Part shown: positions 1 to 64,000 of the stretch, piece by piece | How positions within the stretch are numbered: position 1 is the first letter of the stretch | Layout: each line of letters opens with the position of its first letter | Assembly (NCBI GenBank): GCA_045863295.1 | Contig: BTWA01000007.1 | Span: 77,889 to 141,888 of the forward strand | Source: Candidatus Hydrogenedentota bacterium | Lineage (GTDB): Bacteria; Hydrogenedentota; Hydrogenedentia; Hydrogenedentales; SLHB01 | DNA length: 64,000 nt | Direction of reading: 5' to 3' | Notes under the pieces: model-generated | What the model saw: only the letters and a program-made list of their open reading frames with translations | The model's database searches: none | What the model was told of the DNA's origin: nothing | Program-made: the position numbers and the translations under genes

Positions 1-1457
1 TTAAAAAATGCCAGAACCTCCTCCACCCCGGGAGGGGTTGCCTCTACACAGCATTGAGCAGCGTCCAGGAAACCCTGGTTGGCTTGCAGGCCATCATCCA
101 GTTGTTCTTTGTAGAACGGGGCGATTTCCTCGAATTCCAGGTCGAATTCTCGCGAGTTGCCTTGTAGCGGCCATTCGATATCGATGACACCGTCGTTGTT
201 GATGTCCGCTGTGCGCACATCCAGAACCCCATCCTTATTGCGATCTTCATACGTATACGCCGCATCCACGACGCCATCGAGATTAAAATCCACATCCACG
301 TATCCGTAATCCGCGCCAAGCAAGTGAAGCCGGTCATCGACGGGCTCGTAATAAAATCGAAGCGGGGAGGAAGGGGTGGAGGCAACCTCAATGCGCTTGT
401 TCAATTTCGCGCTGGGGGGGCCACCTACTTGCGGGAAATCCTCGTGTTTCGAAGCTTGATTGAGAATTCCCTCCCAGCGTTCGTTGGGATCCTTGGCCAC
501 ATCTTGATCGGTGTTGCTCCCAAGTTCGTCCCAAGTAAGCAGCGCCTTATCCCACGCAGCGTTCTTCGAAAACGCCTTCGTCGCATCCCATGCGAGCACG
601 GGATGTGTGTCAATGCCGCGAATTTTCAATACCAAGGCAGCTTCAGTCTCGGCGGAGATGCCGCCTTCGCCGGGGATGGCGGTAATGGAAAAATCGTAGT
701 CGTGGGTGTGCCGCCCATTGGCCGTGTCATCGGCGTCGATGCTGTATCGCAGATTCTGAACATCATTGCCGATTGCGCTGATGCGAATGACCACCTCGCT
801 GTTCCGGTCGCCGTCCGGATCGTAAAATGCGAACGGATCTTCCCAGACATTTACCCAGCGGTCATCGCCTTCGGCAAGCCGGAACTGATAGAACATCTCG
901 TCGCCGCTGAAATGTGTCCGCCATTGACAGAGCGGTTGGTAGTAGTTTCCATTAACGTCGTACCAGAGCATGTTGTCATCGCCGACATCGACCGACCACC
1001 AAACCGTGTAGTCATCCTTTCCATCCTTCCAGTCTTTGTCGTAAAAGATGCCCATTTCGTCCAGATCGTTGTCGCCGTCGTTGTCTTGATAATCGGTGAC
1101 CACGTCGATGAAACCGTCGCCGTGGTGATCCCAAAAATAAAGATCGCTGTCGAGATCGCCCCGGCCCATTTCGTGCATATCGCCGTCTTCATCGACAACG
1201 CGGACCACCATGGGCTGAATGTCATGTCGCGGGGAGTAGTCGATGTACCACATCTCGTCGGTAAGGCCGTCGCCGTTGGTATCGTTCTTCAGGGTCTCAC
1301 CCCGTTCCATCGCCTTGACTCGTTCGACGCTCTCTGCCGGCAGCATACGCGGAAGGCCGAATATGCGTTGGAAAACGGCGGAATTGGACTTGTCCTGTGC
1401 CGACGCAGGGCTGGCCACTGCAACGATTCCCAGGACACACAAGAACAATCGTGACAT
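1..1457 (-). CDS. Secreted Asp-rich calcium-binding repeat protein (dockerin/EF-hand-like DxDxDG/DxNxDG motifs); 3' end runs past window start (partial)
   Basis: Hand translation of the minus strand from ATG at 1457 gives MSRLFLCVLGIVAVASPASAQD (Sec signal) followed by repeated D-rich loops (NDTNGDGLTDE, WDHHGDGFIDVVTDYQDNDGDNDLDE, DFNLDGVVDAAYTYEDRNKDGVLDVRTADINNDGVIDIEW). The frame is open to position 1, so the ORF track does not list it as complete. The plus ORF 324..1454 is rich in V/I codons (GAC/GAT read antisense), as expected for the antisense shadow of a D-rich CDS. Confidence 0.6.
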   Translation of the reverse strand, partial: MSRLFLCVLGIVAVASPASAQDKSNSAVFQRIFGLPRMLPAESVERVKAMERGETLKNDTNGDGLTDEMWYIDYSPRHDIQPMVVRVVDEDGDMHEMGRGDLDSDLYFWDHHGDGFIDVVTDYQDNDGDNDLDEMGIFYDKDWKDGKDDYTVWWSVDVGDDNMLWYDVNGNYYQPLCQWRTHFSGDEMFYQFRLAEGDDRWVNVWEDPFAFYDPDGDRNSEVVIRISAIGNDVQNLRYSIDADDTANGRHTHDYDFSITAIPGEGGISAETEAALVLKIRGIDTHPVLAWDATKAFSKNAAWDKALLTWDELGSNTDQDVAKDPNERWEGILNQASKHEDFPQVGGPPSAKLNKRIEVASTPSSPLRFYYEPVDDRLHLLGADYGYVDVDFNLDGVVDAAYTYEDRNKDGVLDVRTADINNDGVIDIEWPLQGNSREFDLEFEEIAPFYKEQLDDGLQANQGFLDAAQCCVEATPPGVEEVLAFF

Positions 1458-1575
1458 TGTCGGGTTCCTCGCGAATAAAGAGTTTGATTGCATGGTAGCG
1501 TTTCACGTGAGATTTTGCTAGCCTGCCCGGAGGGATCGTATCCAGTGTTTCGTTAGTGGTGTGGAGTATGGGGCA

Positions 1576-4500
1576 ATGAAGAATTCACTGTGGAAGGCCT
1601 TCGTCTTTACGTGCTTTGCGCTTGGCGCCAACGCACAAGCGCCGGAATCAGAATCGCGCAAAGCCGAGTACGTGCACCAAGTGACCCGAGGCGCCGGGTT
1701 GATGCCATGGCAGACTTCCGGCACTTCTGAAATGGAAACAGCGTTTAGAACGTCCGCCGAAAGCAGGAAAGACGGGTTGCTGGCGGCCCGCAGCACGATC
1801 CAGCGTCCAGCCTTGATTGATGCCGAAGCATTCGCCCGGGCCAAAGCCAATATTGAAGAATGGGATTGGGCTCAAAGTTGGCTGCAATCTCAAATTGGAC
1901 TCGCTGACTATGTAGCCGCCCAGCCGGTTTCCTGGATAGACGCGATGATTCCGGAATTGTCGCCCGCGCATGGATACGGGTTCACCTGTCCCGTATGCGT
2001 GGGCGATAAGAGTCAGGAAGCGGTGGGCTCGGGGCTGGCCGGTTGGAGCTACGAGAATCCGGAAGTCCTTACCTGCCGCGCCTGCGGCCAGGTGTATCCC
2101 GATCCCGCCTTCCCCGAAACCGCTGTGTTGAAAATGCCGCGCATGGACCAGGAAATTACGTACTATCTGAACCCAGCGGAACAGGCAAACCCGGACGATC
2201 GATCCGGAAAGCTGGCATGGCATTGGGTGAACTATCCAATTCACGTCAGCTTTACCGGGCTTGTTCGAGAGAAGAAACTCGATTTCATGCGCACGGCGGC
2301 AAGGGCGACCGCGCTGGCGCACGCCTTTACCGGCAAACCGGAATACGCAGAAGCCACCCGTGCCATTCTCACCCGCTTCGCGCATTGCTACCGCAACTGG
2401 CTCTATCGCGACTATTGGGACACCTACGCCGACTGCGATCCACTTTATGCCGCATGGCACGACAGAGCCCTGCCATTGGAATGGAAACGTCATTTGAGCG
2501 AAAGCGCCTTTGCGGAGGATACGCTGGAAAAGGCCTCCATGCTGCAAACCTATTGGGGCGCTGGCCGCGTGCATCCCAGCACCGACGCCATCAGCGGCCT
2601 GGATGAATTCGCATTGGCGTACGACCTGACCATTGACGCCGCCGCTCCAGACGGCGAGCCGATATGGGACGATACAAGCCGTGCCAAGGTCGAGCGAGAT
2701 TTGTTCCTGGAGTATCTGTTTGGCGCGGAACCCTATATCGGCGGCCCCGGCAAAGCAGAGAACAAGAACAACAAGTCGCCCCGCATTTACAACGCCATGG
2801 CGGCCGTGGCCAAGGTGCTTGGCCTGCCTGCCTATGCAGATGTCGCGCTCAAAGGATACGAAGTGGTGCGGGATCAGTCGTTCCTGTACGACGGAGTCAG
2901 CAGTGAAAGCCCTTCGTACACCGACATGTACCTCGCCCAACTGTTGATTGTGCCGGAGACCCTGCACGGCTTTGTTTGGCCGGATGGATATGCCGGGCGC
3001 AGCGGTACAGTGGATTATTATTCGTCAGACGAATTGTTGCGCCGGATGTACCGGGGTGTCTTGTGGTCGCTCCAACCCGATGGAACCTATCTTCCCTTGA
3101 GCGACAGTCACGTGCACGATCCCCCCTCCCAACATATCGCGCTTATGGGATTGAAGCGCTACCCCGAGTTCTATGCTGGAGTGCTGCCCAGTCTGTACAA
3201 ACGGTCCGGCGGCGAATACGCGCTCTTTAACTTGTCGCGCGAGGAACTCTTGAGCGACACAGGATTCAACCCGCCGGAGACCTTTTTCCCAGCATGGCAA
3301 ACCGCTGTCTTGCGGCACGGCTTAGGAACCGAGGGCAGTGTACTGTCGCTGGTGCTGAATCCCAGCGGCGGTCACCGGCATCGGGATAACCTGGCCCTAT
3401 TCTATGCCGGCCAAGGCGATACCGCCGTTGGAGACCACGGATACGTGGGCGACATGCCCATCAACAATTGGATTCGAAGCACCTACAGCCACAACTTGGT
3501 AATCGTGGATGATGCCGAGCAGGAGTTCGGCAACCGCGATCCCGAATTCGGATTCATGGCGACCTCACCGTTGGCCTCCGTTGTGGAAGGCACGTCAAAC
3601 GCATATCCGCAGTGTGCGGAATATCGAAGACGCGTTGTGTTGGTGAAACTCCCTCAAGGTGGAACGTTCGCGATTGATCTGTTCGCCGTGGCCGGTGGTA
3701 ACAAACACGCGTTTCGCACTTATAGCGAGATTGCCGCAAGCGACAGTACGAACGGCAGAATCACTTTTGATGGCGTCGCAATGCCGGACGAACCGCCGCT
3801 CCCGGAAGTAGGGGCAAGCCTGGCCGATGCAGACATATTTGGCCTCCGTGATGTTCGAAGCGCCGTCCCAACTCGTTCGCCATGGCACGCAACCTGGCGC
3901 GATGATCGGCGCGCATACCGTTTGTGGATGGCAACTTCCCTCGAACGCGTGGAAGCGTCAAATGGGCCCGGCCAACGATCGCTTGAGGAGACCGGCCGTC
4001 GTGTTCGTTACGTGGATAGCGTTCGCGAAGGCGCTGCCCTGCGAAGTGCCTATGCGGCCGTCCACGAACCTTCCGATCAGGCTGGGGGATTTGCCATTGA
4101 AACAGTGGATTTGTTGGACGTCACCGCCGCCGGCGATAAAGCGCTAGCGCTGCGAATCACCTCGAAAGCAGGCGACTATCTCGTCCTGAACGATTTTCAG
4201 AATGCCGTTTCCGTCGACGGGATCCGGTTCGCCGGCGCCTTTGCATTGATTCGCGGACAAAGCGGCCAGTGGAAAGACTGGTTGACGGTAGGGGCGACGC
4301 ACTTTGCCGAAGGGGAAGCGTCGGTAACACGGGAGGCCGGTATCATCGCGGGGTCCCCAAAGTCGCAAGCTCCGGAAGCGATAGTCGCTGAGTCAGTTGT
4401 CCCCGTCGGGTGGATCGACAGCGACGAGGGCGTGAGATCCTACCTTCGCGTAAAGGCGGAGACCGGCTGGACGGGGTTTCCCGTGCACTCGGTGGATGGT

Positions 4501-4584
4501 TCCGAAATCCATATTGACGACTATCCAGTGCCGGCCATTTCGAACTACGAGTTGCCGGCCGTCGACTATACCTCGCGACCCTGA
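1576..4584 (+). CDS. Heparinase II/III-like polysaccharide lyase family protein (secreted)
   Basis: Track ORF 1561..4584; the likely start is the internal ATG at 1576, giving signal peptide MKNSLWKAFVFTCFALGANAQAP. The C-terminal half carries the heparinase II/III-like signature region (GGHRHRDNLALFYAGQGDTAVGDHGYVGD...YSHNLVIVDD). The N-terminal region is consistent with an alginate-lyase-like alpha/alpha toroid. Confidence 0.7.
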   Translation: MKNSLWKAFVFTCFALGANAQAPESESRKAEYVHQVTRGAGLMPWQTSGTSEMETAFRTSAESRKDGLLAARSTIQRPALIDAEAFARAKANIEEWDWAQSWLQSQIGLADYVAAQPVSWIDAMIPELSPAHGYGFTCPVCVGDKSQEAVGSGLAGWSYENPEVLTCRACGQVYPDPAFPETAVLKMPRMDQEITYYLNPAEQANPDDRSGKLAWHWVNYPIHVSFTGLVREKKLDFMRTAARATALAHAFTGKPEYAEATRAILTRFAHCYRNWLYRDYWDTYADCDPLYAAWHDRALPLEWKRHLSESAFAEDTLEKASMLQTYWGAGRVHPSTDAISGLDEFALAYDLTIDAAAPDGEPIWDDTSRAKVERDLFLEYLFGAEPYIGGPGKAENKNNKSPRIYNAMAAVAKVLGLPAYADVALKGYEVVRDQSFLYDGVSSESPSYTDMYLAQLLIVPETLHGFVWPDGYAGRSGTVDYYSSDELLRRMYRGVLWSLQPDGTYLPLSDSHVHDPPSQHIALMGLKRYPEFYAGVLPSLYKRSGGEYALFNLSREELLSDTGFNPPETFFPAWQTAVLRHGLGTEGSVLSLVLNPSGGHRHRDNLALFYAGQGDTAVGDHGYVGDMPINNWIRSTYSHNLVIVDDAEQEFGNRDPEFGFMATSPLASVVEGTSNAYPQCAEYRRRVVLVKLPQGGTFAIDLFAVAGGNKHAFRTYSEIAASDSTNGRITFDGVAMPDEPPLPEVGASLADADIFGLRDVRSAVPTRSPWHATWRDDRRAYRLWMATSLERVEASNGPGQRSLEETGRRVRYVDSVREGAALRSAYAAVHEPSDQAGGFAIETVDLLDVTAAGDKALALRITSKAGDYLVLNDFQNAVSVDGIRFAGAFALIRGQSGQWKDWLTVGATHFAEGEASVTREAGIIAGSPKSQAPEAIVAESVVPVGWIDSDEGVRSYLRVKAETGWTGFPVHSVDGSEIHIDDYPVPAISNYELPAVDYTSRP

Positions 4585-4631
4585 ATCCAAGACAATTTCA
4601 TTGGCGAATTATCCTGCTCGACAGGTATACA

Positions 4632-7124
4632 ATGAACGATCTTGGGAGTCTTGTTTCGCCAATTGCGGAGGGGTATGGCATGTACAGGGTATGGGCGGTT
4701 GGGCTCTGCGTGGTGTTGGCATTCGGCTGTTGGGCGCCTGCCTGGGCCGTCGTTCTTACAAAGGCCGTGATCGTCGCGAATCCTGCCGACGGCGTCGTCG
4801 GCAAAGCAGCCACCATGCTGCAAGAGGAACTGGAAGAGCGGTCCGGAATCAAACTCCCGATAAGCGGCAATGCCCCGGCAGACTCACCGGCCATTTTCAT
4901 CGGCACGGTGGATACATTGGACGGTGTAAACGTTCCGGAGCAACCGGAGTCGTACGGAATCGCGGTCTCCGGCGACGTCGTAAAGCTGGTGGGCCGCGAT
5001 GCGCGCGGGGCCATGTTTGCGGCGGGGAGATTCATTCGTCTGGCGAATTACCCGGGCCAAACGCTCACGGTCGATCTGTCCGCCCCGATTGCGACAGCAC
5101 CCGACGTGCCCATTCGCGCTCATCAGTTGGCGTATCGCAATACAGCCAATACCTATGACGCATGGACCGTCGAGATGTACGAGCAGTATATCCGCGATCT
5201 CATCTTTTTCGGCTGCAACGGCGTCGAACTAATACCCAGTTATGATCCGGATACCAAAGACGGCCCCGTGATGACTGAATCCATGCATGCCATGAATGTA
5301 AAGCTCTCCGGCCTGATTCGTTCGTATGGCATCGATGTCTGGCTCTGGTCGCCCGTAATGGCGGAACCGGGTGAAGACGTGACTACACCCGATGGAGCCA
5401 AGGAGGCGATTGCCAAGCGCCTGACAGTCTTCAAGGACTATCCAGCCATTGATCATCTCTTTGTGCCCGGTGGTGATGACGGTGACGCTCCGGCAGAACA
5501 CTTGGTGCCGTTTCTCAAGGAATTGTCCGGCTCGTTGAAGGAGATGCATCCCAACGCAAAAATCTGGATTTCTAACCAGACCTTTACGATTGAAGAAAAC
5601 AACTACTTCTTTGACTACCTCAGGAATGAGAAACCGGAATGGCTGACCGGCGTCGTCTATGGGCCATGGACAAAAATGGGGTTGGCGGAAATGCGAGAGC
5701 GCACCCCAGATTCATTTCAGATGCGGCTGTATCCCGATATCAATCATACGACCCGATGCCAGTATCCAATTCCCGAGTGGGACCCCGCCTTCGCCATGAC
5801 AGAGGGCCGGGAACCGGTTATGCCCATGGCCGCGATGCAAAAGCACATCTACCTCATGGATCGCGGTCTCTCCAACGGATTCGGCACCTACTCCGACGGC
5901 ATCCACGACGATCTGAACAAGGTCGTGTGGAGCGCATACGGGTGGGATCCAAAAACCGATCTCGATGCCTTGCTGATTGAATACGGAAAAGTATGGTGGG
6001 GACCGGACGCCGCCGCCGATGTCGCCCGCGGACTTAAAATGCTGGAAGACGATTGGAAAGGCCCTATCCTGGAAAATACGACCATTCCTGAAACGCGCGC
6101 GCTTTGGGAAAACATCTCCAAGGGCCGCCCCGACTTTAACGCAAACTGGCGTGCCCAAATGTATCTGTTCCGCGCGCGCTACGACGAATACGTACAGAAA
6201 AAGGCGGCCGCGGAGGCAAAATACGAAAAGGAAGCGCTGGAAACGCTGGCGAAAACGCGGGAAACCGGAGTGGCTAAAGCCATCGCAGGTGCGAAGGCCG
6301 CACTCGCCAAAGCAGACACACCCGCCGATACCGGCTTGCGGAAACTAATCGAAGGACTTGGGCCGGTCATGCTCAAGAGCATTGGCTATCAGTTGAGTGT
6401 GAAACCGCCCTACCTCGCGCGTAACCCCGAGCGGGGAGCCATGCTGGATTGGCTGGATCAGCCGATTAACGATCGGCCTTGGCTGGAACAACGATTTGCC
6501 GCGATACAAGCTATGGAGACTGAGGAACAGCAGGTGGCGGCCATTGACGAAATCGTCCACTGGTCTGACCCAGGGTCCGGAGGTTTCTACGACAATCTCG
6601 GCGCAGTCGGCCAGTACAAACACGTGGTGCGGCAAAAGTCGTGGGAAGAAGACCCCTCCGCCACAAACTCGCCCCGAGTCGCATTCGTCAATTATAAGGC
6701 GGATAAAGAGGCCATCCAGGCCATAAATGCAGTGGCCGACGACGCAAACGTGGCTTTTAAGGACGAAAAGACGAAACAGTCGCCCCAGACCGCGCAAGGC
6801 CGCCAGGAATTGCGTATGTCCTGGCAGTCACAGATAACGACGCAGTTCGGCACGCCGTTGAAGATGCGCTATGAGGGCCTGGATCCCAATGCAACCTATT
6901 CGCTCAAGGTCACCTATGCCGGACGATACAAGCCAACCATGACACTGACATTAAACGAAATGATGAGCATCCACGGACCCGTGCCACAGCCGGATCCCAT
7001 CTGGCCGGTCACTTATTACATACCGCAAGCCGCCACGAAGAGCGGCACGCTCGACCTGGAATGGGATCTGGTGGAAGGGCGCGGTTGCATGGTGGGTGAA
7101 GTCTGGCTTATCAAGAATAAATAA
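4632..7124 (+). CDS. Putative secreted glycoside hydrolase-like protein, paralog A (GH20/GH67/GH89/GH115-like N-terminal alpha/beta domain + TIM-barrel-like region; family unassigned)
   Basis: 830-aa ORF. The alternative start at 4680 (MYRVWAVGLCVVLAFGCWAPAWA) gives a signal peptide. It shares clear paralogy with the next gene (RAHQLAYRNTANTYDAWTVEMYEQYIRDLIFFGCNGVELIP vs RGHQIGFRNTANSYDAWDIATYEQYIRDCAIFGGNSVELIP; VPGGDDGDAP vs VPGGDPGHTDP; C-terminal ...GRGCMVGEVWLIKNK vs ...GRGCQVAEVWLIKTDG). The hydrolase assignment is inferred from architecture and context only. Confidence 0.55.
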   Translation: MNDLGSLVSPIAEGYGMYRVWAVGLCVVLAFGCWAPAWAVVLTKAVIVANPADGVVGKAATMLQEELEERSGIKLPISGNAPADSPAIFIGTVDTLDGVNVPEQPESYGIAVSGDVVKLVGRDARGAMFAAGRFIRLANYPGQTLTVDLSAPIATAPDVPIRAHQLAYRNTANTYDAWTVEMYEQYIRDLIFFGCNGVELIPSYDPDTKDGPVMTESMHAMNVKLSGLIRSYGIDVWLWSPVMAEPGEDVTTPDGAKEAIAKRLTVFKDYPAIDHLFVPGGDDGDAPAEHLVPFLKELSGSLKEMHPNAKIWISNQTFTIEENNYFFDYLRNEKPEWLTGVVYGPWTKMGLAEMRERTPDSFQMRLYPDINHTTRCQYPIPEWDPAFAMTEGREPVMPMAAMQKHIYLMDRGLSNGFGTYSDGIHDDLNKVVWSAYGWDPKTDLDALLIEYGKVWWGPDAAADVARGLKMLEDDWKGPILENTTIPETRALWENISKGRPDFNANWRAQMYLFRARYDEYVQKKAAAEAKYEKEALETLAKTRETGVAKAIAGAKAALAKADTPADTGLRKLIEGLGPVMLKSIGYQLSVKPPYLARNPERGAMLDWLDQPINDRPWLEQRFAAIQAMETEEQQVAAIDEIVHWSDPGSGGFYDNLGAVGQYKHVVRQKSWEEDPSATNSPRVAFVNYKADKEAIQAINAVADDANVAFKDEKTKQSPQTAQGRQELRMSWQSQITTQFGTPLKMRYEGLDPNATYSLKVTYAGRYKPTMTLTLNEMMSIHGPVPQPDPIWPVTYYIPQAATKSGTLDLEWDLVEGRGCMVGEVWLIKNK

Positions 7125-7167
7125 TTGGGCTTGGCGATACTTCACTGTTTCGAAGGGGGATAAGGGT

Positions 7168-9555
7168 ATGCGAAACTTCGGAGTCGGTCTACTGATTCTG
7201 GCCATCGCGTGTAGTAGTGGCATGGAGACTGCTCAAGCGGATGACGCCCTGGATTTGTCCAAGGCGTCCATAGTCGTAATGAAAGGCGACCCCCAGCTTG
7301 AAAAGACCACAACCATGTTGCAGGAGGAGATTGGACGGCGAACCGGTGTGGAAATGCGCGTGGCGGAAACAGTCTCCGGGCCCACGATCATTCTGGGCAC
7401 CGCAACGGGCTTGCCTGCGGGCGTTTCGTTGCCGGCCGAAGTGGTGGTGCCGGAAGCCCCCGAGGGATTCGCGGTGGGGGTCAGCGGTGAAGCTCTCTAC
7501 CTCATAGGATTCGATACGCGAGGCGCCCTATTCGCTGTGGGACACTTCATCCGAAAGGCCAACCTTTCCAAGGGAAGGGTGTCCATTCCTGCCAGCATAA
7601 ACGTATCGACAGCACCCAAGTATCCCATTCGCGGTCACCAAATAGGTTTTCGGAATACCGCCAACAGCTACGACGCGTGGGATATTGCCACATACGAACA
7701 GTATATTCGCGATTGTGCGATCTTCGGCGGCAACTCGGTGGAACTCATACCCAATTTTGATATGGAAGAAAAGGAAGGCCCTGTGATGAAAGAGCCGCAG
7801 GAGCCAATGAATATCAAAATTGCGGGTGTGCTCAATGCCTATGGCCTCGATCTATGGCTGTGGCTGCCGCTCAACGAAGATGTGACCAAACGCGACGAAT
7901 GGGAGCAAGCCTTGAGCGATCGTGATTTACTCTTTTCCCGCTACCCCGCCATCAGCCACATTATGGTGCCCGGCGGCGATCCTGGCCATACCGATCCGAA
8001 AGACCTGATGCCGTGGATGGCCGAAATGGCGCCCATTCTGCGAAAGCACTTTCCGAACGCCGGTGTATGGGTGTCGAACCAAGGCTTCACGGCGGAACAA
8101 AACGATGTCTTCTTTGGTCACCTGCGCGACAATAAACCAGACTGGTTTACCGGGGTCGTGATGGGGCCATGGGCGAAAATCAGTGAAAAAGAGTTGCGGG
8201 AAGCCACACCCGAACAGTATCCGGTGCGCCGTTACCCCGACATCACCCACAATGTGCGGTGCCAATATCCGGTGCCGGATTGGGATCGCGCGTTTGCATT
8301 GACGTTGGGCCGCGAAGCAGCCAACCCCCGTCCGGAAGATACCGCGCACATTCACAACCTGTACGCGCCATTTGCAGACGGGTTTGTCTCCTATTCGGAT
8401 GGTTGCCACGACGATCTGAACAAGATGATCTGGAGTGCGCTCGGTTGGAATCCGGATGCCAATATCGACGAAATTCTGGAAGATTACGGCCGAGTGTTCA
8501 TGGGCGATGCCTATGCGAAAGACATTGCCAAGGGACTGCGCATGCTGGAACAAAACTGGCGCGGCCCCGCCCTGGCGAACGAAGGGATTGACGATACGGT
8601 CAAGCACTGGCTGGCCATCGAAGACCGTTCCAACGGCGAGTTGAAGGGTAACTGGCGGTTCCAACTGCATCTATTGCGCGCCGTATTCGACGCTTATACG
8701 CGCGAACGGCTATTGGCCGAAACAAAACAGGAAAGAAAAATCTATGAAGCGCTCGCTGCGTCACTGGACAATCCAGCCAAGGCGCTCGCCGATGCGGAGG
8801 CGATACTTAACGACGAATCGATGATTAAGGTCCGGCCAGACTTGCGCGCCCGGATTGTCGAACTGTGCGAGGCTATGCTCCAAAGCATCGGCTTCCAGTA
8901 TTCGATGTTTCCTCCATACTTCGCCCCCAGTTCCGAACGGGGTGCCTTTCTGGATCAGATTGACCGCCCACTCAACGATCGATTGTGGCTCTCGGCGCAG
9001 TTTGCCGAAATCCGCTCCATGAACGCTGACGAGGAAAAGAAGGATCGACTTCACCGGATCGTGAACTGGGAGAATCCGGGGCCGGGGTCATTTTACGATG
9101 ACCTTGGACACGTGGGGCGCCAGCCTCATCTCGTAAAACAAACTGACTTCAAGGACGATCCGGGATTTGTCCACGGACCGCAAAGCGAGCACAGCTTGGG
9201 CTTTGACCGATCGAACGCCGAGTCGCTGGACCTCCGGCTGTCCTGGATCGATCAGGGACAAACCCTCTTCGGCGCTCCCCTGAAAATGCACTACGAAGGA
9301 CTGGACAAAGACGCCACGTATCGCGTTCGCGTTACCTATGCCGGCCGCTTCAAACCGACCGTGCGGCTCGTCGCCGACGGAATACACGAAATCCACCCTG
9401 ACCTCTCCCAGCCACTGCCCATTTGGCCCGTGGAATACGACGTCCCCAAAGCCGCTACCCAGGATGGTTCCCTGGATCTGGAATGGCAACTCAAACCCGA
9501 CGCGGGACGCGGCTGTCAGGTTGCGGAGGTCTGGCTCATCAAAACGGACGGCTGA
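7168..9555 (+). CDS. Putative secreted glycoside hydrolase-like protein, paralog B (tandem duplicate of the preceding gene)
   Basis: Track ORF 7096..9555 overlaps the previous gene. The internal ATG at 7168 (MRNFGVGLLILAIACSSG, signal peptide) is preceded by the purine-rich stretch aagggggataaggg. Collinear similarity to paralog A runs over the full length. Confidence 0.55.
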   Translation: MRNFGVGLLILAIACSSGMETAQADDALDLSKASIVVMKGDPQLEKTTTMLQEEIGRRTGVEMRVAETVSGPTIILGTATGLPAGVSLPAEVVVPEAPEGFAVGVSGEALYLIGFDTRGALFAVGHFIRKANLSKGRVSIPASINVSTAPKYPIRGHQIGFRNTANSYDAWDIATYEQYIRDCAIFGGNSVELIPNFDMEEKEGPVMKEPQEPMNIKIAGVLNAYGLDLWLWLPLNEDVTKRDEWEQALSDRDLLFSRYPAISHIMVPGGDPGHTDPKDLMPWMAEMAPILRKHFPNAGVWVSNQGFTAEQNDVFFGHLRDNKPDWFTGVVMGPWAKISEKELREATPEQYPVRRYPDITHNVRCQYPVPDWDRAFALTLGREAANPRPEDTAHIHNLYAPFADGFVSYSDGCHDDLNKMIWSALGWNPDANIDEILEDYGRVFMGDAYAKDIAKGLRMLEQNWRGPALANEGIDDTVKHWLAIEDRSNGELKGNWRFQLHLLRAVFDAYTRERLLAETKQERKIYEALAASLDNPAKALADAEAILNDESMIKVRPDLRARIVELCEAMLQSIGFQYSMFPPYFAPSSERGAFLDQIDRPLNDRLWLSAQFAEIRSMNADEEKKDRLHRIVNWENPGPGSFYDDLGHVGRQPHLVKQTDFKDDPGFVHGPQSEHSLGFDRSNAESLDLRLSWIDQGQTLFGAPLKMHYEGLDKDATYRVRVTYAGRFKPTVRLVADGIHEIHPDLSQPLPIWPVEYDVPKAATQDGSLDLEWQLKPDAGRGCQVAEVWLIKTDG

Positions 9556-9794
9556 CCCGGGTGGCACCGGCCACGGTGGGCCGTCAATTATTTACACTTG
9601 CAATGTGCTGCCGCAATCTATACACTTGGACGTGGCGCAATGGTGCGCCTTGTTTGGAGTCCGTACGTTTCAGACAACGTTTCGTAGCTGATCCCGCCTT
9701 GAAGTCTGCATTAATGACTCATGTTTGCCCCGGACTGGTTGCCAATCGATGCTGAGAACACGCTCCTGTAAACCACTCCGGAAAGGGTGAACTG

Positions 9795-10070
9795 ATGAAC
9801 ATCTATGTGGGAAATCTCTCGTACGACACGCAGAACGAAGACCTGCGCGAAGCGTTTGAACGTCACGGCGAAGTGACCGACGCGCGCGTTGCCTTCGACC
9901 GTGAAACCCGCCGTTCGCGCGGCTTCGGTTTCGTCGAAATGGCAAATGACGGTGAAGCCCGCGCGGCCATCGACAGTCTGAACGGCACCGACCTTCAAGG
10001 CCGTACCATCAAGGTGAACGAAGCGCGTCCCCGTGAAGAGCGGTCCAGCTCGCGCGGCGGCCGGTACTAG
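9795..10070 (+). CDS. RNA-binding protein with a single RRM domain (glycine/arginine-rich tail)
   Basis: RNP-2 IYVGNL and RNP-1 RGFGFVEM motifs, a 91-aa size, and a C-terminal RSSSRGGRY tail are typical of bacterial Rbp-type RRM proteins. Confidence 0.9.
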   Translation: MNIYVGNLSYDTQNEDLREAFERHGEVTDARVAFDRETRRSRGFGFVEMANDGEARAAIDSLNGTDLQGRTIKVNEARPREERSSSRGGRY

Positions 10071-10087
10071 TCAGATTCGAAATGCGC

Positions 10088-10130
10088 GCGGGGTACTGGG
10101 CTCAAAGCCCGGTACCCCGCTCTTCATTTT
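10088..10130 (+). terminator. Stem-loop (9-bp perfect stem gcggggtac/gtaccccgc with inner extension) followed by TCTTCATTTTC; likely intrinsic terminator of the RRM gene
   Basis: Inverted repeat 10088-10096 / 10112-10120 read directly from the sequence, with a T-rich tract 10121-10130. It sits 18 nt after the RRM stop. Confidence 0.5.
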
Positions 10131-10155
10131 CACGCGCCCTGAGCCGGTGTCCGAC

Positions 10156-11136
10156 TTACGTCCGGGCCTTGGCCGGCGCTGGCACAAATGGATCGCTGAA
10201 AATCTCCTGGAGACTAGCCCCGGCCAGAAACGCCTTCCTGTGCATGGATGTTACCAATTCAGGGGCTCCGCAAAGGAACACTCTCCAACCCTTCAACGTC
10301 CCGACCGTCGAAAGCGCATGCTGTTCAATTGCGCCCACATGGACATCGTCCTCCGCGGGCCCATCAAGCACACAGGGATGGTAGTAAAAGCATTCGTGCA
10401 ATTCCGAAAGCTCTCGAAGTTCGTCCACAAGATAGAGCCCTTCCCTGCGAAGACTTCCGTGGAACAAATGGATAGGACCCGTATGCCCGCCAAGAATCGC
10501 ATCACGGGCAATGGCAAAGAGCGGTGCCAGCCCGGTGCCCGTGCCCAACAGTAAAATGGGCTGCTCGGGCTTGCCCGGCACATAAAAACAGTTGCCGTTG
10601 GGACCCTGTAGCGTAACCTTGTCTCCCGGCTGTGCGCCGTCCGAAACCCAGCCGCTCATGGCGCCCCCGGGAATCAAGGCCATATGAAAGAGCAAATCGC
10701 CATCCAATTCAGGCACACTGGCTATGGAATAACTGCGCGATACGCCGTGACCATTGATTATCGTCACGTATTGGCCGCCCCAGTATTCCTTCATGTCAGG
10801 CGCGGACACGCGTAATTCAATCACCTTCTCCGACAGCTGCCGTTTGGATTGAATCACGCCCTCATACCGGAACCCGTCGCCCGGCATAACCACGCGCAAA
10901 TCGCTTTCCGGCTTACAGCGGCACGCGAGAAAAAAGTGTTGTGCCTTGAGCGTATCCTTTAATCCCGACTGCGATTCGACTGGAGGTACACCCTCAATCG
11001 CGCGCATAAGGCAGGATTTGCACACGCCGCTCCGGCATGAACTCGGCACCGAATGGCCGTGCCGCTCCAACGTTTCGAGAACGGTCTCACCATCGGCGAT
11101 CTCGCAGGTGCTGTCCGCGAATAGTACCCTGGCCAT
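10156..11136 (-). CDS. Oxidoreductase with N-terminal [2Fe-2S] ferredoxin domain plus FAD/NAD(P)-binding ferredoxin-reductase-type domains
   Basis: A Cys cluster SCRSGVCKSC...C is typical of plant-type 2Fe-2S ferredoxin. RSYSIAS matches the FAD-binding RxYS motif and LLLGTGTGLAPL the NAD(P)-binding motif. The start is chosen at the internal Met (MARVLFADST, 11136) rather than track 11193, which would overlap the upstream gene by 44 nt. Confidence 0.8.
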   Translation of the reverse strand: MARVLFADSTCEIADGETVLETLERHGHSVPSSCRSGVCKSCLMRAIEGVPPVESQSGLKDTLKAQHFFLACRCKPESDLRVVMPGDGFRYEGVIQSKRQLSEKVIELRVSAPDMKEYWGGQYVTIINGHGVSRSYSIASVPELDGDLLFHMALIPGGAMSGWVSDGAQPGDKVTLQGPNGNCFYVPGKPEQPILLLGTGTGLAPLFAIARDAILGGHTGPIHLFHGSLRREGLYLVDELRELSELHECFYYHPCVLDGPAEDDVHVGAIEQHALSTVGTLKGWRVFLCGAPELVTSMHRKAFLAGASLQEIFSDPFVPAPAKART

Positions 11137-11149
11137 CGGATGGATTGGC

Positions 11150-11515
11150 CTACCGGCCAAGCACGTCGGCCCGGGTCGTTTCGACAATGGCAAGCACTTC
11201 GTCGATGTCTTTTCTGGGCACGTTGAGTTCGGTCAGCGCTTTGGAAAGATTCTCAGCCACGGCGTTGAAATGAGTGTCGTTCAGCCCCTTTGCAACCAGC
11301 GCGGCATGCGCACCACGCATGTCTTTGCCGGAATACGCGTGCGGCCCGCCAAAAGCAAGCGTCATGAAAGCCTTTTGCTTGGCCGCCTGCCGCTCCATGT
11401 CTATCCCGTCGAACCAGAAATTAATCCGATCATCGGAAAGGACATGCCGGTAAAATACGTCAACCGCGGCGTCTACTGCCGCTTCTCCGCCCAATCGTTC
11501 ATACAAGGTGCTCAT
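11150..11515 (-). CDS. Truncated haemoglobin (group I, trHbN-like globin)
   Basis: MSTLYERLGGEAAVDAAVDVFYRHVLSDDRINFWF... fits the 2-on-2 globin N-terminal pattern. The track ORF 11150..11632 has a 39-aa low-complexity leader, so the internal ATG at 11515 is preferred. Confidence 0.75.
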   Translation of the reverse strand: MSTLYERLGGEAAVDAAVDVFYRHVLSDDRINFWFDGIDMERQAAKQKAFMTLAFGGPHAYSGKDMRGAHAALVAKGLNDTHFNAVAENLSKALTELNVPRKDIDEVLAIVETTRADVLGR

Positions 11516-11561
11516 GCGCAATCTCCCCCTGGTGAAAATCAAACTCGACACATGTAAACTA

Positions 11562-11584
11562 AAGATATATAATATATACATGTT
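11562..11584. promoter_or_regulatory. Imperfect 11-1-11 palindrome AAGATATATAA-T-ATATACATGTT in the divergent intergenic region; candidate NsrR/Rrf2 operator overlapping AT-rich -10-like elements
   Basis: Read directly from the sequence. The right half ATATACATGTT resembles the NsrR half-site AAATACATnTT, and ACATGT occurs twice (11550-11555 and 11578-11583). It lies between the trHb operon start (11515, minus) and the Rrf2 gene start (11656, plus). Confidence 0.35.
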
Positions 11585-11655
11585 TTGCGCCGCGATGTCA
11601 ACCAAGCCTCGCACCGTGCTATACTGTCCCACCGGTGGGTAGTAAGGAAGACGGT

Positions 11656-12090
11656 ATGCATTTGACGCTTTATACGGATTACAGCCTCCGGCTCTTGCTA
11701 TTTCTCGCCATTCAACCCGAAGGGGCCACCATCACCGAAGTCGCCGAACGTTACGGAATCTCCAGAAACCATCTGGTCCGCATTGTTCACGATCTCGGAA
11801 AGAAGGGATGGATCGCCACTGAGCGGGGGAGAGGGGGGGGCATCAAGTTAGCCAAAGACCCCGGCGAAATCAATCTCGGATCGGTGGTACGCGATATGGA
11901 ACCGTTTCAAATAGTCGAATGTTTCAATGCCATATCAAACACCTGTGTAATCGCACCGTCGTGTCTAATGAAAAAAGTGCTCGCCGACGCGGCCGAAGCC
12001 TTTCTGGCCGAACTTGAAAAGTACACGCTTGCCGATCTGATCAAGAACAAAAAGATGTTGTCAAAACACCTGATCGAGCTGGCATCATGA
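11656..12090 (+). CDS. Rrf2-family transcriptional regulator (NsrR/IscR-like, three conserved Cys for an Fe-S cluster)
   Basis: The N-terminal winged-HTH region MHLTLYTDYSLRLLLFLA is typical of Rrf2. The C-x8-C-x5-C cluster ECFNAISNTCVIAPSC is consistent with an Fe-S ligand set. An SD-like aaggaag sits 6 nt upstream of ATG 11656; the track start 11635 is a GTG. Confidence 0.8.
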   Translation: MHLTLYTDYSLRLLLFLAIQPEGATITEVAERYGISRNHLVRIVHDLGKKGWIATERGRGGGIKLAKDPGEINLGSVVRDMEPFQIVECFNAISNTCVIAPSCLMKKVLADAAEAFLAELEKYTLADLIKNKKMLSKHLIELAS

Positions 12091-12104
12091 CCGTGCATTG
12101 ACGT

Positions 12105-13052
12105 TTACTCTTTGCCCATCGTGTTCCTCAGGGTGCCGATTCCGTCTACGCTGGCTTCGATCACGTCCCCGTTTTTCAAATAACGGCCGGTAGCCATTGC
12201 CACGCCGGAAGGCGTCCCCGTGGATATGATATCGCCGGCATGCAGTGTTACCGATTGCGTGATGAACGCGATTACCGCGGCCACCGGAAACACCATTTGC
12301 GCGGTAAGGGCGTTCTGCCGGATCTCGCCATTCACCGTAAGCTTCAACCCCAGCGTCTGCGGATCCGGAATGGCCTTGGCGGAAGTCACGCACGGTCCGA
12401 TCGGGCAGAAGCCGTCATGCCACTTGCCGTGCAGCCAGTCGAAAAACGGGTCGCGCTCCCGCTTCTTGCGATTCGGGAACGGACGATATACGCGATCAGA
12501 TATGTCATTGACCACCGTATACCCCGCCACAAAGTCCAGCGCATTGCCTTCATTCGCATGCTTGCAAGTCTTGCCGATCACCACTGCCAACTCGCATTCA
12601 TAGTCAATATGATCCGGTGAGACGCGGGGAATGAGCACCGGCGCATTCGGATGATTGACCGTTGTAACCGGTTTCATGAACACGTAGGGAAACGTTTCTT
12701 CCCGCTCCACTTCAGCCTCGCCGCCTTCTTTGATGTGTTCGACATAATTGCCCGCGAGCAACAGTATCTTTCCCGGCGAAGGAATGGGACTCTGCAGCGT
12801 AATGCCGTCCACCGGCACGGACAGCGCCTGCTTTTCAGCGGGATTCGCGTCCAGCCATGCTGAGACGGCATGGGCAACGTCTGCCTTTGCGCCGCCCGGA
12901 AGCAATTCCATAATCTCCGTTGCACTCAGGTCGGCATCCCGACCGGCCTTTGCCTTGTATGCACCAGAGGCATCGGACAGCGGCACAACGGTGTCGTCGT
13001 AGTAATAGCCGAACGACGGCTGGCTGTTCTTCAAAAAGCGGCAAATACGCAT
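12105..13052 (-). CDS. Fumarylacetoacetate hydrolase (FAH) family protein
   Basis: The FAH-fold signature region KILLLAGNYVEHIKEGG...DYECELAVVIGK...GDIISTGTPSGV runs the full length of the 315-aa product. Confidence 0.85.
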   Translation of the reverse strand: MRICRFLKNSQPSFGYYYDDTVVPLSDASGAYKAKAGRDADLSATEIMELLPGGAKADVAHAVSAWLDANPAEKQALSVPVDGITLQSPIPSPGKILLLAGNYVEHIKEGGEAEVEREETFPYVFMKPVTTVNHPNAPVLIPRVSPDHIDYECELAVVIGKTCKHANEGNALDFVAGYTVVNDISDRVYRPFPNRKKRERDPFFDWLHGKWHDGFCPIGPCVTSAKAIPDPQTLGLKLTVNGEIRQNALTAQMVFPVAAVIAFITQSVTLHAGDIISTGTPSGVAMATGRYLKNGDVIEASVDGIGTLRNTMGKE

Positions 13053-13062
13053 CGTACTCTCC

Positions 13063-15792
13063 TCACTCTTGACGGTATTCCATGAAGTCTTGCCCGGACT
13101 CGCCCTTCAATTCAAACGTACCAACCTGCATGCACGAACCATGACACAACGCCGCCTGAACTACGGTTCCCGCGGCATCACGGCGCACCCATGCAAGATT
13201 CGCATCGGTTTGCGTGCCGTCGGCATTCACCATCCGGGAATCCCGTTCCAATTCTGGATCGACAATTAACATCAGATCGGTTTCCCCGGACACCATGCGT
13301 ATCTTCAGCGCCACGCTCGAATCGCCCATGGCGTTGCCATTGCTGTCCGTGATTTCTATCCTTTCCACCGATTCGACGACGCCCGCAGTGGCATAAGGCT
13401 CCATGACGGCCGCGAACGTGGATTGAAGCACCTCCTCGCTGTCAGCCTGGCGACGTACAAACACGCGGGGTATCCAATGCTCGTTGTCGGATTCGTATCC
13501 CCCGGCAACCACCCAGGCTTCCGCGGTTCCGGCACTTGCATCGGTCGTAAAATCCCAATACCGCATGCCAATTGCACGGGGAAACGGCAGCAGATTGTAT
13601 ACGTCTTCTACGGTCCAGTTCGCGGACCAGCCGGGTTGCGCATTCGCAGCCATGCGGAAATTCCGCATCTGAGTGTTATTGCCATACTCCCCGGCCTCGG
13701 CCAATTCCAGGCCCGAAGTGGACAGTTGACCGTAATGACTGTGAATAAATTTCGTGTGATCCTTGCCGCCTCCCACGCGAAACACGTCGACAACATAAAA
13801 ATGCTCCGGGCCGGCGTCAACCATCACCGCCGTGCGTTCATACCGGTTGCCGTTATTCGTCTCGGGCGCAGCGGCGCGTATGGCCCGAAAACCCACGCCA
13901 TCCGCCCAAAGGGTAGTCGTGCCAGAACCCTTGGGTTGGTTCGCGCCGTCCACGACCACGGTATTGTGCGAGGCCGTCATCTGATACCACCGGGAACGAG
14001 GCGATTCCCAACCGCCAAACTGCACCGGCGGATACCCAAACTCGGGAAGCAAGTCCAAGCCAAACGCAAAAAGGCCAAGGTTCATGGAATCAAAATGACC
14101 GTGGCCGCCGCCGCTGTCGTAATCGAGCCAAAGCGCGCGCGCATTCAAACCGGCTCCCGATCGCAGAATGCCCAGATGCCAAGCCTCCTTGTTCACGCTG
14201 GGATTGACAATAAGTGTGCCTTCGGACCGAATGACGCTTGCCACCTGCGACTGAAACGTCTGAGGATCCGATCCGTATATGTCGTAGGGAAGTCCATCCA
14301 ACTTGTACCCGTTTTCTTTGTATAACACCTGCACGTAGCGGGGATCGCCCGTGGTTTCATACAGACTCCAGAGAAACCGGTTAATCGAAGGCGCCAGTAT
14401 TGTCCAGCCCCCGACATTCGAAACGTTGCCCCCCGGCTTGATGAAATTTACGCCCACGTATTCGTCCACAGGCGCCGCAAAATGGCCCGCATCGCCGCTC
14501 AGCGGATAATACCGCTGGAGACACAACGTATCGATGTGAAATAGATACGTTTGCTTAAGACTTGGCGTGCGCTCAAGTATCCGCTTGGTAAACGTGGGGT
14601 CTGCCTTGTCGAACTCCGCAAGAAAGTGGGCCAACGCCGAAATCGTAAATGACGCATAGCCCGCCAACCCTTTTTCACCGGTCACGCCGTCTACCGCCGT
14701 CGCTTTCGCCAACATGGGATCCACAATCGCCCAGAACGCCTCGTCCGGTTCCTGCAACACCGCCGTCATCACCGCCTTCAAAACTTCTGTGCGGGGATAG
14801 TTGGAATAGATTTTGCCCGGATTGGCCAGCGCATCCCGCAGAATCCGCTCCTCAATGTTACGCTGGACATCCGCAAATGTCGCTTTTGGATTCGCCAGGC
14901 CATACGTCGTCGCCTGCTGGGCAAGAAATGCAGGCAATGCCGTATCCTCCCTCAGCGCTTCGAAAATCATGTCGTAGCTCATCGCCAGTTCGCGCGTTTC
15001 TTCGCAGGTGTCATGCCAGGTCGAAACATATCCCGCGGACGCAGGCCCCTCATACATCACGCCCTGCGCTTTGAAATCGAAGTCGGGATACAAATCCGCC
15101 ACCCGATCCAACATCACGCCCGCCTTGTGCGCATACTCAGGCTCGCCGGTTACCACATACGCCGCGCTAAGCGCTCGAATACCGCCCAAGACCAACTGCT
15201 TCCATTGCCCGTAGATCAGGTACGCGCCAATAAACCGCCAACGTTCGCCTTTCTCGTTCACATACCCGTTTCCATCATCCACGCCATACAGATGAAGCGG
15301 ATCGTTCGGATCGGGATGCTCCGCGTTAAATAACAACGCACGATCGGCCAGTTGCGGATCGAACACTCCGCGCTCATTTAATCCCGAGTCGTAAAATGCC
15401 TTGAAATCATTCTTGGGAAACAATTCGCCGCTGTGCGGACACTCGACTTTCCATGGATGCTCTTGCGCTTTCATAATCCAGTTGTACATCGGCACGGGCT
15501 GGCCCGTCGCCGGCGAGTACCCGTTCGACCACACCATCCAGGACCGGTTGATGGCCGGACCAAACATGAGGTTCCACAATTCATTGTCCGTCTTGGCACG
15601 CCAAAACTCGGCCATTTCCACAATGCCGGTCTTAACCGAAGCCGCCCAAGGATCGTTCGCGATATTCTCGCGCACACGGGCCACCACCTCCGCTGGATAC
15701 AACACGCTGGCAGACTTGGTTTGCCCATGAGCCAAACCCCATACCGTGGATAGACAGGCCAGGAATGCGAGAACGCGCAGGTGCCGAGTCAT
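13063..15792 (-). CDS. Heparinase II/III-like polysaccharide lyase family protein (secreted), second copy
   Basis: Signal peptide MTRHLRVLAFLACLSTVWGLAHG. The C-terminal GGGHGHFDSMNLGLFAFG...SHNTVVVDG matches the heparinase II/III-like motif also seen in 1576..4584. Confidence 0.7.
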   Translation of the reverse strand: MTRHLRVLAFLACLSTVWGLAHGQTKSASVLYPAEVVARVRENIANDPWAASVKTGIVEMAEFWRAKTDNELWNLMFGPAINRSWMVWSNGYSPATGQPVPMYNWIMKAQEHPWKVECPHSGELFPKNDFKAFYDSGLNERGVFDPQLADRALLFNAEHPDPNDPLHLYGVDDGNGYVNEKGERWRFIGAYLIYGQWKQLVLGGIRALSAAYVVTGEPEYAHKAGVMLDRVADLYPDFDFKAQGVMYEGPASAGYVSTWHDTCEETRELAMSYDMIFEALREDTALPAFLAQQATTYGLANPKATFADVQRNIEERILRDALANPGKIYSNYPRTEVLKAVMTAVLQEPDEAFWAIVDPMLAKATAVDGVTGEKGLAGYASFTISALAHFLAEFDKADPTFTKRILERTPSLKQTYLFHIDTLCLQRYYPLSGDAGHFAAPVDEYVGVNFIKPGGNVSNVGGWTILAPSINRFLWSLYETTGDPRYVQVLYKENGYKLDGLPYDIYGSDPQTFQSQVASVIRSEGTLIVNPSVNKEAWHLGILRSGAGLNARALWLDYDSGGGHGHFDSMNLGLFAFGLDLLPEFGYPPVQFGGWESPRSRWYQMTASHNTVVVDGANQPKGSGTTTLWADGVGFRAIRAAAPETNNGNRYERTAVMVDAGPEHFYVVDVFRVGGGKDHTKFIHSHYGQLSTSGLELAEAGEYGNNTQMRNFRMAANAQPGWSANWTVEDVYNLLPFPRAIGMRYWDFTTDASAGTAEAWVVAGGYESDNEHWIPRVFVRRQADSEEVLQSTFAAVMEPYATAGVVESVERIEITDSNGNAMGDSSVALKIRMVSGETDLMLIVDPELERDSRMVNADGTQTDANLAWVRRDAAGTVVQAALCHGSCMQVGTFELKGESGQDFMEYRQE

Positions 15793-15938
15793 GGTAAGTA
15801 CCCCTCTTGAATAACCGCCGCAGGCGATAATATCCGCGAAGTGGAAGCCTTGTCCAAAAAGATGCGCCGCGTGAAATTACAAAAACCCAGCCCGGATCGT
15901 GTACAACGGTAGTCGACTTGGGAAGGGATGCGCGACAC

Positions 15939-17645
15939 ATGACCAGCGGATTGGCGGCGGCGGATTACACCATACTCGCCGGATTCTTCATTGTGCTCCT
16001 TGCGATCGGCCTGTTCTACTCCGGACGTATGAGCACCCTGCGCGATTTTTTCAGCGGCGGACGCCACGTGCCTTGGTGGCTCGCCGGCATATCCCTGTAC
16101 ATGACCACCTTCAGCGCGTTTACATTCGTTTCCTATTCCGCACTGGCATACAAGCACGGCTTCGTGGCGGTGGCCATTTGGTGGTTTTCCATTCCGGGCT
16201 GCCTGTTGAGCGCCTGGTTCCTGGCTTCCCGATGGAGGCGCGCCGCCAGTACAAGTCCCGTCGAGTACCTGGAAACGCGGTACGGGCATGTACTCCGTCA
16301 GTCGTTCAGTTGGTTTGGCATTCCATTGATCGTGCTCGACGACGCATTGAAGTTGTATGTCATCGGCACCATGATGCGTGTGAGCATGGGGTTCGAAAGT
16401 GACAGCGCCATCAATTGGATTATTCTCTTCTGTGGAATAATCATGGTGCTTTACACGCTTCTGGGCGGCCTATGGGCCGTGCTCATCACCGACTTTATTC
16501 AGTTTGTCGTGATGGGGGTCGCCGTGCTCGTTTTATTGCCGCTGACATGGCGCAGGGCAGGAGGCATGGGCGCAATCGCCGATCACCTTCCCACAGGCTT
16601 TGGAGACATCACCGTTGAAACCTACACCTGGCCATGGCTGCTCTCCTTCGCGGTCGTCCTAGCGCTTACCTTCGCCACGAAGTGGCCCTATGTGCAGCGT
16701 TACTACGCCGCGCGCACCGATCAGGAAGCGCGCTGGGTCGGCTACCTCGTCGCCGCGCTCACCCTGCTCGGACCTCCGTTGTTGTTCTTTCCGGCATTCG
16801 GCGCACGCGTCTACCTGCCCGAAGTCGCGGACGCAAATCAGGTCTATGCCCTGCTCTGCAAGGAACTGCTGCCGGCGGGACTCATGGGTATGATGATCGC
16901 CGCCATGTTCTCCGCCACCATGTCCATGCTCTCCAGCGATTACAATTCCGTGGCTTCCGTGGTCACGAACGATATCGTCAAGCGGCTCTTTATGAAACAT
17001 GCATCAGAAAAGAGTCTTGTCCTCGTGGCCCGTCTTTCCACACTGGCCATCGGCCTTCTTGCCATGGGGCTCGCGCTGCTAATCGCTCAGGCAAAAACCA
17101 TGGACGACCTCGTCAAAATCATGGCACAGTTGTTTGCGGCATTGCTTCCTCCCGTGGCCCTTCCCATGGCCGCCGGTCTCTTGTGGCGCCGCGCCACCAA
17201 CGGCGGCGCGCTGATGGGGTTCGCGCTGGGTGCGACCTGCGGCATCGCCGCATCCATTGCAAGCTACACCACCGGCATGAGCTACCTCCGCGAAGTGCAG
17301 TATCTGACATGGCTCACCTTGCTGCCCACGGCCGCAGGCCTAGGACTCGGCAGTCTGCTCTTTGCGGATTCCGCCGATAAAAGCGAACAAGTGCGCAATT
17401 TCATGGACGGCCTGCAAGGCGCCACGGCGCACGTGCCCGAGCCCGCGAGCAAAACGGACGCGGCCGTGGCCATGCGCATTATCGGATTGACCACCCTGTT
17501 GTTGGGGTCATTGCTTTTCGTAAGTGTGTTGCTGACCGCGGGACTGAGTGGACGCGTCTCTCTTCTGGTGGGTCTGCTTATGGCTGCCGGCGGCATGGCA
17601 ACGTATTTGAAATCGCGCGCGATACTCGCCTGCGCTCAAGAGTGA
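15939..17645 (+). CDS. Sodium:solute symporter (SSF) family transporter
   Basis: Polytopic membrane protein with an SSF-like N-terminal pattern (YTILAGFFIVLLAIGLFYSGRMSTLRDFFSGGRHVPWWLAGISL). ATG 15939 is preferred over the TTG at 15918, with a purine-rich ggaaggg 12 nt upstream. Confidence 0.85.
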   Translation: MTSGLAAADYTILAGFFIVLLAIGLFYSGRMSTLRDFFSGGRHVPWWLAGISLYMTTFSAFTFVSYSALAYKHGFVAVAIWWFSIPGCLLSAWFLASRWRRAASTSPVEYLETRYGHVLRQSFSWFGIPLIVLDDALKLYVIGTMMRVSMGFESDSAINWIILFCGIIMVLYTLLGGLWAVLITDFIQFVVMGVAVLVLLPLTWRRAGGMGAIADHLPTGFGDITVETYTWPWLLSFAVVLALTFATKWPYVQRYYAARTDQEARWVGYLVAALTLLGPPLLFFPAFGARVYLPEVADANQVYALLCKELLPAGLMGMMIAAMFSATMSMLSSDYNSVASVVTNDIVKRLFMKHASEKSLVLVARLSTLAIGLLAMGLALLIAQAKTMDDLVKIMAQLFAALLPPVALPMAAGLLWRRATNGGALMGFALGATCGIAASIASYTTGMSYLREVQYLTWLTLLPTAAGLGLGSLLFADSADKSEQVRNFMDGLQGATAHVPEPASKTDAAVAMRIIGLTTLLLGSLLFVSVLLTAGLSGRVSLLVGLLMAAGGMATYLKSRAILACAQE

Positions 17646-17648
17646 ACC

Positions 17649-18965
17649 ATGGAATACGCCAAGAGCAAGTCCCTATATGATAGAGCCTGCACCGTCATCC
17701 CCGGCGGCATTAACAGCAACGTGCGCGCGGTCTCGGAACCGATACCGCTTTTCTATACGCACGGAAAAGACGCGCGCATCTGGGATGCCGACGGCAACGA
17801 ATACATCGACTATGTTCTCGGTCAGGGACCCATGCTCCTCGGCCATTCTCCCGCAAGAGTTATCGAAGCCATCAAGCAGCAGGCGGAGAAAGGCTTGGTA
17901 TACGCGGGACAATCCGAATCGGAAGTGCGCGCGGCTGAACTCATCCGTGAACTCGTGCCCTGCGCCGAAATGGTCCGGTTCAACACCACCGGTTCAGAAG
18001 CGGTGCATGCCGCCATTCGACTGGCCCGCGCCGCCACCGGACGCAAGAAAGTCCTCCGGTTCGAAGGCCACTACCACGGTTGGCTTGACACGATTGCATG
18101 GAATCCTCCCAAGCCCGGCGTTGCTCTGGGCCCACGCGAAAATCCTATCCTGCGCCCGTCTTCCAAGGGACAAACCGAAGAAGACGCCGCCAACCTCTTC
18201 GTACGCCCCTGGAACGACACCGCGCTCGCTGAAGATCTATTTCGCAACCACGGCTCGGAAATCGCCGCCGTCATCTGCGATCCCTTCGCGTGCGCGTCGG
18301 GACTGATCCCCGCGCAACAAGAGTTCCTGCGCACATTGCGCCGTCTTTGCAATGCCCATAATGCCGTCCTGATATTCGATGAAGTGATCACCGGTTTCCG
18401 CGTCGCGCTCGGAGGAGCGCAACAATACTACGGCGTCACGCCCGACCTCGCCACGTTTGCGAAGGCCCTGGGTGGCGGCGTTGCCGTCGCCGCCGTAGCT
18501 GGCAAAGCAGACCTCATGCGCCTGTTTGGCGAATTGGCCACCGTGCACGCCGGCACCTACAACGCAAATCCCCTGGCCATGGCCGCCACCGTGGCTGCCT
18601 TGGAGTTCCTGAAGGAAGAGGGCGGCGCCAATCTGCAACGGGCACACACGCACGGGCAACAGCTATGGGATGGCCTCTCAAACATCGCCGGCGAACTTAA
18701 ATTCCCCCTCCAACTGCGTGGAGTCCCCAGTGTGTTCAGCACCAGCGTTGTACCCGAAAGCGCGACACCGGTCGTCGACTTCCGAACCGCGCTACAGGCC
18801 GATGCGGAAACCGCAAATGCATTCTGGCGCGACATGCACCATCGCGGCGTGCAATTCACCGCGTTCGGTATCTGGTTTCTCTCTACGGCCCATACAAAAG
18901 CGGATATCGACCAGACCCTCGCGGCGGCCCGCGAGTCCCTCCGCGGTCTCGCCGCCCTGAGGTAA
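17649..18965 (+). CDS. Class-III PLP-dependent aminotransferase (glutamate-1-semialdehyde aminomutase-like)
   Basis: IPGGINSNVR...GHSPARVIEAIKQQAEKGLVYAG...FDEVITGFRVALGGAQQYYGVTPDLATFAKALGGG, with the lysine of the AKALGGG motif (TFAKALGGG) as the putative PLP Schiff-base residue. It starts 3 nt after the transporter stop. Confidence 0.85.
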   Translation: MEYAKSKSLYDRACTVIPGGINSNVRAVSEPIPLFYTHGKDARIWDADGNEYIDYVLGQGPMLLGHSPARVIEAIKQQAEKGLVYAGQSESEVRAAELIRELVPCAEMVRFNTTGSEAVHAAIRLARAATGRKKVLRFEGHYHGWLDTIAWNPPKPGVALGPRENPILRPSSKGQTEEDAANLFVRPWNDTALAEDLFRNHGSEIAAVICDPFACASGLIPAQQEFLRTLRRLCNAHNAVLIFDEVITGFRVALGGAQQYYGVTPDLATFAKALGGGVAVAAVAGKADLMRLFGELATVHAGTYNANPLAMAATVAALEFLKEEGGANLQRAHTHGQQLWDGLSNIAGELKFPLQLRGVPSVFSTSVVPESATPVVDFRTALQADAETANAFWRDMHHRGVQFTAFGIWFLSTAHTKADIDQTLAAARESLRGLAALR

Positions 18966-18973
18966 ATGCTGTT

Positions 18974-20464
18974 ATGCGTATTGCCATCGCCGGTTTCATG
19001 CACGAGTCCAACACCTTCACAGGCGAGAAGACCGAACTCCGCCATTTTCAGGAAGCCTACTACCATCGCGGCGAAGAACTTGTCCCGGTCTGGCAGGACG
19101 CGCATCACGAACTGGGCGGGTTTATTGCCGGTTGCCGCGAAGCGAACGTCGAACTTGTCCCGCTCCTGGCCGCATGGGCCACCCCCAAGGGCCCCGTCAC
19201 CGACGCGGCTTACGAACACATTGCCGCCGAACTGCTCAAATGCCTTCGCGCCGCGGGACCTATCGACGGCCTGCTGCTCGCGTTGCATGGGGCCATGGTC
19301 ACCGAATCGCACTCGAGCGCCGACAGCGAAACGGTGCGCCGCGTCCGCTCCGCAATAGGCTCAACCGTCCCGCTCATTCTCTCGCTCGATATGCACGCCA
19401 ATGTCACGGAAGACATGATTCGACTCCCAGACGCCACCGTCGCTTACCGCACCTATCCACATGTCGACCAACGCGAACGAGGACGCGAATGCGCCCGGCT
19501 TGCCATCGGCGCCGCGCAGGGAAAAATCAAACCGGTGCAGGCGGGATGCAAACTGCCCCTGCTGATTCACATCGTCCAGCAATTCACCGGCTCCGGCCCC
19601 ATGGCCAGCGTGTACAGTGCCGTTGAACGAACCGCGACCCAATCCGGCATCCTCTCGGTCTCGTGTTCGCCCGGATACATTTACGCCGATGTCCCGCACA
19701 TGGGCGTCTGCGTGAACGTCGTCGCAGACCGCGACACCTCGATCGCGAAGGCCGCTGCATCCGCACTCGCCAAGGAGATATTCGCATTAAGAGACGAATT
19801 GAACGCGGGATTGCCCGACACCGCCTCCGCCGTCGCACAAGCCAAAGCGCTCGAGGGTACCGTCTGCCTGATGGACTCCGGCGACAACATCGGCGGCGGC
19901 GGGCCCGGCGATTCCACCATTCTGTTTCACGAACTGTGCAAACAGGGCGTGCCCCGAGTTTGCGTCGTACTCTACGATCCCGAAGCCGCACGCACCTGCG
20001 CGGAAGCGGGGGAAGGCGTGCGCGTCGCCCTTAGGGTCGGAGCGAAAACCGACGCCCAACACGGTGCTCCCGCATCCATCACAGGGAAGGTGCTTCATAT
20101 CTCCGACGGCGTCTTCGTCGAGGAGGAAGCCCGCCACGGCGGCATGCGCGAATACAACCAGGGACTGACCGCGGTCGTGCACACCGACGACGGACACACG
20201 GTCGTCCTCAACAGTCTGCGTGTCATGCCCACCAGTCTGCGGCAACTGCTCAGCCTCGGCATTGATCCCGCAAAACACAAAGCCATCATCGTCAAAGGCG
20301 TTACCGCGCCCCGCGCCGCCTACGACCCTATCGCCGCGGCCATAATCCCCGTCGATACCCCCGGCGTCACCCAGGCCGGCCCCGAGGCATTCGAATACAA
20401 GAATCGCCCACAGCCGCTCTACCCGCTCGATCCGATCGAAAGCTGGAAACTAACATGCTGGTAA
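18974..20464 (+). CDS. M81-family metallopeptidase (MlrC/microcystinase C-like; DUF1485+DUF1446)
   Basis: The N-terminus MRIAIAGFMHESNTF is the hallmark of the MlrC N-terminal domain. The 496-aa length fits, and it starts 8 nt after the aminotransferase stop. Confidence 0.75.
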   Translation: MRIAIAGFMHESNTFTGEKTELRHFQEAYYHRGEELVPVWQDAHHELGGFIAGCREANVELVPLLAAWATPKGPVTDAAYEHIAAELLKCLRAAGPIDGLLLALHGAMVTESHSSADSETVRRVRSAIGSTVPLILSLDMHANVTEDMIRLPDATVAYRTYPHVDQRERGRECARLAIGAAQGKIKPVQAGCKLPLLIHIVQQFTGSGPMASVYSAVERTATQSGILSVSCSPGYIYADVPHMGVCVNVVADRDTSIAKAAASALAKEIFALRDELNAGLPDTASAVAQAKALEGTVCLMDSGDNIGGGGPGDSTILFHELCKQGVPRVCVVLYDPEAARTCAEAGEGVRVALRVGAKTDAQHGAPASITGKVLHISDGVFVEEEARHGGMREYNQGLTAVVHTDDGHTVVLNSLRVMPTSLRQLLSLGIDPAKHKAIIVKGVTAPRAAYDPIAAAIIPVDTPGVTQAGPEAFEYKNRPQPLYPLDPIESWKLTCW

Positions 20465-20726
20465 CATCGAAACCGGACAAAATGGAGAATTACTCACGCA
20501 ACGCCGCAAAGAACTTGAAAGTTCCGGATCTAAGTAGGCAAGAAGGAATCGCTGCTGAAATCAGGTACGTTTAAGCCCGAGCAACAACGGAAAATCCACG
20601 AAGTTCCAACTGAAAATCACTTTGCGTCTTCGCGACTTTGCGTGAAATCAAAATCGTGTCCTGGAAGTTTAGTTCTCATTGTGCGCGCAAAAGGGACTAT
20701 ACTTACTACCTATGGGCGTTCCAACG

Positions 20727-21851
20727 ATGACGTTTCTGCGCCGAAATTCGACTCAATTTCTTTGCGGCCTCTGCGTTTTCGCCCTCGTGCCCGATTCAAT
20801 TCCTGCGCAGGAATGGCCCACGCTGCCCGATGCAAACGCCGCCATCGTGGTGCCCGCCCAGGAATGGGCCTTCGAACCCGCCCCTCGCACGGTCAACGCC
20901 TACCTCCATTACCCCAACGGTTCGATCGCCAACGTCGACGCCAACACCGGCCTTATGCTCAGCCTGCACAACTGGGGCGGCACCCACGCCACCGGCGCGC
21001 CAGACCCCGATACGCTCGCCGATCGCTATAATGTCATTGCCATCTGCGTCGACTACCTGCAGAGCGGCAAATGGAATCCCGAAACAAATCACCCCTACGA
21101 CTTCGGTTACCTGCAGGCCCTCGACGCGCTCCGATCCCTCTATGCCGTCTGGTCCCAACTCGACGCGCGCGAGATCGCGTTCGACAAGGCTCGCATCTAC
21201 GCCGCGGGCGGCTCCGGCGGCGGCAACGTCGCCCTCATGGCCAACAAACTCGCCCCCCGCACCTTCGCCGCCATCGTAAACCTTAGCGGCATGGTGCGCC
21301 TCACCGACGACATCGCCTTCGGACTCGAAGGCGGAAGCGATCTCAACGCCGGATACAGCAACGATCCGAAAAGCCCACGCTTTTTATCGAAGGACGATCA
21401 GGAATTGCGCTTCATCGGAAATCCCGATCATCTCGTGAAACAGGTGTCCCTGGGAAACAAACCCAAAGTGATCGTGGTCCACGGCGCAAACGACGATACA
21501 TGCCCCACCGCGGACACGCGCCAAATGGTGGATACCATGATCGCCGCCGGAATGGACGTCGACGCCCACATCGTCGAAGAGAGTGATATAGACGGCGAAA
21601 TCTTCACCGACACAAAACACTCCCTCGGCGACCGGACAAAAATCGTCCTGCATCTGGCCGGCAAATACCTGCAGCCCGATTCCCCCGAAGCCGCCCGCCG
21701 CTCCATCCCCGCCGACTTCGATCGCAAAGACCGCGCCGTCCGCTACCCAACCCCCCGCGGCGTTTTCATCATCTCCTACGAAAACGGCTACCCCCAAGGC
21801 CGCTTCGAACGGAATGATCGCGATCCCTCCGATCAAGTCGTATTTCCCTGA
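20727..21851 (+). CDS. Secreted alpha/beta-hydrolase (esterase/peptidase-like, GGSGG nucleophile elbow)
   Basis: Internal ATG 20727 gives signal peptide MTFLRRNSTQFLCGLCVFALVPDSIPAQE. It has an AAGGSGGGNVALMA serine motif and downstream VIVVHGANDDTCP and His-containing segments, consistent with a Ser/Asp/His triad. Confidence 0.55.
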   Translation: MTFLRRNSTQFLCGLCVFALVPDSIPAQEWPTLPDANAAIVVPAQEWAFEPAPRTVNAYLHYPNGSIANVDANTGLMLSLHNWGGTHATGAPDPDTLADRYNVIAICVDYLQSGKWNPETNHPYDFGYLQALDALRSLYAVWSQLDAREIAFDKARIYAAGGSGGGNVALMANKLAPRTFAAIVNLSGMVRLTDDIAFGLEGGSDLNAGYSNDPKSPRFLSKDDQELRFIGNPDHLVKQVSLGNKPKVIVVHGANDDTCPTADTRQMVDTMIAAGMDVDAHIVEESDIDGEIFTDTKHSLGDRTKIVLHLAGKYLQPDSPEAARRSIPADFDRKDRAVRYPTPRGVFIISYENGYPQGRFERNDRDPSDQVVFP

Positions 21852-22014
21852 AGTGTGGATTCGTCAACAGAATACAAAGAGGGACAAAACGTAGCCCCAA
21901 TGCACACAACGGGATTGGTGAAGAAGCGCCAAAGCCATGCAGAGATTCCTGAACCGCAGATTCACTTTACTCGCTTCTTGCCTGTGTACATCTGTGTAAT
22001 CTGCGGACGATTCC

Positions 22015-22080
22015 TCATTCATTTGGCCGCGTCCACATCCCCATCGGATCCGGCCCGTCGCCCGTCTTGCCATGCACCGA
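22015..22080 (-). pseudogene. Relic 3'-terminal fragment (about 20 codons) homologous to the 3' end of the GHL-YVTN gene at 26628..28715
   Basis: The minus strand encodes ...VHGKTGDGPDPMGMWTRPNE* against ...KVLKTGDGPDPMSMWFPPRP* at the end of the intact gene. The nucleotide match includes an identical 23-mer, aagacgggcgacgggccggatcc. An in-frame TAG lies immediately upstream, so only the tail is present. Confidence 0.45.
22018..22075. repeat. Left copy of a roughly 55-60-bp imperfect direct repeat (ttggc..ccacat...ggatccggcccgtcgcccgtcttg...gcacc)
   Basis: Compared by eye with 26640..26695: the 24-nt core ggatccggcccgtcgcccgtcttg is identical and the flanks are about 75% identical. Confidence 0.6.
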
Positions 22081-22145
22081 AAGTCTCTACATAGTTGGCG
22101 CAAAAGCTGCTTTTTTTTCAGTTGCGGACTGACGCCTTTTGAACT

Positions 22146-22529
22146 ATGCTAACGCTGCTGTCCCTGTACTCCAATACTCAAGTTGTCGGCATAAGGGCAT
22201 TAATAATGCGTATTGCTGAGCAAAGCCAAGTGAGTCGAGTATGCATTCATTCAGCATTATTATGCTTTATCGCCGCAAATTGCGCTGCTGAGTCCAAACA
22301 CCCGGACGGGTACGTTTTCTACGCCGAAACCTTCGATTTCGGACATGTCGCCGCCGAAACTACCGCAGTGCACATGGAGCCTGCGACTCGCGCCAAGCTC
22401 ATCATTCAAGTTCCCTGGGATCCCAATCACGCTTCGCGTGTGTACAAATCTACGATTGAGGTAACGGCGCTCATCGATGGAAAGACGGAGCGAACCCAAT
22501 TGGAAGCATACGGACTGTACAACGATTAA
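22146..22529 (+). CDS. Hypothetical small secreted protein (low-GC region)
   Basis: 127-aa ORF with an internal hydrophobic N-region (VCIHSALLCFIAANCAAES). No recognisable domain. Local GC is about 40-47% against about 60% elsewhere. Confidence 0.45.
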   Translation: MLTLLSLYSNTQVVGIRALIMRIAEQSQVSRVCIHSALLCFIAANCAAESKHPDGYVFYAETFDFGHVAAETTAVHMEPATRAKLIIQVPWDPNHASRVYKSTIEVTALIDGKTERTQLEAYGLYND

Positions 22530-22603
22530 AAACGCTGGCATACGTCGCCGAACAGGCAAAAGTCGGTTTATCGTCAGCGTAACAACGATCGCAAGAGGTA
22601 TCC

Positions 22604-23620
22604 GTGATGATTCGGACAATCGCTTGGCCAATGATAGCAACCTTGACCGTACTGGCAGCCTCAGGGCAGGAACTCATTACCGGCCCGGCATCGGATCCGC
22701 CCGAAGAATTGCTGGTGCTCGCCCGGGAGTCTAAGGCGATCTACGACAGTATTACGTCATTTAGGGCACACGTCACTAAAGTAACTCGCACTGGGGGAGC
22801 GTCGGCACAAAGCCCAACGCAACCGGTAAACGAAAGAATCGATCGGGTCGAGGCGGAAATGGGCTTCAAGGATGGCTGGTACAGACTCATCCGCAACTGG
22901 ACCACCGAGACCAAGAACCCGGATACGACATCATTTCAAAAGATCACGGTTCTGCTGACGGATTCGTTCTTCTTCCAGTCGTTGGAAGGAAACGAGCAGC
23001 ATCCCGTCAAGACGAGCAGGCAATACTTCGAATTGGCTTCAAAAGATGCACTCGCGCCGAATCAGGATATGTACATCAAGCAGATGTGGAAGCCCGACCC
23101 TAGAATTTTTGGTTACACGATAGGCGACGGAACATTACTTATTGATTACATTGAAAAGATGTCGGATTATCCGGGAGCGGTGTGGTCCCTTCGAAAGTCG
23201 GAAGGAGTCTATTACGCTACAATCCACTTTGATGGTGATGTCCAGAACGGCAGACATCGATCATCCTTCGAAATAGACGCCGAGCGAGACTTCTTTATTC
23301 AGAAAGCAGAGTCGACCAATCGCGAAGGCGTAGTTGGAAGTAGTAGAACCATAGAGCCCCAACAGGTCGATGGTCTCTGGTTTGTCAGCCTTGTTCAAAG
23401 CAAGCTTGTTGATTTGGAGTCAGAAGTAACCTATACGAATGTCGAAATAAACCCAGAGTTTGACGTGGACTATTTCACTCTCAGAAGCTTTGCATTCAAG
23501 GAATCGGATACGATGAACTCGTATTCCCAGGATCGAAGCAGAAAGACGGAAATGGTCTATTGGGGTGGCAAATGGATATCAATCGACCAGTTACGGGAGA
23601 ACAGTATTCCAAAGAAGTGA
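22604..23620 (+). CDS. Hypothetical secreted protein (low-GC region)
   Basis: 338 aa with signal peptide MMIRTIAWPMIATLTVLAASGQE. No recognisable domain. The composition and codon usage are consistent with a real CDS. Confidence 0.55.
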   Translation: MMIRTIAWPMIATLTVLAASGQELITGPASDPPEELLVLARESKAIYDSITSFRAHVTKVTRTGGASAQSPTQPVNERIDRVEAEMGFKDGWYRLIRNWTTETKNPDTTSFQKITVLLTDSFFFQSLEGNEQHPVKTSRQYFELASKDALAPNQDMYIKQMWKPDPRIFGYTIGDGTLLIDYIEKMSDYPGAVWSLRKSEGVYYATIHFDGDVQNGRHRSSFEIDAERDFFIQKAESTNREGVVGSSRTIEPQQVDGLWFVSLVQSKLVDLESEVTYTNVEINPEFDVDYFTLRSFAFKESDTMNSYSQDRSRKTEMVYWGGKWISIDQLRENSIPKK

Positions 23621-23638
23621 CCCATCAGTTCTTGGCTG

Positions 23639-23672
23639 CAACTCCGGATTGAACAACACCCAACCGGAGTTG
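23639..23672 (+). terminator. Stem-loop (9-bp perfect stem caactccgg/ccggagttg, 16-nt loop) followed by a second short hairpin ccccactatgtgggg
   Basis: Inverted repeats read directly from the sequence, 19 nt after the stop of 22604..23620. There is no U-tract, so intrinsic-terminator function is uncertain. Confidence 0.3.
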
Positions 23673-23697
23673 TGGCCCCACTATGTGGGGTACCGCG

Positions 23698-26631
23698 ATG
23701 AAACGTCGATTTGCGCTCGTCTTGCTGTTGCTCAGCGTCACATTCGGTGCGGCTGTATTCTTCTTCGCCAATGGCCGGTCGAATGACAGCAATCGGCCAA
23801 TCCGCCCCGAAAAAGTGGAAGAGGCCAATTATTCCTTTGTCGAAACCGGCCCGGCACCCGAGCCGGAGCACATCGCGCGCGCGGCGATCCGCGCGGAGGG
23901 CGACGCGATACTCAGAGGCCGCGTTCTCGCGTTGGACGGCCAACCCGTTCCGAACGCCGCCATCCGGATCGTGGCGAAGACAACCACATGGAATCACGAA
24001 GGCGGCAGGGTCGGTGAAGAGACACGTCTGCAATCCGATCCCACAGGAGCGTTTGATGCATCACCGCTTCCATTCGGCCACTACCTCGTAATAGCAAGTC
24101 ACGAAGAAGGCTACGCATCCGAGGCGGTCCGCCTGACACGGCGCATCTCGCAAGAGGATGTGCTACTTGTGCTCCATCCGGGAGAGACCATCGCCGGACT
24201 TGTGCGTTCGACAGATGGAACCGCCATCGGCGGCGCGGAGGTGTTCCCCGTGGCATTCAATGGAACGCTTGTCCCGCGCGCCAAAATGGCTGCGTCCATG
24301 GTAACCACGGATTCTGACGGCCGCTTTGCGATGGGCGGATTGGCCGCGGGCCGTTGGATTCTGGTGGCAAAAGCCAAAGACTACGCGCCTGCGGAATCCG
24401 CGGAACAGGTGACCGGATCGGATTCCTGCGAGATCATTCTGGACGCGGGCGCACCGGTTCGCGGAACGGCCATCGACACCGTCACGAACCTGCCCATACC
24501 CAATCTCGTGGTTTCAGCCCTGCCAATCGGTACTCACATACCCAAGGAAACCATCAGCACGGACGATAACGGTCAATTCATGTTCGACCATCTGCCTCAG
24601 GTGAGCTGCGAAATCGGCGTGGACGATGAAAGCTATCTCCTTCTTGAAGGATTGCCGTTGGTGATGCCCGCCGAACCGGCACCGGACATCACGCTACGGC
24701 TCACCAAGGGCGGCGAAGTACGCGGACGCGTGTATGAGGTGGCGTCCGGAGAAGGCGTGAGCGAGGTTCGAATCAGCGCGGAGATCCGGTCGGCGATCGG
24801 CACTTTCCAATTCCAGACTCAGCAGCGCAAGCCGGGCGAACCGGAGATCCCGCTCCGCACTCCATCGACCCTCCCGGACGGCACGTTTTCCATTACTGGC
24901 CTCGCGCCGGGCATGTACCACATTAGCGCGAGTTCGTTTGTGCCCGGCTTCGGGTCAACCCGGCAACGCGATATGGAAACAGACGTGCAACTCAATCCCG
25001 GCGATGTAATTGAAGGGATAGAATTTGCTATAGACCGGGGCATCGTGATGAGCGGACTTGTAGTGGACGTGGATGGGAAGCCGGTGCCCGGATCACGGGT
25101 CAATTGCTGGTATCTCGAAAAAGTGTCCAGGCGGAGCCAGGTTGCCAATGCCGATAACGCCGGCCGGTTCGTGTTTACAGAGATGCGTCCCGATCACGAA
25201 GTAACGGTGTGGGCCGAAGCCGGATCGACAGAAAGCGAAAAAATCGGCCCGCTGATGATCCCGGCCGGTGGACTCCATGAAGTGAAGATCGTAATGACGG
25301 CTACAAAAGATGCAAAGATCAGCGGTACCGTCGTCAATCAGCAAGGCAAACCAGTCGAAGTAACGGTAACAGGCCTCGAACAGACTGAACTGCCAAACCC
25401 AAAGCGGTTCACCACTCAATCCGCATCGGATGGCCGTTTCCTGGTCCCTAACGTGTCTGCGGGAGTGTACGACGTCTCGCTGAACGCGGGCAGGAACGAA
25501 AAACGTCCCGCAGGCGAGGTCACCGTCAATCCAGGCCAGTTTGTACGGGACGTCAGGCTCGTTTTTGAAGAGCAGCCTCTCTATACCATCGAAGGGCATG
25601 TCTCGGACGAAAGCGGCAATCCCCTTGAAGCCTATGTTTCCTATAACCGGGTTGTAGAGAGTACGGCAACGAATCTGGGCGGCGTTCGTTCAGGATCGGA
25701 CGGCTCTTTTCGGATTGAGGGCTTGGAGCAAGGCGCCTATTCCATACACGCGGACTGCGCCGGGTTTGCGTCAGAAGCCACCATGGTAAACGCGGGTGAT
25801 TCAGGAATTCAGATTGTGTTGCGACCGCTAACCGGCACGCTCGCGGGCCGTGTTGTGGATGTGCAAGGCCACGCGGTTCCCGCATTCCGGATTGCTCTCT
25901 TTCGCGATAGTGATTATCGCGGGGTATCCAGCGCGCCCAAAAACATCGTCGATCAGGCTGGGTCATTCGAAATGCAAGTGCGTGAAGGCACATACCGCAT
26001 AGAAGTGCAGGCAGACGGTTATCTTGCAGAGGAAAAAGACGCGGTCGAGGTGGCAACGGGGCAACGCTCGACCGCCACCTTCACCTTGCGGCCGGGAGAT
26101 GCGGAAGTGCGCGGAACGATCGTGGATGCGGCGGGTCAACCCGTGGTATCGGCAAAGATCTTCACGCAGAGACAGCAGGAAAACGGCGAACTGGGCACGA
26201 GTTCCGCCGCGGCCCGATCCGATGCGGAAGGCAGATTCACCCTCCACGCCGTTCCAGACAAACCGCTTGCGATCTCGGCCACGCATCCCAGCGCCGGATC
26301 CGGTTCCGCGATGGTGACGCCAAGATCGAACGCTCCGCAGTCGGTGACCATCGCGTTAGCCGCATTGGGAAAAGTGACAGGGGCTATTCGTGTCCAGGGA
26401 AACCCGCTCACCGGCGGCACAGTCCTGTTGTGCCGGGGCGGCATTGCGTTGTCCTCGGAGTACACCAAGGCCGGTGGCTTATACGAATTCGATCAGGTGG
26501 AAGCAGGCAGATACGACATTGTGGCCTACCCAGGCTTCATAAGCCAAAGTTATCAAGACGCCCCCGCGCCACTCTCTAGAACAGCCGAAATCGTGGACGG
26601 CGCTGTTACCGTAGTCGATTTTGATTTCTAG
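23698..26631 (+). CDS. Large membrane-anchored/secreted protein composed of about 10-12 tandem carboxypeptidase-regulatory-like (CarboxypepD_reg, transthyretin-like beta-sandwich) domains
   Basis: Start MKRRFALVLLLLSVTFGAAVFFFA (signal anchor). A unit of about 80-90 aa recurs, opening with [LIV]xGxVxDxxGxPVxxAx[IV] (LRGRVLALDGQPVPNAAIRIV; IAGLVRSTDGTAIGGAEVF; VRGRVYEVASGEGVSEVRI; MSGLVVDVDGKPVPGSRVN; ISGTVVNQQGKPVEVTVTG; IEGHVSDESGNPLEAYVSY; LAGRVVDVQGHAVPAFRIALF; VRGTIVDAAGQPVVSAKIF; VTGAIRVQGNPLTGGTVLL). Confidence 0.7.
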   Translation: MKRRFALVLLLLSVTFGAAVFFFANGRSNDSNRPIRPEKVEEANYSFVETGPAPEPEHIARAAIRAEGDAILRGRVLALDGQPVPNAAIRIVAKTTTWNHEGGRVGEETRLQSDPTGAFDASPLPFGHYLVIASHEEGYASEAVRLTRRISQEDVLLVLHPGETIAGLVRSTDGTAIGGAEVFPVAFNGTLVPRAKMAASMVTTDSDGRFAMGGLAAGRWILVAKAKDYAPAESAEQVTGSDSCEIILDAGAPVRGTAIDTVTNLPIPNLVVSALPIGTHIPKETISTDDNGQFMFDHLPQVSCEIGVDDESYLLLEGLPLVMPAEPAPDITLRLTKGGEVRGRVYEVASGEGVSEVRISAEIRSAIGTFQFQTQQRKPGEPEIPLRTPSTLPDGTFSITGLAPGMYHISASSFVPGFGSTRQRDMETDVQLNPGDVIEGIEFAIDRGIVMSGLVVDVDGKPVPGSRVNCWYLEKVSRRSQVANADNAGRFVFTEMRPDHEVTVWAEAGSTESEKIGPLMIPAGGLHEVKIVMTATKDAKISGTVVNQQGKPVEVTVTGLEQTELPNPKRFTTQSASDGRFLVPNVSAGVYDVSLNAGRNEKRPAGEVTVNPGQFVRDVRLVFEEQPLYTIEGHVSDESGNPLEAYVSYNRVVESTATNLGGVRSGSDGSFRIEGLEQGAYSIHADCAGFASEATMVNAGDSGIQIVLRPLTGTLAGRVVDVQGHAVPAFRIALFRDSDYRGVSSAPKNIVDQAGSFEMQVREGTYRIEVQADGYLAEEKDAVEVATGQRSTATFTLRPGDAEVRGTIVDAAGQPVVSAKIFTQRQQENGELGTSSAAARSDAEGRFTLHAVPDKPLAISATHPSAGSGSAMVTPRSNAPQSVTIALAALGKVTGAIRVQGNPLTGGTVLLCRGGIALSSEYTKAGGLYEFDQVEAGRYDIVAYPGFISQSYQDAPAPLSRTAEIVDGAVTVVDFDF

Positions 26632-28715
26632 GGTCTTGGCGGAAACCACATGCTCATGGGATCCGGCCCGTCGCCCGTCTTGAGCACCTTTTCCACTTCC
26701 AGTTTTCCCATGTCAATCACATGCAGACCGTCGAGATGTTCGCAACCCACAAATGCCCGTTTCTCATCCGGGGTCAACTCGACTCCAATGGCAAACGGCC
26801 CCACGGCGATGCGTTTCAGCTCCGTGCGGGTCGTCACATCAATGACAATGAGTTCGCCTTTCTCCGTCCAGCTCGGCACGAGCGCCTTCGTTCCGTCTTT
26901 CGTGAACTTGATACGCACGGGCATGCCGGGACAGGGAAAGGTCTCAATGGGCTCATGCGTGGCGAGATCGATGATCGTGATCGAACCACCGGATTGATTC
27001 GCGGCCCACAAGTGTTTTCCATCCGGCGTAAACGCCATGCCTTCGACGCCCTTGCCGCAGGGGATTTGCTTCATCAATTCTCCGGATTTCCGGTCGATTA
27101 CTGACACCGTCTGCGATTCGATATTGGCGGTATACAATCGCTCGTTGTCCGGCGACACGAGCACCATATGCGATATCTTGCCGTGCGTGGGAATGGCTCG
27201 CGTCACCTCGTGTGTGGCCGTATCCACCTCCACGACGAAACCGGTCTGTCCGGCGGTGAAGTAAGCATGCTTTCCGTCGGGCGCCATGGTGGCCCCGTGG
27301 ATGCGCGTGTACTCGCCGGTCTTGATCTGTTTGATGTGTTTTCGCTGCGTCAAATCGACGACCGAAATTGTATCCCCCGGCGCTTCGTAGTTGGAGAGAT
27401 ACATGAACCGCTGATCCGGCGTGATGCACATCTCATGGGGATTCGGTCCGGTCGAAATCACGTCCAGCACGGCAAGCGTATGGGGATCGATAAACGTGAC
27501 GGTATCGTCATGCTTGTTCGCCACGGTGAAGATCGGCCCTTCGGGCCACACGGCCACCCCGCGCAAGGTCTCCGCCGAAGCAATCTCTTTCAAGACCGCA
27601 AACGGCGGCTCTTCACCACGTTCGCGCGTGGTGAAGAAATTGAACACTTGAATGCCGTCCGCGCCGACCTGCCACAATCGCCGCGCCATCTCGCGATACA
27701 TCTCCGGTTCCCGTGCAACTTCAATGGACGCATACAAAGGGAATTCCTGGGGCAACGCTTTCCGGTACGCCTTGAGGGGCAAGGGAAAATCATTCCGCAA
27801 GTAGTGCGAAACAATCACCATATCCAGCAGTCCGTTCTTCGCCCACGACACCGGATCGATTCCAATGGCCGTGTTCTGTTCCGGTTTGGCCATGATCCGC
27901 GCGCACAACAAAATTGGCCGTCCCCGCTGGTCTCCGATCTCCTTGGTCATGGCGCGAATCTCACTCATCCAAGCCGTCATCGTGGGGATGTGCTGTTGTT
28001 CCTCGCCGGGCTTGAAGTACATGGGAAACCGCTGGAAATCGAGATCAAGGCCGTCGAGGTCGTAGCGCTCGCAACATTCGCGAAGCATGGCCAAGGTGTA
28101 CGCCCGCACCTCGGGTATCGCAAAGTTCAACCCCGCCGGAAGCCACGTAGCCACGATCGGGTGCGTGTCCGGACCCAGAATCTCGTGATACACCGGCGGC
28201 AAGGGATCGCTGTGTTTGCCGATGCGCCACTCCGGATGGTCTTTCCAGAATCGCGAGAGAATGACGTGGTCTTCATATTCAACGGCATGAACCTCGTTCA
28301 AGCGAAACGATATGAACGCCTCCATGCCGCGCTCTTTCGCGCGCGATAGGATAAGCGCGATCGGATCATGACCGGCCGAAATCAGCCCGCGCAGATTGAG
28401 GATCCCGCGCTCGGTCGTCTTCTCGGCCGCGTCCGGCGTAATCCGCGCCGCAATCGCGGGGTTCACGTGCTCGCCGATAAAGTCGCCCACCTTCGTGGGA
28501 TAGTTCAGCGTCATCCCGATGTTGGGGCTCATCAGGAACGTGGTAACCTCCGTATCCGCGACTTCATCCACATGCCGGTACACATCCTCCGGCGTCATCG
28601 GCGGCTGCTTGTAAATAAACATGTTGTCGCCGTCGCTGTTGTACAAAATCCGGTGCGGTCCCGCGTGTGCAGCAACAACAACGAACAAGAAACCGGCAAA
28701 AAATCTACACGTCAT
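26628..28715 (-). CDS. Secreted fusion protein: N-terminal glycoside-hydrolase-like TIM-barrel domain (GHL/DUF4015-type, tentative) + C-terminal YVTN-family beta-propeller repeats
   Basis: Signal peptide MTCRFFAGFLFVVVAAHAGP. The N-terminal half (LYNSDGDNMF...DLDGLDLDFQRFPMYF) resembles uncharacterised GH-like TIM barrels. The C-terminal half has about 6 repeats of the YVTN propeller pattern (GPNPHEMCITPDQRFMYLSN...ISVVD; ATMAPDGKHAYFT...VVEVD; MVLVSPDNERLYTAN...VSVID; GMAFTPDGKHLWAAN...ITIID). Its stop overlaps the stop of the convergent gene 23698..26631 in the tetranucleotide CTAG. Confidence 0.65.
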   Translation of the reverse strand: MTCRFFAGFLFVVVAAHAGPHRILYNSDGDNMFIYKQPPMTPEDVYRHVDEVADTEVTTFLMSPNIGMTLNYPTKVGDFIGEHVNPAIAARITPDAAEKTTERGILNLRGLISAGHDPIALILSRAKERGMEAFISFRLNEVHAVEYEDHVILSRFWKDHPEWRIGKHSDPLPPVYHEILGPDTHPIVATWLPAGLNFAIPEVRAYTLAMLRECCERYDLDGLDLDFQRFPMYFKPGEEQQHIPTMTAWMSEIRAMTKEIGDQRGRPILLCARIMAKPEQNTAIGIDPVSWAKNGLLDMVIVSHYLRNDFPLPLKAYRKALPQEFPLYASIEVAREPEMYREMARRLWQVGADGIQVFNFFTTRERGEEPPFAVLKEIASAETLRGVAVWPEGPIFTVANKHDDTVTFIDPHTLAVLDVISTGPNPHEMCITPDQRFMYLSNYEAPGDTISVVDLTQRKHIKQIKTGEYTRIHGATMAPDGKHAYFTAGQTGFVVEVDTATHEVTRAIPTHGKISHMVLVSPDNERLYTANIESQTVSVIDRKSGELMKQIPCGKGVEGMAFTPDGKHLWAANQSGGSITIIDLATHEPIETFPCPGMPVRIKFTKDGTKALVPSWTEKGELIVIDVTTRTELKRIAVGPFAIGVELTPDEKRAFVGCEHLDGLHVIDMGKLEVEKVLKTGDGPDPMSMWFPPRP
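26640..26695. repeat. Right copy of the roughly 55-60-bp imperfect direct repeat, lying inside the 3' end of the GHL-YVTN gene
   Basis: See 22018..22075. This copy encodes the true C-terminus ...KTGDGPDPMSMWFPPRP*. Confidence 0.6.
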
Positions 28716-29093
28716 CGATCCCCCTCTCCTGCGTCACAGGCCAACGTTCGCCTTCAACGCTTAACAAAGCAGAAAACAGTGAGAAATTCCATCAATAACC
28801 CTTGTTTTGTTTTTTTGATTCACCTGCGAAATGCAACACCCCATGACAAATAAGTAAGAGTAACATGTAACAAGACTCGAGCACAGGTGTTGAAATGCAT
28901 CTTCATCCGCGTGAATCCGGATTCTCTTTTCCGGCCTCGGAATAGGCTTGTCGCTTGAAACCGGTTTCATTCGCGATAGTTACCGATAGAGCATAGAGCG
29001 ACTTTAGGAGTCTTCGCACGGGCCCCGCAGGTTTCCCAGAAAGAGAATAAGAAGCGTAGTCGGACGCCCATTGCATGGACTCTGCCCATGCAC

Positions 29094-30506
29094 CTACGCC
29101 AGCACGCCCTGTACAACCTTTCCGTGTACGTCCGTAAGCCGGTATAGGCGTCCCTGAAATTTGTACGTGAGCCGCTCGTGATCGATGCCAAGCAAGTGCA
29201 ACAGCGTGGCATGGAAATCGTGCACGTGCACGCCGTTCTCCGCCACGTTGTAGCCGAACTCGTCCGTCTGGCCGTACGACAGGCCCGGTTTCACGCCGCC
29301 GCCCGCCATCCACACCGTAAAGCAGCGGGGATGATGATCGCGCCCGTAGTTGCCGTCGCTGAGTTTGCCCTGCGAGTAGTTGGTGCGCCCAAATTCGCCG
29401 CCCCAGATGACCAGGGTCTCGTCCAGCATGCCGCGCCGTTTCAAGTCCATGATCAGGGCCGCGCAGGCCTGGTCCGTCTCTTTGCATTTTACTGGGAGAT
29501 TCTTCGGCACGTCGCCGTGATGGTCCCAGTCCCGGTGGTACAGTTGAATGAATTTCACGCCCCGCTCGGCCAATCGCCGGGCCAACAGGCAGTTCGACGC
29601 GAAAGAACCGGGATCGCGCGAATCCGGCCCGTATTCCTCAAAGATCGAATGCGGTTCGTCGGACATGTCGGTCACATCCGGCACGGAGGTTTGCATGCGG
29701 TAGGCCATTTCATACTGCGCAATGCGGGATTCCAATCCCGTGTGCCCGGTTTGTGCCAGTTGCCATTCGTGCAACTCCTTGAGCCGGTCCAGCAACATGC
29801 GGCGGCTTTCGCCCGTCACGCCGTCCGGGTTGGTCAGGTAAAGCACCGGATCGGCCCCGGCCCGGAATTGCACGCCCTGGTGGGTTGATGCAAGGAATCC
29901 GCTGCCCCAAAGCCGCGAATACAGCGGCTGGCCGCCCTTGGCCTTGGTCAACATCACCACGAAGGAAGGAAGATTCTCGTTTTCGGATCCCAGGCCGTAA
30001 GACAACCAGGACCCGATGCACGGCCGGCCCGAAAGTTGGGATCCGGTCTGCAGAAACGTAATCGCGGGATCGTGATTAATCGCCTCCGTGTACATGGAAC
30101 GAATCACGCACAACTCATCCGCCACCTGCGCCGTGTAGGGAAGCTGATCGCTGATCCACTGCCCGCTTTGGCCATGTTGCTTGAACTGGAATACCGACCC
30201 CGCGAGCGGCAGGGACGACTGGTTCGCCGACATGCCCGTGAGCCGCTGGCCCTGCCGCACGGAGTCCGGCAACTGCTGCCCATTGAGCTCGTTCAGCAGC
30301 GGTTTGTAATCGAACAAGTCCATCTGCGAGGGACCGCCGCTCTGAAAGAGATAGATCACCCGCTTCGCCTTCGGCGCGTAATGGGGGAGATCCAATGCCA
30401 TACCGGGTGCAACGCTCGCACCGGCCCCGGAGGGATTGAGTAGATTGGCCAAAGCCATGCCGCCAAGGCCCATGCCGAACCGGTTCAAAAAACGCCGACG
30501 GCTCAT
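29094..30506 (-). CDS. DUF1501 domain protein (sulfatase/alkaline-phosphatase-like fold) with Tat signal
   Basis: The N-terminus MSRRRFLNRFGMGLGGMALANLLNPSGAGA has a twin-arginine motif. The rest fits the conserved DUF1501 layout, including the ...DHHGD... and C-terminal GGGVKPG-type motifs. The internal Met at 30506 is preferred over track 30554. Confidence 0.85.
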   Translation of the reverse strand: MSRRRFLNRFGMGLGGMALANLLNPSGAGASVAPGMALDLPHYAPKAKRVIYLFQSGGPSQMDLFDYKPLLNELNGQQLPDSVRQGQRLTGMSANQSSLPLAGSVFQFKQHGQSGQWISDQLPYTAQVADELCVIRSMYTEAINHDPAITFLQTGSQLSGRPCIGSWLSYGLGSENENLPSFVVMLTKAKGGQPLYSRLWGSGFLASTHQGVQFRAGADPVLYLTNPDGVTGESRRMLLDRLKELHEWQLAQTGHTGLESRIAQYEMAYRMQTSVPDVTDMSDEPHSIFEEYGPDSRDPGSFASNCLLARRLAERGVKFIQLYHRDWDHHGDVPKNLPVKCKETDQACAALIMDLKRRGMLDETLVIWGGEFGRTNYSQGKLSDGNYGRDHHPRCFTVWMAGGGVKPGLSYGQTDEFGYNVAENGVHVHDFHATLLHLLGIDHERLTYKFQGRLYRLTDVHGKVVQGVLA

Positions 30507-30564
30507 GCCGTCCAGGGGCTCCGGACCGGTGCAAACGGGGCAATGTCTATCCATGAAACCAACC

Positions 30565-33500
30565 TCAATACTTGGTTTGAAATGCGTCCACGTTCATGAT
30601 CAATTGGGCCACGGCGGTGGCGGCTGCATACTGCGCGGGATCAAAATCCTCCCGCCGCGGTCTTTCGCCCACATCCGTGTAGGCAATGGCTTCTTCGGCA
30701 TGTGCGGTGTAATACGCAACTTGCTCGTCGTATGCCTGCTGTAAAATTGCCGCTTCTTCCGGCGAAGGGCTTTGGCTCGTTAATGCGCGGTACATGTGCG
30801 TAAGGCGCGCTTCCACATCGGAATGCGCATCCATCGCCTTTTCGGCCAATACCCGCGAAGCTTCAATATACTGCGGATCGTTCAACAGGATCAGGGATTG
30901 AAGCGGAGTCGCCGTGACTTCGCGCCGCACCGTGCACACTTCCCGGTTCGGCGCGTCGAACGTGGCCAACGTGACCGGATGCACCGTGCGCTTCCAGTAC
31001 GTGTACATGCTTTTCCGATAGAGACCGTCGCCCGAGTCGGGCACATAGGTAAGGCCGCTGGCGTCAATCCAGAGATCCGTGGGCTGATACGGCTTCACAC
31101 TGGGTCCCCCCACGGTCGTCACCAGCAGGCTGCTGGCAGCAAGTGCATTATCCCGTATCAGTTCCGCGGAAAGCCGCTGCCGCGGTCCACGTGCGAGCAA
31201 AACGTTGTGCGGATCGCGGTCGGTCAGGTCCGGGCGCGGAGTCGAGTCCTGGCGGTACGTCGCGGACATGACAATCAACTTGAGCAGTTGTTTGGTATCC
31301 CAGCTGGAGTCCCGGTATTCCTTGGCCAGCCAGTCCAGCAAATCCGGATGGGAAGGCGCGCGGCCCTGGGTGCCGAAATCCTCCTGGGTTTCCACCAGTC
31401 CACGGCCAAAAACCATCAGCCAATACCGGTTGACGGCCACGCGCGCCGTCAACGGGTGGTCAGGCTCGAAAAGCCATTGGGCCAATCCCAGGCGGTTTGC
31501 AGGACGCTCGCCGAACGGCATAATGCTCTCCGGCGTGGACGGTTGCACCGGATCGGTCGGGTGATCGTACGCGCCGCGAGCCAGCACGTACGCCTGTCGC
31601 GGTTCCGGCATGTCTCGCATCACCATAATTTCAGGAACCCCGCCAATAAACGTATTCTCGATTTCCCTGGCGACCTGCAATGCCGTTGTGGCATCGCGAT
31701 ACGCCGGATCGACCGCAAGAAGGTAATACGCAAAGAGCGAATCCTCGGCGGCAGGATCCGTCCCGGTGCAACGTTCCGCGATAATAGTAGGGAGATCGTG
31801 TTGGCCGGCTATGGATTCCACTTCCAGCGACGAAATCTCGCGATCGAAAACCATGAATTCATCGAGAAGGCCGTTCGTGAATCCGTTGTCGCGAAAGCGT
31901 TGCCCAAGATGGAGGGCAGGGGAGTCTTTAGGGTCGGCGTACATGATTGTTTTGTACAGATTGTCGCGAATCACCTCTGTTTCAAGGAGTGTGCCGTTCA
32001 TGAACAGGCGGATGCCGGAAGCCTTGCTGGAGCCGTCGTAGGTCACGGCCACATGTGTCCAGGCGTCGATGGGAATCGCTTCCTTCGCGGTCACCCGCAC
32101 GGCATTGCCCGGCCAAAAGTGATTCAACGCAAACTCAGGCCGGCCCTGATTCAGCAGAAGCTCGTAGCCGCGGCTGGCGGCATCGAGAGACGCCTTGGAC
32201 GCATGGCACACCACCATGCGATCCGTATGGCCCGGAATTCGGATCCACGATGCAATGGAAAACGGTTGGCACCGTTCGAACTTGCCCTGCTCGGCGAGTT
32301 TCACCGCGTCTTCGCCGCTAAATAACGCGGCGTGGCCCACTTTGCCCTCCGTTGCGGTCACGCCGGAGTCGACGTCCGCGGGTTTGTCCGCCGTGCTCGT
32401 ATTGGGCGTCTTGCCATCGGAAATTTCGTCGAACGGTAAGTGTGCGATAGGCGCCAGCGGCGGCGCGTTTCGATCGGGACTGTTTCGCCACGCAACGAAG
32501 CGCTCGCGAGCCGGTTCGATGGCCTGTGCGCGTTCGGCAACCTTGGCCTGTATCGATTCCATGTGCCGGACGTGTTCCGCGCGTGATTCCTCGGTCGTCA
32601 GGAACATCCCGGGCGACGGAGTTGCATTGGTGAAGTGGGAGTACATCCCCGATTCGTCCAGATTGTTGAAAAACGAGAACAGGCTGTAGTAATCGCGTTG
32701 CGAGATGGGGTCGAACTTGTGGTCGTGACAGCGTGCGCAATCCATCGTCAGACCGAGGAACGCGGTCGAGAAAGTATTCGCGCGATCCGCAACATAGGCC
32801 ACGCGGAATTCTTCAGGGATACTGCCGCCTTCGTTGGTTTGACGATGTAGGCGGTTGAATGTCGTGGCAAGGACCTGATCCTGGCTTGGATTGGGCAGGA
32901 GATCGCCTGCAAGCTGCCACGTTACAAATTGGTCGTAGGGCATGTTTTCAGTGAATGCCCTGATGACCCAGTCCCGCCAGGGCCATACAAACATTTCGAC
33001 ATCCGCCTGATAGCCATAGGTATCGCCATACCGCGCAAGATCGAGCCACTCATTGGTCATGCGCTCGCCGTACGCCGGCGACTCCAAAAGCCGATCGACC
33101 AGCCGCTCATAAGCGCCTGGCGCTTCGTCGGCAAGAAACGCGTCAATCTCTTCAAGCGATGGCGGCAACCCGGTAAGGTCCATGGAGACTCGGCGGATGA
33201 GGATTTCTTTGTTCGCTTGGGGTGAGGGTGTCAATCCCTCGGCCTGCAAACGCTCAAGGATAAACAGATCGACAGGAGTCTTCGCCCAACCTGCGCTGTC
33301 TCGAATATCCGGCAGTGGGGTGTCCGCCAACGGAATGAACGCCCAGTGTGGTTTGTATTCGGCGCCCTCCCGGACCCATCGAACCAGTTTCTCAATCTGG
33401 GTCGAATCCAGTACGCGCTTGGAATCGGGCGGCGGCATTTTCTCAGATGGATCTCCGCTCGTGATACGCTTGACCAGTTCGCTTGCATCCGAGTTTCCAG

Positions 33501-33723
33501 GCACGACCGCGCCCTTGCTCTTGGCCTCCTCGGCGACGTCCAGCCGGAGTCCGGCCTTGCGCTGGTTGGCGTCCCGGCCGTGGCAATGAAAACAGTTGTC
33601 CGCCAGGATCGGCCGGATATCGCGATTGAAGTCCAGCGGTTTCGTTTGGCCGTATGCGGCTGTGGCAAAGCCGGCAAATGCAGCCCAGAAGGAATAGAAC
33701 AAAACAGCCCGATACATAAACAC
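30565..33723 (-). CDS. Planctomycete-type cytochrome c domain protein (PSCyt1/PSCyt2/PSD1; DUF1549/DUF1553) with concanavalin/LamG-like insert
   Basis: Signal peptide, then a heme-binding CxxCH (DNCFHCHG) near the N-terminus. DUF1549-like ([21 protein letters not shown]) and DUF1553-like (C-terminal) regions are present in 1052 aa. The gene sits immediately upstream of the DUF1501 gene, the canonical pairing. Confidence 0.85.
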
Positions 33724-33841
33724 CTGACCATCAAGTTGCAGCCGCGCCCTCGTGGGGCAGGAGACACACTCGCATCTCTTGCCTTACTCTACAACCCTCG
33801 GCCGAAAGGCGCAAGGAGCCTGCCGTCGCGACGCAGGGCGG

Positions 33842-34891
33842 TCACATCCACCGGTACTGCTGTTCGATGCTGTCATGGGGCCGGTAAGGATGGATAACTT
33901 CCTCCAATTGGGGCCCCAGAATCTCCATTTGGGAGGACTCAAATGCCCCCATGTTCGCCTGGGCGCAGAAGACCAAGTAACCGATCTTGGCGGGGTCAAA
34001 GCCCATGAGGCGCGCGGCGGTACAATCCGCGGCGAGGAAGTCGGTGCTGGCCACGGCGACGCGGTGATCCACCGGTTCGCCTCCCACCGGCCCGTTGTGT
34101 TCCATGCCCTGAAACCCGTCGAGTACGGTAAGGTGTGGGCGCAGCTTCTGGGACAGCGTGAACAGGTTGTAGTGGATGCCTTGATTCTCGGGTCCGCCGT
34201 GGACCAGATGTTTGTCGCTGGACCCCTGGCTGCCCGCGCCCCAACGGAACCCTTTGTCTTTCAGAATTCCACCCACGGTGAGGTTCTTTATGCCGAGGGT
34301 GACCACGGCGCGGTCATGCGTCTTGAAGTTCGCCGTGCTGATAACAAACGTGTCGGGATCGGTCAGGAATGTCGAGAAGCGGATGGGTACTGCATGGTGC
34401 CGTTCGTTGACGACATGCGCGCGTTCAAAGGGCAGGTCGTCCAAATCCAGGAAACGGACCCGGTACCGGTTTGCAAGCGCCGGATACCCATAGTGATCGT
34501 ATCCTTCCACGGTAGCAGCGTTGGCGGAAGTTTCGGCCACGACGATTTCTTCGCTTGTGAGCGGAGTCAGGAATTCCAAAAGACCTTCCAGACACTCGGC
34601 GTGCGTGGCGGAGAGTTGGTTTTCCGTGCTTACAAGATTGGGTTTGATGACAACCCGCTTCTTCGTAGCAAGCGCGGCCTTGATGGATGGTTCTATGCGC
34701 TTTAACGCGTCGAAAATATTCTGTGCCCGACCATCGCCTTGGGTGACAGCCACCTGACTCGGCGCTGGCGCCAACGTTTGCGCAAGGCCAACAAAGTTGG
34801 CGGTGGCAATTCCGAAAACTCCTCTGGCGGCCAACGACATAAAGTGACGGCGATTGACTACAGACTCCAATTTCGCGTTAGACGTGCGCAT
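33842..34891 (-). CDS. DUF362 domain protein with Tat signal peptide
   Basis: Internal start gives MRTSNAKLESVVNRRHFMSLAARGVFGIATANFVGLA (RR motif). A VVIKPNLV-type core is typical of DUF362. Confidence 0.65.
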   Translation of the reverse strand: MRTSNAKLESVVNRRHFMSLAARGVFGIATANFVGLAQTLAPAPSQVAVTQGDGRAQNIFDALKRIEPSIKAALATKKRVVIKPNLVSTENQLSATHAECLEGLLEFLTPLTSEEIVVAETSANAATVEGYDHYGYPALANRYRVRFLDLDDLPFERAHVVNERHHAVPIRFSTFLTDPDTFVISTANFKTHDRAVVTLGIKNLTVGGILKDKGFRWGAGSQGSSDKHLVHGGPENQGIHYNLFTLSQKLRPHLTVLDGFQGMEHNGPVGGEPVDHRVAVASTDFLAADCTAARLMGFDPAKIGYLVFCAQANMGAFESSQMEILGPQLEEVIHPYRPHDSIEQQYRWM

Positions 34892-35096
34892 GGCGAGATC
34901 TCCCCCTGAACGAAGTAGAAGCAATCCTGGGCAGCCTGGACCCCCATCCGGCCGCCCTGGATCCCGTGGCTTGAGTATACCCCAATATACCGATCGGGCG
35001 ACATCAAGTTTGGCTTAAGCTCATTACTGCAATTGCCGGGACCGATTCAGACGAGAGTTGCTTCTTGGCCGCCATACCGGCGGCACAAGAGAAGTA

Positions 35097-35762
35097 TCAA
35101 GACCGTTTTCGGAACAGCCTGGGGTTGCGTCGTATGAATGCCCGGATTCCGTCTCCAATAAACGAGTATCGCCCCGACTTGAAATAAGCCATACCCATGG
35201 CTGCCACGACAGCGGCGCCTGCTATGTCCACCATTAGGTCCTGCATGGTATCGTCTATGCCTGTCTCCACGCTTTGCATATTGGTGCCTGGGAGGGCTCG
35301 ATCGACGATATATTCAAAGATCTCCCAGATTACCCCCATAAAGACGGCGAACGTCACGCCAAAAAAGCAGACAAACGTGGGATGAATGCCTTTGGGTAGA
35401 CGCGATGTTTGGTTCAGCAGATACAAGGTGATAAAGCCCACCATTCCAAACAAGAATCCGGATCCGGCGTGCAGGGCAAGATCCCACCACCAGAATTTGT
35501 AATAGAAATCACCGGCCGATCCCAGAAAGAAAGACAGGAAGATGAATGCAGCCGATATCAACTGGAACTCAGGCGGCAGATAGATGCGATACCGCTTAAG
35601 CACCGCGGGCACCACGGTCAATGCAATCACGAGCAGCGTTAGAAATACATTCTCCCAGTCTTGCCGTACGACAAAAACAACCAGGCCAATTGCCATCGTT
35701 GTCTGAATCACAATGGTCAACTTGAGGTAAAGACTTTGGGAATCCGATTCGTCCTCGGGCAT
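35097..35762 (-). CDS. Hypothetical integral membrane protein (5-6 TM helices)
   Basis: Hydrophobic segments run throughout the 221 aa. No catalytic motif was recognised. Confidence 0.5.
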   Translation of the reverse strand: MPEDESDSQSLYLKLTIVIQTTMAIGLVVFVVRQDWENVFLTLLVIALTVVPAVLKRYRIYLPPEFQLISAAFIFLSFFLGSAGDFYYKFWWWDLALHAGSGFLFGMVGFITLYLLNQTSRLPKGIHPTFVCFFGVTFAVFMGVIWEIFEYIVDRALPGTNMQSVETGIDDTMQDLMVDIAGAAVVAAMGMAYFKSGRYSFIGDGIRAFIRRNPRLFRKRS

Positions 35763-35807
35763 ATGGCACTCTATGCAACTCTACGGCCTCGTTATCCGGG
35801 GTCTTCG

Positions 35808-37556
35808 TCAAGGCCGCTTTTGAATCTCTTCCACAATTCTTAACCGCAACGCTTCCAATATCATTCCTTTTTCTGGCAGGGGTTGAGTTTGCGCCGGGTT
35901 TTCAAGCCATGTGCTCCAAGTGGGTACTGCCTCCCGGATTATTTTGTCCACGGCCTCTCTTCCACCGCGCTGTTCGAGGATGGTGAGGTATTCGTAGTCT
36001 TCCATGCCGTCCCGGAAATTCTTGAGGCGAATGGATGCGATGGGCCCGTCGATGCCTATCTCTTTTCCGGGGTAGAAGAGAAAGCCTTCTCCATTCCATC
36101 GGACGCGGAATCCGGGATCGTGCCATGGATTGCGGTCCGGGCTTCCCCAATAGACAGATGACCAATAGAGGAAGCCAGTAATGTTATAGCGGCGGTTTAT
36201 CCACGGTGCGATGCGGTAGACCAGAGGTGAAAAGTCGATCTGCCAATACGGCGGATCGTCTTCCTTTACCTCTTCGTAATGGGGATGGTAGCTATGTGCG
36301 CGTTGCGTCAGCGCGGTATAGCTCCAGACAGTATCGCCTTCGGCCTGCACAGCCCGGATAGAGTCTTCATCGATGAATCCGAGCAGGGGACACCAGATGT
36401 CGATGGCTTCATTCAAAGTGCCCCACGCTGGGTCGTGTGTGTAGGTTTGTTCTACGATAAGCCGCCGAAGGCGGGGTTCTGCCTCCTCTATCTGCGCCGC
36501 CAGTTCACGGACCTTGTCGTAATCCTCCAATGTGTTGGGTTCGTCGAACATGTAGATATACGAACGATCCACCCATCCTTTTCTTGCAAGAAATTCATGC
36601 CACGAGGTGTAGTAGTTCTTGCGCTTCACCTGGTCTTCCTCTGAATTGCCGGTGTAGGGAGCCCGGTGAATTTCGAAATTGGTGACATGAAATCGATCCA
36701 TGAATTGTGTCAGTCGAGCTTCCAAATCGGCGTCCACCGCGATCACTCCGTCGTCGCCCGGTGTTGGCATGAGTCTCCGCGGTATAGGCGGATTGATCCG
36801 ATGGTCGGCGGCCATCGCGATGAATTGATCTTCGATGGCGTAGTAGGCCTCCTCGTCGGTGTTAAGTCCCCAGTATGCGGCAACCCGTTCGAATCCGCCG
36901 AAGTGATTTTCGTGTGTAGGACCCTCCGGCAGGGAGAAACCCCACACTATCAGCGTTACCGGCACGTCGACTGGCTTTGCATTTTCCGCGGTAATCGAAA
37001 TCGAACCTTTGTACTCGCCGGATTTCGCGTTTTTTGGAACGGCGATATCAATCCATATGTTTTCGTGGTGGTCCTCCCACACGTTAAACGGGACACCGCC
37101 GAACTGCGCGCCGGATACTTTTTCCCCGTTCCATACGGGAGTCTGGATGGGTTCTCCCGTTACTGGATGGACAAAGGGGACAAGGGGATCGGGAATCCAT
37201 CCCGGCGGTTCGGTTGCGCGAGGCGAAGAGACCCGGACGGGTACGTACACTGCCCGGTACAACGTGCATTCCATGGAAGCGGGCGTGCCGCCGGCATCCA
37301 CCATTGGGTTGGCCTTTGCACTTACATTTAGAAGGCTTCCGTTCCTTGCTGTGACGACCACTAGAAACGATTCGGTCTCATTTTGCGCGGCGGCCAAAGT
37401 GGCCTCCGAGGATCCCGCAATTTCGCCGTTTGGCCTGGCTCTTTCATATGCTGGCAAGACATGCGCTTCTATGGAAGGAGAGTTGGGCTGTGCCATGGCG
37501 ATATCCCGTGTCATGATTGCACAGCCCAGGCAAAGTAGCAGCGAGCAGGGTTTCAT
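35808..37556 (-). CDS. Putative secreted glycoside-hydrolase-like protein (DUF4091-like C-terminal region)
   Basis: Internal start MKPCSLLLCLGCAIMTRDIAMAQP (signal peptide). Trp/Tyr-rich C-terminal motifs (YWQIDF, FLYWSSVYWG, FLFYPG, LKNFRDGMEDYEYL) resemble uncharacterised GH-like families. The assignment is tentative. Confidence 0.45.
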   Translation of the reverse strand: MKPCSLLLCLGCAIMTRDIAMAQPNSPSIEAHVLPAYERARPNGEIAGSSEATLAAAQNETESFLVVVTARNGSLLNVSAKANPMVDAGGTPASMECTLYRAVYVPVRVSSPRATEPPGWIPDPLVPFVHPVTGEPIQTPVWNGEKVSGAQFGGVPFNVWEDHHENIWIDIAVPKNAKSGEYKGSISITAENAKPVDVPVTLIVWGFSLPEGPTHENHFGGFERVAAYWGLNTDEEAYYAIEDQFIAMAADHRINPPIPRRLMPTPGDDGVIAVDADLEARLTQFMDRFHVTNFEIHRAPYTGNSEEDQVKRKNYYTSWHEFLARKGWVDRSYIYMFDEPNTLEDYDKVRELAAQIEEAEPRLRRLIVEQTYTHDPAWGTLNEAIDIWCPLLGFIDEDSIRAVQAEGDTVWSYTALTQRAHSYHPHYEEVKEDDPPYWQIDFSPLVYRIAPWINRRYNITGFLYWSSVYWGSPDRNPWHDPGFRVRWNGEGFLFYPGKEIGIDGPIASIRLKNFRDGMEDYEYLTILEQRGGREAVDKIIREAVPTWSTWLENPAQTQPLPEKGMILEALRLRIVEEIQKRP

Positions 37557-37630
37557 CGCGAATCCTCCCGTTATCACGCTTGGACCATCCGTGAAGTCCA
37601 TCGCGCCTTATCCATTGACTCTATACCGCA

Positions 37631-39010
37631 TTGGATAGTATTTTCATGCATCTGGCGACGATACCGTTCAGTAGAAGTGGACATCCCTTGATATCACGCA
37701 TTATATCCGCATCATCGCGTTCACCCGGGACTTTCCTTGCGTTTTTTTTCCTGATGGTATTTTCCGGTTGCCAGACAACTGTCAGCATGATGCCAACACC
37801 CAATATCTACAGGAACGGTGGAGAAAACCCGTTCGAATCGGTGCGAAGCGAATTCAGGACCAACGAAGTAGACATCATTTATGCAACCGACCGTATGCCG
37901 GATGATTTATCTGACGCGCCGCATGTTCAGTATGGCCATATGCGGAGTCCGAAGCTTGTATTTGGCCAAGCCCGGATAGGGTTTGGCGAGGATGTATCGT
38001 GGGAAAACCTGGTGGAAGAGAGCCTTTCCGGTTCGCCCCGCAAGGACATGGCTCCGCGCGTTATTGATGTCCGTGAGATAACTTCGCTTCCGGATCCGGT
38101 GGACTACTTGAATCCAGGGGTTCATGCGTTTTCGGACGACAGTGCGTTGTTGAATATCGAGCAAGCGGCCGCGTTGCGTTTGCATAGTCTGGTAAACGAC
38201 TACGTTGAGGGGAGTGAGCATCGCGAAGCTTATGTGTTTGTACACGGGTACAACGTAAACTTTGACGATTCCGTCAAGGTGATGGCAGAACTTTGGCATT
38301 TTCTGGGCAGGGACGGGGTACCGATTGCCTATACGTGGCCCGCGGGTCACGGCGGCTTGCGGGGGTATACGATTGATCGGGAATCGGGAGAGTTTACGGT
38401 CTGGCATCTGAAGAGGTTTCTAACGGCTCTTGCAGCGTGTCCCTCGCTGGACAGGATCAACATTATTGCTCATAGCCGCGGTACTGATGTTGTGATAACA
38501 GCATTGCGCGAGTTGCACCAATTTCATTTGGGTGGAAATCGCGATACTCGAAGCGTATTGAAATTGGGCAACGTGGTGCTTGCCGCGCCGGATTTGGATC
38601 TCCAGGTGGCGACGCAACGCATTATCCCGGAAGGCTTGGGGAGCGTACCCGAGCGACTGACCATATACATTTCCGAAAAAGACCGGGCGATGGAAGCCTC
38701 CAACTGGTTGTTCGGCGGTGTGGCTCGACTTGGCCGACTAACGATGGCCCTTTTATTGCCTTTGGAATCCCGCCGGTATGAGTCCATGGATACCGTCGCG
38801 GTGATCGATGCCCGTACCAAACGTGCTGATATTTATGGGCACAGTTACTTTTATCAGAGTCCCGCAGTGAGCTCCGATCTTATTTTGTTATTGCGTAAAA
38901 ACTGTGATCCAGGTATTGAGAATGGGCGCCCCCTTCGTCTTGCCGCCCCGAAGTATTGGGTTCTCGATGATTCCTATCCTTCGTTTCCGAAGGGTGAAGA
39001 CGGCCAATAG
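37631..39010 (+). CDS. Lipoprotein alpha/beta-hydrolase of the DUF900 family
   Basis: Lipobox-like FLMVFSGC. VFVHGYNVNFDDS and IIAHSRGTDV (the AHSxG serine motif characteristic of DUF900) with downstream Asp/His candidates. Confidence 0.65.
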   Translation: MDSIFMHLATIPFSRSGHPLISRIISASSRSPGTFLAFFFLMVFSGCQTTVSMMPTPNIYRNGGENPFESVRSEFRTNEVDIIYATDRMPDDLSDAPHVQYGHMRSPKLVFGQARIGFGEDVSWENLVEESLSGSPRKDMAPRVIDVREITSLPDPVDYLNPGVHAFSDDSALLNIEQAAALRLHSLVNDYVEGSEHREAYVFVHGYNVNFDDSVKVMAELWHFLGRDGVPIAYTWPAGHGGLRGYTIDRESGEFTVWHLKRFLTALAACPSLDRINIIAHSRGTDVVITALRELHQFHLGGNRDTRSVLKLGNVVLAAPDLDLQVATQRIIPEGLGSVPERLTIYISEKDRAMEASNWLFGGVARLGRLTMALLLPLESRRYESMDTVAVIDARTKRADIYGHSYFYQSPAVSSDLILLLRKNCDPGIENGRPLRLAAPKYWVLDDSYPSFPKGEDGQ

Positions 39011-39185
39011 CACTATCTGAAGGTATTGTTCTGATTAGATTTACGCAATTACGTACGTCGGCCTCTGGGAGGCCACTGCATCTGAAGTCCGATTGCTGTT
39101 CCCGGGGGCTGTAGATTGAAGTAACTTGGAGCTTCTGCTAAAGTCCCGGAACCATAAAACCTATCAATACAAACTTGAGAAGCTC

Positions 39186-39773
39186 GGCATGCCCGGTTAC
39201 CGGCTTATTGCAGGCGTGATTTTGTGGTCCACTTCCGTCGTGTGCGGATTCTGGATCATTGCGCTTTACGAGAATGAGCCCGCCAAGGCCCAAACTGGGA
39301 TGGTTGTTTGGCCCGAAGGTGTGAACCTGCCGGTAATACCCTCTAAGATGCCCCTACTCCTGTTCATTCATCCCAAGTGTCCTTGTACACGGGCAACGTT
39401 GTCCGAACTGGATAGATTGCTTCCGGACATCTCGTCTCGAGTGAGTCCGATCTTGATTTCATATGAGCCTTCCGATCCTGCCCTTGCGGTCGAATGGCGG
39501 AACACAATCAACGTGCGCTATTTCGACCAAACCCCAGGTGTACAAAAGGTATTTGATAAGCGGGGTGATCTGGCAAGGAAATTTGGCGTGTCGGCTTCAG
39601 GAGCTTTACTCCTCTTTGATACGGATGGAAAATTGCTTTTTCAGGGCGGTATCACAAGCAGCCGGGGCCACGAAGGCGCCAATCCAATACAGGACAGTTT
39701 GGTTGACTTGATTCGAGATGGCAGCGGGAGTCCAGTAATTGCTCCTGTTTTTGGCTGCAGTCTGTTCGAGTAG
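39186..39773 (+). CDS. Membrane-anchored thioredoxin-fold protein (TlpA/ResA-like) with an atypical CPC (CxC) active-site motif
   Basis: An N-terminal TM segment (LIAGVILWSTSVVCGFWIIAL) is followed by LLLFIHPKCPCTRATLSEL...GALLLFDTDGKLLFQGG, which fits a thioredoxin-like beta-alpha-beta topology but with C-P-C instead of CxxC. The internal ATG 39186 is preferred. Confidence 0.45.
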   Translation, partial: GMPGYRLIAGVILWSTSVVCGFWIIALYENEPAKAQTGMVVWPEGVNLPVIPSKMPLLLFIHPKCPCTRATLSELDRLLPDISSRVSPILISYEPSDPALAVEWRNTINVRYFDQTPGVQKVFDKRGDLARKFGVSASGALLLFDTDGKLLFQGGITSSRGHEGANPIQDSLVDLIRDGSGSPVIAPVFGCSLFE

Positions 39774-39848
39774 CTGCAGGTCCAGTGCAAACTTAGAATT
39801 GATTGTGTTCTGTTTGAAACACGATATTCGCGAAAGGTAGCGACGATT

Positions 39849-41750
39849 TTGGATGTTCTAGCGCGAGCCAACGAAATATTCGAGGGAGACCGCAAACGCC
39901 TATTCATTCAAGTGGATAAGGTTTTCGGCGGTTTGATGGTATTTCAGTTTATCGCGTCTGTCGTTTTTGCGCTGGTGGTATCGCCGCGTGCGTGGTCGGG
40001 CGAGGTAAGCCATCTACACCCCCATGTTTGGTCGGCGGTTATACTAGGCGGAATCATCTCCATATTTCCGTGTTTATTGGTTCAGCTTTATCCCGGCATG
40101 CTTCTGACGCGCCATGTGGTGGGTGTTTCCCAGATGTTGATGGGAGCATTGTTAATCCACCTTACGGGTGGCCGGATCGAGACTCATTTTCATGTATTTG
40201 GTTCACTTGCATTCCTTTCATTTTACCGTGACTGGCCTGTATTGATTTCGGCTTCAGCTGTTGTCGCCACGGATCATTTTTTGCGGGGCGTATATTGGCC
40301 GCAGTCTGTATTTGGTGTTTTGTTCGCCTCACAATGGCGATGGATTGAGCATGCCGCGTGGGTTGTGTTTATTGATGTGTTCTTGGTTTCGACCTGTATT
40401 CGCAGCATACGAGAGATGAGAGACTCGGCGAGCCGAATGGCTGAACTCGAAGCGACAAACCGCGTAATTGACGCCAAAGTGAAAGAGCGTACTGCTGAAC
40501 TTGCCCGGCATCGGGAAAGGCTTGAAGAGGAAGTCGCTGAGCGTACGTCCGCACTTCAAGCGGCCATGAGTAATCTGAAGGCCAACAATGTCGAACTCGA
40601 ATTGGCGAATCAGCACAAGAACCGATTTCTTTCCACGATGAGCCATGAACTTCGCACGCCGTTGAATGCGATCATCGGATTTACCGATTTGCTGCAATCC
40701 GAGGGATTTGGCACGCTCAACAAGGATCAGAGTGAATATGTAGGCCGTGTGGCTGCCAGTGGCGAACACTTGTTGTCGCTCATTAATGATGTGCTGGATG
40801 TTGCGCGCATCGACGCGGGGACCATGGAATTTCGCGCCGAACCTTTCGAAGTCAAGTTGGCTGTTCATGAAGTGATGAAGATGTTGAGTGAGCCGCTAAA
40901 GAAGAAGAGTATTTCCATCAAGTCTGACATTCCAGATAACGCGGGTGCAGTGGTCGCCGACCAAAGAAAATTCCGGCAAATTCTGCTCAACCTGGTGGGG
41001 AATGCCATTAAGTACAGCCCAGACGGTGGGCACATTGAAATTGGCGCCCGCCCGGATGGAGAACATGAACTTCAAATTTCGGTCAGCGATCACGGTATTG
41101 GGATTGCTGAAGAAGACCAGTCGCGCATATTTGATGAGTTTCACCAAGTAAACCGGCGACGCGATGAGGCACTTGGCGGAATCGGTTTGGGATTGGCACT
41201 GACACGCCGTCTTGTCGATTTGCAAGGCGGCCGGATATGGGTAGAAAGCGAGTTGGGCCGGGGATCCACATTTATATTTACACTTCCCCGCAGTACCGAG
41301 GGGGTTGCCGGGCCTGAATCCGCGGTGCCGGAACTGGAGCAAGCCGGTGGGCGGCAGACGGAGCAAAAACTGATTTTGATCGCCGAAGATAATGAAGCCA
41401 ATCGAGTGATGATTGAGAACATGATTTACTTGAAGCACTACCAGACGGTTCTCGCGTGCAACGGGCGCGAGTGCATTGAGTTGGCTCAAAAACATAGACC
41501 TGACCTAATCCTGACCGATGTCCGCATGCCGGTGATGGATGGCCTGGAAGCCACCCGTCGTCTTCGCGCGATGCCAGATTTTCAGAACATACCGATTATC
41601 GCACTTACGGCCAATGCCAGCGCCGTATCTGAGGAAGATTGTTTGGCGGCGGGGTGCGACGAACATATGGCGAAGCCGGTAAAAATCCGGCAACTTTTTG
41701 CAGCGCTCGACCGGTATTTGAAACCAGAATCCGACCCGATTCCCGCGTAA
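39849..41750 (+). CDS. Hybrid sensor histidine kinase / response regulator with N-terminal His-rich polytopic membrane sensor domain
   Basis: The HisKA H-box NRFLSTMSHELRTPLNAIIGF, the HATPase N/G boxes (LLNLVGNAIKYS, DHGIGI, GGIGLGLAL) and a C-terminal REC domain (LIAEDNEANR...DLILTDVRMPVMDG...KP) are present. The N-terminal 200 aa has 4-6 TM helices with many His residues (HLHPHVW, THFHVFG, ATDHFLRG). Confidence 0.9.
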   Translation: MDVLARANEIFEGDRKRLFIQVDKVFGGLMVFQFIASVVFALVVSPRAWSGEVSHLHPHVWSAVILGGIISIFPCLLVQLYPGMLLTRHVVGVSQMLMGALLIHLTGGRIETHFHVFGSLAFLSFYRDWPVLISASAVVATDHFLRGVYWPQSVFGVLFASQWRWIEHAAWVVFIDVFLVSTCIRSIREMRDSASRMAELEATNRVIDAKVKERTAELARHRERLEEEVAERTSALQAAMSNLKANNVELELANQHKNRFLSTMSHELRTPLNAIIGFTDLLQSEGFGTLNKDQSEYVGRVAASGEHLLSLINDVLDVARIDAGTMEFRAEPFEVKLAVHEVMKMLSEPLKKKSISIKSDIPDNAGAVVADQRKFRQILLNLVGNAIKYSPDGGHIEIGARPDGEHELQISVSDHGIGIAEEDQSRIFDEFHQVNRRRDEALGGIGLGLALTRRLVDLQGGRIWVESELGRGSTFIFTLPRSTEGVAGPESAVPELEQAGGRQTEQKLILIAEDNEANRVMIENMIYLKHYQTVLACNGRECIELAQKHRPDLILTDVRMPVMDGLEATRRLRAMPDFQNIPIIALTANASAVSEEDCLAAGCDEHMAKPVKIRQLFAALDRYLKPESDPIPA

Positions 41751-41775
41751 CGTATAGACGTCAGGATGAGTGTGC

Positions 41776-42912
41776 ATGGAAATGGCCTTAACCGACAAAA
41801 CATCCGAAATGGCCTTGGACAAGGCCGACATTCTGATCGTGGACGACAGCGAGCAGAATCGTGCTGTCCTGGCCGGTCATATTCGCTTAATAGGTCACAC
41901 TTCCCGCGACGCGGAAAACGGGCTCCTGGCATTGGCGGCCATGCGGGCACAGACACCGGACTTGATTTTACTGGATCTCAATATGCCAGTGATGGATGGT
42001 GTAGAAGTTTTGGGGGAGATGGAATCGGATTCGGTACTTTCCGGCATTCCCGTGGTGATTATATCGGGAAACGATGATCCGACGATCATCAGCGAGTGCA
42101 TACGCCGTGGCGCTGACGATTATCTTGTGAAGCCATTCCAGCCCAGGATACTTAGGGCCCGGATCGAGAATTCGCTCGCCAAATTGCGATTCAGGCAAAA
42201 AGAGCGTGCGCTTCATGAAATGACAGAGAGGTACAACGAGGAGCTGAAAGAGCGCGTGCAAGCACAAGTGCGCCAAATCACCGAAGCGCAGTTGAGCACC
42301 ATATTTGCTTTGAGCACGCTTGCGGAATCCCGCGATCCGGAAACCGGCGCACATTTGGAACGCATGCGATCCTACTGCGCATTGCTTGCGAGTGAACTTG
42401 CCACGAATGGCCCCTATGCAGGTGAGATATCGAGGGACTTTGCGGATTTGCTTTATTCAGCTTCGCCACTGCATGACATTGGAAAAGTTGGCGTTCCCGA
42501 CAATGTCTTGTGCAAACCGGGCAAACTTACTGAAGACGAATATGCGATTATGCAGACGCATTGCCAATTGGGCGCGGATACGTTGCGGCGCCTGAAAGAC
42601 AAGTTTCCTGATAATACGTTTCTGGCCATGGGATACGAGATTGCGTTGTACCACCATGAGAAGTGGAATGGCAAGGGCTATCCCTCGGGATTGCGGGAAA
42701 ATGCGATCCCGTTGTCTGCGCGTATACTGGCATTATGCGACGTATACGATGCGCTTACATCCAAGCGATGCTATAAAGACGCGATGTCTCATGAGGCCAG
42801 CGCGGCAATCATTTACAAGGAGCGAGGTGAGCATTTTGATCCCGCAATTGTGGATGCATTTCACAATTGTGAACTTCAGTTTCAGGAAATCTGCAGACAG
42901 TTTCAGGATTAG
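41776..42912 (+). CDS. Response regulator with REC + HD-GYP domain (c-di-GMP phosphodiesterase-type output)
   Basis: The REC domain has ILIVDDSEQNR...LILLDLNMPVMDG...KP. The HD-GYP domain has HLERM...HDIGKVGVPD...HHEKWNGKGYP (HD and GYP signatures). Confidence 0.9.
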   Translation: MEMALTDKTSEMALDKADILIVDDSEQNRAVLAGHIRLIGHTSRDAENGLLALAAMRAQTPDLILLDLNMPVMDGVEVLGEMESDSVLSGIPVVIISGNDDPTIISECIRRGADDYLVKPFQPRILRARIENSLAKLRFRQKERALHEMTERYNEELKERVQAQVRQITEAQLSTIFALSTLAESRDPETGAHLERMRSYCALLASELATNGPYAGEISRDFADLLYSASPLHDIGKVGVPDNVLCKPGKLTEDEYAIMQTHCQLGADTLRRLKDKFPDNTFLAMGYEIALYHHEKWNGKGYPSGLRENAIPLSARILALCDVYDALTSKRCYKDAMSHEASAAIIYKERGEHFDPAIVDAFHNCELQFQEICRQFQD

Positions 42913-42943
42913 GACACAGTTCACCGTTGTACGAAGCGTTTAG

Positions 42944-45871
42944 TTATTCCCATTGGCCGTTGTCGAATTTCGCGCAGTCTGTCTGATCTCCATTCAAATT
43001 CCAGGATACGGCTTCGCCATGGGCATGAAATTCGCGCCAGTGAGACCTTGATTTCAAATTGCCGTTCTGCCAGTAGATGGACATTACTTCGTTACTTTTA
43101 TCCGTGTGGTCCCGCTTCCATTCGGGTTGTCCGTTGGGTGCGTAAGATATTTCGAGTCCGGTCTTTTGACCGAGTTCGTAGGTAGTTTCGTAGCACTTCG
43201 TGCCGTCGCTGTAGAACCACGACTCCGGTCCATGCAGCAAATAGCGTCCGTCATCGCCTACACCGGCGTTCCATGTGTGCTTGGGTTTTCCGTCGGGATA
43301 TGATTCTGAATACAGATTCACGTCGCGAATCACGTGCGCGGAATTTGTCATCAAGGCCTCATTGGGTGGGCTATTTGATTCCGTTGCGAGTATCCATGAT
43401 TCGTTCATGGCGAAGTGGAGGCAGGGTTTATTCATGGTAGTGATAACGTGGATCAATCCGTCCGGCGCCTGGCGCGCCACGGAGTAGCCAAGCGTTGCCT
43501 CCATATTCACCTTTTCGCTGTCCTCGTGTGGCTGCGCTCCGGGGAGTTTCTTCCTAATCCACGTTTCGCCGTCGTCTTCGGAGAGTGCCACCATAGCGCC
43601 CCTTTCCGAGACGGTAACCGGGGAAGCGCCGTCTATTCGTTGCAGATCGCCGCAGAAGAAGAGACGGCCGCTCTTCAATCGGATTACACACGGCCGTTGA
43701 TTGGAGCCGTAAGCGGGAAACGGTGTTTCAGAGACGGTCCACGATTTTGCTTGATCTCGAGAAATAGACTGAGGCATGTACCCGCCGATTTCACTGCTCT
43801 TGCCTCCCAATCCAAGGATCGATTCTCCGTCGGAAAGGAGCGTAATGGTGGTATGCCGGCCGCCGGTTCGGCCACCGGGATCTTCCCATGTATGTAGGCC
43901 GTCTCTGCTGAGCCAGAGTACGGACGACGGTCCTTCGCCGTCGCTGGGCAGGAAGACGCGCCCCTCCTTGTCTTTTAGCATCGTATTGATGGGTTGTCTG
44001 GAATGGGGCCCGAGTAGTGTCGTGAATTGGGGAAATTGGACGTCGCTCCAGTTGGCCCCGCTATCGTTGGTTTCGATCCAGCTAAAGGGATATGCGCCCG
44101 CCGCGTGGGTATTTGCCCAGAAGAAGCGAACAGTTGTTTCGTCCTTCCATAACAGCGGCGTATTGTCGCAAGCGTCCGGCATGTCCATGAAGAGGCTTGG
44201 CATGTCCCATTCGTCGTTGCCGAACCGCAATCGTGTTGCGATAATGGCCATCCCCGGCTCGTATTCCTCCCATGATGTGAATATTGCCATCAACAGATCG
44301 CCGTTGGGCATGACTTCCAGTGCGGGGCTGTGGTTGTGTCCGCAAAAGGCGGGATGCAATCCGAGTAGTGCCATGGCGCGTACATGGCGCGCGATGCGTT
44401 CGGAGTGGGATTGGGCGTTAAATGCGGTAATGGTTTCGGGGGGCGAAGGAAGCAGGTACCGCTTGCGGAAATAGGGTTTGTTTTCCGGCGGTCCGAACGA
44501 AAGGGCCGCACCATGCGTTAACTGTTTTATGCCTCTGTTGACGAACGGTGTGCATGATGCAACGGGAATAGAGTCGGGCATGGTTGCCTGGACGATGCGA
44601 AAGCCGATGTCATGCCGTCCGAGTTCAGCGGGTCCTTTGTCCGCGCCAAATGAGGGAGGCATTCCTGCGCGATTGGACTGCCGTTGATAATAGTAACCGC
44701 GAGTATGGGGCAGCATGAAGCGTGTGTTTGCGTCGATTTTGTTGCCGCGCACGACGCGAGCGACCCCTGAGGCCGGACCGACGGGGTCACGTTCCGCGAA
44801 TGCAGGGTATTCGCCGTACCAGTCGTGACACCATTCCGCGACGTCGTCGCACATGCCAATGAGGCCGAGTTTCCCTGGGGTTGGCTTTGACAGCAGTGGC
44901 AGGTTTGCGGCTTCCACGCCGTGTGCATCGAAGCCGCCAAGCCACGAAGGCAACGCGTTTGTGGTCTTGTTGAACACGAAATACAGCCGAAAGGGCTTGG
45001 TGGCTTGGATGGACAAAAAGCGATCCTCGTTCGAGTACTCTTCAGTCACGCAGGTCTGAACGAGTCTTGCACCTTCGAGCGATTTGTCCATTTCGGTGAC
45101 GAGATATTCACGATCGAGGTACGGCTTTGCGCCAACCTGGAGGTTTGTGTGGACGCGTTGTGGTCCATAGGCGGGTACAGCGATCTTCCATTCACAACCT
45201 GGATCCTCGGACACCACAATGGGTATGAACGTTCCTGCAGATCCGGTGCGTGCACGGTCATTTCCGCCGAACACGTATTCGCCGGCATCGAACAATTTAG
45301 AGTAGACAATTCCTTCAAACGTCGTGGTTTTAAATACGATATTTGGGGCCAAGTTGAGCGCGGAATTTGTGTTGTCTCCGGGACCGCCTCCGTTGAGCGT
45401 GCAGGCGCGTTCCCACTCCGCTTCGGTCGGCAGCCGATAGTGATTTCCGTCCTTGCTGGAGAGCCAAGTACAGTATGCGACGGCGTCGTTCCAACTGACA
45501 CCTGTGACCGATCCCGAAGCGGAGGAGACTGTATGCGTGGGATCGAACCGCTGGTATTCTTCCAATGTGACCTTTTGAGTGGCGATGCGATATTCGTGAG
45601 TGATAATCACTTCGCGCACGGGTAGTTCGTCCCAATCGCCGGAGTCCGAGCCCATGGTGAAGGAACCTCCGGGAACGGTCACGAAGTTGGCATTATCGGA
45701 CGTGGGAGGGGCGCTGTGCACGTAGACGGGCACTGACAAAAGAAGAAACGTCAGAAGTATGTGACGTGGGCGCAAATCGACCCCTCCCTGTGTGTAGAAC
45801 TTACTCGCACCGGCGGCGGCAACTACATAATACGAAGTCGCGCGACGTAAGCCAATCAGGGGGGGATTCAA
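42944..45871 (-). CDS. Secreted multidomain protein: split FGE-sulfatase (SUMF1/EgtB/PvdO-type) domain + BNR/sialidase-like beta-propeller + C-terminal MORN-variant (YwqK-like) repeats
   Basis: The FGE-type N-terminal half (FTMGSDSGDWDELPVREV...VSWNDAVAYCTWLSSKDGNHYRLPTEAEWERAC) and C-terminal half (LIGMCDDVAEWCHDWYGEY...RVVRGNKID...GFRIV) are separated by a roughly 170-aa insert. Four Asp-box-like motifs follow (SNDSGANWSD, SRDGLHTWED, SRDQAKSWTV, SEDDGETWIR). The last 90 aa have a WxYxNGxxK pattern (WFYSDGTKCYET...YAPNGQPEWKRD...IYWQNGNLKSRSHW). The start codon (45871) overlaps the stop of the upstream OMF gene (45868). Confidence 0.65.
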   Translation of the reverse strand: MNPPLIGLRRATSYYVVAAAGASKFYTQGGVDLRPRHILLTFLLLSVPVYVHSAPPTSDNANFVTVPGGSFTMGSDSGDWDELPVREVIITHEYRIATQKVTLEEYQRFDPTHTVSSASGSVTGVSWNDAVAYCTWLSSKDGNHYRLPTEAEWERACTLNGGGPGDNTNSALNLAPNIVFKTTTFEGIVYSKLFDAGEYVFGGNDRARTGSAGTFIPIVVSEDPGCEWKIAVPAYGPQRVHTNLQVGAKPYLDREYLVTEMDKSLEGARLVQTCVTEEYSNEDRFLSIQATKPFRLYFVFNKTTNALPSWLGGFDAHGVEAANLPLLSKPTPGKLGLIGMCDDVAEWCHDWYGEYPAFAERDPVGPASGVARVVRGNKIDANTRFMLPHTRGYYYQRQSNRAGMPPSFGADKGPAELGRHDIGFRIVQATMPDSIPVASCTPFVNRGIKQLTHGAALSFGPPENKPYFRKRYLLPSPPETITAFNAQSHSERIARHVRAMALLGLHPAFCGHNHSPALEVMPNGDLLMAIFTSWEEYEPGMAIIATRLRFGNDEWDMPSLFMDMPDACDNTPLLWKDETTVRFFWANTHAAGAYPFSWIETNDSGANWSDVQFPQFTTLLGPHSRQPINTMLKDKEGRVFLPSDGEGPSSVLWLSRDGLHTWEDPGGRTGGRHTTITLLSDGESILGLGGKSSEIGGYMPQSISRDQAKSWTVSETPFPAYGSNQRPCVIRLKSGRLFFCGDLQRIDGASPVTVSERGAMVALSEDDGETWIRKKLPGAQPHEDSEKVNMEATLGYSVARQAPDGLIHVITTMNKPCLHFAMNESWILATESNSPPNEALMTNSAHVIRDVNLYSESYPDGKPKHTWNAGVGDDGRYLLHGPESWFYSDGTKCYETTYELGQKTGLEISYAPNGQPEWKRDHTDKSNEVMSIYWQNGNLKSRSHWREFHAHGEAVSWNLNGDQTDCAKFDNGQWE

Positions 45872-47496
45872 TTCTCCTGCGCGGTTAGATTGACCGAGGT
45901 TTCTGTTTCCGGCGAAGGTGTATCCCAGCCTCCGCCCAAAGCCTTGTAGAGTGCTATCAGGTCGGTCAATACGAAGCTTTCGCTCTGTACAAGCTGGTCT
46001 TCCGACAGGAACAGCTGCAATTGAGCCTGCAGCACGTTCAGGAAACCTTCCAAGCCACGTACATATCTTTCATTCGCAAGTTGAACGGCTTTTTCGTTTG
46101 CTTTGACCGCTTCTTCGAGCGACCTTCTGCGAATCTGTTGCTGGGCGAAAGATACCAGGCTGTTTTCGACGTCTTCCAAAGCGAAGAGAATAGTTCGCTC
46201 GTAGGCGATCAGGGCTTGTTCCTGACGCGCGTCCTGTACTTCTACGTTAGCAAGGATTCGCCCGCCTTGAAAGATGGGCCAATGGATGCTGGGGCCGACT
46301 GACCACAATTGATTTGAGGTACTCCACACATTTCCCAAGCTGGGACTTTGCCCGGCAAACGCACCGGTCAGGTAGAACTTTGGAAATAGGTCGGCTTTTG
46401 CCGCGCCTATCCGTGCCGTGGCGGCTGCGAGTTCTCGCTCCGCAGTGCGAATATCAGGCCTGCGGAGGAGGAGTTCCGAAGGCAACCCCACTGGAATTTC
46501 AGCAGGGGTCACCGGGATTGGAAGCGAGGGATAGAGCGTGTCGCGGAAAGAACCTGGGACTTCTCCGGCGAGTACGCCGAGGCGATGAATAGAACTTTCG
46601 ATTTGGGTATGCAGGACTGGCAACTGGGACTGCGTGGCGGCCAGCTGCGCTCTTGCCTGAGTGACATCGAGTTCGCTTGTCAGGCCTGCATCGAACCGGG
46701 CTTGCGTCAATTGTACGGTCTTTGCTTGTGCCTGGACATTTTTTTCGGTGATTTCCAGTCTGCGTTGGGTGGAACGCAACTCAATGTAGTTCAGCGCCAC
46801 CTCGGCGGCCATCGTAACTTGCACATCTCTGCGCCGTTCGATTTCTGCTTCGATGACTGCGCTTGCGGCCTCGGTTGCGCGGCGGTTTCCGCCAAAGACA
46901 TCGATTTCCCAACTTGCATCAAATCCTGCCTGATAGAGTCCCGATGTGCGATCGAATTTTTCGGGCGTGCTTCCGGGAGTGTAGTTATAACTGGTCGCTG
47001 AATCCTGGCCCGTAATGGTTGTGGTTGTGCTCAGGTCACCTCTTCGCGTCGTGAGGCTGCGCGAAATGCCGTTTGGCGACGTGGACAATCCGAACGAGAT
47101 GGGCGGTGCGGCCTGTTGATCGGGTTCCACCACTTGCCGTTCGGTCCATGATGCCGCGGCGTTGAGCGTTGGCCACAAAGCGGAGCCTGCGATACGTCTT
47201 GCGGCTCTGGCTTCACGCACGCGCGCTTCAGCGGTGCGGATTTCAAGGTTGTTCTCGAGGGTTTTGCCGATGAGTTCCGTGAGTACCGGGTCGTTCAACA
47301 GGGTCCACCACTGGCTCAAATCCGTGGATTGATCCACGGCGCCCCCTTCGCGAGGCGATGCCCATTCTGTGGGAATATCCACATCGGGCCGAGCATAGTC
47401 GGGTCCAGTTTTGCAGCCCGTACCCATGATCGTGCTTAAAGACAGAATGCAGGCGAAGATGATGTTGGCGACTCTATTTTGGCAAGTAGCACTCAT
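45868..47496 (-). CDS. RND efflux system outer-membrane factor lipoprotein (NodT/OprM/TolC family)
   Basis: Lipobox LSTIMGTGC, a conserved N-terminal PDYxRP motif (GPDYARPDVDIP), and two coiled-coil/beta-barrel repeats over 542 aa. Confidence 0.85.
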   Translation of the reverse strand: MSATCQNRVANIIFACILSLSTIMGTGCKTGPDYARPDVDIPTEWASPREGGAVDQSTDLSQWWTLLNDPVLTELIGKTLENNLEIRTAEARVREARAARRIAGSALWPTLNAAASWTERQVVEPDQQAAPPISFGLSTSPNGISRSLTTRRGDLSTTTTITGQDSATSYNYTPGSTPEKFDRTSGLYQAGFDASWEIDVFGGNRRATEAASAVIEAEIERRRDVQVTMAAEVALNYIELRSTQRRLEITEKNVQAQAKTVQLTQARFDAGLTSELDVTQARAQLAATQSQLPVLHTQIESSIHRLGVLAGEVPGSFRDTLYPSLPIPVTPAEIPVGLPSELLLRRPDIRTAERELAAATARIGAAKADLFPKFYLTGAFAGQSPSLGNVWSTSNQLWSVGPSIHWPIFQGGRILANVEVQDARQEQALIAYERTILFALEDVENSLVSFAQQQIRRRSLEEAVKANEKAVQLANERYVRGLEGFLNVLQAQLQLFLSEDQLVQSESFVLTDLIALYKALGGGWDTPSPETETSVNLTAQEN

Positions 47497-47509
47497 ACTG
47501 GATTACCGT

Positions 47510-50500
47510 TCAGTTCGTTGCTGGGACCGTCGAATCTGTTTCACGCTTTGGGGGGCGCCGGAAACGGAATTCGCTGATTCCCTGGATGATGACGAAAAAC
47601 AGCGGCACGAAGAACACGGCAAGAAACGTCGCCGCTATCATGCCACCCATGACGCCGGTTCCAATGGAGTGCCGGCCCGCGGCGCCGGCGCCCTCGCTTA
47701 TGGCCAGCGGCAACACACCGAGAATGAAAGCCAGCGAAGTCATCACGATGGGACGCAAGCGAAGCCTGGAGGCTTCCACAGCAGCCTCCACGATACCCTT
47801 TCCTTGTGCGCGAAGCACGGAGCAAAACTCAACGATGAGGATGGCGTTCTTTGCGGCGAGTCCAATCAAGGTCAACAGTCCTATTTGAAAATAGATGTCG
47901 CGCTCGAGGCCACGCAGGTATACCGCCAACACAGCGCCAAATACGCCACAGGGCACAGCGAGCAAAACGGCGAACGGCATGCTCCATTTTTCGTATTGCG
48001 CTGCCAATACGAGAAAGACCACGATCAGCCCGAACATGATAACGAAGGGCGCCTGGTTTCCGGCCTTGATCTCCTGGTATGACGCTCCGCTCCATTCGAA
48101 TCCATAACCCGGCGGCAGCGTTTCAGCGGCGATCTGCTTGATTTGTTCCGTGGCTTGGCCGGTACTGAATCCGGGGGCGGGGGACCCTGTTATTTGCACC
48201 GAAGGAAAGCTGTTGAATCGGCTCATTACGTTGGGCCCGGACCGGTATTGAATGTCGAGCACACTGGACAACTCGACCATCTTTCCCGCGTTGCTTCTCA
48301 CGAATATTTTTCGTATATCATCCGGGTGGGAGCGATATTGCGGCTCTGCCTGAAGCTGGACGCGATATATCCGGCCGTATTTGTTGAAGTCGTTGACATA
48401 CAGCGAGCCGAGGTAAGCCTGCAGCCCGTCAAAGATATTGGAGATTGGCAGGCCCATGGTCATGGCCCGTGTGCGGTCCACGGTCACGAAGAGTTGGGGC
48501 TGTGACACGTTCAACACGCTGGATACCCCCATGAACATGGGATCCTGACGCAACTTACCCACGAATTCGTCCGTGACGGCGGCGAGCTTGCGTACATCGC
48601 TGATACCCCGGCTCTCCAATTGCATTTCGAATCCTGCTCGCAAACCGAGCCCGCGCACAGCGGGAGGATTGAATGCCAGTACCAGGGCTTCCTGCATTCC
48701 CGCGAAGCGGCCGAATACGCGGCCGACAATGGCGTCTACATGATTCTCCGGGGCCATTCGCTCCGACCAATCCTTCAGATTGACAAACATGGCGCCGGCA
48801 CTTGTGCTTGCGGAGCGACCGGCCAGGAAGTCCTGTCCTCCGAGGGTAACGACCCGGGCGATTTCGGGTTGGTTCAGGAGGAAATCCTCCACCTGGCTCA
48901 TTACGGCCTTTGTGCGTTGGAGCGAAGCGCCTTGCGGCAATGACACGACGACCATGAAATACCCCTGGTCTTCCTGGGGCACGAACGCACTGGGGACGCG
49001 CTTGAACAGATCCGACGTAGCCCACAGGAGCACTGCGAAGAGGATAAGCGAGACAATGCCGAACTTGATTCCGAGACGTACCGAGCGCGTATAGAGGCTT
49101 GTCAAGACTCCAAAGATGTTGTCAAACCACCGGAAGAAAAAAGTTTTCGTGTGATTCGGTTTAAGCAGTACGCGACAGAGCGCGGGGCTCAATGTCAATG
49201 CCACGAGGCCTGAAATGGCTACCGAGATGGCAATTGTGACGGCAAACTGTTTGTACATGACGCCGGTCAGGCCGCCGAGGAAAGCCACGGGCAAATAGAC
49301 GGCAGAAAGCACGAGGACAATGGCAATGACGGGGCCTGTGACTTGATTCATGGCCTTGATGGTGGCTTCGCGCACGGGCAAATGTTCGTCGTGCATGATG
49401 CGTTCGACGTTTTCGACGACCACGATCGCGTCATCCACCACGATACCGATGGCGAGCACGAGGCCAAAGAGCGTAAGAGAGTTGATGGAGAATCCGAGGA
49501 GGAGCATGCCTGTAAATGTGCCGACGATGGCCACCGGGACGGCAATCAGGGGTATGATTGTGGCTCTCCAGCTTCCCAGAAACACGAAGACTACAAGAAT
49601 GACCAGTATGACGGCCTCGAAAAAGGTTTTTGCGACTTCGTAGATGGACACATTGATGAATTTTGTGGTGTCGAACGGAATATCGTATTGGACCCCTTTT
49701 GGGAACGCTGTTTGGAGGTTGTCGAGAGCTACCTTCAGGCCGTTCATTGAACTGAGGGCGTTAGCGCCGGGCTGCAGGAACGCGAGTATGAATGCTGTCG
49801 GTTTTCCATTCAGCCGGCCAAAGGAATCGTAGCTCAGCGATCCCAATTCGACACGTCCGATATCACGGATCTTGATGATGGAACCGTCTTCGGTGGCTCG
49901 CAAGATGATGTCTTCAAACTGCTCAGGTTCGTCGAACCGGCCCTCGGTAATTACGGGAATGGTAAAGGAGATTTCGCCACTCCCGGGTTCCGCGCCGATT
50001 CGTCCGGCGGCGTACAATCCGTTTTGTTCGCGAATCGCGTTGGCGACATCCGTGACGGTCAGTCCTTTTGCCGCCATTTTGTCGGGATCAATCCATATGC
50101 GCATGGAGTAGTCGCGCGCGCCGAACACGCTTACGTCGCCTATGCCAGGAACGCGTTTCAGGGAATCCAGCATATAGATGGTTGCGTAATTGCTTAGATA
50201 GAGGTCGTCGAACTGCGGGTCATCGGAATTCAAGGCGACGACGCAGAGGATATTATTCGAGCGTTTGATTACGGAAATGCCCTGGCGGATGACTTCCGCG
50301 GGCAACCGGGGTTCCGCACGTTTCAGTCGGTTTTGGGCTTCTACTGCCGCGATGTCCAAATCGGAGCCGATTTCGAAAGTCAGTGTGATTCCCAAGCTTC
50401 CGTCGTTGGCGCTTTGTGACTGGTAATAGAGCAGATTCTCAATGCCGCTCAATTCCTGTTCGATGGGTGCTGCGAGCGATTCGGCCACGGTTTCCGCGTT

Positions 50501-50659
50501 GGCTCCGGGGTAGTGCGCCAGGATTTCGACGGTTGGGGGCGTAATCTCCGGTGACTGTTCCACGGGCAGAAAATACATCGAGGCGAGGCCGCACAACGTG
50601 ATGATAATCGATAGCACGGATGCAAAAATGGGGCGATCGATGAAGAATTTGGAAATCAT
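47510..50659 (-). CDS. RND efflux transporter permease (AcrB/MexB/HAE1 family)
   Basis: 1049 aa. It opens with the canonical MISKFFIDRPIFASVLSIIITLCG and shows the 12-TM layout with two large periplasmic loops. Confidence 0.95.
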   Translation of the reverse strand: MISKFFIDRPIFASVLSIIITLCGLASMYFLPVEQSPEITPPTVEILAHYPGANAETVAESLAAPIEQELSGIENLLYYQSQSANDGSLGITLTFEIGSDLDIAAVEAQNRLKRAEPRLPAEVIRQGISVIKRSNNILCVVALNSDDPQFDDLYLSNYATIYMLDSLKRVPGIGDVSVFGARDYSMRIWIDPDKMAAKGLTVTDVANAIREQNGLYAAGRIGAEPGSGEISFTIPVITEGRFDEPEQFEDIILRATEDGSIIKIRDIGRVELGSLSYDSFGRLNGKPTAFILAFLQPGANALSSMNGLKVALDNLQTAFPKGVQYDIPFDTTKFINVSIYEVAKTFFEAVILVILVVFVFLGSWRATIIPLIAVPVAIVGTFTGMLLLGFSINSLTLFGLVLAIGIVVDDAIVVVENVERIMHDEHLPVREATIKAMNQVTGPVIAIVLVLSAVYLPVAFLGGLTGVMYKQFAVTIAISVAISGLVALTLSPALCRVLLKPNHTKTFFFRWFDNIFGVLTSLYTRSVRLGIKFGIVSLILFAVLLWATSDLFKRVPSAFVPQEDQGYFMVVVSLPQGASLQRTKAVMSQVEDFLLNQPEIARVVTLGGQDFLAGRSASTSAGAMFVNLKDWSERMAPENHVDAIVGRVFGRFAGMQEALVLAFNPPAVRGLGLRAGFEMQLESRGISDVRKLAAVTDEFVGKLRQDPMFMGVSSVLNVSQPQLFVTVDRTRAMTMGLPISNIFDGLQAYLGSLYVNDFNKYGRIYRVQLQAEPQYRSHPDDIRKIFVRSNAGKMVELSSVLDIQYRSGPNVMSRFNSFPSVQITGSPAPGFSTGQATEQIKQIAAETLPPGYGFEWSGASYQEIKAGNQAPFVIMFGLIVVFLVLAAQYEKWSMPFAVLLAVPCGVFGAVLAVYLRGLERDIYFQIGLLTLIGLAAKNAILIVEFCSVLRAQGKGIVEAAVEASRLRLRPIVMTSLAFILGVLPLAISEGAGAAGRHSIGTGVMGGMIAATFLAVFFVPLFFVIIQGISEFRFRRPPKRETDSTVPATN

Positions 50660-50668
50660 ACCTGCGCC

Positions 50669-51823
50669 TTACTCCGCGTCGGTATTGCTGGAAGTTTGCA
50701 TGGTTTTGACGGGATTGACCACGATTCCGGGCTGCACTTTCATCAATCCTTCCACGATCACCTTTTCGCCTTCAGCAAGGCCATCGTCGATGATCCAATC
50801 CTGGCCAACCCATGCCCCCGGTTTGACGGAGCGAAACTCGGCTTTGTTTCCTTCCGCGACGACATAGACATAGGCGCCTTGTGGTGATTGGCTCACGGCG
50901 CGCTGGGGTATGGCAATGGTTCCGGGCCTCTGCCAGCCACGGATATGGGCTCGGACAAATTGTCCCGGTTTGAGTGTATGTTCTGCGTTTCTAAAGGTGC
51001 CTCGAATTTCTACCGAACCTGAATCGAGATCTACAGACGTGGATTCGAAATCAATTGTTCCTTTTTCGGTATAGACCGTTCCATCGAGCAATGTAATTTC
51101 GAGATAGGGTTTTTCGTCGCCTGCGAGGATAATGCGCCCCGTTGCTTCGTCGTTTCTCATGCTCAGGTATTCGCGTTCACTGACTTGAAAACTCACGTAG
51201 ATTGGGTCTACCTGGTGCATGACGGTGAGCAGGCTGTTTTGAGATGCGTCGACAAGGCTGCCGATTTCTTTTTGAGCTTTTCCGACATATCCTTTCAACG
51301 GCGCGGAGATGACGGTATATCCGAGTTCCAATTCGGCCTTGGCCAATTGGGCTTTAGCGAGTTTAAGCGATGCAGCCGCATCTGATTGATCGGCGAGTTG
51401 ACGGTCCAAATCGCTTTCCGCAATGGCGCCCGGCACATTTACCGATTGGAGCCGTTTTACTTCCTGTTCCGCCAACTTTACGCGGGTCTGTGCCTGATCC
51501 ACGCGCGCGGCGGCAATTTGTTTATCGGCTTCAAACGGCCTTTGGTCGATAGTGAAAAGCTTTGTGCCTTCTTCGATCAGTGCGCCTTCCTCAAAATCGC
51601 GGGATTCGAGAAAACCTTGAACCCGGGCTCTGATTTCAACCGTTTTGGACGCTTCCGTCACACCCACGTATTCGTATGAAACCGGCAGTGTTTTTGCGTT
51701 GATTTCAATAACGGTTACGTCGGGCGGGGGCATTTGACCCGGAGGTCCTTGCGCATGGAGCGCTGGAGCCGCGAGCCACGCGACGAGGGCACAAAAGGCA
51801 AGTATCTGTGGTTTGGTTTGCAT
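50669..51823 (-). CDS. RND efflux periplasmic adaptor (membrane fusion protein, HlyD/AcrA family)
   Basis: Signal peptide, coiled-coil hairpin (AQTRVKLAEQEVKRLQS...LKLAKAQLAKAELELGYT) and lipoyl/beta-barrel segments. It sits immediately upstream of the RND pump gene. Confidence 0.85.
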   Translation of the reverse strand: MQTKPQILAFCALVAWLAAPALHAQGPPGQMPPPDVTVIEINAKTLPVSYEYVGVTEASKTVEIRARVQGFLESRDFEEGALIEEGTKLFTIDQRPFEADKQIAAARVDQAQTRVKLAEQEVKRLQSVNVPGAIAESDLDRQLADQSDAAASLKLAKAQLAKAELELGYTVISAPLKGYVGKAQKEIGSLVDASQNSLLTVMHQVDPIYVSFQVSEREYLSMRNDEATGRIILAGDEKPYLEITLLDGTVYTEKGTIDFESTSVDLDSGSVEIRGTFRNAEHTLKPGQFVRAHIRGWQRPGTIAIPQRAVSQSPQGAYVYVVAEGNKAEFRSVKPGAWVGQDWIIDDGLAEGEKVIVEGLMKVQPGIVVNPVKTMQTSSNTDAE

Positions 51824-51940
51824 GTTCCGCTGGTCCTTACTTCTTGCTCAGCGATTTCCGCGGCGGGCGCCTGATATACATCACATATGCACACCTGACC
51901 GAACACGCTTGCAGCACTATTCCAAGAGAGAGCGATGGGA

Positions 51941-52483
51941 TTACGATACGTTATCGGCCATGTGCAGCAACTCGTCCACCAGCTTTTTGCGTTGTTCGTG
52001 GCTGAATGGAGATACCTGGAGAAGTTCCATCAAGAAGAGCCCATCCGCTGCCAACAACAACAACGCCTTGCGTTCAAACATTTCTGCAGGCGACTTGTGG
52101 CCTTCGAACCGCTTTTCGTTGTATTCACGCACTGTGCTCATGAGCTGCGGCTCATTCGCGATAGCGGCGAGCATGGCCGCACTGACGCGGTCGTCCGAAT
52201 CCCGGCCGAGAAGGAGCGAAATGAGTTCCGCCTTCACTGCCCGGCTTGGTGTCTCGGGCAGGGATTGCAGGGTGGTTTCGCGTCGCGCATAGCTATGATT
52301 AATCAGACGCGCGATCATGCCTACGTGAAGCGCTTCTTTTGTAGGGAAGTGGTATAAGACGCCACCTTTGCTCACGCCCGCTTTTTCGGCGACTGCGTCC
52401 AAGGTGAGCCGAGCCGCGCCACCTTCCATCACTACGGCCTCCGCAGCGTCGAGGATCAGGTCTTTGCAACTGGGTCGTGGCAT
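51941..52483 (-). CDS. TetR/AcrR-family transcriptional repressor
   Basis: N-terminal HTH ILDAAEAVVMEGGAARLTLDAVAEKAGVSKGGVLYHFPTKEAL. 180 aa, transcribed in the same direction as and upstream of the efflux operon. Confidence 0.85.
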   Translation of the reverse strand: MPRPSCKDLILDAAEAVVMEGGAARLTLDAVAEKAGVSKGGVLYHFPTKEALHVGMIARLINHSYARRETTLQSLPETPSRAVKAELISLLLGRDSDDRVSAAMLAAIANEPQLMSTVREYNEKRFEGHKSPAEMFERKALLLLAADGLFLMELLQVSPFSHEQRKKLVDELLHMADNVS

Positions 52484-52501
52484 TTATGGGCACTCTGTAA
52501 C

Positions 52502-52521
52502 TATACCATCCGGACGGTATA
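52502..52521. promoter_or_regulatory. Near-perfect 20-bp palindrome TATACCaTCCGGAcGGTATA 19 nt upstream of the tetR start; candidate TetR operator
   Basis: Read directly from the sequence: tatacc / ggtata arms around the self-complementary tccgga core, one mismatch pair. Its position overlaps the likely tetR promoter. Confidence 0.4.
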
Positions 52522-52583
52522 CTAACTTTTACGTGTACTGCCTGTCAAGTAATTGATTTATTGGGAGACGGTGCGGAAGACGG

Positions 52584-52624
52584 CCACAGGGTGGAACGAC
52601 CCTTTCGGTCGTTCCACCCTGTGG
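52584..52624 (-). terminator. Perfect 18-bp stem / 5-nt loop hairpin (ccacagggtggaacgacc ctttc ggtcgttccaccctgtgg) downstream of the HEAT-repeat gene
   Basis: Read directly from the sequence, about 20 nt past the stop of 52645..54561 (minus strand). It lacks a U-tract, so it is either a rho-independent terminator without a poly-U or an RNA-stability element. Confidence 0.45.
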
Positions 52625-52644
52625 GAACTACGCTGGTTGTGCGG

Positions 52645-54561
52645 TCAGCCGCCGAGGCTGGTCAGGGTTCGTTGTGCTCTGTCTTTGATGCCTTCGTTGG
52701 TGGCTTTTCCCATCACGGCCTTCAGCGCTTCAATTGCGGGCGCTTTGCCGGCCTCCTGCTTGCCCAGTTCCGACGCGGCGCTCACAATGGCTGCTGCGGC
52801 CTCGTTTTGCACCGCCGGGTCATCCAAGTAGGGCTTCAATGCGTCCAGGGATCCCGGAGTGGGCAATGTACCCCATGCGCCGAGGACGAGCCATTTTTCC
52901 TCGGTTTTGGAAGCAATTCCCGTTGCCGTGGTCAGCATTTCGGCTTTCTTTGCGAGATCGGCCTCGGACCTCGCCAGGCGTACGTATCCACGAAGACCCA
53001 GGTCTTTTCGGGATGCATTGTCGCCCTGTGCCAGAGCGAGCAGGTGAGGAGCCGCTTCTGCGTTCGGCCAATCCGCCAATACACGGGCCGCCTCGTCGCT
53101 CAAGGATGCATCCGCATCTCCGAGCGCCGTGACGACAGCTTCAAGCGCTTTCGGGCTCCCTATGCGATTCAATGCGGCCAGGATCGCCACACGGGTCGAT
53201 GGAGACGTAGACGCCATGGAAGCGAGCAGTGCGGGCAGGACTTCGTCTCCGTAACTTCGGCTGATGGCATCCACGGCCTGTGCGGCTGCTCCGCGTTCGG
53301 CATCGTCTTTCGCGGCTTCCAATGTAGCGAGAATTGCCGGCATATCCTCCTTGCTTCCCAATACGGTCAAGGTTTTCAACGAAGCGAAGCGAACGTCCGC
53401 ATCCGCGTCCTTTATGTTTGCCGCGGCGAGTCCAGCCGCCTGAGGCGCCATGCGCCGGCCCAACAATTCAATGACGGGTGCTTTGACCTCGGCGGAGGAT
53501 GAAGCGACTGTGGCTGCCAATGCGGCATCGGCTTCCGCGCCTTTTAATTTGGTGAGTGCCTGCATGGCCAAGTCGGCGACCGTCTTATCGGGCGATGCGA
53601 GCAGTGCCGCAAGTGCGACGACGTCATCGGCATTGGCGAGTTTTCCGACGGCCTGAAATGCTGCGGCCTGGATGGCCTTGTCGTCGCTGCCGAGGAGTTC
53701 GAGGATGGTTTCACGCGCGGCCGGATCCTGGCGGTCGCCGAGACCCCGAATCAGCGCGGCCTGACCACCGGGCGGCAACGTGGGTAGTGTAGCCAGCAAG
53801 GCGCTGGTTGGCACGGAGCCGTCGGTTTTTTCTGAGACAATTTGCGCGGCCAGATCCCGGAAGACGGGGTCGTTACCGGCCAACGCCGCAATCAGGCGTT
53901 TTGGCGCTTGTTTTGGCCGCGTATCCATAACTGCTCGAAACGCGCCGGTCCGTACATACTCGGGTTCGCTTTCCGCGAGCAGCGCCTTCAGCACCGGCAT
54001 GGCCGCCTTGGGATTGCCGTCCGCGGCGAGTTGTTGTGCGGCTGCGAGCAATCCTTCGGCCAGCGGTGTGGACAGCGCATCCGCAGCGTTTTCTTTCACC
54101 GCCATCAGCGCCTTTGCTGCTTCTTCCGTGCCGATCCGGCCGAGTGCGCCGGCCGCTGATCGAGCGATTTCGGCATCCGCGTCGTTCAGAAGCTGTGCCA
54201 GCATCGAAGCGGCCTTGGCGTCCCGCCGCTCACCTAGCGAAATAATCACACCTGCCTTGTGGAGTCCGGTTGTAGAGGCCAGCGCATCACGCAGGGCCTG
54301 GTCGACTTCCGGATAGGGCATGGGTTCCAGGGCGTTGCGCGCTGCGTGGCCCAGTTTCTCCACGTTGAGCAGGGCCGCGAGGGCAGGTACGGACTTGGCG
54401 GTGCCCACGACCTGCAACGCGCGGCATGCCTCGAATTTGGCTTGCCATGCGGCATCACTCTGCAGCACGGCTATGAGTTCGTCTTCGTTGCCCGTATACT
54501 GGGCGAACGCAGCTGAGGCCAGAGCCGCTGTCAACAGCATGGCCAGCCCCGCCGATCGCAT
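52645..54561 (-). CDS. Secreted HEAT-repeat (PBS-lyase HEAT-like) protein
   Basis: Internal start MRSAGLAMLLTAALASAAFAQ (signal peptide). The rest is Ala/Leu-rich helical repeats of about 30 aa with recurring ...ALGxIGxxxAxxALxxLLxDxD... units. Confidence 0.7.
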   Translation of the reverse strand: MRSAGLAMLLTAALASAAFAQYTGNEDELIAVLQSDAAWQAKFEACRALQVVGTAKSVPALAALLNVEKLGHAARNALEPMPYPEVDQALRDALASTTGLHKAGVIISLGERRDAKAASMLAQLLNDADAEIARSAAGALGRIGTEEAAKALMAVKENAADALSTPLAEGLLAAAQQLAADGNPKAAMPVLKALLAESEPEYVRTGAFRAVMDTRPKQAPKRLIAALAGNDPVFRDLAAQIVSEKTDGSVPTSALLATLPTLPPGGQAALIRGLGDRQDPAARETILELLGSDDKAIQAAAFQAVGKLANADDVVALAALLASPDKTVADLAMQALTKLKGAEADAALAATVASSSAEVKAPVIELLGRRMAPQAAGLAAANIKDADADVRFASLKTLTVLGSKEDMPAILATLEAAKDDAERGAAAQAVDAISRSYGDEVLPALLASMASTSPSTRVAILAALNRIGSPKALEAVVTALGDADASLSDEAARVLADWPNAEAAPHLLALAQGDNASRKDLGLRGYVRLARSEADLAKKAEMLTTATGIASKTEEKWLVLGAWGTLPTPGSLDALKPYLDDPAVQNEAAAAIVSAASELGKQEAGKAPAIEALKAVMGKATNEGIKDRAQRTLTSLGG

Positions 54562-54637
54562 GAGGGTGCAAGACCCAAGTATCCCCTTCATCGTTCCACC
54601 TTTCTATCGAATGCCCGTTTTCTTGAATGGTCCGGTT

Positions 54638-55003
54638 CTATCTCATGGATTGGTCAAACGTCAGCCGGTTGCCAAACGGATCGACAACCTCGACGCAAAT
54701 GGAATTCCATGGCGTATTGCCAATGCCCGGCTTCATGTATGGGTTGGTCCGAGCATTCCATTCTGTGTGCAAAGCCTTTGCATCGTTCACACGAATGAAC
54801 ACCCTCGCTCCGGGAGAGCAATCGCCGTAATGCTCGGTCAGATGCAGAGTGCATGCATCTCTTGTCACTTGCATGTACCTCGGCGCGACCCCTTCAAACT
54901 GATGTTCCCATTCCAAAGCGAATCCCAGCCAATCGATGTAAAACGACTTTGCCATTGCATGGTCAAAGACTCGCAAAATGGGTATGGGCGCCATCAAGTT
55001 CAT
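54638..55003 (-). CDS. VOC (glyoxalase/bleomycin-resistance/dioxygenase) superfamily protein
   Basis: 121 aa with a beta-alpha-beta-beta-beta module pattern (ILRVFDHAMAKSFYIDWLGF...HLTEHYGD...VFIRVNDAKALHTEW) typical of small glyoxalase-fold proteins. Confidence 0.7.
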   Translation of the reverse strand: MNLMAPIPILRVFDHAMAKSFYIDWLGFALEWEHQFEGVAPRYMQVTRDACTLHLTEHYGDCSPGARVFIRVNDAKALHTEWNARTNPYMKPGIGNTPWNSICVEVVDPFGNRLTFDQSMR

Positions 55004-55021
55004 GATTCAGAAACCACTTTC

Positions 55022-56317
55022 CTACAGGTACCACGGTTCGCGGTATGCGCGTGACCGGAGCCGGTTTCCTTCGTCGTCTCCAATACATTCTTCCTTGACC
55101 GGGTCCCATTTGATGGGGCGGCCGAGGCGTTTGCAGATATTGGCGACGTGGCATGACGAGATGGACCGATGCGCCACTTCTCCGTTTGAAATACATTCGG
55201 TTCGAGTTTTCACGCAATCGAGAAACGCTCGAATGTGATTATCCGGCGGATAGCCTCCTTCAAAGCCCCGGTTGCCGAGCAGCGATTTAGGATAGGTTTC
55301 CACGATGCCGTCGTCGCCGGTTTCGACCCAGCCCTCGGTACCTTCGAATCGCACCGGGCAGGAGCCGAAGCGTAAACCGGTGCGAATGACCAGCTTTACG
55401 CCATTGGCGTAGCGGCCGCAATACCGGTCGCCTTCTTTCCAATACTCGATGGGGCTGGTATCGTCGGCGTTGTTTGCCCATTGGCACAGGTCCACGGTAT
55501 GGCTTCCCCATTCACAGATGGACGCGCCGCTGAAGTCGACGTGATTGCTCCAGAAACCGCGTGTCGGATATTTGGCATTGTAGGGACGCCATGCGGCCGG
55601 CCCCAGCCAGCGGTTCCAGTCAAACACTTCCTTGGGCGGCTCTGGTTCTTCGGGCAGCACTTCGTAGTTGAACGTTTGCCATCCGCCCGCCTCTTCTGCA
55701 TGAACTTCCTTTAATTCGCCCAGCTTTCCGCTACGGGCCAGTTCGCACGCGAAAATAAAGTTACCGATGCTTCTCCGTTGCGTTCCGCACTGGAAGATGC
55801 GTCCGAGGCGTTTCATGGTATCGGCCACCGCGCGCGATTCGGTAATGCACACACTCAATGGCTTTTCACAATACATATCCTTGCCTGCACGCGCGGCCAT
55901 GATAGATACGCCGGAGTGCCAATTGTCGCCGGTGGCAATCAAGCACGCATCAATGTCTTTCCGGTCCAGCAATTCCATCATGTCGATGTAGGCTTTGCAG
56001 TCCTGATTGCCGTACGTTTGATTGACGTGGTTCTTTCCGCCCTCACGCCGATCTCCGAACGAGTCGCATACGGCGACCACTTGCACATCCGGCTGAGCCA
56101 TGAACGCGCGCATAACGCCTTGGCCGCGTCCCCCCAGGCCGATGACGCCCAGCGTAATTCGTTCGCTGGCCGCCGCCCGGTCCGCGGCCCCCAACGCTTT
56201 TGAGGTGATGACGGTCGGTGCGGCCACCACGCTTCCTGCTGCCACGGCCGCGCCTTTTAGAAAGCGCCGCCGTGTCCAATTCGCTGCTTGAATCTTTTTC
56301 ACGATTCCTTCCCTCAT
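55022..56317 (-). CDS. Gfo/Idh/MocA-family NAD(P)-dependent oxidoreductase with Tat signal
   Basis: Internal start MREGIVKKIQAANWTRRRFLKGAAVAAGSVVAAP (RRxFLK twin-arginine motif). Rossmann GVIGLGGRGQG and EKP motif (MYCEKPLS) are characteristic of the family. Confidence 0.85.
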   Translation of the reverse strand: MREGIVKKIQAANWTRRRFLKGAAVAAGSVVAAPTVITSKALGAADRAAASERITLGVIGLGGRGQGVMRAFMAQPDVQVVAVCDSFGDRREGGKNHVNQTYGNQDCKAYIDMMELLDRKDIDACLIATGDNWHSGVSIMAARAGKDMYCEKPLSVCITESRAVADTMKRLGRIFQCGTQRRSIGNFIFACELARSGKLGELKEVHAEEAGGWQTFNYEVLPEEPEPPKEVFDWNRWLGPAAWRPYNAKYPTRGFWSNHVDFSGASICEWGSHTVDLCQWANNADDTSPIEYWKEGDRYCGRYANGVKLVIRTGLRFGSCPVRFEGTEGWVETGDDGIVETYPKSLLGNRGFEGGYPPDNHIRAFLDCVKTRTECISNGEVAHRSISSCHVANICKRLGRPIKWDPVKEECIGDDEGNRLRSRAYREPWYL

Positions 56318-56561
56318 GTTGCACCCGTTACTTCGGTGTCCAAAGCTCCCCGCCATGGATGCCCAAACATGTCTTTAACAGTACTCCTTCCCGAGCGGCC
56401 GTGTAAATGCCGCAACTTGCCATGGCTTCACCTTGTTTGGACGGGACTGGAGGGGTATAGTGAGCTTGGAAGGGCGGGTAGCCAAAGTTGGATTCTGCGT
56501 ATCATGAAAGGAGTCCCTGACGTCGAGTCTCCCTGAGATTAGCCATCGCGGAATTGCCGTA

Positions 56562-57278
56562 GTGTCGTTCGCGGTTGTCTACGGTGTATTGACCCACTTC
56601 ATCTTTGCGGTTGCCGTGACGGTAATGAGTATTGGGCTTTACACTGGACTGAGTTCAGGTTGGGGACGACTTGACGGCTGGCTTGCCGTGTTGGCCAATC
56701 TGCTTCTCCTTGTTCAGTTTCCGATAGTACATTCGTATTTGCTTTCCACGCAGGGCCGTAAAGTATTGTCCCGATTGTCGCCCATGCGACTTGGAGCGGA
56801 CCTTGCGCCTACCAGTTTTGTTTTATTTGCCAGTCTTCAACTTATCATGACATTTGTTTTGTGGTCGCCAAGCGGGGTGGTTTTAGGGGGCAACGAATTC
56901 GAAAGATGGTTGTTTCGCGCGTTCTTTGTTGGAAGTTGGATTTTCTTATTGAAAAGCTTGGCCGATGCCGGGCTCGGTCTGCAGACGGGTTACATCGGTT
57001 GGGTATCCGTAGCCCGCGGCAAACCTGTCGACTATGGCGCGTTTCCCACTAGCGGATTGTTTCGCTTTTGCCGCCATCCGGTTTATTTGGGATTTGCGCT
57101 GGTATTGTGGACGGCGCCTGTCCATACCTTCGATGGACTTTTGCTTGCCGTTATTTGGTCCGCCTATTGTGTCATCGCGCCGCGATTTAAAGAAGAACGC
57201 TATCTCAAGTGGCACGGCGATTCCTATCGCCTTTATCGAGACTCCGTACCCTATATGATCCCACGATTCCGCGGGTGA
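56562..57278 (+). CDS. Membrane methyltransferase of the ICMT/PEMT (isoprenylcysteine carboxyl / phospholipid methyltransferase) family
   Basis: Multi-TM protein with the C-terminal signature GLFRFCRHPVYLGFALVLW and ...EERYLKWHGDSY, the AdoMet-binding region of this family. Confidence 0.7.
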   Translation: MSFAVVYGVLTHFIFAVAVTVMSIGLYTGLSSGWGRLDGWLAVLANLLLLVQFPIVHSYLLSTQGRKVLSRLSPMRLGADLAPTSFVLFASLQLIMTFVLWSPSGVVLGGNEFERWLFRAFFVGSWIFLLKSLADAGLGLQTGYIGWVSVARGKPVDYGAFPTSGLFRFCRHPVYLGFALVLWTAPVHTFDGLLLAVIWSAYCVIAPRFKEERYLKWHGDSYRLYRDSVPYMIPRFRG

Positions 57279-57282
57279 CGCG

Positions 57283-57789
57283 CTACCGCATTCCCTGTAT
57301 TTTCCGGACTTCATCTACAAAACCATGCGGACACTCTGGCGTCACAACGAAGGTGCGATGCAAGGTGCGGATAACGACGGATTTGGATGGATTCGTCGCG
57401 TAGGCTCGGTAGGTACCCAGCCTCTTGTTGCGGAATAGACCGGAGAAACAGAACAATCCCCCATTGCCCCATAGGCGGATGGATCGCGTCATGGCTTCCG
57501 GGTCGGCTTCAACAGAAGTCAATTCGCTTGTGTCGATAGTAGAATGCCAACCGAGACGCCTTATCAGAATTGCGTTCTTGGTGAGCTTGTAGCCGCGTAT
57601 AACAAAGATTGCGCAGGAAACGACAGTAGCCATCGGCAGGAGCACCATGACTGCCATCCAGGCTGGGTTGCTGCGGGGCCCCGAGAAGGTCGCTATAAGT
57701 GGAATGCCCACCAGTAATGCGGTAGAGAGTGTGGAAATTAGTTTAAGCGCTGTACTCCAGGGTGCCGCGTACTCGACCGGTTTTTCCAT
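57283..57789 (-). CDS. Membrane protein with bacterial PH-like (bPH/DUF304-type) domain
   Basis: Two N-terminal TM helices are followed by YKLTKNAILIRRLGWHSTIDTSELTSVEADP, resembling YdbT/bPH_2 domains. The call is tentative. Confidence 0.45.
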   Translation of the reverse strand: MEKPVEYAAPWSTALKLISTLSTALLVGIPLIATFSGPRSNPAWMAVMVLLPMATVVSCAIFVIRGYKLTKNAILIRRLGWHSTIDTSELTSVEADPEAMTRSIRLWGNGGLFCFSGLFRNKRLGTYRAYATNPSKSVVIRTLHRTFVVTPECPHGFVDEVRKIQGMR

Positions 57790-58113
57790 GTTGACTCGTT
57801 TCCGTCCTTTGATTCGGATCTTCCATTCGCCATCAAGTATACCAGTTGTTTGGTGTGTATTTGAGAGCGCGTAACTGTATTGTCTTCATTTTAGCCTGTT
57901 TACAGAAGGGAATCTATTGACAAACCTCATGGAATCCACTTATAACCACCACCATTTAGCTTCACGATCGCTGACTTTTGAATTGTTGCGAGCATAATTC
58001 AAGGATTGTAACTTCCTAAAAACCATGCGAAACTGGTTGGTATCCGGAACTTTTGTCGCCTGACCGTGTTCCAATTGCGTCAGTCCGGCGTTGCCGAAAG
58101 GAATCGACCGCTT

Positions 58114-58788
58114 ATGCATTTTTCATCTTCGGCCCTAACCCGCCGGTCCCTGATTAAGGGAATTGCCGCTGGTGCGGTCTCATTCTCGAGCCCCGGGGTG
58201 TTTGCGGAGGCATTGTCCTTGACCCCCGCGCAAACAGAAGGTCCTTTTTACCCAGACCGTCTTCCTCTCGATACCGACAACGACTTATTAGTCATCAATG
58301 ACAGTATTCATTCGGCGGTGGGTGAAGTGACCCATTTGACGGGGCGGATTCTGGACTCCCAGGGCAATCCCCTTCGCAATGCCCTCGTGGAGATCTGGCA
58401 AGTCGACAACAATGGGGTGTATATCCATACGAAAAGCCCAAGCCGCGACAAGTTGGACGGCAATTTTCAAGGATTTGGGCGATTTCTGACTGGGAAAAGC
58501 GGAGAGTATTATTTTCGGACGATCAAGCCCGTGCCGTATGCGCCGGGTCAAGGTGGTCGACCGCCCCATATTCACATGGCGGTCGAGGTGAAGGGGCAAG
58601 AGACTTTCACGACCCAATGCTATGTGAAAGGGCACCCGTTGAACGAGGGGGATGGCGTATTGCGTGGCTTGCACGAGCAGGCCCAGCGCGATCGCCTCAT
58701 GGTCGAGTTTGCGGCATTGCCGGAATCACCGGCTGGCGAATTGTCAGCGGTGTTTGACGTTGTTCTCGGGCTTACGCCGGAACATTGA
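58114..58788 (+). CDS. Intradiol ring-cleavage dioxygenase family protein (protocatechuate 3,4-dioxygenase beta-subunit-like) with Tat signal
   Basis: Internal start MHFSSSALTRRSLIKGIAAGAV. TEGPFYP, RILDSQGNPLRNALVEIWQVDNNGVY and PPHIHM (Fe-ligand His/Tyr region) match Dioxygenase_C. Confidence 0.8.
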   Translation: MHFSSSALTRRSLIKGIAAGAVSFSSPGVFAEALSLTPAQTEGPFYPDRLPLDTDNDLLVINDSIHSAVGEVTHLTGRILDSQGNPLRNALVEIWQVDNNGVYIHTKSPSRDKLDGNFQGFGRFLTGKSGEYYFRTIKPVPYAPGQGGRPPHIHMAVEVKGQETFTTQCYVKGHPLNEGDGVLRGLHEQAQRDRLMVEFAALPESPAGELSAVFDVVLGLTPEH

Positions 58789-58863
58789 CACGACAAATTA
58801 CCTGTTCAAAGACAGCCTTTGTGCGGGTGGTGAATCGGGCAATTCACAACAGGAGACGGCCAA

Positions 58864-59646
58864 ATGGTTACGAAGCGATCTTGGGTACCGTTAAGAGGCG
58901 TGCGTTGGGCCTTGATGGGAGCTGCATGTGCGGCGCTTTGCATAGGCGGCATACAGGCTTCGGCGCAGCCGGGCGGCGGCGGCGGGGGAGGCGGCGGACT
59001 CGATCCGGCTAAGCGTGAAGCAGCCTGGTTGTTGCAGGCGAAGGGTGTAGCGAAAGAGCTTGCTCTGAGCGACGAGAACACAGGGAAACTTGCGGACGCA
59101 TACAAGACCAGCCGGCAAGCGTTGGAAGATGCAGTGCAATCGGGTGACGGCCAGGGCCGCGGCGGCCGCGAGCGCTTTTCCGCGATGCAGGAACTGGCCA
59201 AGCAGCACCGGGACAAGTTCAAGACGGACGTGTCGGCGTTTTTGACGGAAGAACAGGCGACCAAGGCGATGGCGACGCTTGGTTCCTTCGATCGCCAGTG
59301 GGATCGCATGGTGGACACGCTTTCGGGCCTTGGGTTGGAGCAGGAGAAGTTGGACAAATCGCTGGCACTTGTTTCCGCGTACGTGGCGGAAGCGAGTGCA
59401 GAGCGCGAGAAGGCGATGTCCAGCGGCGATTTCCAATCCTTGCGCACAGTGTTGGGTCCAGTTCGCGAGAAGTTGGACAAGGGCTTGAAAGAATTGCTTT
59501 CGGAAGAGCAGTTGATGAAGTGGACTGAAGCGACTGCAATGCGTGGCCGCGGCGGTCCTGGAGGTCCTGGCGGCCCCGGAGTTCCTGGCGTTCCCGGCGC
59601 TCCTGGCGGCGGTGAAGGTGGCGAACGCCGGCGTTCGGAGAACTAG
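58864..59646 (+). CDS. Secreted Gly-rich protein with LTXXQ (Spy/CpxP-like) motifs
   Basis: Signal peptide, then a poly-Gly tract (AQPGGGGGGGGGLDP). Helical core with FLTEEQATKA and LLSEEQLMKW. The C-terminus is a (GGP/GVP)n tract (GPGGPGGPGVPGVPGAPGGGEGG). Confidence 0.45.
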   Translation: MVTKRSWVPLRGVRWALMGAACAALCIGGIQASAQPGGGGGGGGGLDPAKREAAWLLQAKGVAKELALSDENTGKLADAYKTSRQALEDAVQSGDGQGRGGRERFSAMQELAKQHRDKFKTDVSAFLTEEQATKAMATLGSFDRQWDRMVDTLSGLGLEQEKLDKSLALVSAYVAEASAEREKAMSSGDFQSLRTVLGPVREKLDKGLKELLSEEQLMKWTEATAMRGRGGPGGPGGPGVPGVPGAPGGGEGGERRRSEN

Positions 59647-59862
59647 AGCCGGTCTCGATAGTCGAAGCTAATCTCGGATGGGAGTCCATGACATCATGGG
59701 CTCCCAATTTTAGTTTGGTGGCACTTTTCGTCATTGGTGGCGCGGCCGGCGCAAGGTCCGAGGTTTGGACCGGTGAATCCTCGCACCCAAAAGAATGACT
59801 TGCCGTGGACTCAGCCGGTATCATAAATTCGCAGAGGAACTTTGGGGAAAGGATTAGCAGCG

Positions 59863-62202
59863 ATGTCGACCTTAGTCATGCGAGCCGTATGTGTATTGGC
59901 TATTCCACTTATGTCTGTTGGTTTTTCCATGGCAACTGGGGAGACTGTGGAGCAGTCGTCCGTTTTTTGGCGCCCTCAACCTGATGCGGTTTATCTTCAG
60001 GAGTTTGGGGAGAAGGTTGCGACCGAGTTTCCCGTGAGTGACGTGGTTGCCCTTGACGACACGGTTCTCGCGCTGGCCAATGGGAAAGTCCACAGACTCA
60101 GCGGTACAACTCTCGTACCCGCCGCGGACGCGCCGGAAGGAGTCACGCGATTGCGGGTTTTGAACGGTGCGATCTGGTCCGTTGGAAAATCCGGAGTGTA
60201 TCGGCTTGAAGTTGGAAAGTGGAATCGGATTGCCGAAGGCGAGTACGTGGATGCTTGCCTGCACTTGGGGGCTGTACATGTGGCCACTCGCGATGAAATC
60301 TATCGCATTGACACGGATCAGATAGTCAACATCAAGCCCGAGGGTGGGTATTTGTCCAATGACAGCACGGTGCTTATGGAGGACTTTACGCAGGTGCTGG
60401 CGGATCCGGTCCGGATTGGTCCGATTGAACGTATCATGTCCTATAGCGGCACGCTGTACCTACTGCGGCCGGGTGGTCTGGCACTGTTGAACATGGGTCA
60501 ATATGTGGAAGATCCGATTGACTGGGGCACTTTGCCATCGCGTATCACGCGCGATGCGCTGTCGGCCGGCAACCGCCTTTATATTACAACGGATCGCGGA
60601 TTGGGTGTGTTGCGGGGTATGGCGCTAACCGTAGTTACCGGGGAAGAGGGGCTGCCCTATGAGGACACGACATGTTTGGCCGCGGGTTTTGACGGCGATC
60701 TGTGGATAGGCACGACGACCGGGGCCATTCGTCAGACGAGAGAAGGATTTCAGTATTTTGGCGCGCACCATTGGCTTCCCGGCGACTACGTCAATGCCAT
60801 AGCCGTGGGTGAGGATGTGGTCTACATTGCGACCAATTCGGGTCTTGGCGTGATTCGTTATGAACCGTACACATTGGCAAAGAAGGCGGCCTATTACGAG
60901 CGAGAGTTGGAGGAGTGGGGGCAAAAGCGGCTTGGATTCGTGCACAAGTTGTTTTGGTCGCGGGATGAGAATACGTGGATACGCGAAGTGAGCGACAACG
61001 ATGGCGGCCATACCTCTCATTACCTCGCGGCGATGTCGTTCAAGTATGCCGCAACGAATGACAAGCATGCGCGGGAGGAGGCGGTAAATGCCTTCAAAGC
61101 AATGGCTTGGTTGGATTCGATTACTCCGAAGCCGGGATTCATTGCGCGGGCCATATGGGCGGAGAATGTGGATAAAGGCAAGCGTGCTGAACGGGGTTCA
61201 GGCGGTTTGCCCGCTAAGTGGTATCCGTCGGACGATGGCCTCTGGCAGTGGAAGGGCGATACGTCCAGTGACGAGGTGAATGGGCATATTTACTCTGTTG
61301 CGCTGTTTCACGATCTGGTGGCGGAAGGCGCGGAGAAGGAACGCGCGAAAAAGCACATCGCCAACATAGCCTCGCATATCATGGACAACGGCTGGGTGCT
61401 GATGGATATGGATGGTAAACCCACGCGTTGGGGGCGGTGGGATCCCGATTATCTGTTGAGACCGTACGGTTACGTATCGAACGGCCTGAACGGGATGGAA
61501 GCGCAAACGTATATGTGGACAGCCTACGGATTGACGGGCGATTCCAAGTACATGGAGGGATTGGAACAGCTTATCCAGTGGCGGTATCACACGTTTACTG
61601 TCCGGCAGAAGTTGACATTTCCGCCGGATACCGTCGTGCCCTGGGATGATGAGTTGGCGTTTCGTTCCTATCACGCGTTGTTGACGCACTGCACCGACCC
61701 CGGATTGCGTTCGGTGTATCTACGCAGTATCGAGCGGTCATGGGAAGTGATGCGTATGCAGCACATTCCGTATTTCAATTTCATCTATGGCGCCATGACG
61801 GGCAACGATTGCGAAGAAGACCGGGCCGTGCAGTATTTGCGCGAATGGCCGGTGGATTTGGTGGGGCATAGTTACACCAACTCACACCGCCACGATCTTG
61901 CGCCTGAGCCGGGGTATGTTCCTTATGGTGGGGGCACGCGCGGCATTTCCCCGCGCGAGCAGGAGGCAATGTGGGGCAGCAAACCGACGATACTTTATGA
62001 CGGCGGTAGCGGTAGCCGGTCGGTCACGCCGCCAGTGGGCTGGCTTGAGGACTATTGGATGGGCCGTTACTACGGGTTCATTGAAGCCCCGGACATCAAG
62101 GACAAGAAACTAACGTCGATCGAGGAAAGGCCGTTCAAGCGGCAAGGCGCGGCACCCTACGATGGGCCTGCACGGCCGGATGATCAGATCATGGCGTATT
62201 GA
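59863..62202 (+). CDS. Secreted protein with N-terminal two-component-regulator-type beta-propeller (Reg_prop-like) region and roughly 450-aa C-terminal domain of unknown function
   Basis: Internal start MSTLVMRAVCVLAIPLMSVGFSMATGE. N-terminal repeats (YRLEVGKW; LYITTDRGLGVLRG; DLWIGTTTGAIRQT; VVYIATNSGLGVIRYEP) resemble regulator-propeller blades. The C-terminal half is Trp-rich (WQWKGD, RWGRWDPDY) with no recognised family. Confidence 0.55.
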   Translation: MSTLVMRAVCVLAIPLMSVGFSMATGETVEQSSVFWRPQPDAVYLQEFGEKVATEFPVSDVVALDDTVLALANGKVHRLSGTTLVPAADAPEGVTRLRVLNGAIWSVGKSGVYRLEVGKWNRIAEGEYVDACLHLGAVHVATRDEIYRIDTDQIVNIKPEGGYLSNDSTVLMEDFTQVLADPVRIGPIERIMSYSGTLYLLRPGGLALLNMGQYVEDPIDWGTLPSRITRDALSAGNRLYITTDRGLGVLRGMALTVVTGEEGLPYEDTTCLAAGFDGDLWIGTTTGAIRQTREGFQYFGAHHWLPGDYVNAIAVGEDVVYIATNSGLGVIRYEPYTLAKKAAYYERELEEWGQKRLGFVHKLFWSRDENTWIREVSDNDGGHTSHYLAAMSFKYAATNDKHAREEAVNAFKAMAWLDSITPKPGFIARAIWAENVDKGKRAERGSGGLPAKWYPSDDGLWQWKGDTSSDEVNGHIYSVALFHDLVAEGAEKERAKKHIANIASHIMDNGWVLMDMDGKPTRWGRWDPDYLLRPYGYVSNGLNGMEAQTYMWTAYGLTGDSKYMEGLEQLIQWRYHTFTVRQKLTFPPDTVVPWDDELAFRSYHALLTHCTDPGLRSVYLRSIERSWEVMRMQHIPYFNFIYGAMTGNDCEEDRAVQYLREWPVDLVGHSYTNSHRHDLAPEPGYVPYGGGTRGISPREQEAMWGSKPTILYDGGSGSRSVTPPVGWLEDYWMGRYYGFIEAPDIKDKKLTSIEERPFKRQGAAPYDGPARPDDQIMAY

Positions 62203-62366
62203 GTGCGGTCGCTGAGTCGACTTTTTTCAAAGTTGTTGCTGTGATCGCCGGTATTGAATGGTTTGCCCTTACAGGGTGCACATGAAATACCGACGGCGAT
62301 GCACGCTGGGAAGCGCATTGTAAGTTTCTTTACCACGCCCACCGTTCGCGTGGTGAAAGACGACTG

Positions 62367-63677
62367 TTAGCTTTCGTCCGCGCCTCGAATGGGCTCGGTT
62401 TTGAGTTGGAGGTATTGCTTGGTGGATTCGGGGGAGGATTGTTTCCATTCCCACTTGCCGGGTTCGAAGAGAAGAGTCAAGTTTTCGATATCACTTTCGA
62501 TTACACCCATGAGACCGTTTTGATTGAGCGGGTCCAGACTGTAGTTCTTTTCCGACAAGTGATAGTCGGGCACATTACACGTGACGGAGTATTCTTCGCG
62601 GGGCAGATTCTTGATCGTGAAATTGCCTTGTGGGTCTACCTCGGCCATGGCCCAGTCCCACGCCCGTTCACGGGAGAACATCACTTTCGTACCTTCCGGT
62701 ACTTGTGCGCCGTCGGATAGGACAATTCTGCCGGTAACCGTGTGGCCACGCTGGGTTTCCAAGACACCGACATCGAGGATGTCGTTTTCTTTGTCTATTC
62801 TAAGTATCTTTTCCCTAACGACTCCATCTTCAATGGGTGTGCTCAATTGGCTGTATACGGTGTATTCGAATTGCGATGGGACGTTTGCAAAGACAAACGT
62901 TCCATCGCTTCCTGTTGCCACTTCCATCTCGCCGAGAAACGTATCGGAGGCGTGACTGGTTTGTGTGATGCCCATGGATACGCCGGCGACGGGTTTTCCG
63001 TTATTCAACACTTTGCCGGTGACTGTCGAGCCGAATTGCAGTGACAGGTCATGCGTTTTATCACCGGCCGCCAGTTCGGGGAAGTTCTTTTTTGCCAGTC
63101 CGGTTGCTTCCACGCTTACGCTCAATTTTACGCCGGGCTTCTCCGATGTAATCATGAAGACGCCTTCGGCATTGGTTGCTGCAAGCGCGTCGATTCCATC
63201 GAGGCCACCGAATCGGGTGGAGTTTTCGAAGTGGATGGCAAAAGGCTCGATCACCGCGCCTGCGACGGGCTTGCCCTGGGGATTCAATACGCGGCCACGC
63301 AACACATGGCCGGTCTTGAGACGTTCCGGGTCACGTGCCACCAGTTTTGCGAGCACGGGTCCCAATTCAGGGTCCGTGTTCTCGATAAACTGTGGAGTGT
63401 AGTTTTCTTCCACGATGAGTAACTTGAACAACAGTGATGGATCGACATCGGGCAGGGTAAAAGTGCCATCGGCCTTGGTGGTATCACGTTTGGCACAGTC
63501 GAGGTAGCAGGAAGGGCAGAGTACGCCTTGGCCCACGCGGGGTTTGGCTGTATACACTTTGACCATCGCACCCTGCACGGGTATTTCGTCTTCGTTGTAA
63601 ATCGTGCCGGTGATATCGAGTGCGAATGCGTGTGCAGAGAGGGTTATGGCCGAAAAGACGGAAATGCAGCGGGTCAT
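62367..63677 (-). CDS. Secreted protein with multiple carboxypeptidase-regulatory-like (CarboxypepD_reg) domains
   Basis: Signal peptide MTRCISVFSAITLSAHAFA. Repeats ITGTIYNEDEIPVQGAMVKVY, LRGRVLNPQGKPVAGAVIEPF, VTGKVLNNGKPVAGVSMGI and VTGRIVLSDGAQVPEGTKVMF follow the same pattern as in 23698..26631. Confidence 0.65.
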   Translation of the reverse strand: MTRCISVFSAITLSAHAFALDITGTIYNEDEIPVQGAMVKVYTAKPRVGQGVLCPSCYLDCAKRDTTKADGTFTLPDVDPSLLFKLLIVEENYTPQFIENTDPELGPVLAKLVARDPERLKTGHVLRGRVLNPQGKPVAGAVIEPFAIHFENSTRFGGLDGIDALAATNAEGVFMITSEKPGVKLSVSVEATGLAKKNFPELAAGDKTHDLSLQFGSTVTGKVLNNGKPVAGVSMGITQTSHASDTFLGEMEVATGSDGTFVFANVPSQFEYTVYSQLSTPIEDGVVREKILRIDKENDILDVGVLETQRGHTVTGRIVLSDGAQVPEGTKVMFSRERAWDWAMAEVDPQGNFTIKNLPREEYSVTCNVPDYHLSEKNYSLDPLNQNGLMGVIESDIENLTLLFEPGKWEWKQSSPESTKQYLQLKTEPIRGADES

Positions 63678-63781
63678 TCCGGTATCTCCCTGACATACGG
63701 TGTCTGTGTTTGCCTAATAGGATTATATGCCAACTGGGGCAATTTGGAAAGCTGCTTGTTAGCCGGTCAGGGACAATCCCG

Positions 63782-64000
63782 TTAGTCCGTGTTCTCGGTC
63801 ACTTCGAGGGTGGGTTGGGATGAGATCAGCAGTTTATCGATTCGTTGCCCGTCCATGTCCATTACTTCGAAGCGCCATCCTGCACATTCAAACGATTCTC
63901 CGGCACTGGGGATTTTGTTGAACTGGGTCAAGGCGAAACCGGCCACCGTTTCAAACGTGTGGCTTTCTTCGTCCGGTAATTCATCGATACTCAGTATGCG
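63782..64000 (-). CDS. C-terminal fragment of a CNNM/CorC/HlyC-family transporter (CorC_HlyC transporter-associated domain); 5' part lies beyond the window end
   Basis: Hand translation of the minus strand gives RILSIDELPDEESHTFETVAGFALTQFNKIPSAGESFECAGWRFEVMDMDGQRIDKLLISSQPTLEVTENTD*, matching the conserved CorC_HlyC C-terminal domain pattern (...TvgGlv...lgriP..Ge.fe..g..feV...d..RI.kv.i). The stop is at 63782-63784. Confidence 0.7.
   Translation of the reverse strand, partial: RILSIDELPDEESHTFETVAGFALTQFNKIPSAGESFECAGWRFEVMDMDGQRIDKLLISSQPTLEVTENTD

Follow-up and report, generated by a model that had tools for sequence, protein, structure and literature searches.

A lineage-restricted three-gene envelope module in Candidatus Hydrogenedentota encoding a LolA-like protein, an anchored ten-domain beta-sandwich protein and a small Ig-like protein

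Organization of the locus

The window, by which we mean the whole 64,000-nucleotide stretch of DNA analysed here, belongs to the Candidatus Hydrogenedentota MAG AMXMBFR84 and holds three ORFs on the + strand (Table 1), present where the initial annotation had placed them. They encode, in order, a small Ig-like protein, a 338-aa LolA-like protein and a 982-aa protein composed of repeated beta-sandwich domains, and are separated by gaps of 74 nt and then 62 nt. The first product was originally listed as 127 aa, which is the extent of the open frame; the start codon of the deposited annotation corrects this to 107 aa. Both hairpins reported upstream of the 982-aa gene are found, although one is strong (z = -4.8) and the other weak; with no T-run after either and no call from the terminator scan, a role as an intrinsic terminator was rejected. 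A search of Rfam gave nothing relevant. The sigma-70-like promoter match upstream of the first gene is a weak one, and three such sites were found in the region compared with 5.0 expected.

Convergent to the trio lies a 695-aa beta-propeller gene. It is outside the conserved module described below, and its 3' end appears to be where the insertion took place. Degradative genes situated near the trio in the window are an M81 peptidase, an S9 esterase and GHL10.

Table 1. Features of the locus (nucleotide positions are those of the window; domains are given as residues of the 982-aa protein)
Feature	Position	Strand	Basis or remarks
Apparent relic 3' end of the 695-aa gene: left repeat copy (22023-22069), two codons and a stop	22015-22069	-	KTGDGPDPMGMWTRPNE, then stop
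Sigma-70-like promoter match TTGCCA-17-CATAGT, straddling the repeat/insert junction	22067-22095	+	Weak, consensus-only
Small Ig-like ORF	open 22146-22529 (127 aa); gene 22206-22529 (107 aa, ATG 22206 in deposited annotation)	+	ORF list and annotation
LolA-like gene, 338 aa, secreted	22604-23620	+	LolA/LolB superfamily, LolA_like / DUF1329 / LolA3 branch, by predicted structure
Weak intergenic hairpin	23612-23633	+	Hairpin scan
Strong intergenic hairpin, between the LolA-like and stalk genes	23634-23677	+	Hairpin scan
Stalk gene, 982 aa, signal-anchored	23683-26631	+	10 CarboxypepD_reg domains
Domains 1-5 of the 982-aa protein	residues 76-155, 169-253, 258-326, 345-441, 455-523		HMM delimitation
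Domains 6-10 of the 982-aa protein	residues 545-622, 635-714, 719-803, 808-893, 897-963		HMM delimitation
GHL10-like / YncE-type beta-propeller gene, 695 aa, convergent to the trio	26628-28715	-	ORF list and domain matches
Right repeat copy, last codons of the intact 695-aa gene	26636-26682	-	KTGDGPDPMSMWFPP, then RP and stop

A direct repeat brackets the three genes

A direct repeat of 47 nt, with an exact core of 24 nt (26659-26682 in the right copy), brackets precisely the three genes, and there are several indications that it marks the ends of an inserted segment. First, the expected number of chance matches to a 24-nt exact core is 0. Second, all seven mismatches between the copies fall in the 23 nt distal to the junction, an arrangement with a chance probability of about 0.004 (C(23,7)/C(47,7)), and similarity between the copies stops abruptly at the core. 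Third, the left copy resembles a relic of the end of the 695-aa gene in which the reading frame is kept and a stop codon lies at the equivalent position. The locus thus has the flanking direct repeats and the rebuilt target-gene 3' end of an island, and from its sequence the trio looks like a 4.6-kb block inserted in the last 18 codons of the beta-propeller gene. Such an insertion would have given the 695-aa gene a rebuilt 3' end, with the relic as what remains of the old one, and this fits the initial description of the trio as cargo.

This organization parallels that of att-duplicating islands at gene 3' ends, which likewise are flanked by imperfect direct repeats sharing an identical core, have a rebuilt target 3' end with the old end displaced, and show a sharp stop of homology at the core. 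It departs from integrative islands in the nature of the cargo, which is a lineage-specific module with paralogues in the same genome, and in the lack of an integrase, excisionase or transposase, none of which was found in the 4.6-kb block or among the flanking ORFs scanned. Between the repeats there are only three ORFs, and searches of Pfam, NCBIfam, PHROGs and PADLOC identify no recombinase among them. No further copies of the 24-nt core were found elsewhere, and no bracketing repeats were found around the other clusters. The orthologues of the 695-aa protein that were found are only 67-70% identical and share no synteny, and no empty site was located in them.

The 982-aa protein is a probable membrane-tethered stalk

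The Pfam CarboxypepD_reg model (PF13620) matches the 982-aa protein in 10 stretches with a score of 264.1 bits against a cut-off of 32.3, and a self-trained HMM delimits exactly 10 transthyretin-like domains, in keeping with the 10-12 or so repeats originally estimated. No tandem repeats are found in the gene at the DNA level. Weaker Pfam matches are to SdrD_B, SpaA, Big_1, NOMO_3rd, NOMO_5th and the EMC7 beta-sandwich. The proposal that the protein is signal-anchored also holds, there being a strongly hydrophobic segment at about residues 10-29 (Kyte-Doolittle mean 2.58 in the 19-residue window 10-28) with no obvious cleavage site and with the same hydrophobic stretch present in all orthologues. 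It is followed by a flexible linker of about 45 aa (about residues 30-75), and anchor and linker are kept together in six orthologues. The order of the domains is conserved as well, such that the best-matching domain of the orthologue occupies the same position for 8/10, 8/8 and 6/8 domains.

The position of the anchor at the N-terminus argues for a stalk tethered to the inner membrane and lying in the periplasm, and against the surface stalk or adhesin envisaged in the initial annotation. A surface or S-layer-like protein would require that the signal peptide be cleaved and the array exported, with the small proteins as chaperones or binding partners, and we consider this unlikely. Prealbumin-like arrays, to which the weak SdrD_B, SpaA and Big_1 matches belong, are typical of adhesin stalks, a rod of ten domains could exceed the width of the periplasm, and there are weak NCBIfam matches to the S-layer models Kustd1514 (52 bits) and SlaB (15 bits, E 0.0075). 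However, these scores are far under the cut-offs of 1400 and 700 bits, respectively, the hydrophobic segment of 19-20 residues has no Ala-X-Ala-type cleavage site and is an anchor in all orthologues, and the module neither contains nor adjoins an outer-membrane translocator domain, a C-terminal sorting signal or a secretion-system gene. Moreover, the number and order of domains are conserved, in contrast to the rapidly varying repeats of adhesins.

The small secreted proteins have LolA-like and Ig-like folds

Both small proteins have at the N-terminus a hydrophobic segment resembling a signal peptide, as first proposed, and neither has a direct Pfam or NCBIfam match; to that extent the earlier finding of no recognisable domain stands, but it does not extend to their folds, and neither protein is an orphan. 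Word-indexed protein searches with the 338-aa protein, the 127-aa form of the small protein or the family alignment returned essentially self-matches only, and relatives of the 338-aa protein were recovered only by an exhaustive HMMER search of 1.84 billion cluster representatives. There are 15 of these, all of them distant. Seven of the 16 family members match PF17131 (LolA_like / TP_0789-like) at E <= 1, the best at 5.5e-7. The window protein has no match to it even at E <= 1, and none reaching the gathering score; we therefore describe it as a divergent sister group and do not call it a member. Sequence matches in the PDB to an anti-CRISPR protein (E 0.6) and to an FtsX extracellular domain (E 0.025) were set aside as chance.

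AlphaFold2 prediction with the 16-sequence alignment gave a model with pLDDT 87.2 and pTM 0.83 (the single sequence alone was uninformative, with pLDDT 32). The model shows the open antiparallel half-barrel that characterizes the LolA/LolB fold (11-13 beta-strands, with the groove closed by helices), and all of its top 25 Foldseek matches are LolA/LolB-type, with E values down to 2.6e-8. On the evidence of this model and of the PF17131 matches of its relatives, the 338-aa protein resolves to the LolA/LolB superfamily, in the LolA_like / DUF1329 / LolA3 branch. Periplasmic proteins that carry lipoprotein acyl chains and other hydrophobic ligands have this half-barrel fold.

Members of this branch, including the LolA_like/TP_0789-like family (PF17131), DUF1329 (PDB 4z48) and Porphyromonas gingivalis LolA3 (PDB 9tp6), share with it the secreted half-barrel, an N-terminal helix and short lid helices. 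The window protein differs in being about 100 residues longer (338 versus about 240 aa), in having only 10-14% identity to the solved structures while lying under all Pfam thresholds, and in that its gene adjoins that of a ten-domain beta-sandwich membrane protein. More usual neighbours of LolA-like genes are those of ABC or RND-type transporters. Compared with the canonical E. coli LolCDE-LolA-LolB system, there is similarity in the periplasmic, soluble nature of the protein and, in the long form of the module, in the encoding of a lipobox-like DUF1573 partner, but there is no adjacent lolCDE, and this is a rare paralogous family with at least four copies in one MAG and not a housekeeping carrier. 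In the window, no ABC or LolCDE-type extractor adjoins the trio. LolA3 has no pairing with LolB, and the Arg signature of LolA and the Leu signature of LolB are both absent from it (PMC13103446).

A further reading is that of an RseB/MucB-like envelope-stress sensor, in which the LolA-fold protein would bind the periplasmic part of the anchored protein and regulate proteolysis or signalling. The partner is indeed a single-pass membrane protein encoded directly downstream. With only about 9 residues preceding its anchor, though, it has no cytoplasmic anti-sigma or signalling domain of the RseA/RseB type, an ECF sigma gene is not adjacent in the window or at most of the loci, and RseB ranked well under the DUF1329, LolA3, LolA and LolB matches. 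A sensor of this kind is extremely improbable.

The 107-aa protein has no match to DUF1573 (PF07610) at E <= 1. It nonetheless corresponds to the ASH-like Ig domain at the C-terminus (residues about 250-312) of the DUF1573-family proteins encoded in the related clusters, with reciprocal matches at E 2e-7 to 1e-3 and a common C-terminal ...YGLY motif, and the homology is limited to that domain of the DUF1573 proteins. A literature search for functional work on DUF1573 found none.

The LolA-like and stalk genes form a conserved pair

The pairing of the LolA-like gene with the array gene is present in 7/8 independent loci with readable downstream sequence (the window counted), including a second locus within the same MAG. 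Array genes lie downstream of the LolA-like gene at loci L001, L002, L005/6, L007, L012 and L016, and fragments at L004, L010 and L027 are consistent with the same layout; only the family member at L014 has no array gene alongside. These loci are diverged, with 17-30% protein identity to the window protein. The pair is usually accompanied by a DUF1573-type protein, and in its long form the module also encodes a three-domain DUF1573 protein and a small secreted protein rich in Cys. Lipobox-like motifs are present on the DUF1573-type proteins of two loci (IVAC in L002, ISSC in L007). All relatives with a named source are Hydrogenedentota, to which this rare protein family belongs, and two scans of genome_contigs found no relative.

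These comparisons show the LolA-like and stalk genes to be a conserved gene pair. Gene neighbourhoods at the other loci are thus not unrelated, and the suggestion that the trio is a functionally linked and undescribed unit is supported; it is an undescribed, lineage-restricted envelope module of known folds, although its function is inferred. No paper joining a LolA-like protein with a carboxypeptidase regulatory-like domain was found in the literature. Could the three genes simply be chance neighbours, with a repeat that is unrelated to them? The gaps between the genes, the strong hairpin between the second and third, and the one family member without an array neighbour would all be in accord with this, but the recurrence of the same pair at such low identity, together with the precise bracketing by a repeat whose core is unexpected by chance, leaves this disfavoured reading with hardly any probability.

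The module alone is constant; the genes that flank it vary between loci. This bears on the possibility that it captures substrates as an accessory to the degradation of glycans or peptides, in which case the array would bind polymers and the LolA-like protein would bind a nutrient that is hydrophobic or amphipathic, in the service of neighbouring hydrolases. Degradative neighbours do occur at several loci (the M81, S9 and GHL10 genes in the window, a sulfatase in L002 and a GH43-like gene in L005), and CarboxypepD_reg-type domains are found in SusC-type nutrient importers, to which there is a weak match (TIGR04056). Such neighbours change between loci, however, the adjacency of GHL10 in the window would be a product of the insertion, and no carbohydrate-binding module family scores above threshold. 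We regard a capture role as very unlikely.

Composition and origin

The initial annotation took the two small genes to be compositionally atypical and the system as a whole to be a candidate for horizontal acquisition. They do have the lowest GC of the 40 ORFs in the window (0.49-0.50 versus a mean of 0.558, sd 0.036), but their GC3 of 0.54-0.57 is inside the range of the other window genes, and at all related loci the small genes are offset in GC from the array gene in the same way. Low GC is therefore characteristic of these gene families and does not count as evidence that they are foreign, and recent foreign acquisition, insofar as it was argued from GC, was rejected. A mobile or phage origin was rejected as well: no tRNA genes were found and no mobility or phage genes are present, PADLOC gave no matches, PHROG matches are negligible, and viral contigs do not contain the repeat core. 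What stands of the cargo proposal is the insertion signature that brackets the trio. Since the relatives with a named source are all Hydrogenedentota and there are paralogues in the same MAG, any transfer of the module was probably within the lineage. Overall, both the observation made in the initial annotation and the interpretation placed upon it survive in part.

Discussion

With moderate confidence, we propose that the trio is a lineage-restricted envelope module, inserted as a block and composed of a LolA-fold carrier, an inner-membrane rod and an Ig-like partner. The ten-domain rod would serve as a fixed-length scaffold that reaches from the inner membrane into the periplasm or right across it and, if extended, would be a few tens of nanometres long. 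The LolA-fold protein would bind a lipidated or hydrophobic partner, most plausibly the Ig-like or DUF1573 lipoprotein of the module itself, or a lipid, and could pass it along the stalk or at its distal end. Because the 107-aa protein of the window has no canonical lipobox, the proposed lipoprotein cargo may be missing from the short form of the module present here. According to this proposal the module would be a dedicated device for envelope assembly or transport, and not an adhesin.

The closest parallel to the stalk protein is perhaps eukaryotic NOMO, a protein of the ER lumen with about 12 transthyretin/Ig-like domains, with which it shares a single-pass, nearly all beta-sandwich build and a conserved number and order of domains, the last of these fitting a spacer or scaffold role. 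The two differ in that the anchor is N-terminal in the stalk and C-terminal in NOMO, the host of the stalk is bacterial, and partners of the NCLN or TMEM147 type are absent; the similarity is at the level of the domain family and is not orthology. A bolder version of the proposal, and one that we judge distinctly unlikely, is that of a movable envelope machine, in which a NOMO-like periplasmic ruler or track and a LolA-fold carrier would move lipoprotein or lipid across the periplasm as an alternative to LolB-type delivery, with an ABC-2 permease and dynamin-like GTPases coupled to it at some loci.

Paralogues with the LolA fold, LolA3 and DUF1329 among them, are widespread, and a tight, conserved genetic link to a specific membrane-anchored partner provides a concrete, testable hypothesis for one branch of them. 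The clean insertion signature, with no accompanying recombinase, illustrates on a small scale how modules the size of an operon move within a lineage. Even if the role of the module proves to be mundanely structural or adhesive, the analysis is an annotation upgrade for three 'hypothetical' genes. The Hydrogenedentota are to our knowledge uncultured, and our literature searches on their envelope found nothing; a module specific to one lineage, and present there as several paralogues in a genome, marks an envelope biology of the phylum's own.

Organization of the trio

The three ORFs placed in this region by the initial annotation are all present on the + strand. The first is open for 127 codons, but starts at the ATG at 22206 in the deposited annotation, giving a 107-aa protein whose signal peptide is more convincing (MRIAEQSQVSRVCIHSALLCFIAANCA/AE). 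The two hairpins noted before the third gene also proved real, one being weak and one strong (23634-23677, z = -4.8). With no T-run 3′ of them, they do not qualify as a canonical terminator.

The 982-aa protein is a genuine CarboxypepD_reg repeat protein. It matches Pfam PF13620 in 10 stretches (264 bits), and an HMM trained on its own sequence resolves it into exactly ten domains, within the 10–12 estimated initially, with identities of 19–45% among them. A DNA-level tandem repeat was looked for in the gene and none was found. Its sequence predicts a membrane-anchored topology, and the stalk architecture is analogous to that of eukaryotic NOMO. An S-layer reading was rejected, the NCBIfam score (52 bits) falling far short of the 1400-bit cut-off.

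Features of the trio, related loci (L numbers; P numbers are LolA-like relatives) and surroundings. Coordinates without an L number refer to the window.
Feature	Location	Strand	Basis or description
127-aa ORF	22146-22529	+	ORF calling; AMXMBFR84_15090, exact match
338-aa ORF	22604-23620	+	ORF calling; AMXMBFR84_15100, exact match
982-aa ORF	23683-26631	+	ORF calling
Ten domains of 982-aa protein	residues 76-155, 169-253, 258-326, 345-441, 455-523, 545-622, 635-714, 719-803, 808-893, 897-963		self-trained HMM
47-nt direct repeat	22023-22069 and 26636-26682
L001 (P0003)			LolA-like, Cys-rich 131 aa, DUF1573 314 aa, anchored array (ends at contig edge)
L002 (P0004)	L002:9129-14105		LolA-like, small Cys-rich protein, DUF1573 lipoprotein 322 aa, array
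L005/L006 (P0006)			LolA-like, Cys-rich 173 aa, DUF1573 pieces, 976-aa array
L007 (P0009)			LolA-like, 205 aa, 297-aa DUF1573-type, 795-aa array
L012 (P0013)			LolA-like, array, directly adjoining
L016 (P0015)			LolA-like, anchored CarboxypepD_reg protein, directly adjoining (array gene partial)
L013 (P0007, P0010)	L013:2-1419		two tandem LolA-like genes
L014	L014:3310-5265		LolA-like gene adjoins D12-class methyltransferase and SacI-type restriction enzyme (type II restriction-modification system)
Cys-rich proteins	L001:1150-1545; L005:1251-1772; L004:1739-1996; L002:10232-10492		long-form clusters
Upstream permease/GTPase regions	L027:420-3668; L003:121-954; L007:1-2018 (also L008)		three independent related loci
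Split array gene	L002:11727-14105		two ORFs, 256 aa and 526+ aa
Split DUF1573-type gene (L005/L006)	L005:2062-2907		two pieces
Orthologues of 695-aa gene (67–70%)	L018:73-2133; L019:7176-10017		each of the two metagenome contigs has the gene as two overlapping ORFs
16-nt inverted repeat	20503-20518 and 20753-20768		94% complementary, arms 234 nt apart; spans S9/esterase gene start
DUF1501 gene paired with PSCyt1/DUF1549/DUF1553/Laminin_G_3 gene	29094-33723	-	pairing typical of Planctomycetes-like genomes

The two small secreted proteins

Both small proteins were initially described as having no recognisable domain, and indeed neither has a direct Pfam or NCBIfam match; each can nonetheless be related to a known fold. 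Word-indexed searches with the 338-aa protein returned only itself, and an exhaustive HMMER search against 1.84 billion cluster representatives gave 15 relatives (E 4e-42 to 4e-4), mostly of 324–404 aa, with two shorter ones (242 and 203 aa) that are probably truncated calls. The family is rare. All full-length members share a hydrophobic leader at the N-terminus and, after it, a conserved helix, and 7 of the 16 members match Pfam PF17131 (LolA_like; best E 5.5e-7), the window protein itself not being among them. The AlphaFold2 model built on the 16-sequence alignment (pLDDT 87.2, pTM 0.83) has only LolA/LolB superfamily proteins among its best 25 Foldseek matches. At the level of the predicted fold the protein thus belongs to this superfamily, as a divergent sister group of PF17131 rather than a called member. 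It shares the superfamily fold with LolA3, for which no function has been assigned and which is not a partner of LolB (PMC13103446). An RseB/anti-sigma reading was rejected, as the membrane partner lacks a cytoplasmic domain.

The 107-aa protein aligns with the C-terminal domain of DUF1573-family proteins of about 300 aa in related clusters (BLASTP 2e-8 against L001, 3e-4 against L002 and 2e-5 against L005). The match is reciprocal in phmmer and includes a common C-terminal motif, YK[SA]..V......E.YGLY. In these proteins Pfam DUF1573 corresponds to the N-terminal domain, while the C-terminal domain has a weak ASH (Ig-like) match; the 107-aa protein is therefore a one-domain version, and its assignment to DUF1573 was rejected.

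Conservation of the module

The initial annotation proposed looking for the genes together elsewhere, and the LolA-like gene is followed by an array gene in L001, L002, L005/L006, L007, L012 and L016. Three short contigs (L004, L010 and L027) carry fragments compatible with this layout, and only L014 has no array gene beside the LolA-like gene. Long-form clusters have a small secreted Cys-rich protein 3′ of the LolA-like gene, absent from the window, which has no Pfam match and whose versions can hardly be aligned with each other (best E 0.02).

The array orthologues are collinear with the 982-aa protein (28–33% identity), and all have the anchor and linker. Two have ten domains and a third has eight, and the best partner of a window domain occupies the same position for 8 of 10 (L005), 8 of 8 (L007) and 6 of 8 (L012), so that the array is old and conserved in length. 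The split L002 array gene and L005/L006 DUF1573-type gene reflect frameshift, pseudogenisation or assembly error.

Upstream of the LolA-like gene there is an ABC-2-type permease in L027 and L003, and dynamin-like or MMR_HSR1 GTPase genes in L027 and L007/L008, which suggests that one branch of the family has a more extensive module; neither kind of gene lies beside the trio in the window.

The source record names an organism for three relatives, all Hydrogenedentota and two of them from AMXMBFR84, the window's own Candidatus Hydrogenedentota MAG. P0004 (AMXMBFR84_40400) marks a second locus there with a full long-form cluster, and the upstream fragment in L013 is the exact C-terminus of P0007 (AMXMBFR84_40350); from the locus tags, two further LolA-like paralogues would lie just beyond the L002 array gene. 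This MAG thus has at least four paralogues of a rare family.

Composition and probable insertion

The composition of the small genes was initially considered atypical for the genome. Among 40 non-overlapping ORFs of at least 100 aa chosen in the window they do have the lowest GC (0.50 and 0.49; mean 0.558, sd 0.036), but their GC3 (0.54 and 0.57) is equalled by genes at 37.6–42.9 kb and 50.7 kb, and the LolA-like and DUF1573-type genes of all related loci have a GC content 4–16 points lower than that of the neighbouring array gene. Gly, Ala, Val and Pro are abundant in the array proteins but not in the small ones. The recurrence of this GC offset marks the dip as a trait of these gene families and not as a sign of foreign DNA. 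A second block as low as the two small genes (35000-43000; GC 0.50–0.53, GC3 0.55–0.58) includes a GH123-like gene (35808-37601).

The trio bears an apparent insertion scar. First, a 47-nt direct repeat brackets the trio exactly, its copies being 85% identical overall and fully so in the 24 nt nearest the right-hand junction; this core occurs twice in the window, with 0 copies expected. Second, the right copy supplies the final codons of the 695-aa GHL10/beta-propeller gene, which is convergent with the trio (...KTGDGPDPMSMWFPPRP-stop), and the left copy encodes KTGDGPDPMGMWTRPNE-stop on the - strand, with its stop codon at the equivalent position. Third, similarity ends abruptly at the core, and 7 of 7 mismatches fall in the 23 nt farther from the junction (p ~0.004 if evenly spread, by our own calculation). 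Such a pattern is expected if a 4.6-kb incoming segment recombined with the 3′ end of a gene through a short core of identical sequence; the segment would have rebuilt the end of the 695-aa gene and displaced the old one. No recombinase was found between the repeats (Pfam, NCBIfam, PHROGs, PADLOC), no tRNA gene in the window, and no bracketing repeats around other clusters. Orthologues of the 695-aa gene (67–70% identity) have different neighbours, so that no empty site can be demonstrated; the overlapping ORFs in two of them reflect either frameshift or sequencing error.

Possible function

We suggest that the stalk extends from the inner membrane and serves as a fixed-length scaffold. An Ig-like domain is typically 2.5–4 nm long, so that a ten-domain rod would span a few tens of nanometres and may equal or exceed the width of the periplasm. 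The LolA-fold protein could bring a partner that is lipidated or hydrophobic to the stalk or move it along, candidate cargo in the long form being the DUF1573 proteins, which have lipobox-like motifs (IVAC in L002, ISSC in L007). This carrier-plus-stalk mechanism is plausible but weak, because the short form in the window has no clear lipoprotein.

We found no paper describing a LolA-like/array/DUF1573-type gene combination, and the module is a new combination of known kinds of protein. Three hypothetical genes thereby gain better annotation, the trio documents an operon-sized insertion without a recombinase gene, and a LolA-like branch without known function gains a defined partner.

Follow-up and report, generated by a model that had tools for sequence, protein, structure and literature searches.

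Whether an efflux operon in Candidatus Hydrogenedentota carries a fifth, secreted multidomain protein, or merely lies beside the gene for one, is the question raised by this locus from a Candidatus Hydrogenedentota MAG, which was analyzed as a single stretch of 64,000 nucleotides (the window). A sequence-only reading of this DNA had proposed a TetR-controlled efflux operon with a translationally coupled fusion gene, here called gene 5, as an extension. Inspection of the open reading frames, together with Pfam and NCBIfam profile checks, confirms five minus-strand genes at the positions that this reading had given, with genuine domains. We consider it probable that they constitute two independent head-to-tail units on the minus strand, namely a four-gene efflux operon and a stand-alone gene for a secreted protein started at position 45775, and that their adjacency is lineage-specific.

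The four genes of the efflux module are tetR (51941-52483, minus strand, 180 aa), a gene for the periplasmic adaptor or MFP (50669-51823, minus strand, 384 aa), a gene for an RND permease of the HAE1 multidrug type (47510-50659, minus strand, 1049 aa) and a gene for an outer-membrane factor (OMF) lipoprotein of the NodT family (45868-47496, minus strand, at most 542 aa). The tetR product combines a TetR_N helix-turn-helix (50.2 bits) with a TetR_C_28 ligand domain (67 bits), both above the Pfam cutoffs. The adaptor, assigned to RND_mfp, matches TIGR01730 (NCBIfam) with 253 bits against a cutoff of 94.9. The permease, assigned to ACR_tran and RND_permease_1, matches NF000282 with 1383 bits against a cutoff of 1250, and its ACR_tran match is full length. 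The OMF, assigned to OEP and NodT, matches TIGR01845 with 389 bits against a cutoff of 210 and bears an N-terminal lipobox-like motif, MGTGC (within ...IMGTGC). Adaptor and OMF genes both accompany the permease gene; the permease is 76-81% identical to its orthologues where compared, and the tetR product is 61% identical to the regulators in the orthologous operons. Collectively, these matches support the assignment of tetR, MFP, RND and OMF to a standard TetR-controlled HAE1-type tripartite multidrug efflux operon, as originally read, and the comparative data make that assignment stronger.

Inspection of the DNA upstream of tetR reveals the near-perfect 20-bp palindrome TATACCaTCCGGAcGGTATA at 52502-52521, with 18 nt between it and the tetR ATG. 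The window contains a single copy, where 0.03 are expected by chance, and a search of the window for a second operator site found none. With its core TATACC-N8-GGTATA, the palindrome sits inside a longer imperfect palindrome, GTTAGTATACCGTCCGGATGGTATAGTTAC, and the resulting candidate TetR operator (52497-52526, minus strand) overlaps the -10 hexamer of a sigma-70-like promoter (52519-52548, minus strand) made up of TTGACA, 18 nt and TAGTAT, with 10/12 matches. The window was compared here with all four orthologous operons for which tetR upstream sequence is available (L162, L164, L168 and L169). In the alignment, the -35 TTGAC[AG] and the -10 TA[CG]TAT are kept at the same spacing in the four loci, and the operator palindrome is kept in each of them as a conserved island within diverged flanking DNA. 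Unique in the window and conserved in 4/4 orthologous loci, the palindrome, which the sequence-only reading had already put forward as a candidate, is a strong candidate for the TetR operator. Phylogenetic footprinting now defines the operator and promoter of the Hydrogenedentota efflux-operon family, and both could serve directly for EMSA or reporter design; to our knowledge, the phylum has no cultured, genetically tractable representative. The tetR gene itself is without an obvious Shine-Dalgarno sequence.

Transcription of the efflux operon, in the order tetR-MFP-RND-OMF, would proceed from the one sigma-70-like promoter and be autoregulated. By analogy with the TetR family, a TetR dimer would bind the palindrome over the -10 hexamer and block transcription, and a pump substrate that binds the TetR_C_28 domain would relieve the repression. 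The conservation of the site, by contrast, was established in the present analysis. The upstream boundary of the operon is likely marked by a strong hairpin with a 19-bp stem and a GAAA loop, read from the sequence at 52584-52625 (minus strand), which likely also represents the transcript end of the HEAT-repeat gene (52645-54591) that it lies just 3' of. A terminator scan made no call at this hairpin because a T-run is absent.

At the downstream end, the OMF gene is the last of the conserved four-gene module. It ends the operon in 5/5 orthologues (L162, L163, L164, L168 and L169), after which different genes follow: BadFG/SIS/GH38, a convergent permease, an AXE1/S9-like hydrolase, or an ECF-sigma/kinase gene. 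The sequence-only reading had named beforehand, as an observation that would speak against it, orthologous efflux operons that never include the fusion gene, and a gene 5 homologue was found downstream of 0/5. The genes flanking the operons of L162 and L164 have no tblastn match in the window, and there is no synteny past the four-gene module. The same comparison made from the side of gene 5 covered 22 loci with full-length relatives (17 of 159 loci among the matches listed, plus 5 from contig look-ups), with flanks of up to 10 kb searched on each side and less on short contigs. The neighbors of these relatives, which are 30-61% identical to the gene 5 protein, vary among loci, and RND, OMF, MFP and TetR homologues are near none of them (0/22 loci among the matches listed). 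Neither set of loci shares the adjacency, and the claim that the operon is extended by the fusion gene does not hold. In an unrelated MAG (L020), the gene for a 52%-identical OMF is followed after 220 nt by a small stand-alone FGE-domain gene, which encodes a different protein without the propeller. FGE-domain genes are very abundant and dominate both genome and metagenome contig scans (at least 600 rows each).

The translational coupling that had been proposed depends on the start codon assigned to gene 5. The longest open reading frame (42944-45871, minus strand, 975 codons) begins at the first in-frame TTG, 45871, and the 4-nt overlap with the OMF stop exists solely with that start. Homologue N-termini, which carry a short signal peptide, align instead to the second in-frame TTG, 45775, which gives a revised gene of 943 codons (42944-45775, minus strand). 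GGAGG lies 7 nt upstream of TTG 45775, in a phylum for which Shine-Dalgarno usage is not established, and AGGAG lies merely 2 nt upstream of TTG 45871. Translation from 45775 yields a classical Sec-type signal peptide, MRPRHILLTFLLLSVPVYVHS followed by APP, read from the sequence at 45713-45775 (minus strand) and aligned with the homologue N-termini. The 45871 start adds a 32-codon N-terminal extension that no homologue matches and that would bury this signal peptide. Counted from 45775, residues 1-27 are the sole low-confidence part of the structure model (pLDDT <50 at 1-16 and 18-27), and the FGE domain begins at residue 28. Homologue N-termini, Shine-Dalgarno spacing and signal peptide all favor TTG 45775 as the most likely start of gene 5 translation. 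With that start there is no start/stop overlap and therefore no translational coupling; the overlap appears to be an artefact of start-codon choice, misleading because the longest open reading frame had been taken as gene 5. Two other interpretations of the N-terminus were rejected: a Tat signal in the 32-residue extension (LRRATSYY...), given its short hydrophobic stretch and the absence of the extension from every homologue, and the NCBI-annotated ATG at 45655 (903 aa), whose product would lack the signal peptide as well as the first conserved FGE strands.

Initiation at 45775 leaves a spacer of 92 nt between OMF and gene 5 (45776-45867, minus strand), which contains the GGAGG (45787-45783) and a promoter-like TTGGCT-17-TATTAT (45855-45827). 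The latter agrees at 9/12 positions; such sites are no commoner in the region than in shuffled sequence, so it constitutes no evidence on its own. A terminator scan and RNA folding found no terminator-like hairpin in the spacer, nor any significant structure (fold z = -1.47). As a counterpoint to a division into two units, gene 5 follows gene 4 on the same strand after just 92 nt, and no terminator-like structure lies in between, so read-through transcription from OMF into gene 5 is possible. That is to say, a five-gene transcript could arise passively in the present organism alone, with gene 5 translated independently from TTG 45775 and without a functional tie to efflux. Orthologous OMF genes also precede unrelated co-directional genes, at gaps of 44-283 nt, so such loose downstream additions appear to be frequent in the phylum. 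However, the spacer holds a promoter-like site along with a good Shine-Dalgarno sequence, and gene 5 homologues often look monocistronic: the one in L002 has a divergent neighbor, and those in L002 and L165 are set off by gaps of 379-540 nt. Weighing these points, we regard passive read-through as unlikely.

It seems very doubtful that gene 5 was captured behind the efflux operon in this Hydrogenedentota lineage and is expressed from the TetR-controlled promoter; were this true, one small-molecule signal would switch on a multidrug pump together with a glycan-acting enzyme outside the cytoplasm. Least probable is a functional five-gene operon in which gene 5 is coupled to OMF via the TTGA overlap and its product cooperates with the pump, such as through modification of a substrate that is exported or of a glycan in the cell envelope. 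The overlap of the longest open reading frame and the OMF/FGE-domain gene pair of L020 lend this model some support, but the comparative data largely refute it. Against it stand the unmatched extension and the signal peptide it would bury, the AGGAG just 2 nt before TTG 45871, the adjacency missing from orthologous operons and relatives' loci alike, and the standing of L020 as a single case of a different protein from a very abundant class of genes. With two independent units as the preferred reading, the result is mainly corrective, in that an apparently exotic operon extension becomes a routine efflux operon beside an unrelated gene.

The protein predicted from the revised gene 5 is secreted and consists of an FGE-like domain with a beta-sandwich insert, a sialidase-like propeller and a MORN-like C-terminus. 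Pfam reports FGE-sulfatase in two stretches together with BNR_2. The FGE-sulfatase-fold domain (44576-45694, minus strand) comprises residues ~28-130 and ~300-400, between which lies a beta-rich insert of ~170 aa (residues ~131-300). This insert is also present in a subset of homologues and has no Pfam match, even at E<=10. The six-bladed sialidase-like beta-propeller (43376-44368, minus strand) matches BNR_2 at residues 492-777 with 51 bits and contains four Asp-box-like motifs in translation: TNDSGANW, SRDGLHTW, SRDQAKSW and SEDDGETW. The C-terminal beta-hairpin repeat domain, of MORN_2/YwqK type (42947-43348, minus strand), appears in the predicted structure as an array of beta-hairpins with ~ten regular beta-strands (E816-E938), and PF07661 hits are precomputed for many homologues. 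The split FGE-like domain and the propeller with its four Asp-boxes agree with what had been proposed, and the MORN repeats are weaker than claimed, with a MORN_2 score of 25.2 bits, below the Pfam cutoff of 29.6.

This combination had been described as unusual for its setting and as a fusion; it belongs instead to a widespread family and is no local fusion. The architecture is common, with at least 1355 hits, the best 120 of which all exceed 690 bits and come from several phyla, and the propeller alone gives 136 cluster representatives at E<=1e-30. The family is large and strongly conserved, at 45-60% identity across phyla. Among the matches listed, the nearest homologue is 56% identical over its full length, a value that reaches 61% for relatives without the insert. 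A literature search on the combination of FGE-sulfatase and BNR found nothing relevant. The family is uncharacterized and makes a reasonable biochemical target in its own right.

The FGE-like domain matches PF03781 with 97.5 bits and PDB chains of FGE at E ~1e-9. It has the same fold as human FGE/SUMF1 (PDB 2aft, 1y1e), and RLPTEAEWE and EW-x-DW motifs are common to both. In contrast to human FGE (C336/C341), the Cu-binding Cys pair is absent, with Ala349 (in GNKIDA) at the position of C336. No Cys was found in the Cys-pair segment of either the gene 5 protein or the 81-sequence family consensus, and the loss of the pair, whose retention had been left as a point to check, is family-wide. This absence recalls non-FGE members of the fold such as PvdO and GldK/PorK, to which matches are weak and sub-threshold. 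As part of the explanation that we prefer, this FGE/C-type-lectin-like domain is predicted to be non-catalytic.

The propeller resembles the GH33 sialidase of Micromonospora viridifaciens (PDB 1eur) in its six blades and Asp-boxes, with a Foldseek TM of 0.71 (target-normalised). Foldseek matches to sialidases fall at E 1e-14 to 1e-15, and profile matches to sialidases at ~1e-14. Compared with GH33 sialidases, the propeller is merely 15-19% identical, and the sequence matches are confined to the Asp-box blades. Mapping of the Arg triad, Tyr/Glu and Asp encountered the same restriction, as the profile alignments cover the Asp-box blades only; hhalign against a NEU2 sequence returned a 30% probability in the wrong blade register. 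The gene 5 family has invariant His-rich motifs of its own, such as GHNHSP and GGRxxGRHTT, so its substrate or chemistry may differ. The gene 5 protein is no FGE, and it may not be a sialidase either; Sec-secreted, it most plausibly binds or processes a glycan or other extracytoplasmic polymer.

The efflux operon itself compares closely with systems of the AcrR/AcrAB-TolC, TtgR/TtgABC and MexAB-OprM type. Common to these and the present locus is an adaptor, a 12-TM RND permease and an OMF lipoprotein of NodT/OprM type within one operon. Likewise shared is a TetR-family repressor with a palindromic operator, here a candidate, that overlaps the promoter. The regulator in the AcrR and TtgR systems is divergently transcribed, whereas tetR here opens the operon and runs in the same direction as the other genes. 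Relative to the same group of systems, the present repressor is set apart by its TetR_C_28 ligand domain, and the OMF, which measures 510-560 aa here and in Hydrogenedentota relatives, by an extra Ser/Thr-rich segment that splits the NodT profile match.

Five co-directional minus-strand open reading frames had been described in the sequence-only reading as tetR, MFP, RND, OMF and a fifth, FGE-like/propeller gene (gene 5), and these are indeed found in that order at 51941-52483, 50669-51823, 47510-50659, 45868-47496 and, with a revised start, 42944-45775, with their identities upheld by profile searches. The regulator carries TetR_N and TetR_C_28 domains, and the next three genes match an RND adaptor (TIGR01730, 253 bits versus a cutoff of 94.9), an HAE1-type RND permease (NF000282, 1383 bits versus 1250) and a NodT-family OMF (TIGR01845, 389 bits versus 210) with a lipobox-like N-terminus. 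Judged by these matches and by the promoter region described next, the locus is predicted to be a routine HAE1 RND efflux operon under TetR control, and its candidate operator is well defined. The NodT match in the OMF is split, with profile position 90 first aligned at residue 151, and the two matched parts are separated by a Ser/Thr-rich low-complexity stretch that includes STSPNGISRSLTTRRGDLSTTTTITGQDSATSYNYTPGSTPE (region of residues ~105-185) and looks like a lineage-specific insertion.

The palindrome upstream of tetR is real and occurs once in the window versus 0.03 times expected by chance, with no second site in the window even when three mismatches are allowed. An equally placed element is present in four orthologous operons (L162, L164, L168 and L169). 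Inspection of these loci reveals a shared promoter with a -35 TTGAC[AG], a 17-18 nt spacer and a -10 TA[CG]TAT, where the -10 hexamer forms the left arm of the palindrome GTTA[CG]TATACCGTC..G..GGTA[CT]AGT[AT]AC. Around these elements the intergenic DNA of the compared loci has diverged, and such a phylogenetic footprint is good evidence that the promoter and operator are functional. By analogy to established behavior of the TetR family, TetR would occlude the promoter to repress transcription and would be released upon ligand binding. No terminator-like site was found in the 117-nt tetR/MFP spacer, as would fit a single autoregulated transcript. A hairpin on the minus strand (52584-52625) follows the HEAT-repeat gene (52645-54591) and closely precedes the efflux promoter; it has a perfect 19-bp stem and a GAAA loop (CCCACAGGGTGGAACGACC-GAAA-GGTCGTTCCACCCTGTGGG-like), was read from the sequence and was missed by the terminator scan because it lacks a T-tract.

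To learn whether the five-gene arrangement is kept in relatives, we examined both sides of the OMF/gene 5 junction. Homologs of the OMF are numerous in Hydrogenedentota (55-64% identity), and these proteins, like the OMF itself, are 510-560 aa long. In the five encoding contigs that were read (L162, L163, L164, L168 and L169), the order TetR_C_28-MFP-RND-OMF is present in all five as far as each contig reaches, and RND pumps from the three loci compared are 76-81% identical to that of the window. The genes past the OMF vary: two loci have BcrAD_BadFG-SIS-GH38 there, and the others have a convergent permease, an AXE1/S9-like hydrolase or an ECF-sigma/kinase fusion. An FGE-like/propeller gene follows the OMF in none of the five operons. 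No part of the window matches the genes that flank the operon in L162 and L164. One of the five, L169 (GCA_016215105.1), places a 170-aa NUDIX hydrolase gene (7414-7926) between the RND and OMF genes.

From the gene 5 side, the matches listed include 22 loci with full-length relatives (30-61% identity); the flanks covered reach at most 9-10 kb in either direction, and several contigs are only 4-9 kb long. Searches with tblastn found homologs of the window's TetR, MFP, RND and OMF at none of these 22 loci among the matches listed, and neighbors are heterogeneous (GDSL lipase, MFS transporter, M23 peptidase, TrmO, fucosidase, PARG). Because different genes follow the OMF and no efflux genes accompany relatives of gene 5, gene order argues that the conserved unit is the four-gene operon, with gene 5 a stand-alone gene, and the proposed five-gene arrangement is not conserved. 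Sample ERZ25039549 yields both L164, where BadFG/SIS/GH38 follow the four-gene operon, and L001, a separate 220-kb contig in which GDSL-lipase and metallophosphatase genes adjoin a gene 5 relative (61% identity); if the two share one genome, they would directly demonstrate the operon and gene 5 apart. The sole other OMF/FGE-domain adjacency among the matches listed is in a deltaproteobacterial MAG contig (L020, 503-2407), where an OMF 52% identical to that of the window is followed 220 nt on by a gene for a small, stand-alone 234-aa FGE-domain protein lacking a propeller, and then by a VapBC-like pair. This adjacency is probably coincidental, since FGE-domain genes are very abundant.

The claimed 4-nt overlap with translational coupling depends on an incorrect start codon. 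The longest gene 5 frame opens at TTG 45871 and shares TTGA with the OMF TGA, and the sole other in-frame candidate ahead of the signal peptide is TTG 45775. We favor TTG 45775 because homologs with complete N-termini open with a short hydrophobic leader corresponding to the residues that follow it, GGAGG lies 7 nt upstream (AGGAG lies just 2 nt upstream of TTG 45871), translation yields a textbook Sec signal peptide (MRPRHILLTFLLLSVPVYVHS followed by APP), and disorder in the AlphaFold model of the 943-aa form (mean pLDDT 92.3, pTM 0.90) covers exactly residues 1-27. The 32-residue extension from 45871 has no counterpart among homologs in the 20-sequence alignment. The best database match, P0001 (locus tag prefix AMXMBFR84, Candidatus Hydrogenedentota MAG), is 100% identical and is annotated by NCBI from ATG 45655 (903 aa); this start would lose the leader and the first conserved FGE-like strands, and so the deposited model is probably ~40 codons short.

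A start at TTG 45775 leaves a spacer of 92 nt between the OMF stop and gene 5. Passive read-through from the efflux operon could possibly co-transcribe gene 5, as the terminator scan found no terminator-like hairpin in the spacer and its RNA folding is not unusual. The spacer also holds one promoter-like site (9/12 matches), of a kind no commoner in the region than in shuffled sequence.

Elsewhere in the window, a DUF1501 gene and a PSCyt1/PSCyt2/Laminin_G_3/PSD1 gene form a pair (29094-33723, minus strand), near genes for GH123-like, DUF362 and CarboxypepD_reg-repeat proteins. Such DUF1501 and PSCyt1/PSCyt2/PSD1 pairs are abundant in Planctomycetota-like genomes and, to our knowledge, have no known function.

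Profile searches of the gene 5 protein support the claimed FGE-sulfatase domain, matched in two parts, and the BNR_2 propeller, while MORN_2 falls below threshold (25.2 bits versus 29.6). This architecture is not a local fusion, as at least 1355 database proteins match; the best 120 of these score 697-1194 bits at 43-61% identity, and their named sources include Planctomycetota, Verrucomicrobiota, KSB1, the FCB group, Bacteroidota and others. Among sequences clustered at 50% identity, a search with only the propeller matches 136 representatives at E<=1e-30 and 693 at E<=1e-3. Invariant motifs specific to the family include GHNHSP and GGRxxGRHTT, and we found no literature on the protein. Gene 5 is best described as a predicted secreted member of a common but uncharacterized family, apparently unrelated to the efflux operon beside it. 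In L166 (307-3133), the 55%-identical relative P0014 is encoded in two pieces that overlap by 11 nt, an FGE fragment (153 aa) and the remaining 791 aa, probably through a frameshift or assembly error. Alignment and the structural model (pLDDT ~80-96) place a beta-rich insert of ~170 aa within the FGE-like domain (44876-45385, residues ~131-300 of the 943-aa protein). This insert has no Pfam match, is carried by only 7 of 20 aligned sequences (the query, P0002, P0003, P0006, P0014, P0016 and P0023) and may be an inserted carbohydrate-binding module. We infer that the product is secreted and either binds or processes glycans.

Human FGE can be aligned to the FGE-like domain, but its catalytic Cys336 corresponds to Ala349, with no Cys nearby in either the gene 5 protein or the 81-sequence family consensus; the Cu-binding Cys pair that the sequence-only reading had raised is absent, and the domain is not a formylglycine-generating enzyme. 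Matches to the propeller at the sequence level are confined to Asp-box blades, and its modeled structure has the fold of sialidase 1eur (Foldseek TM 0.71, E ~1e-14) at 15-19% identity.
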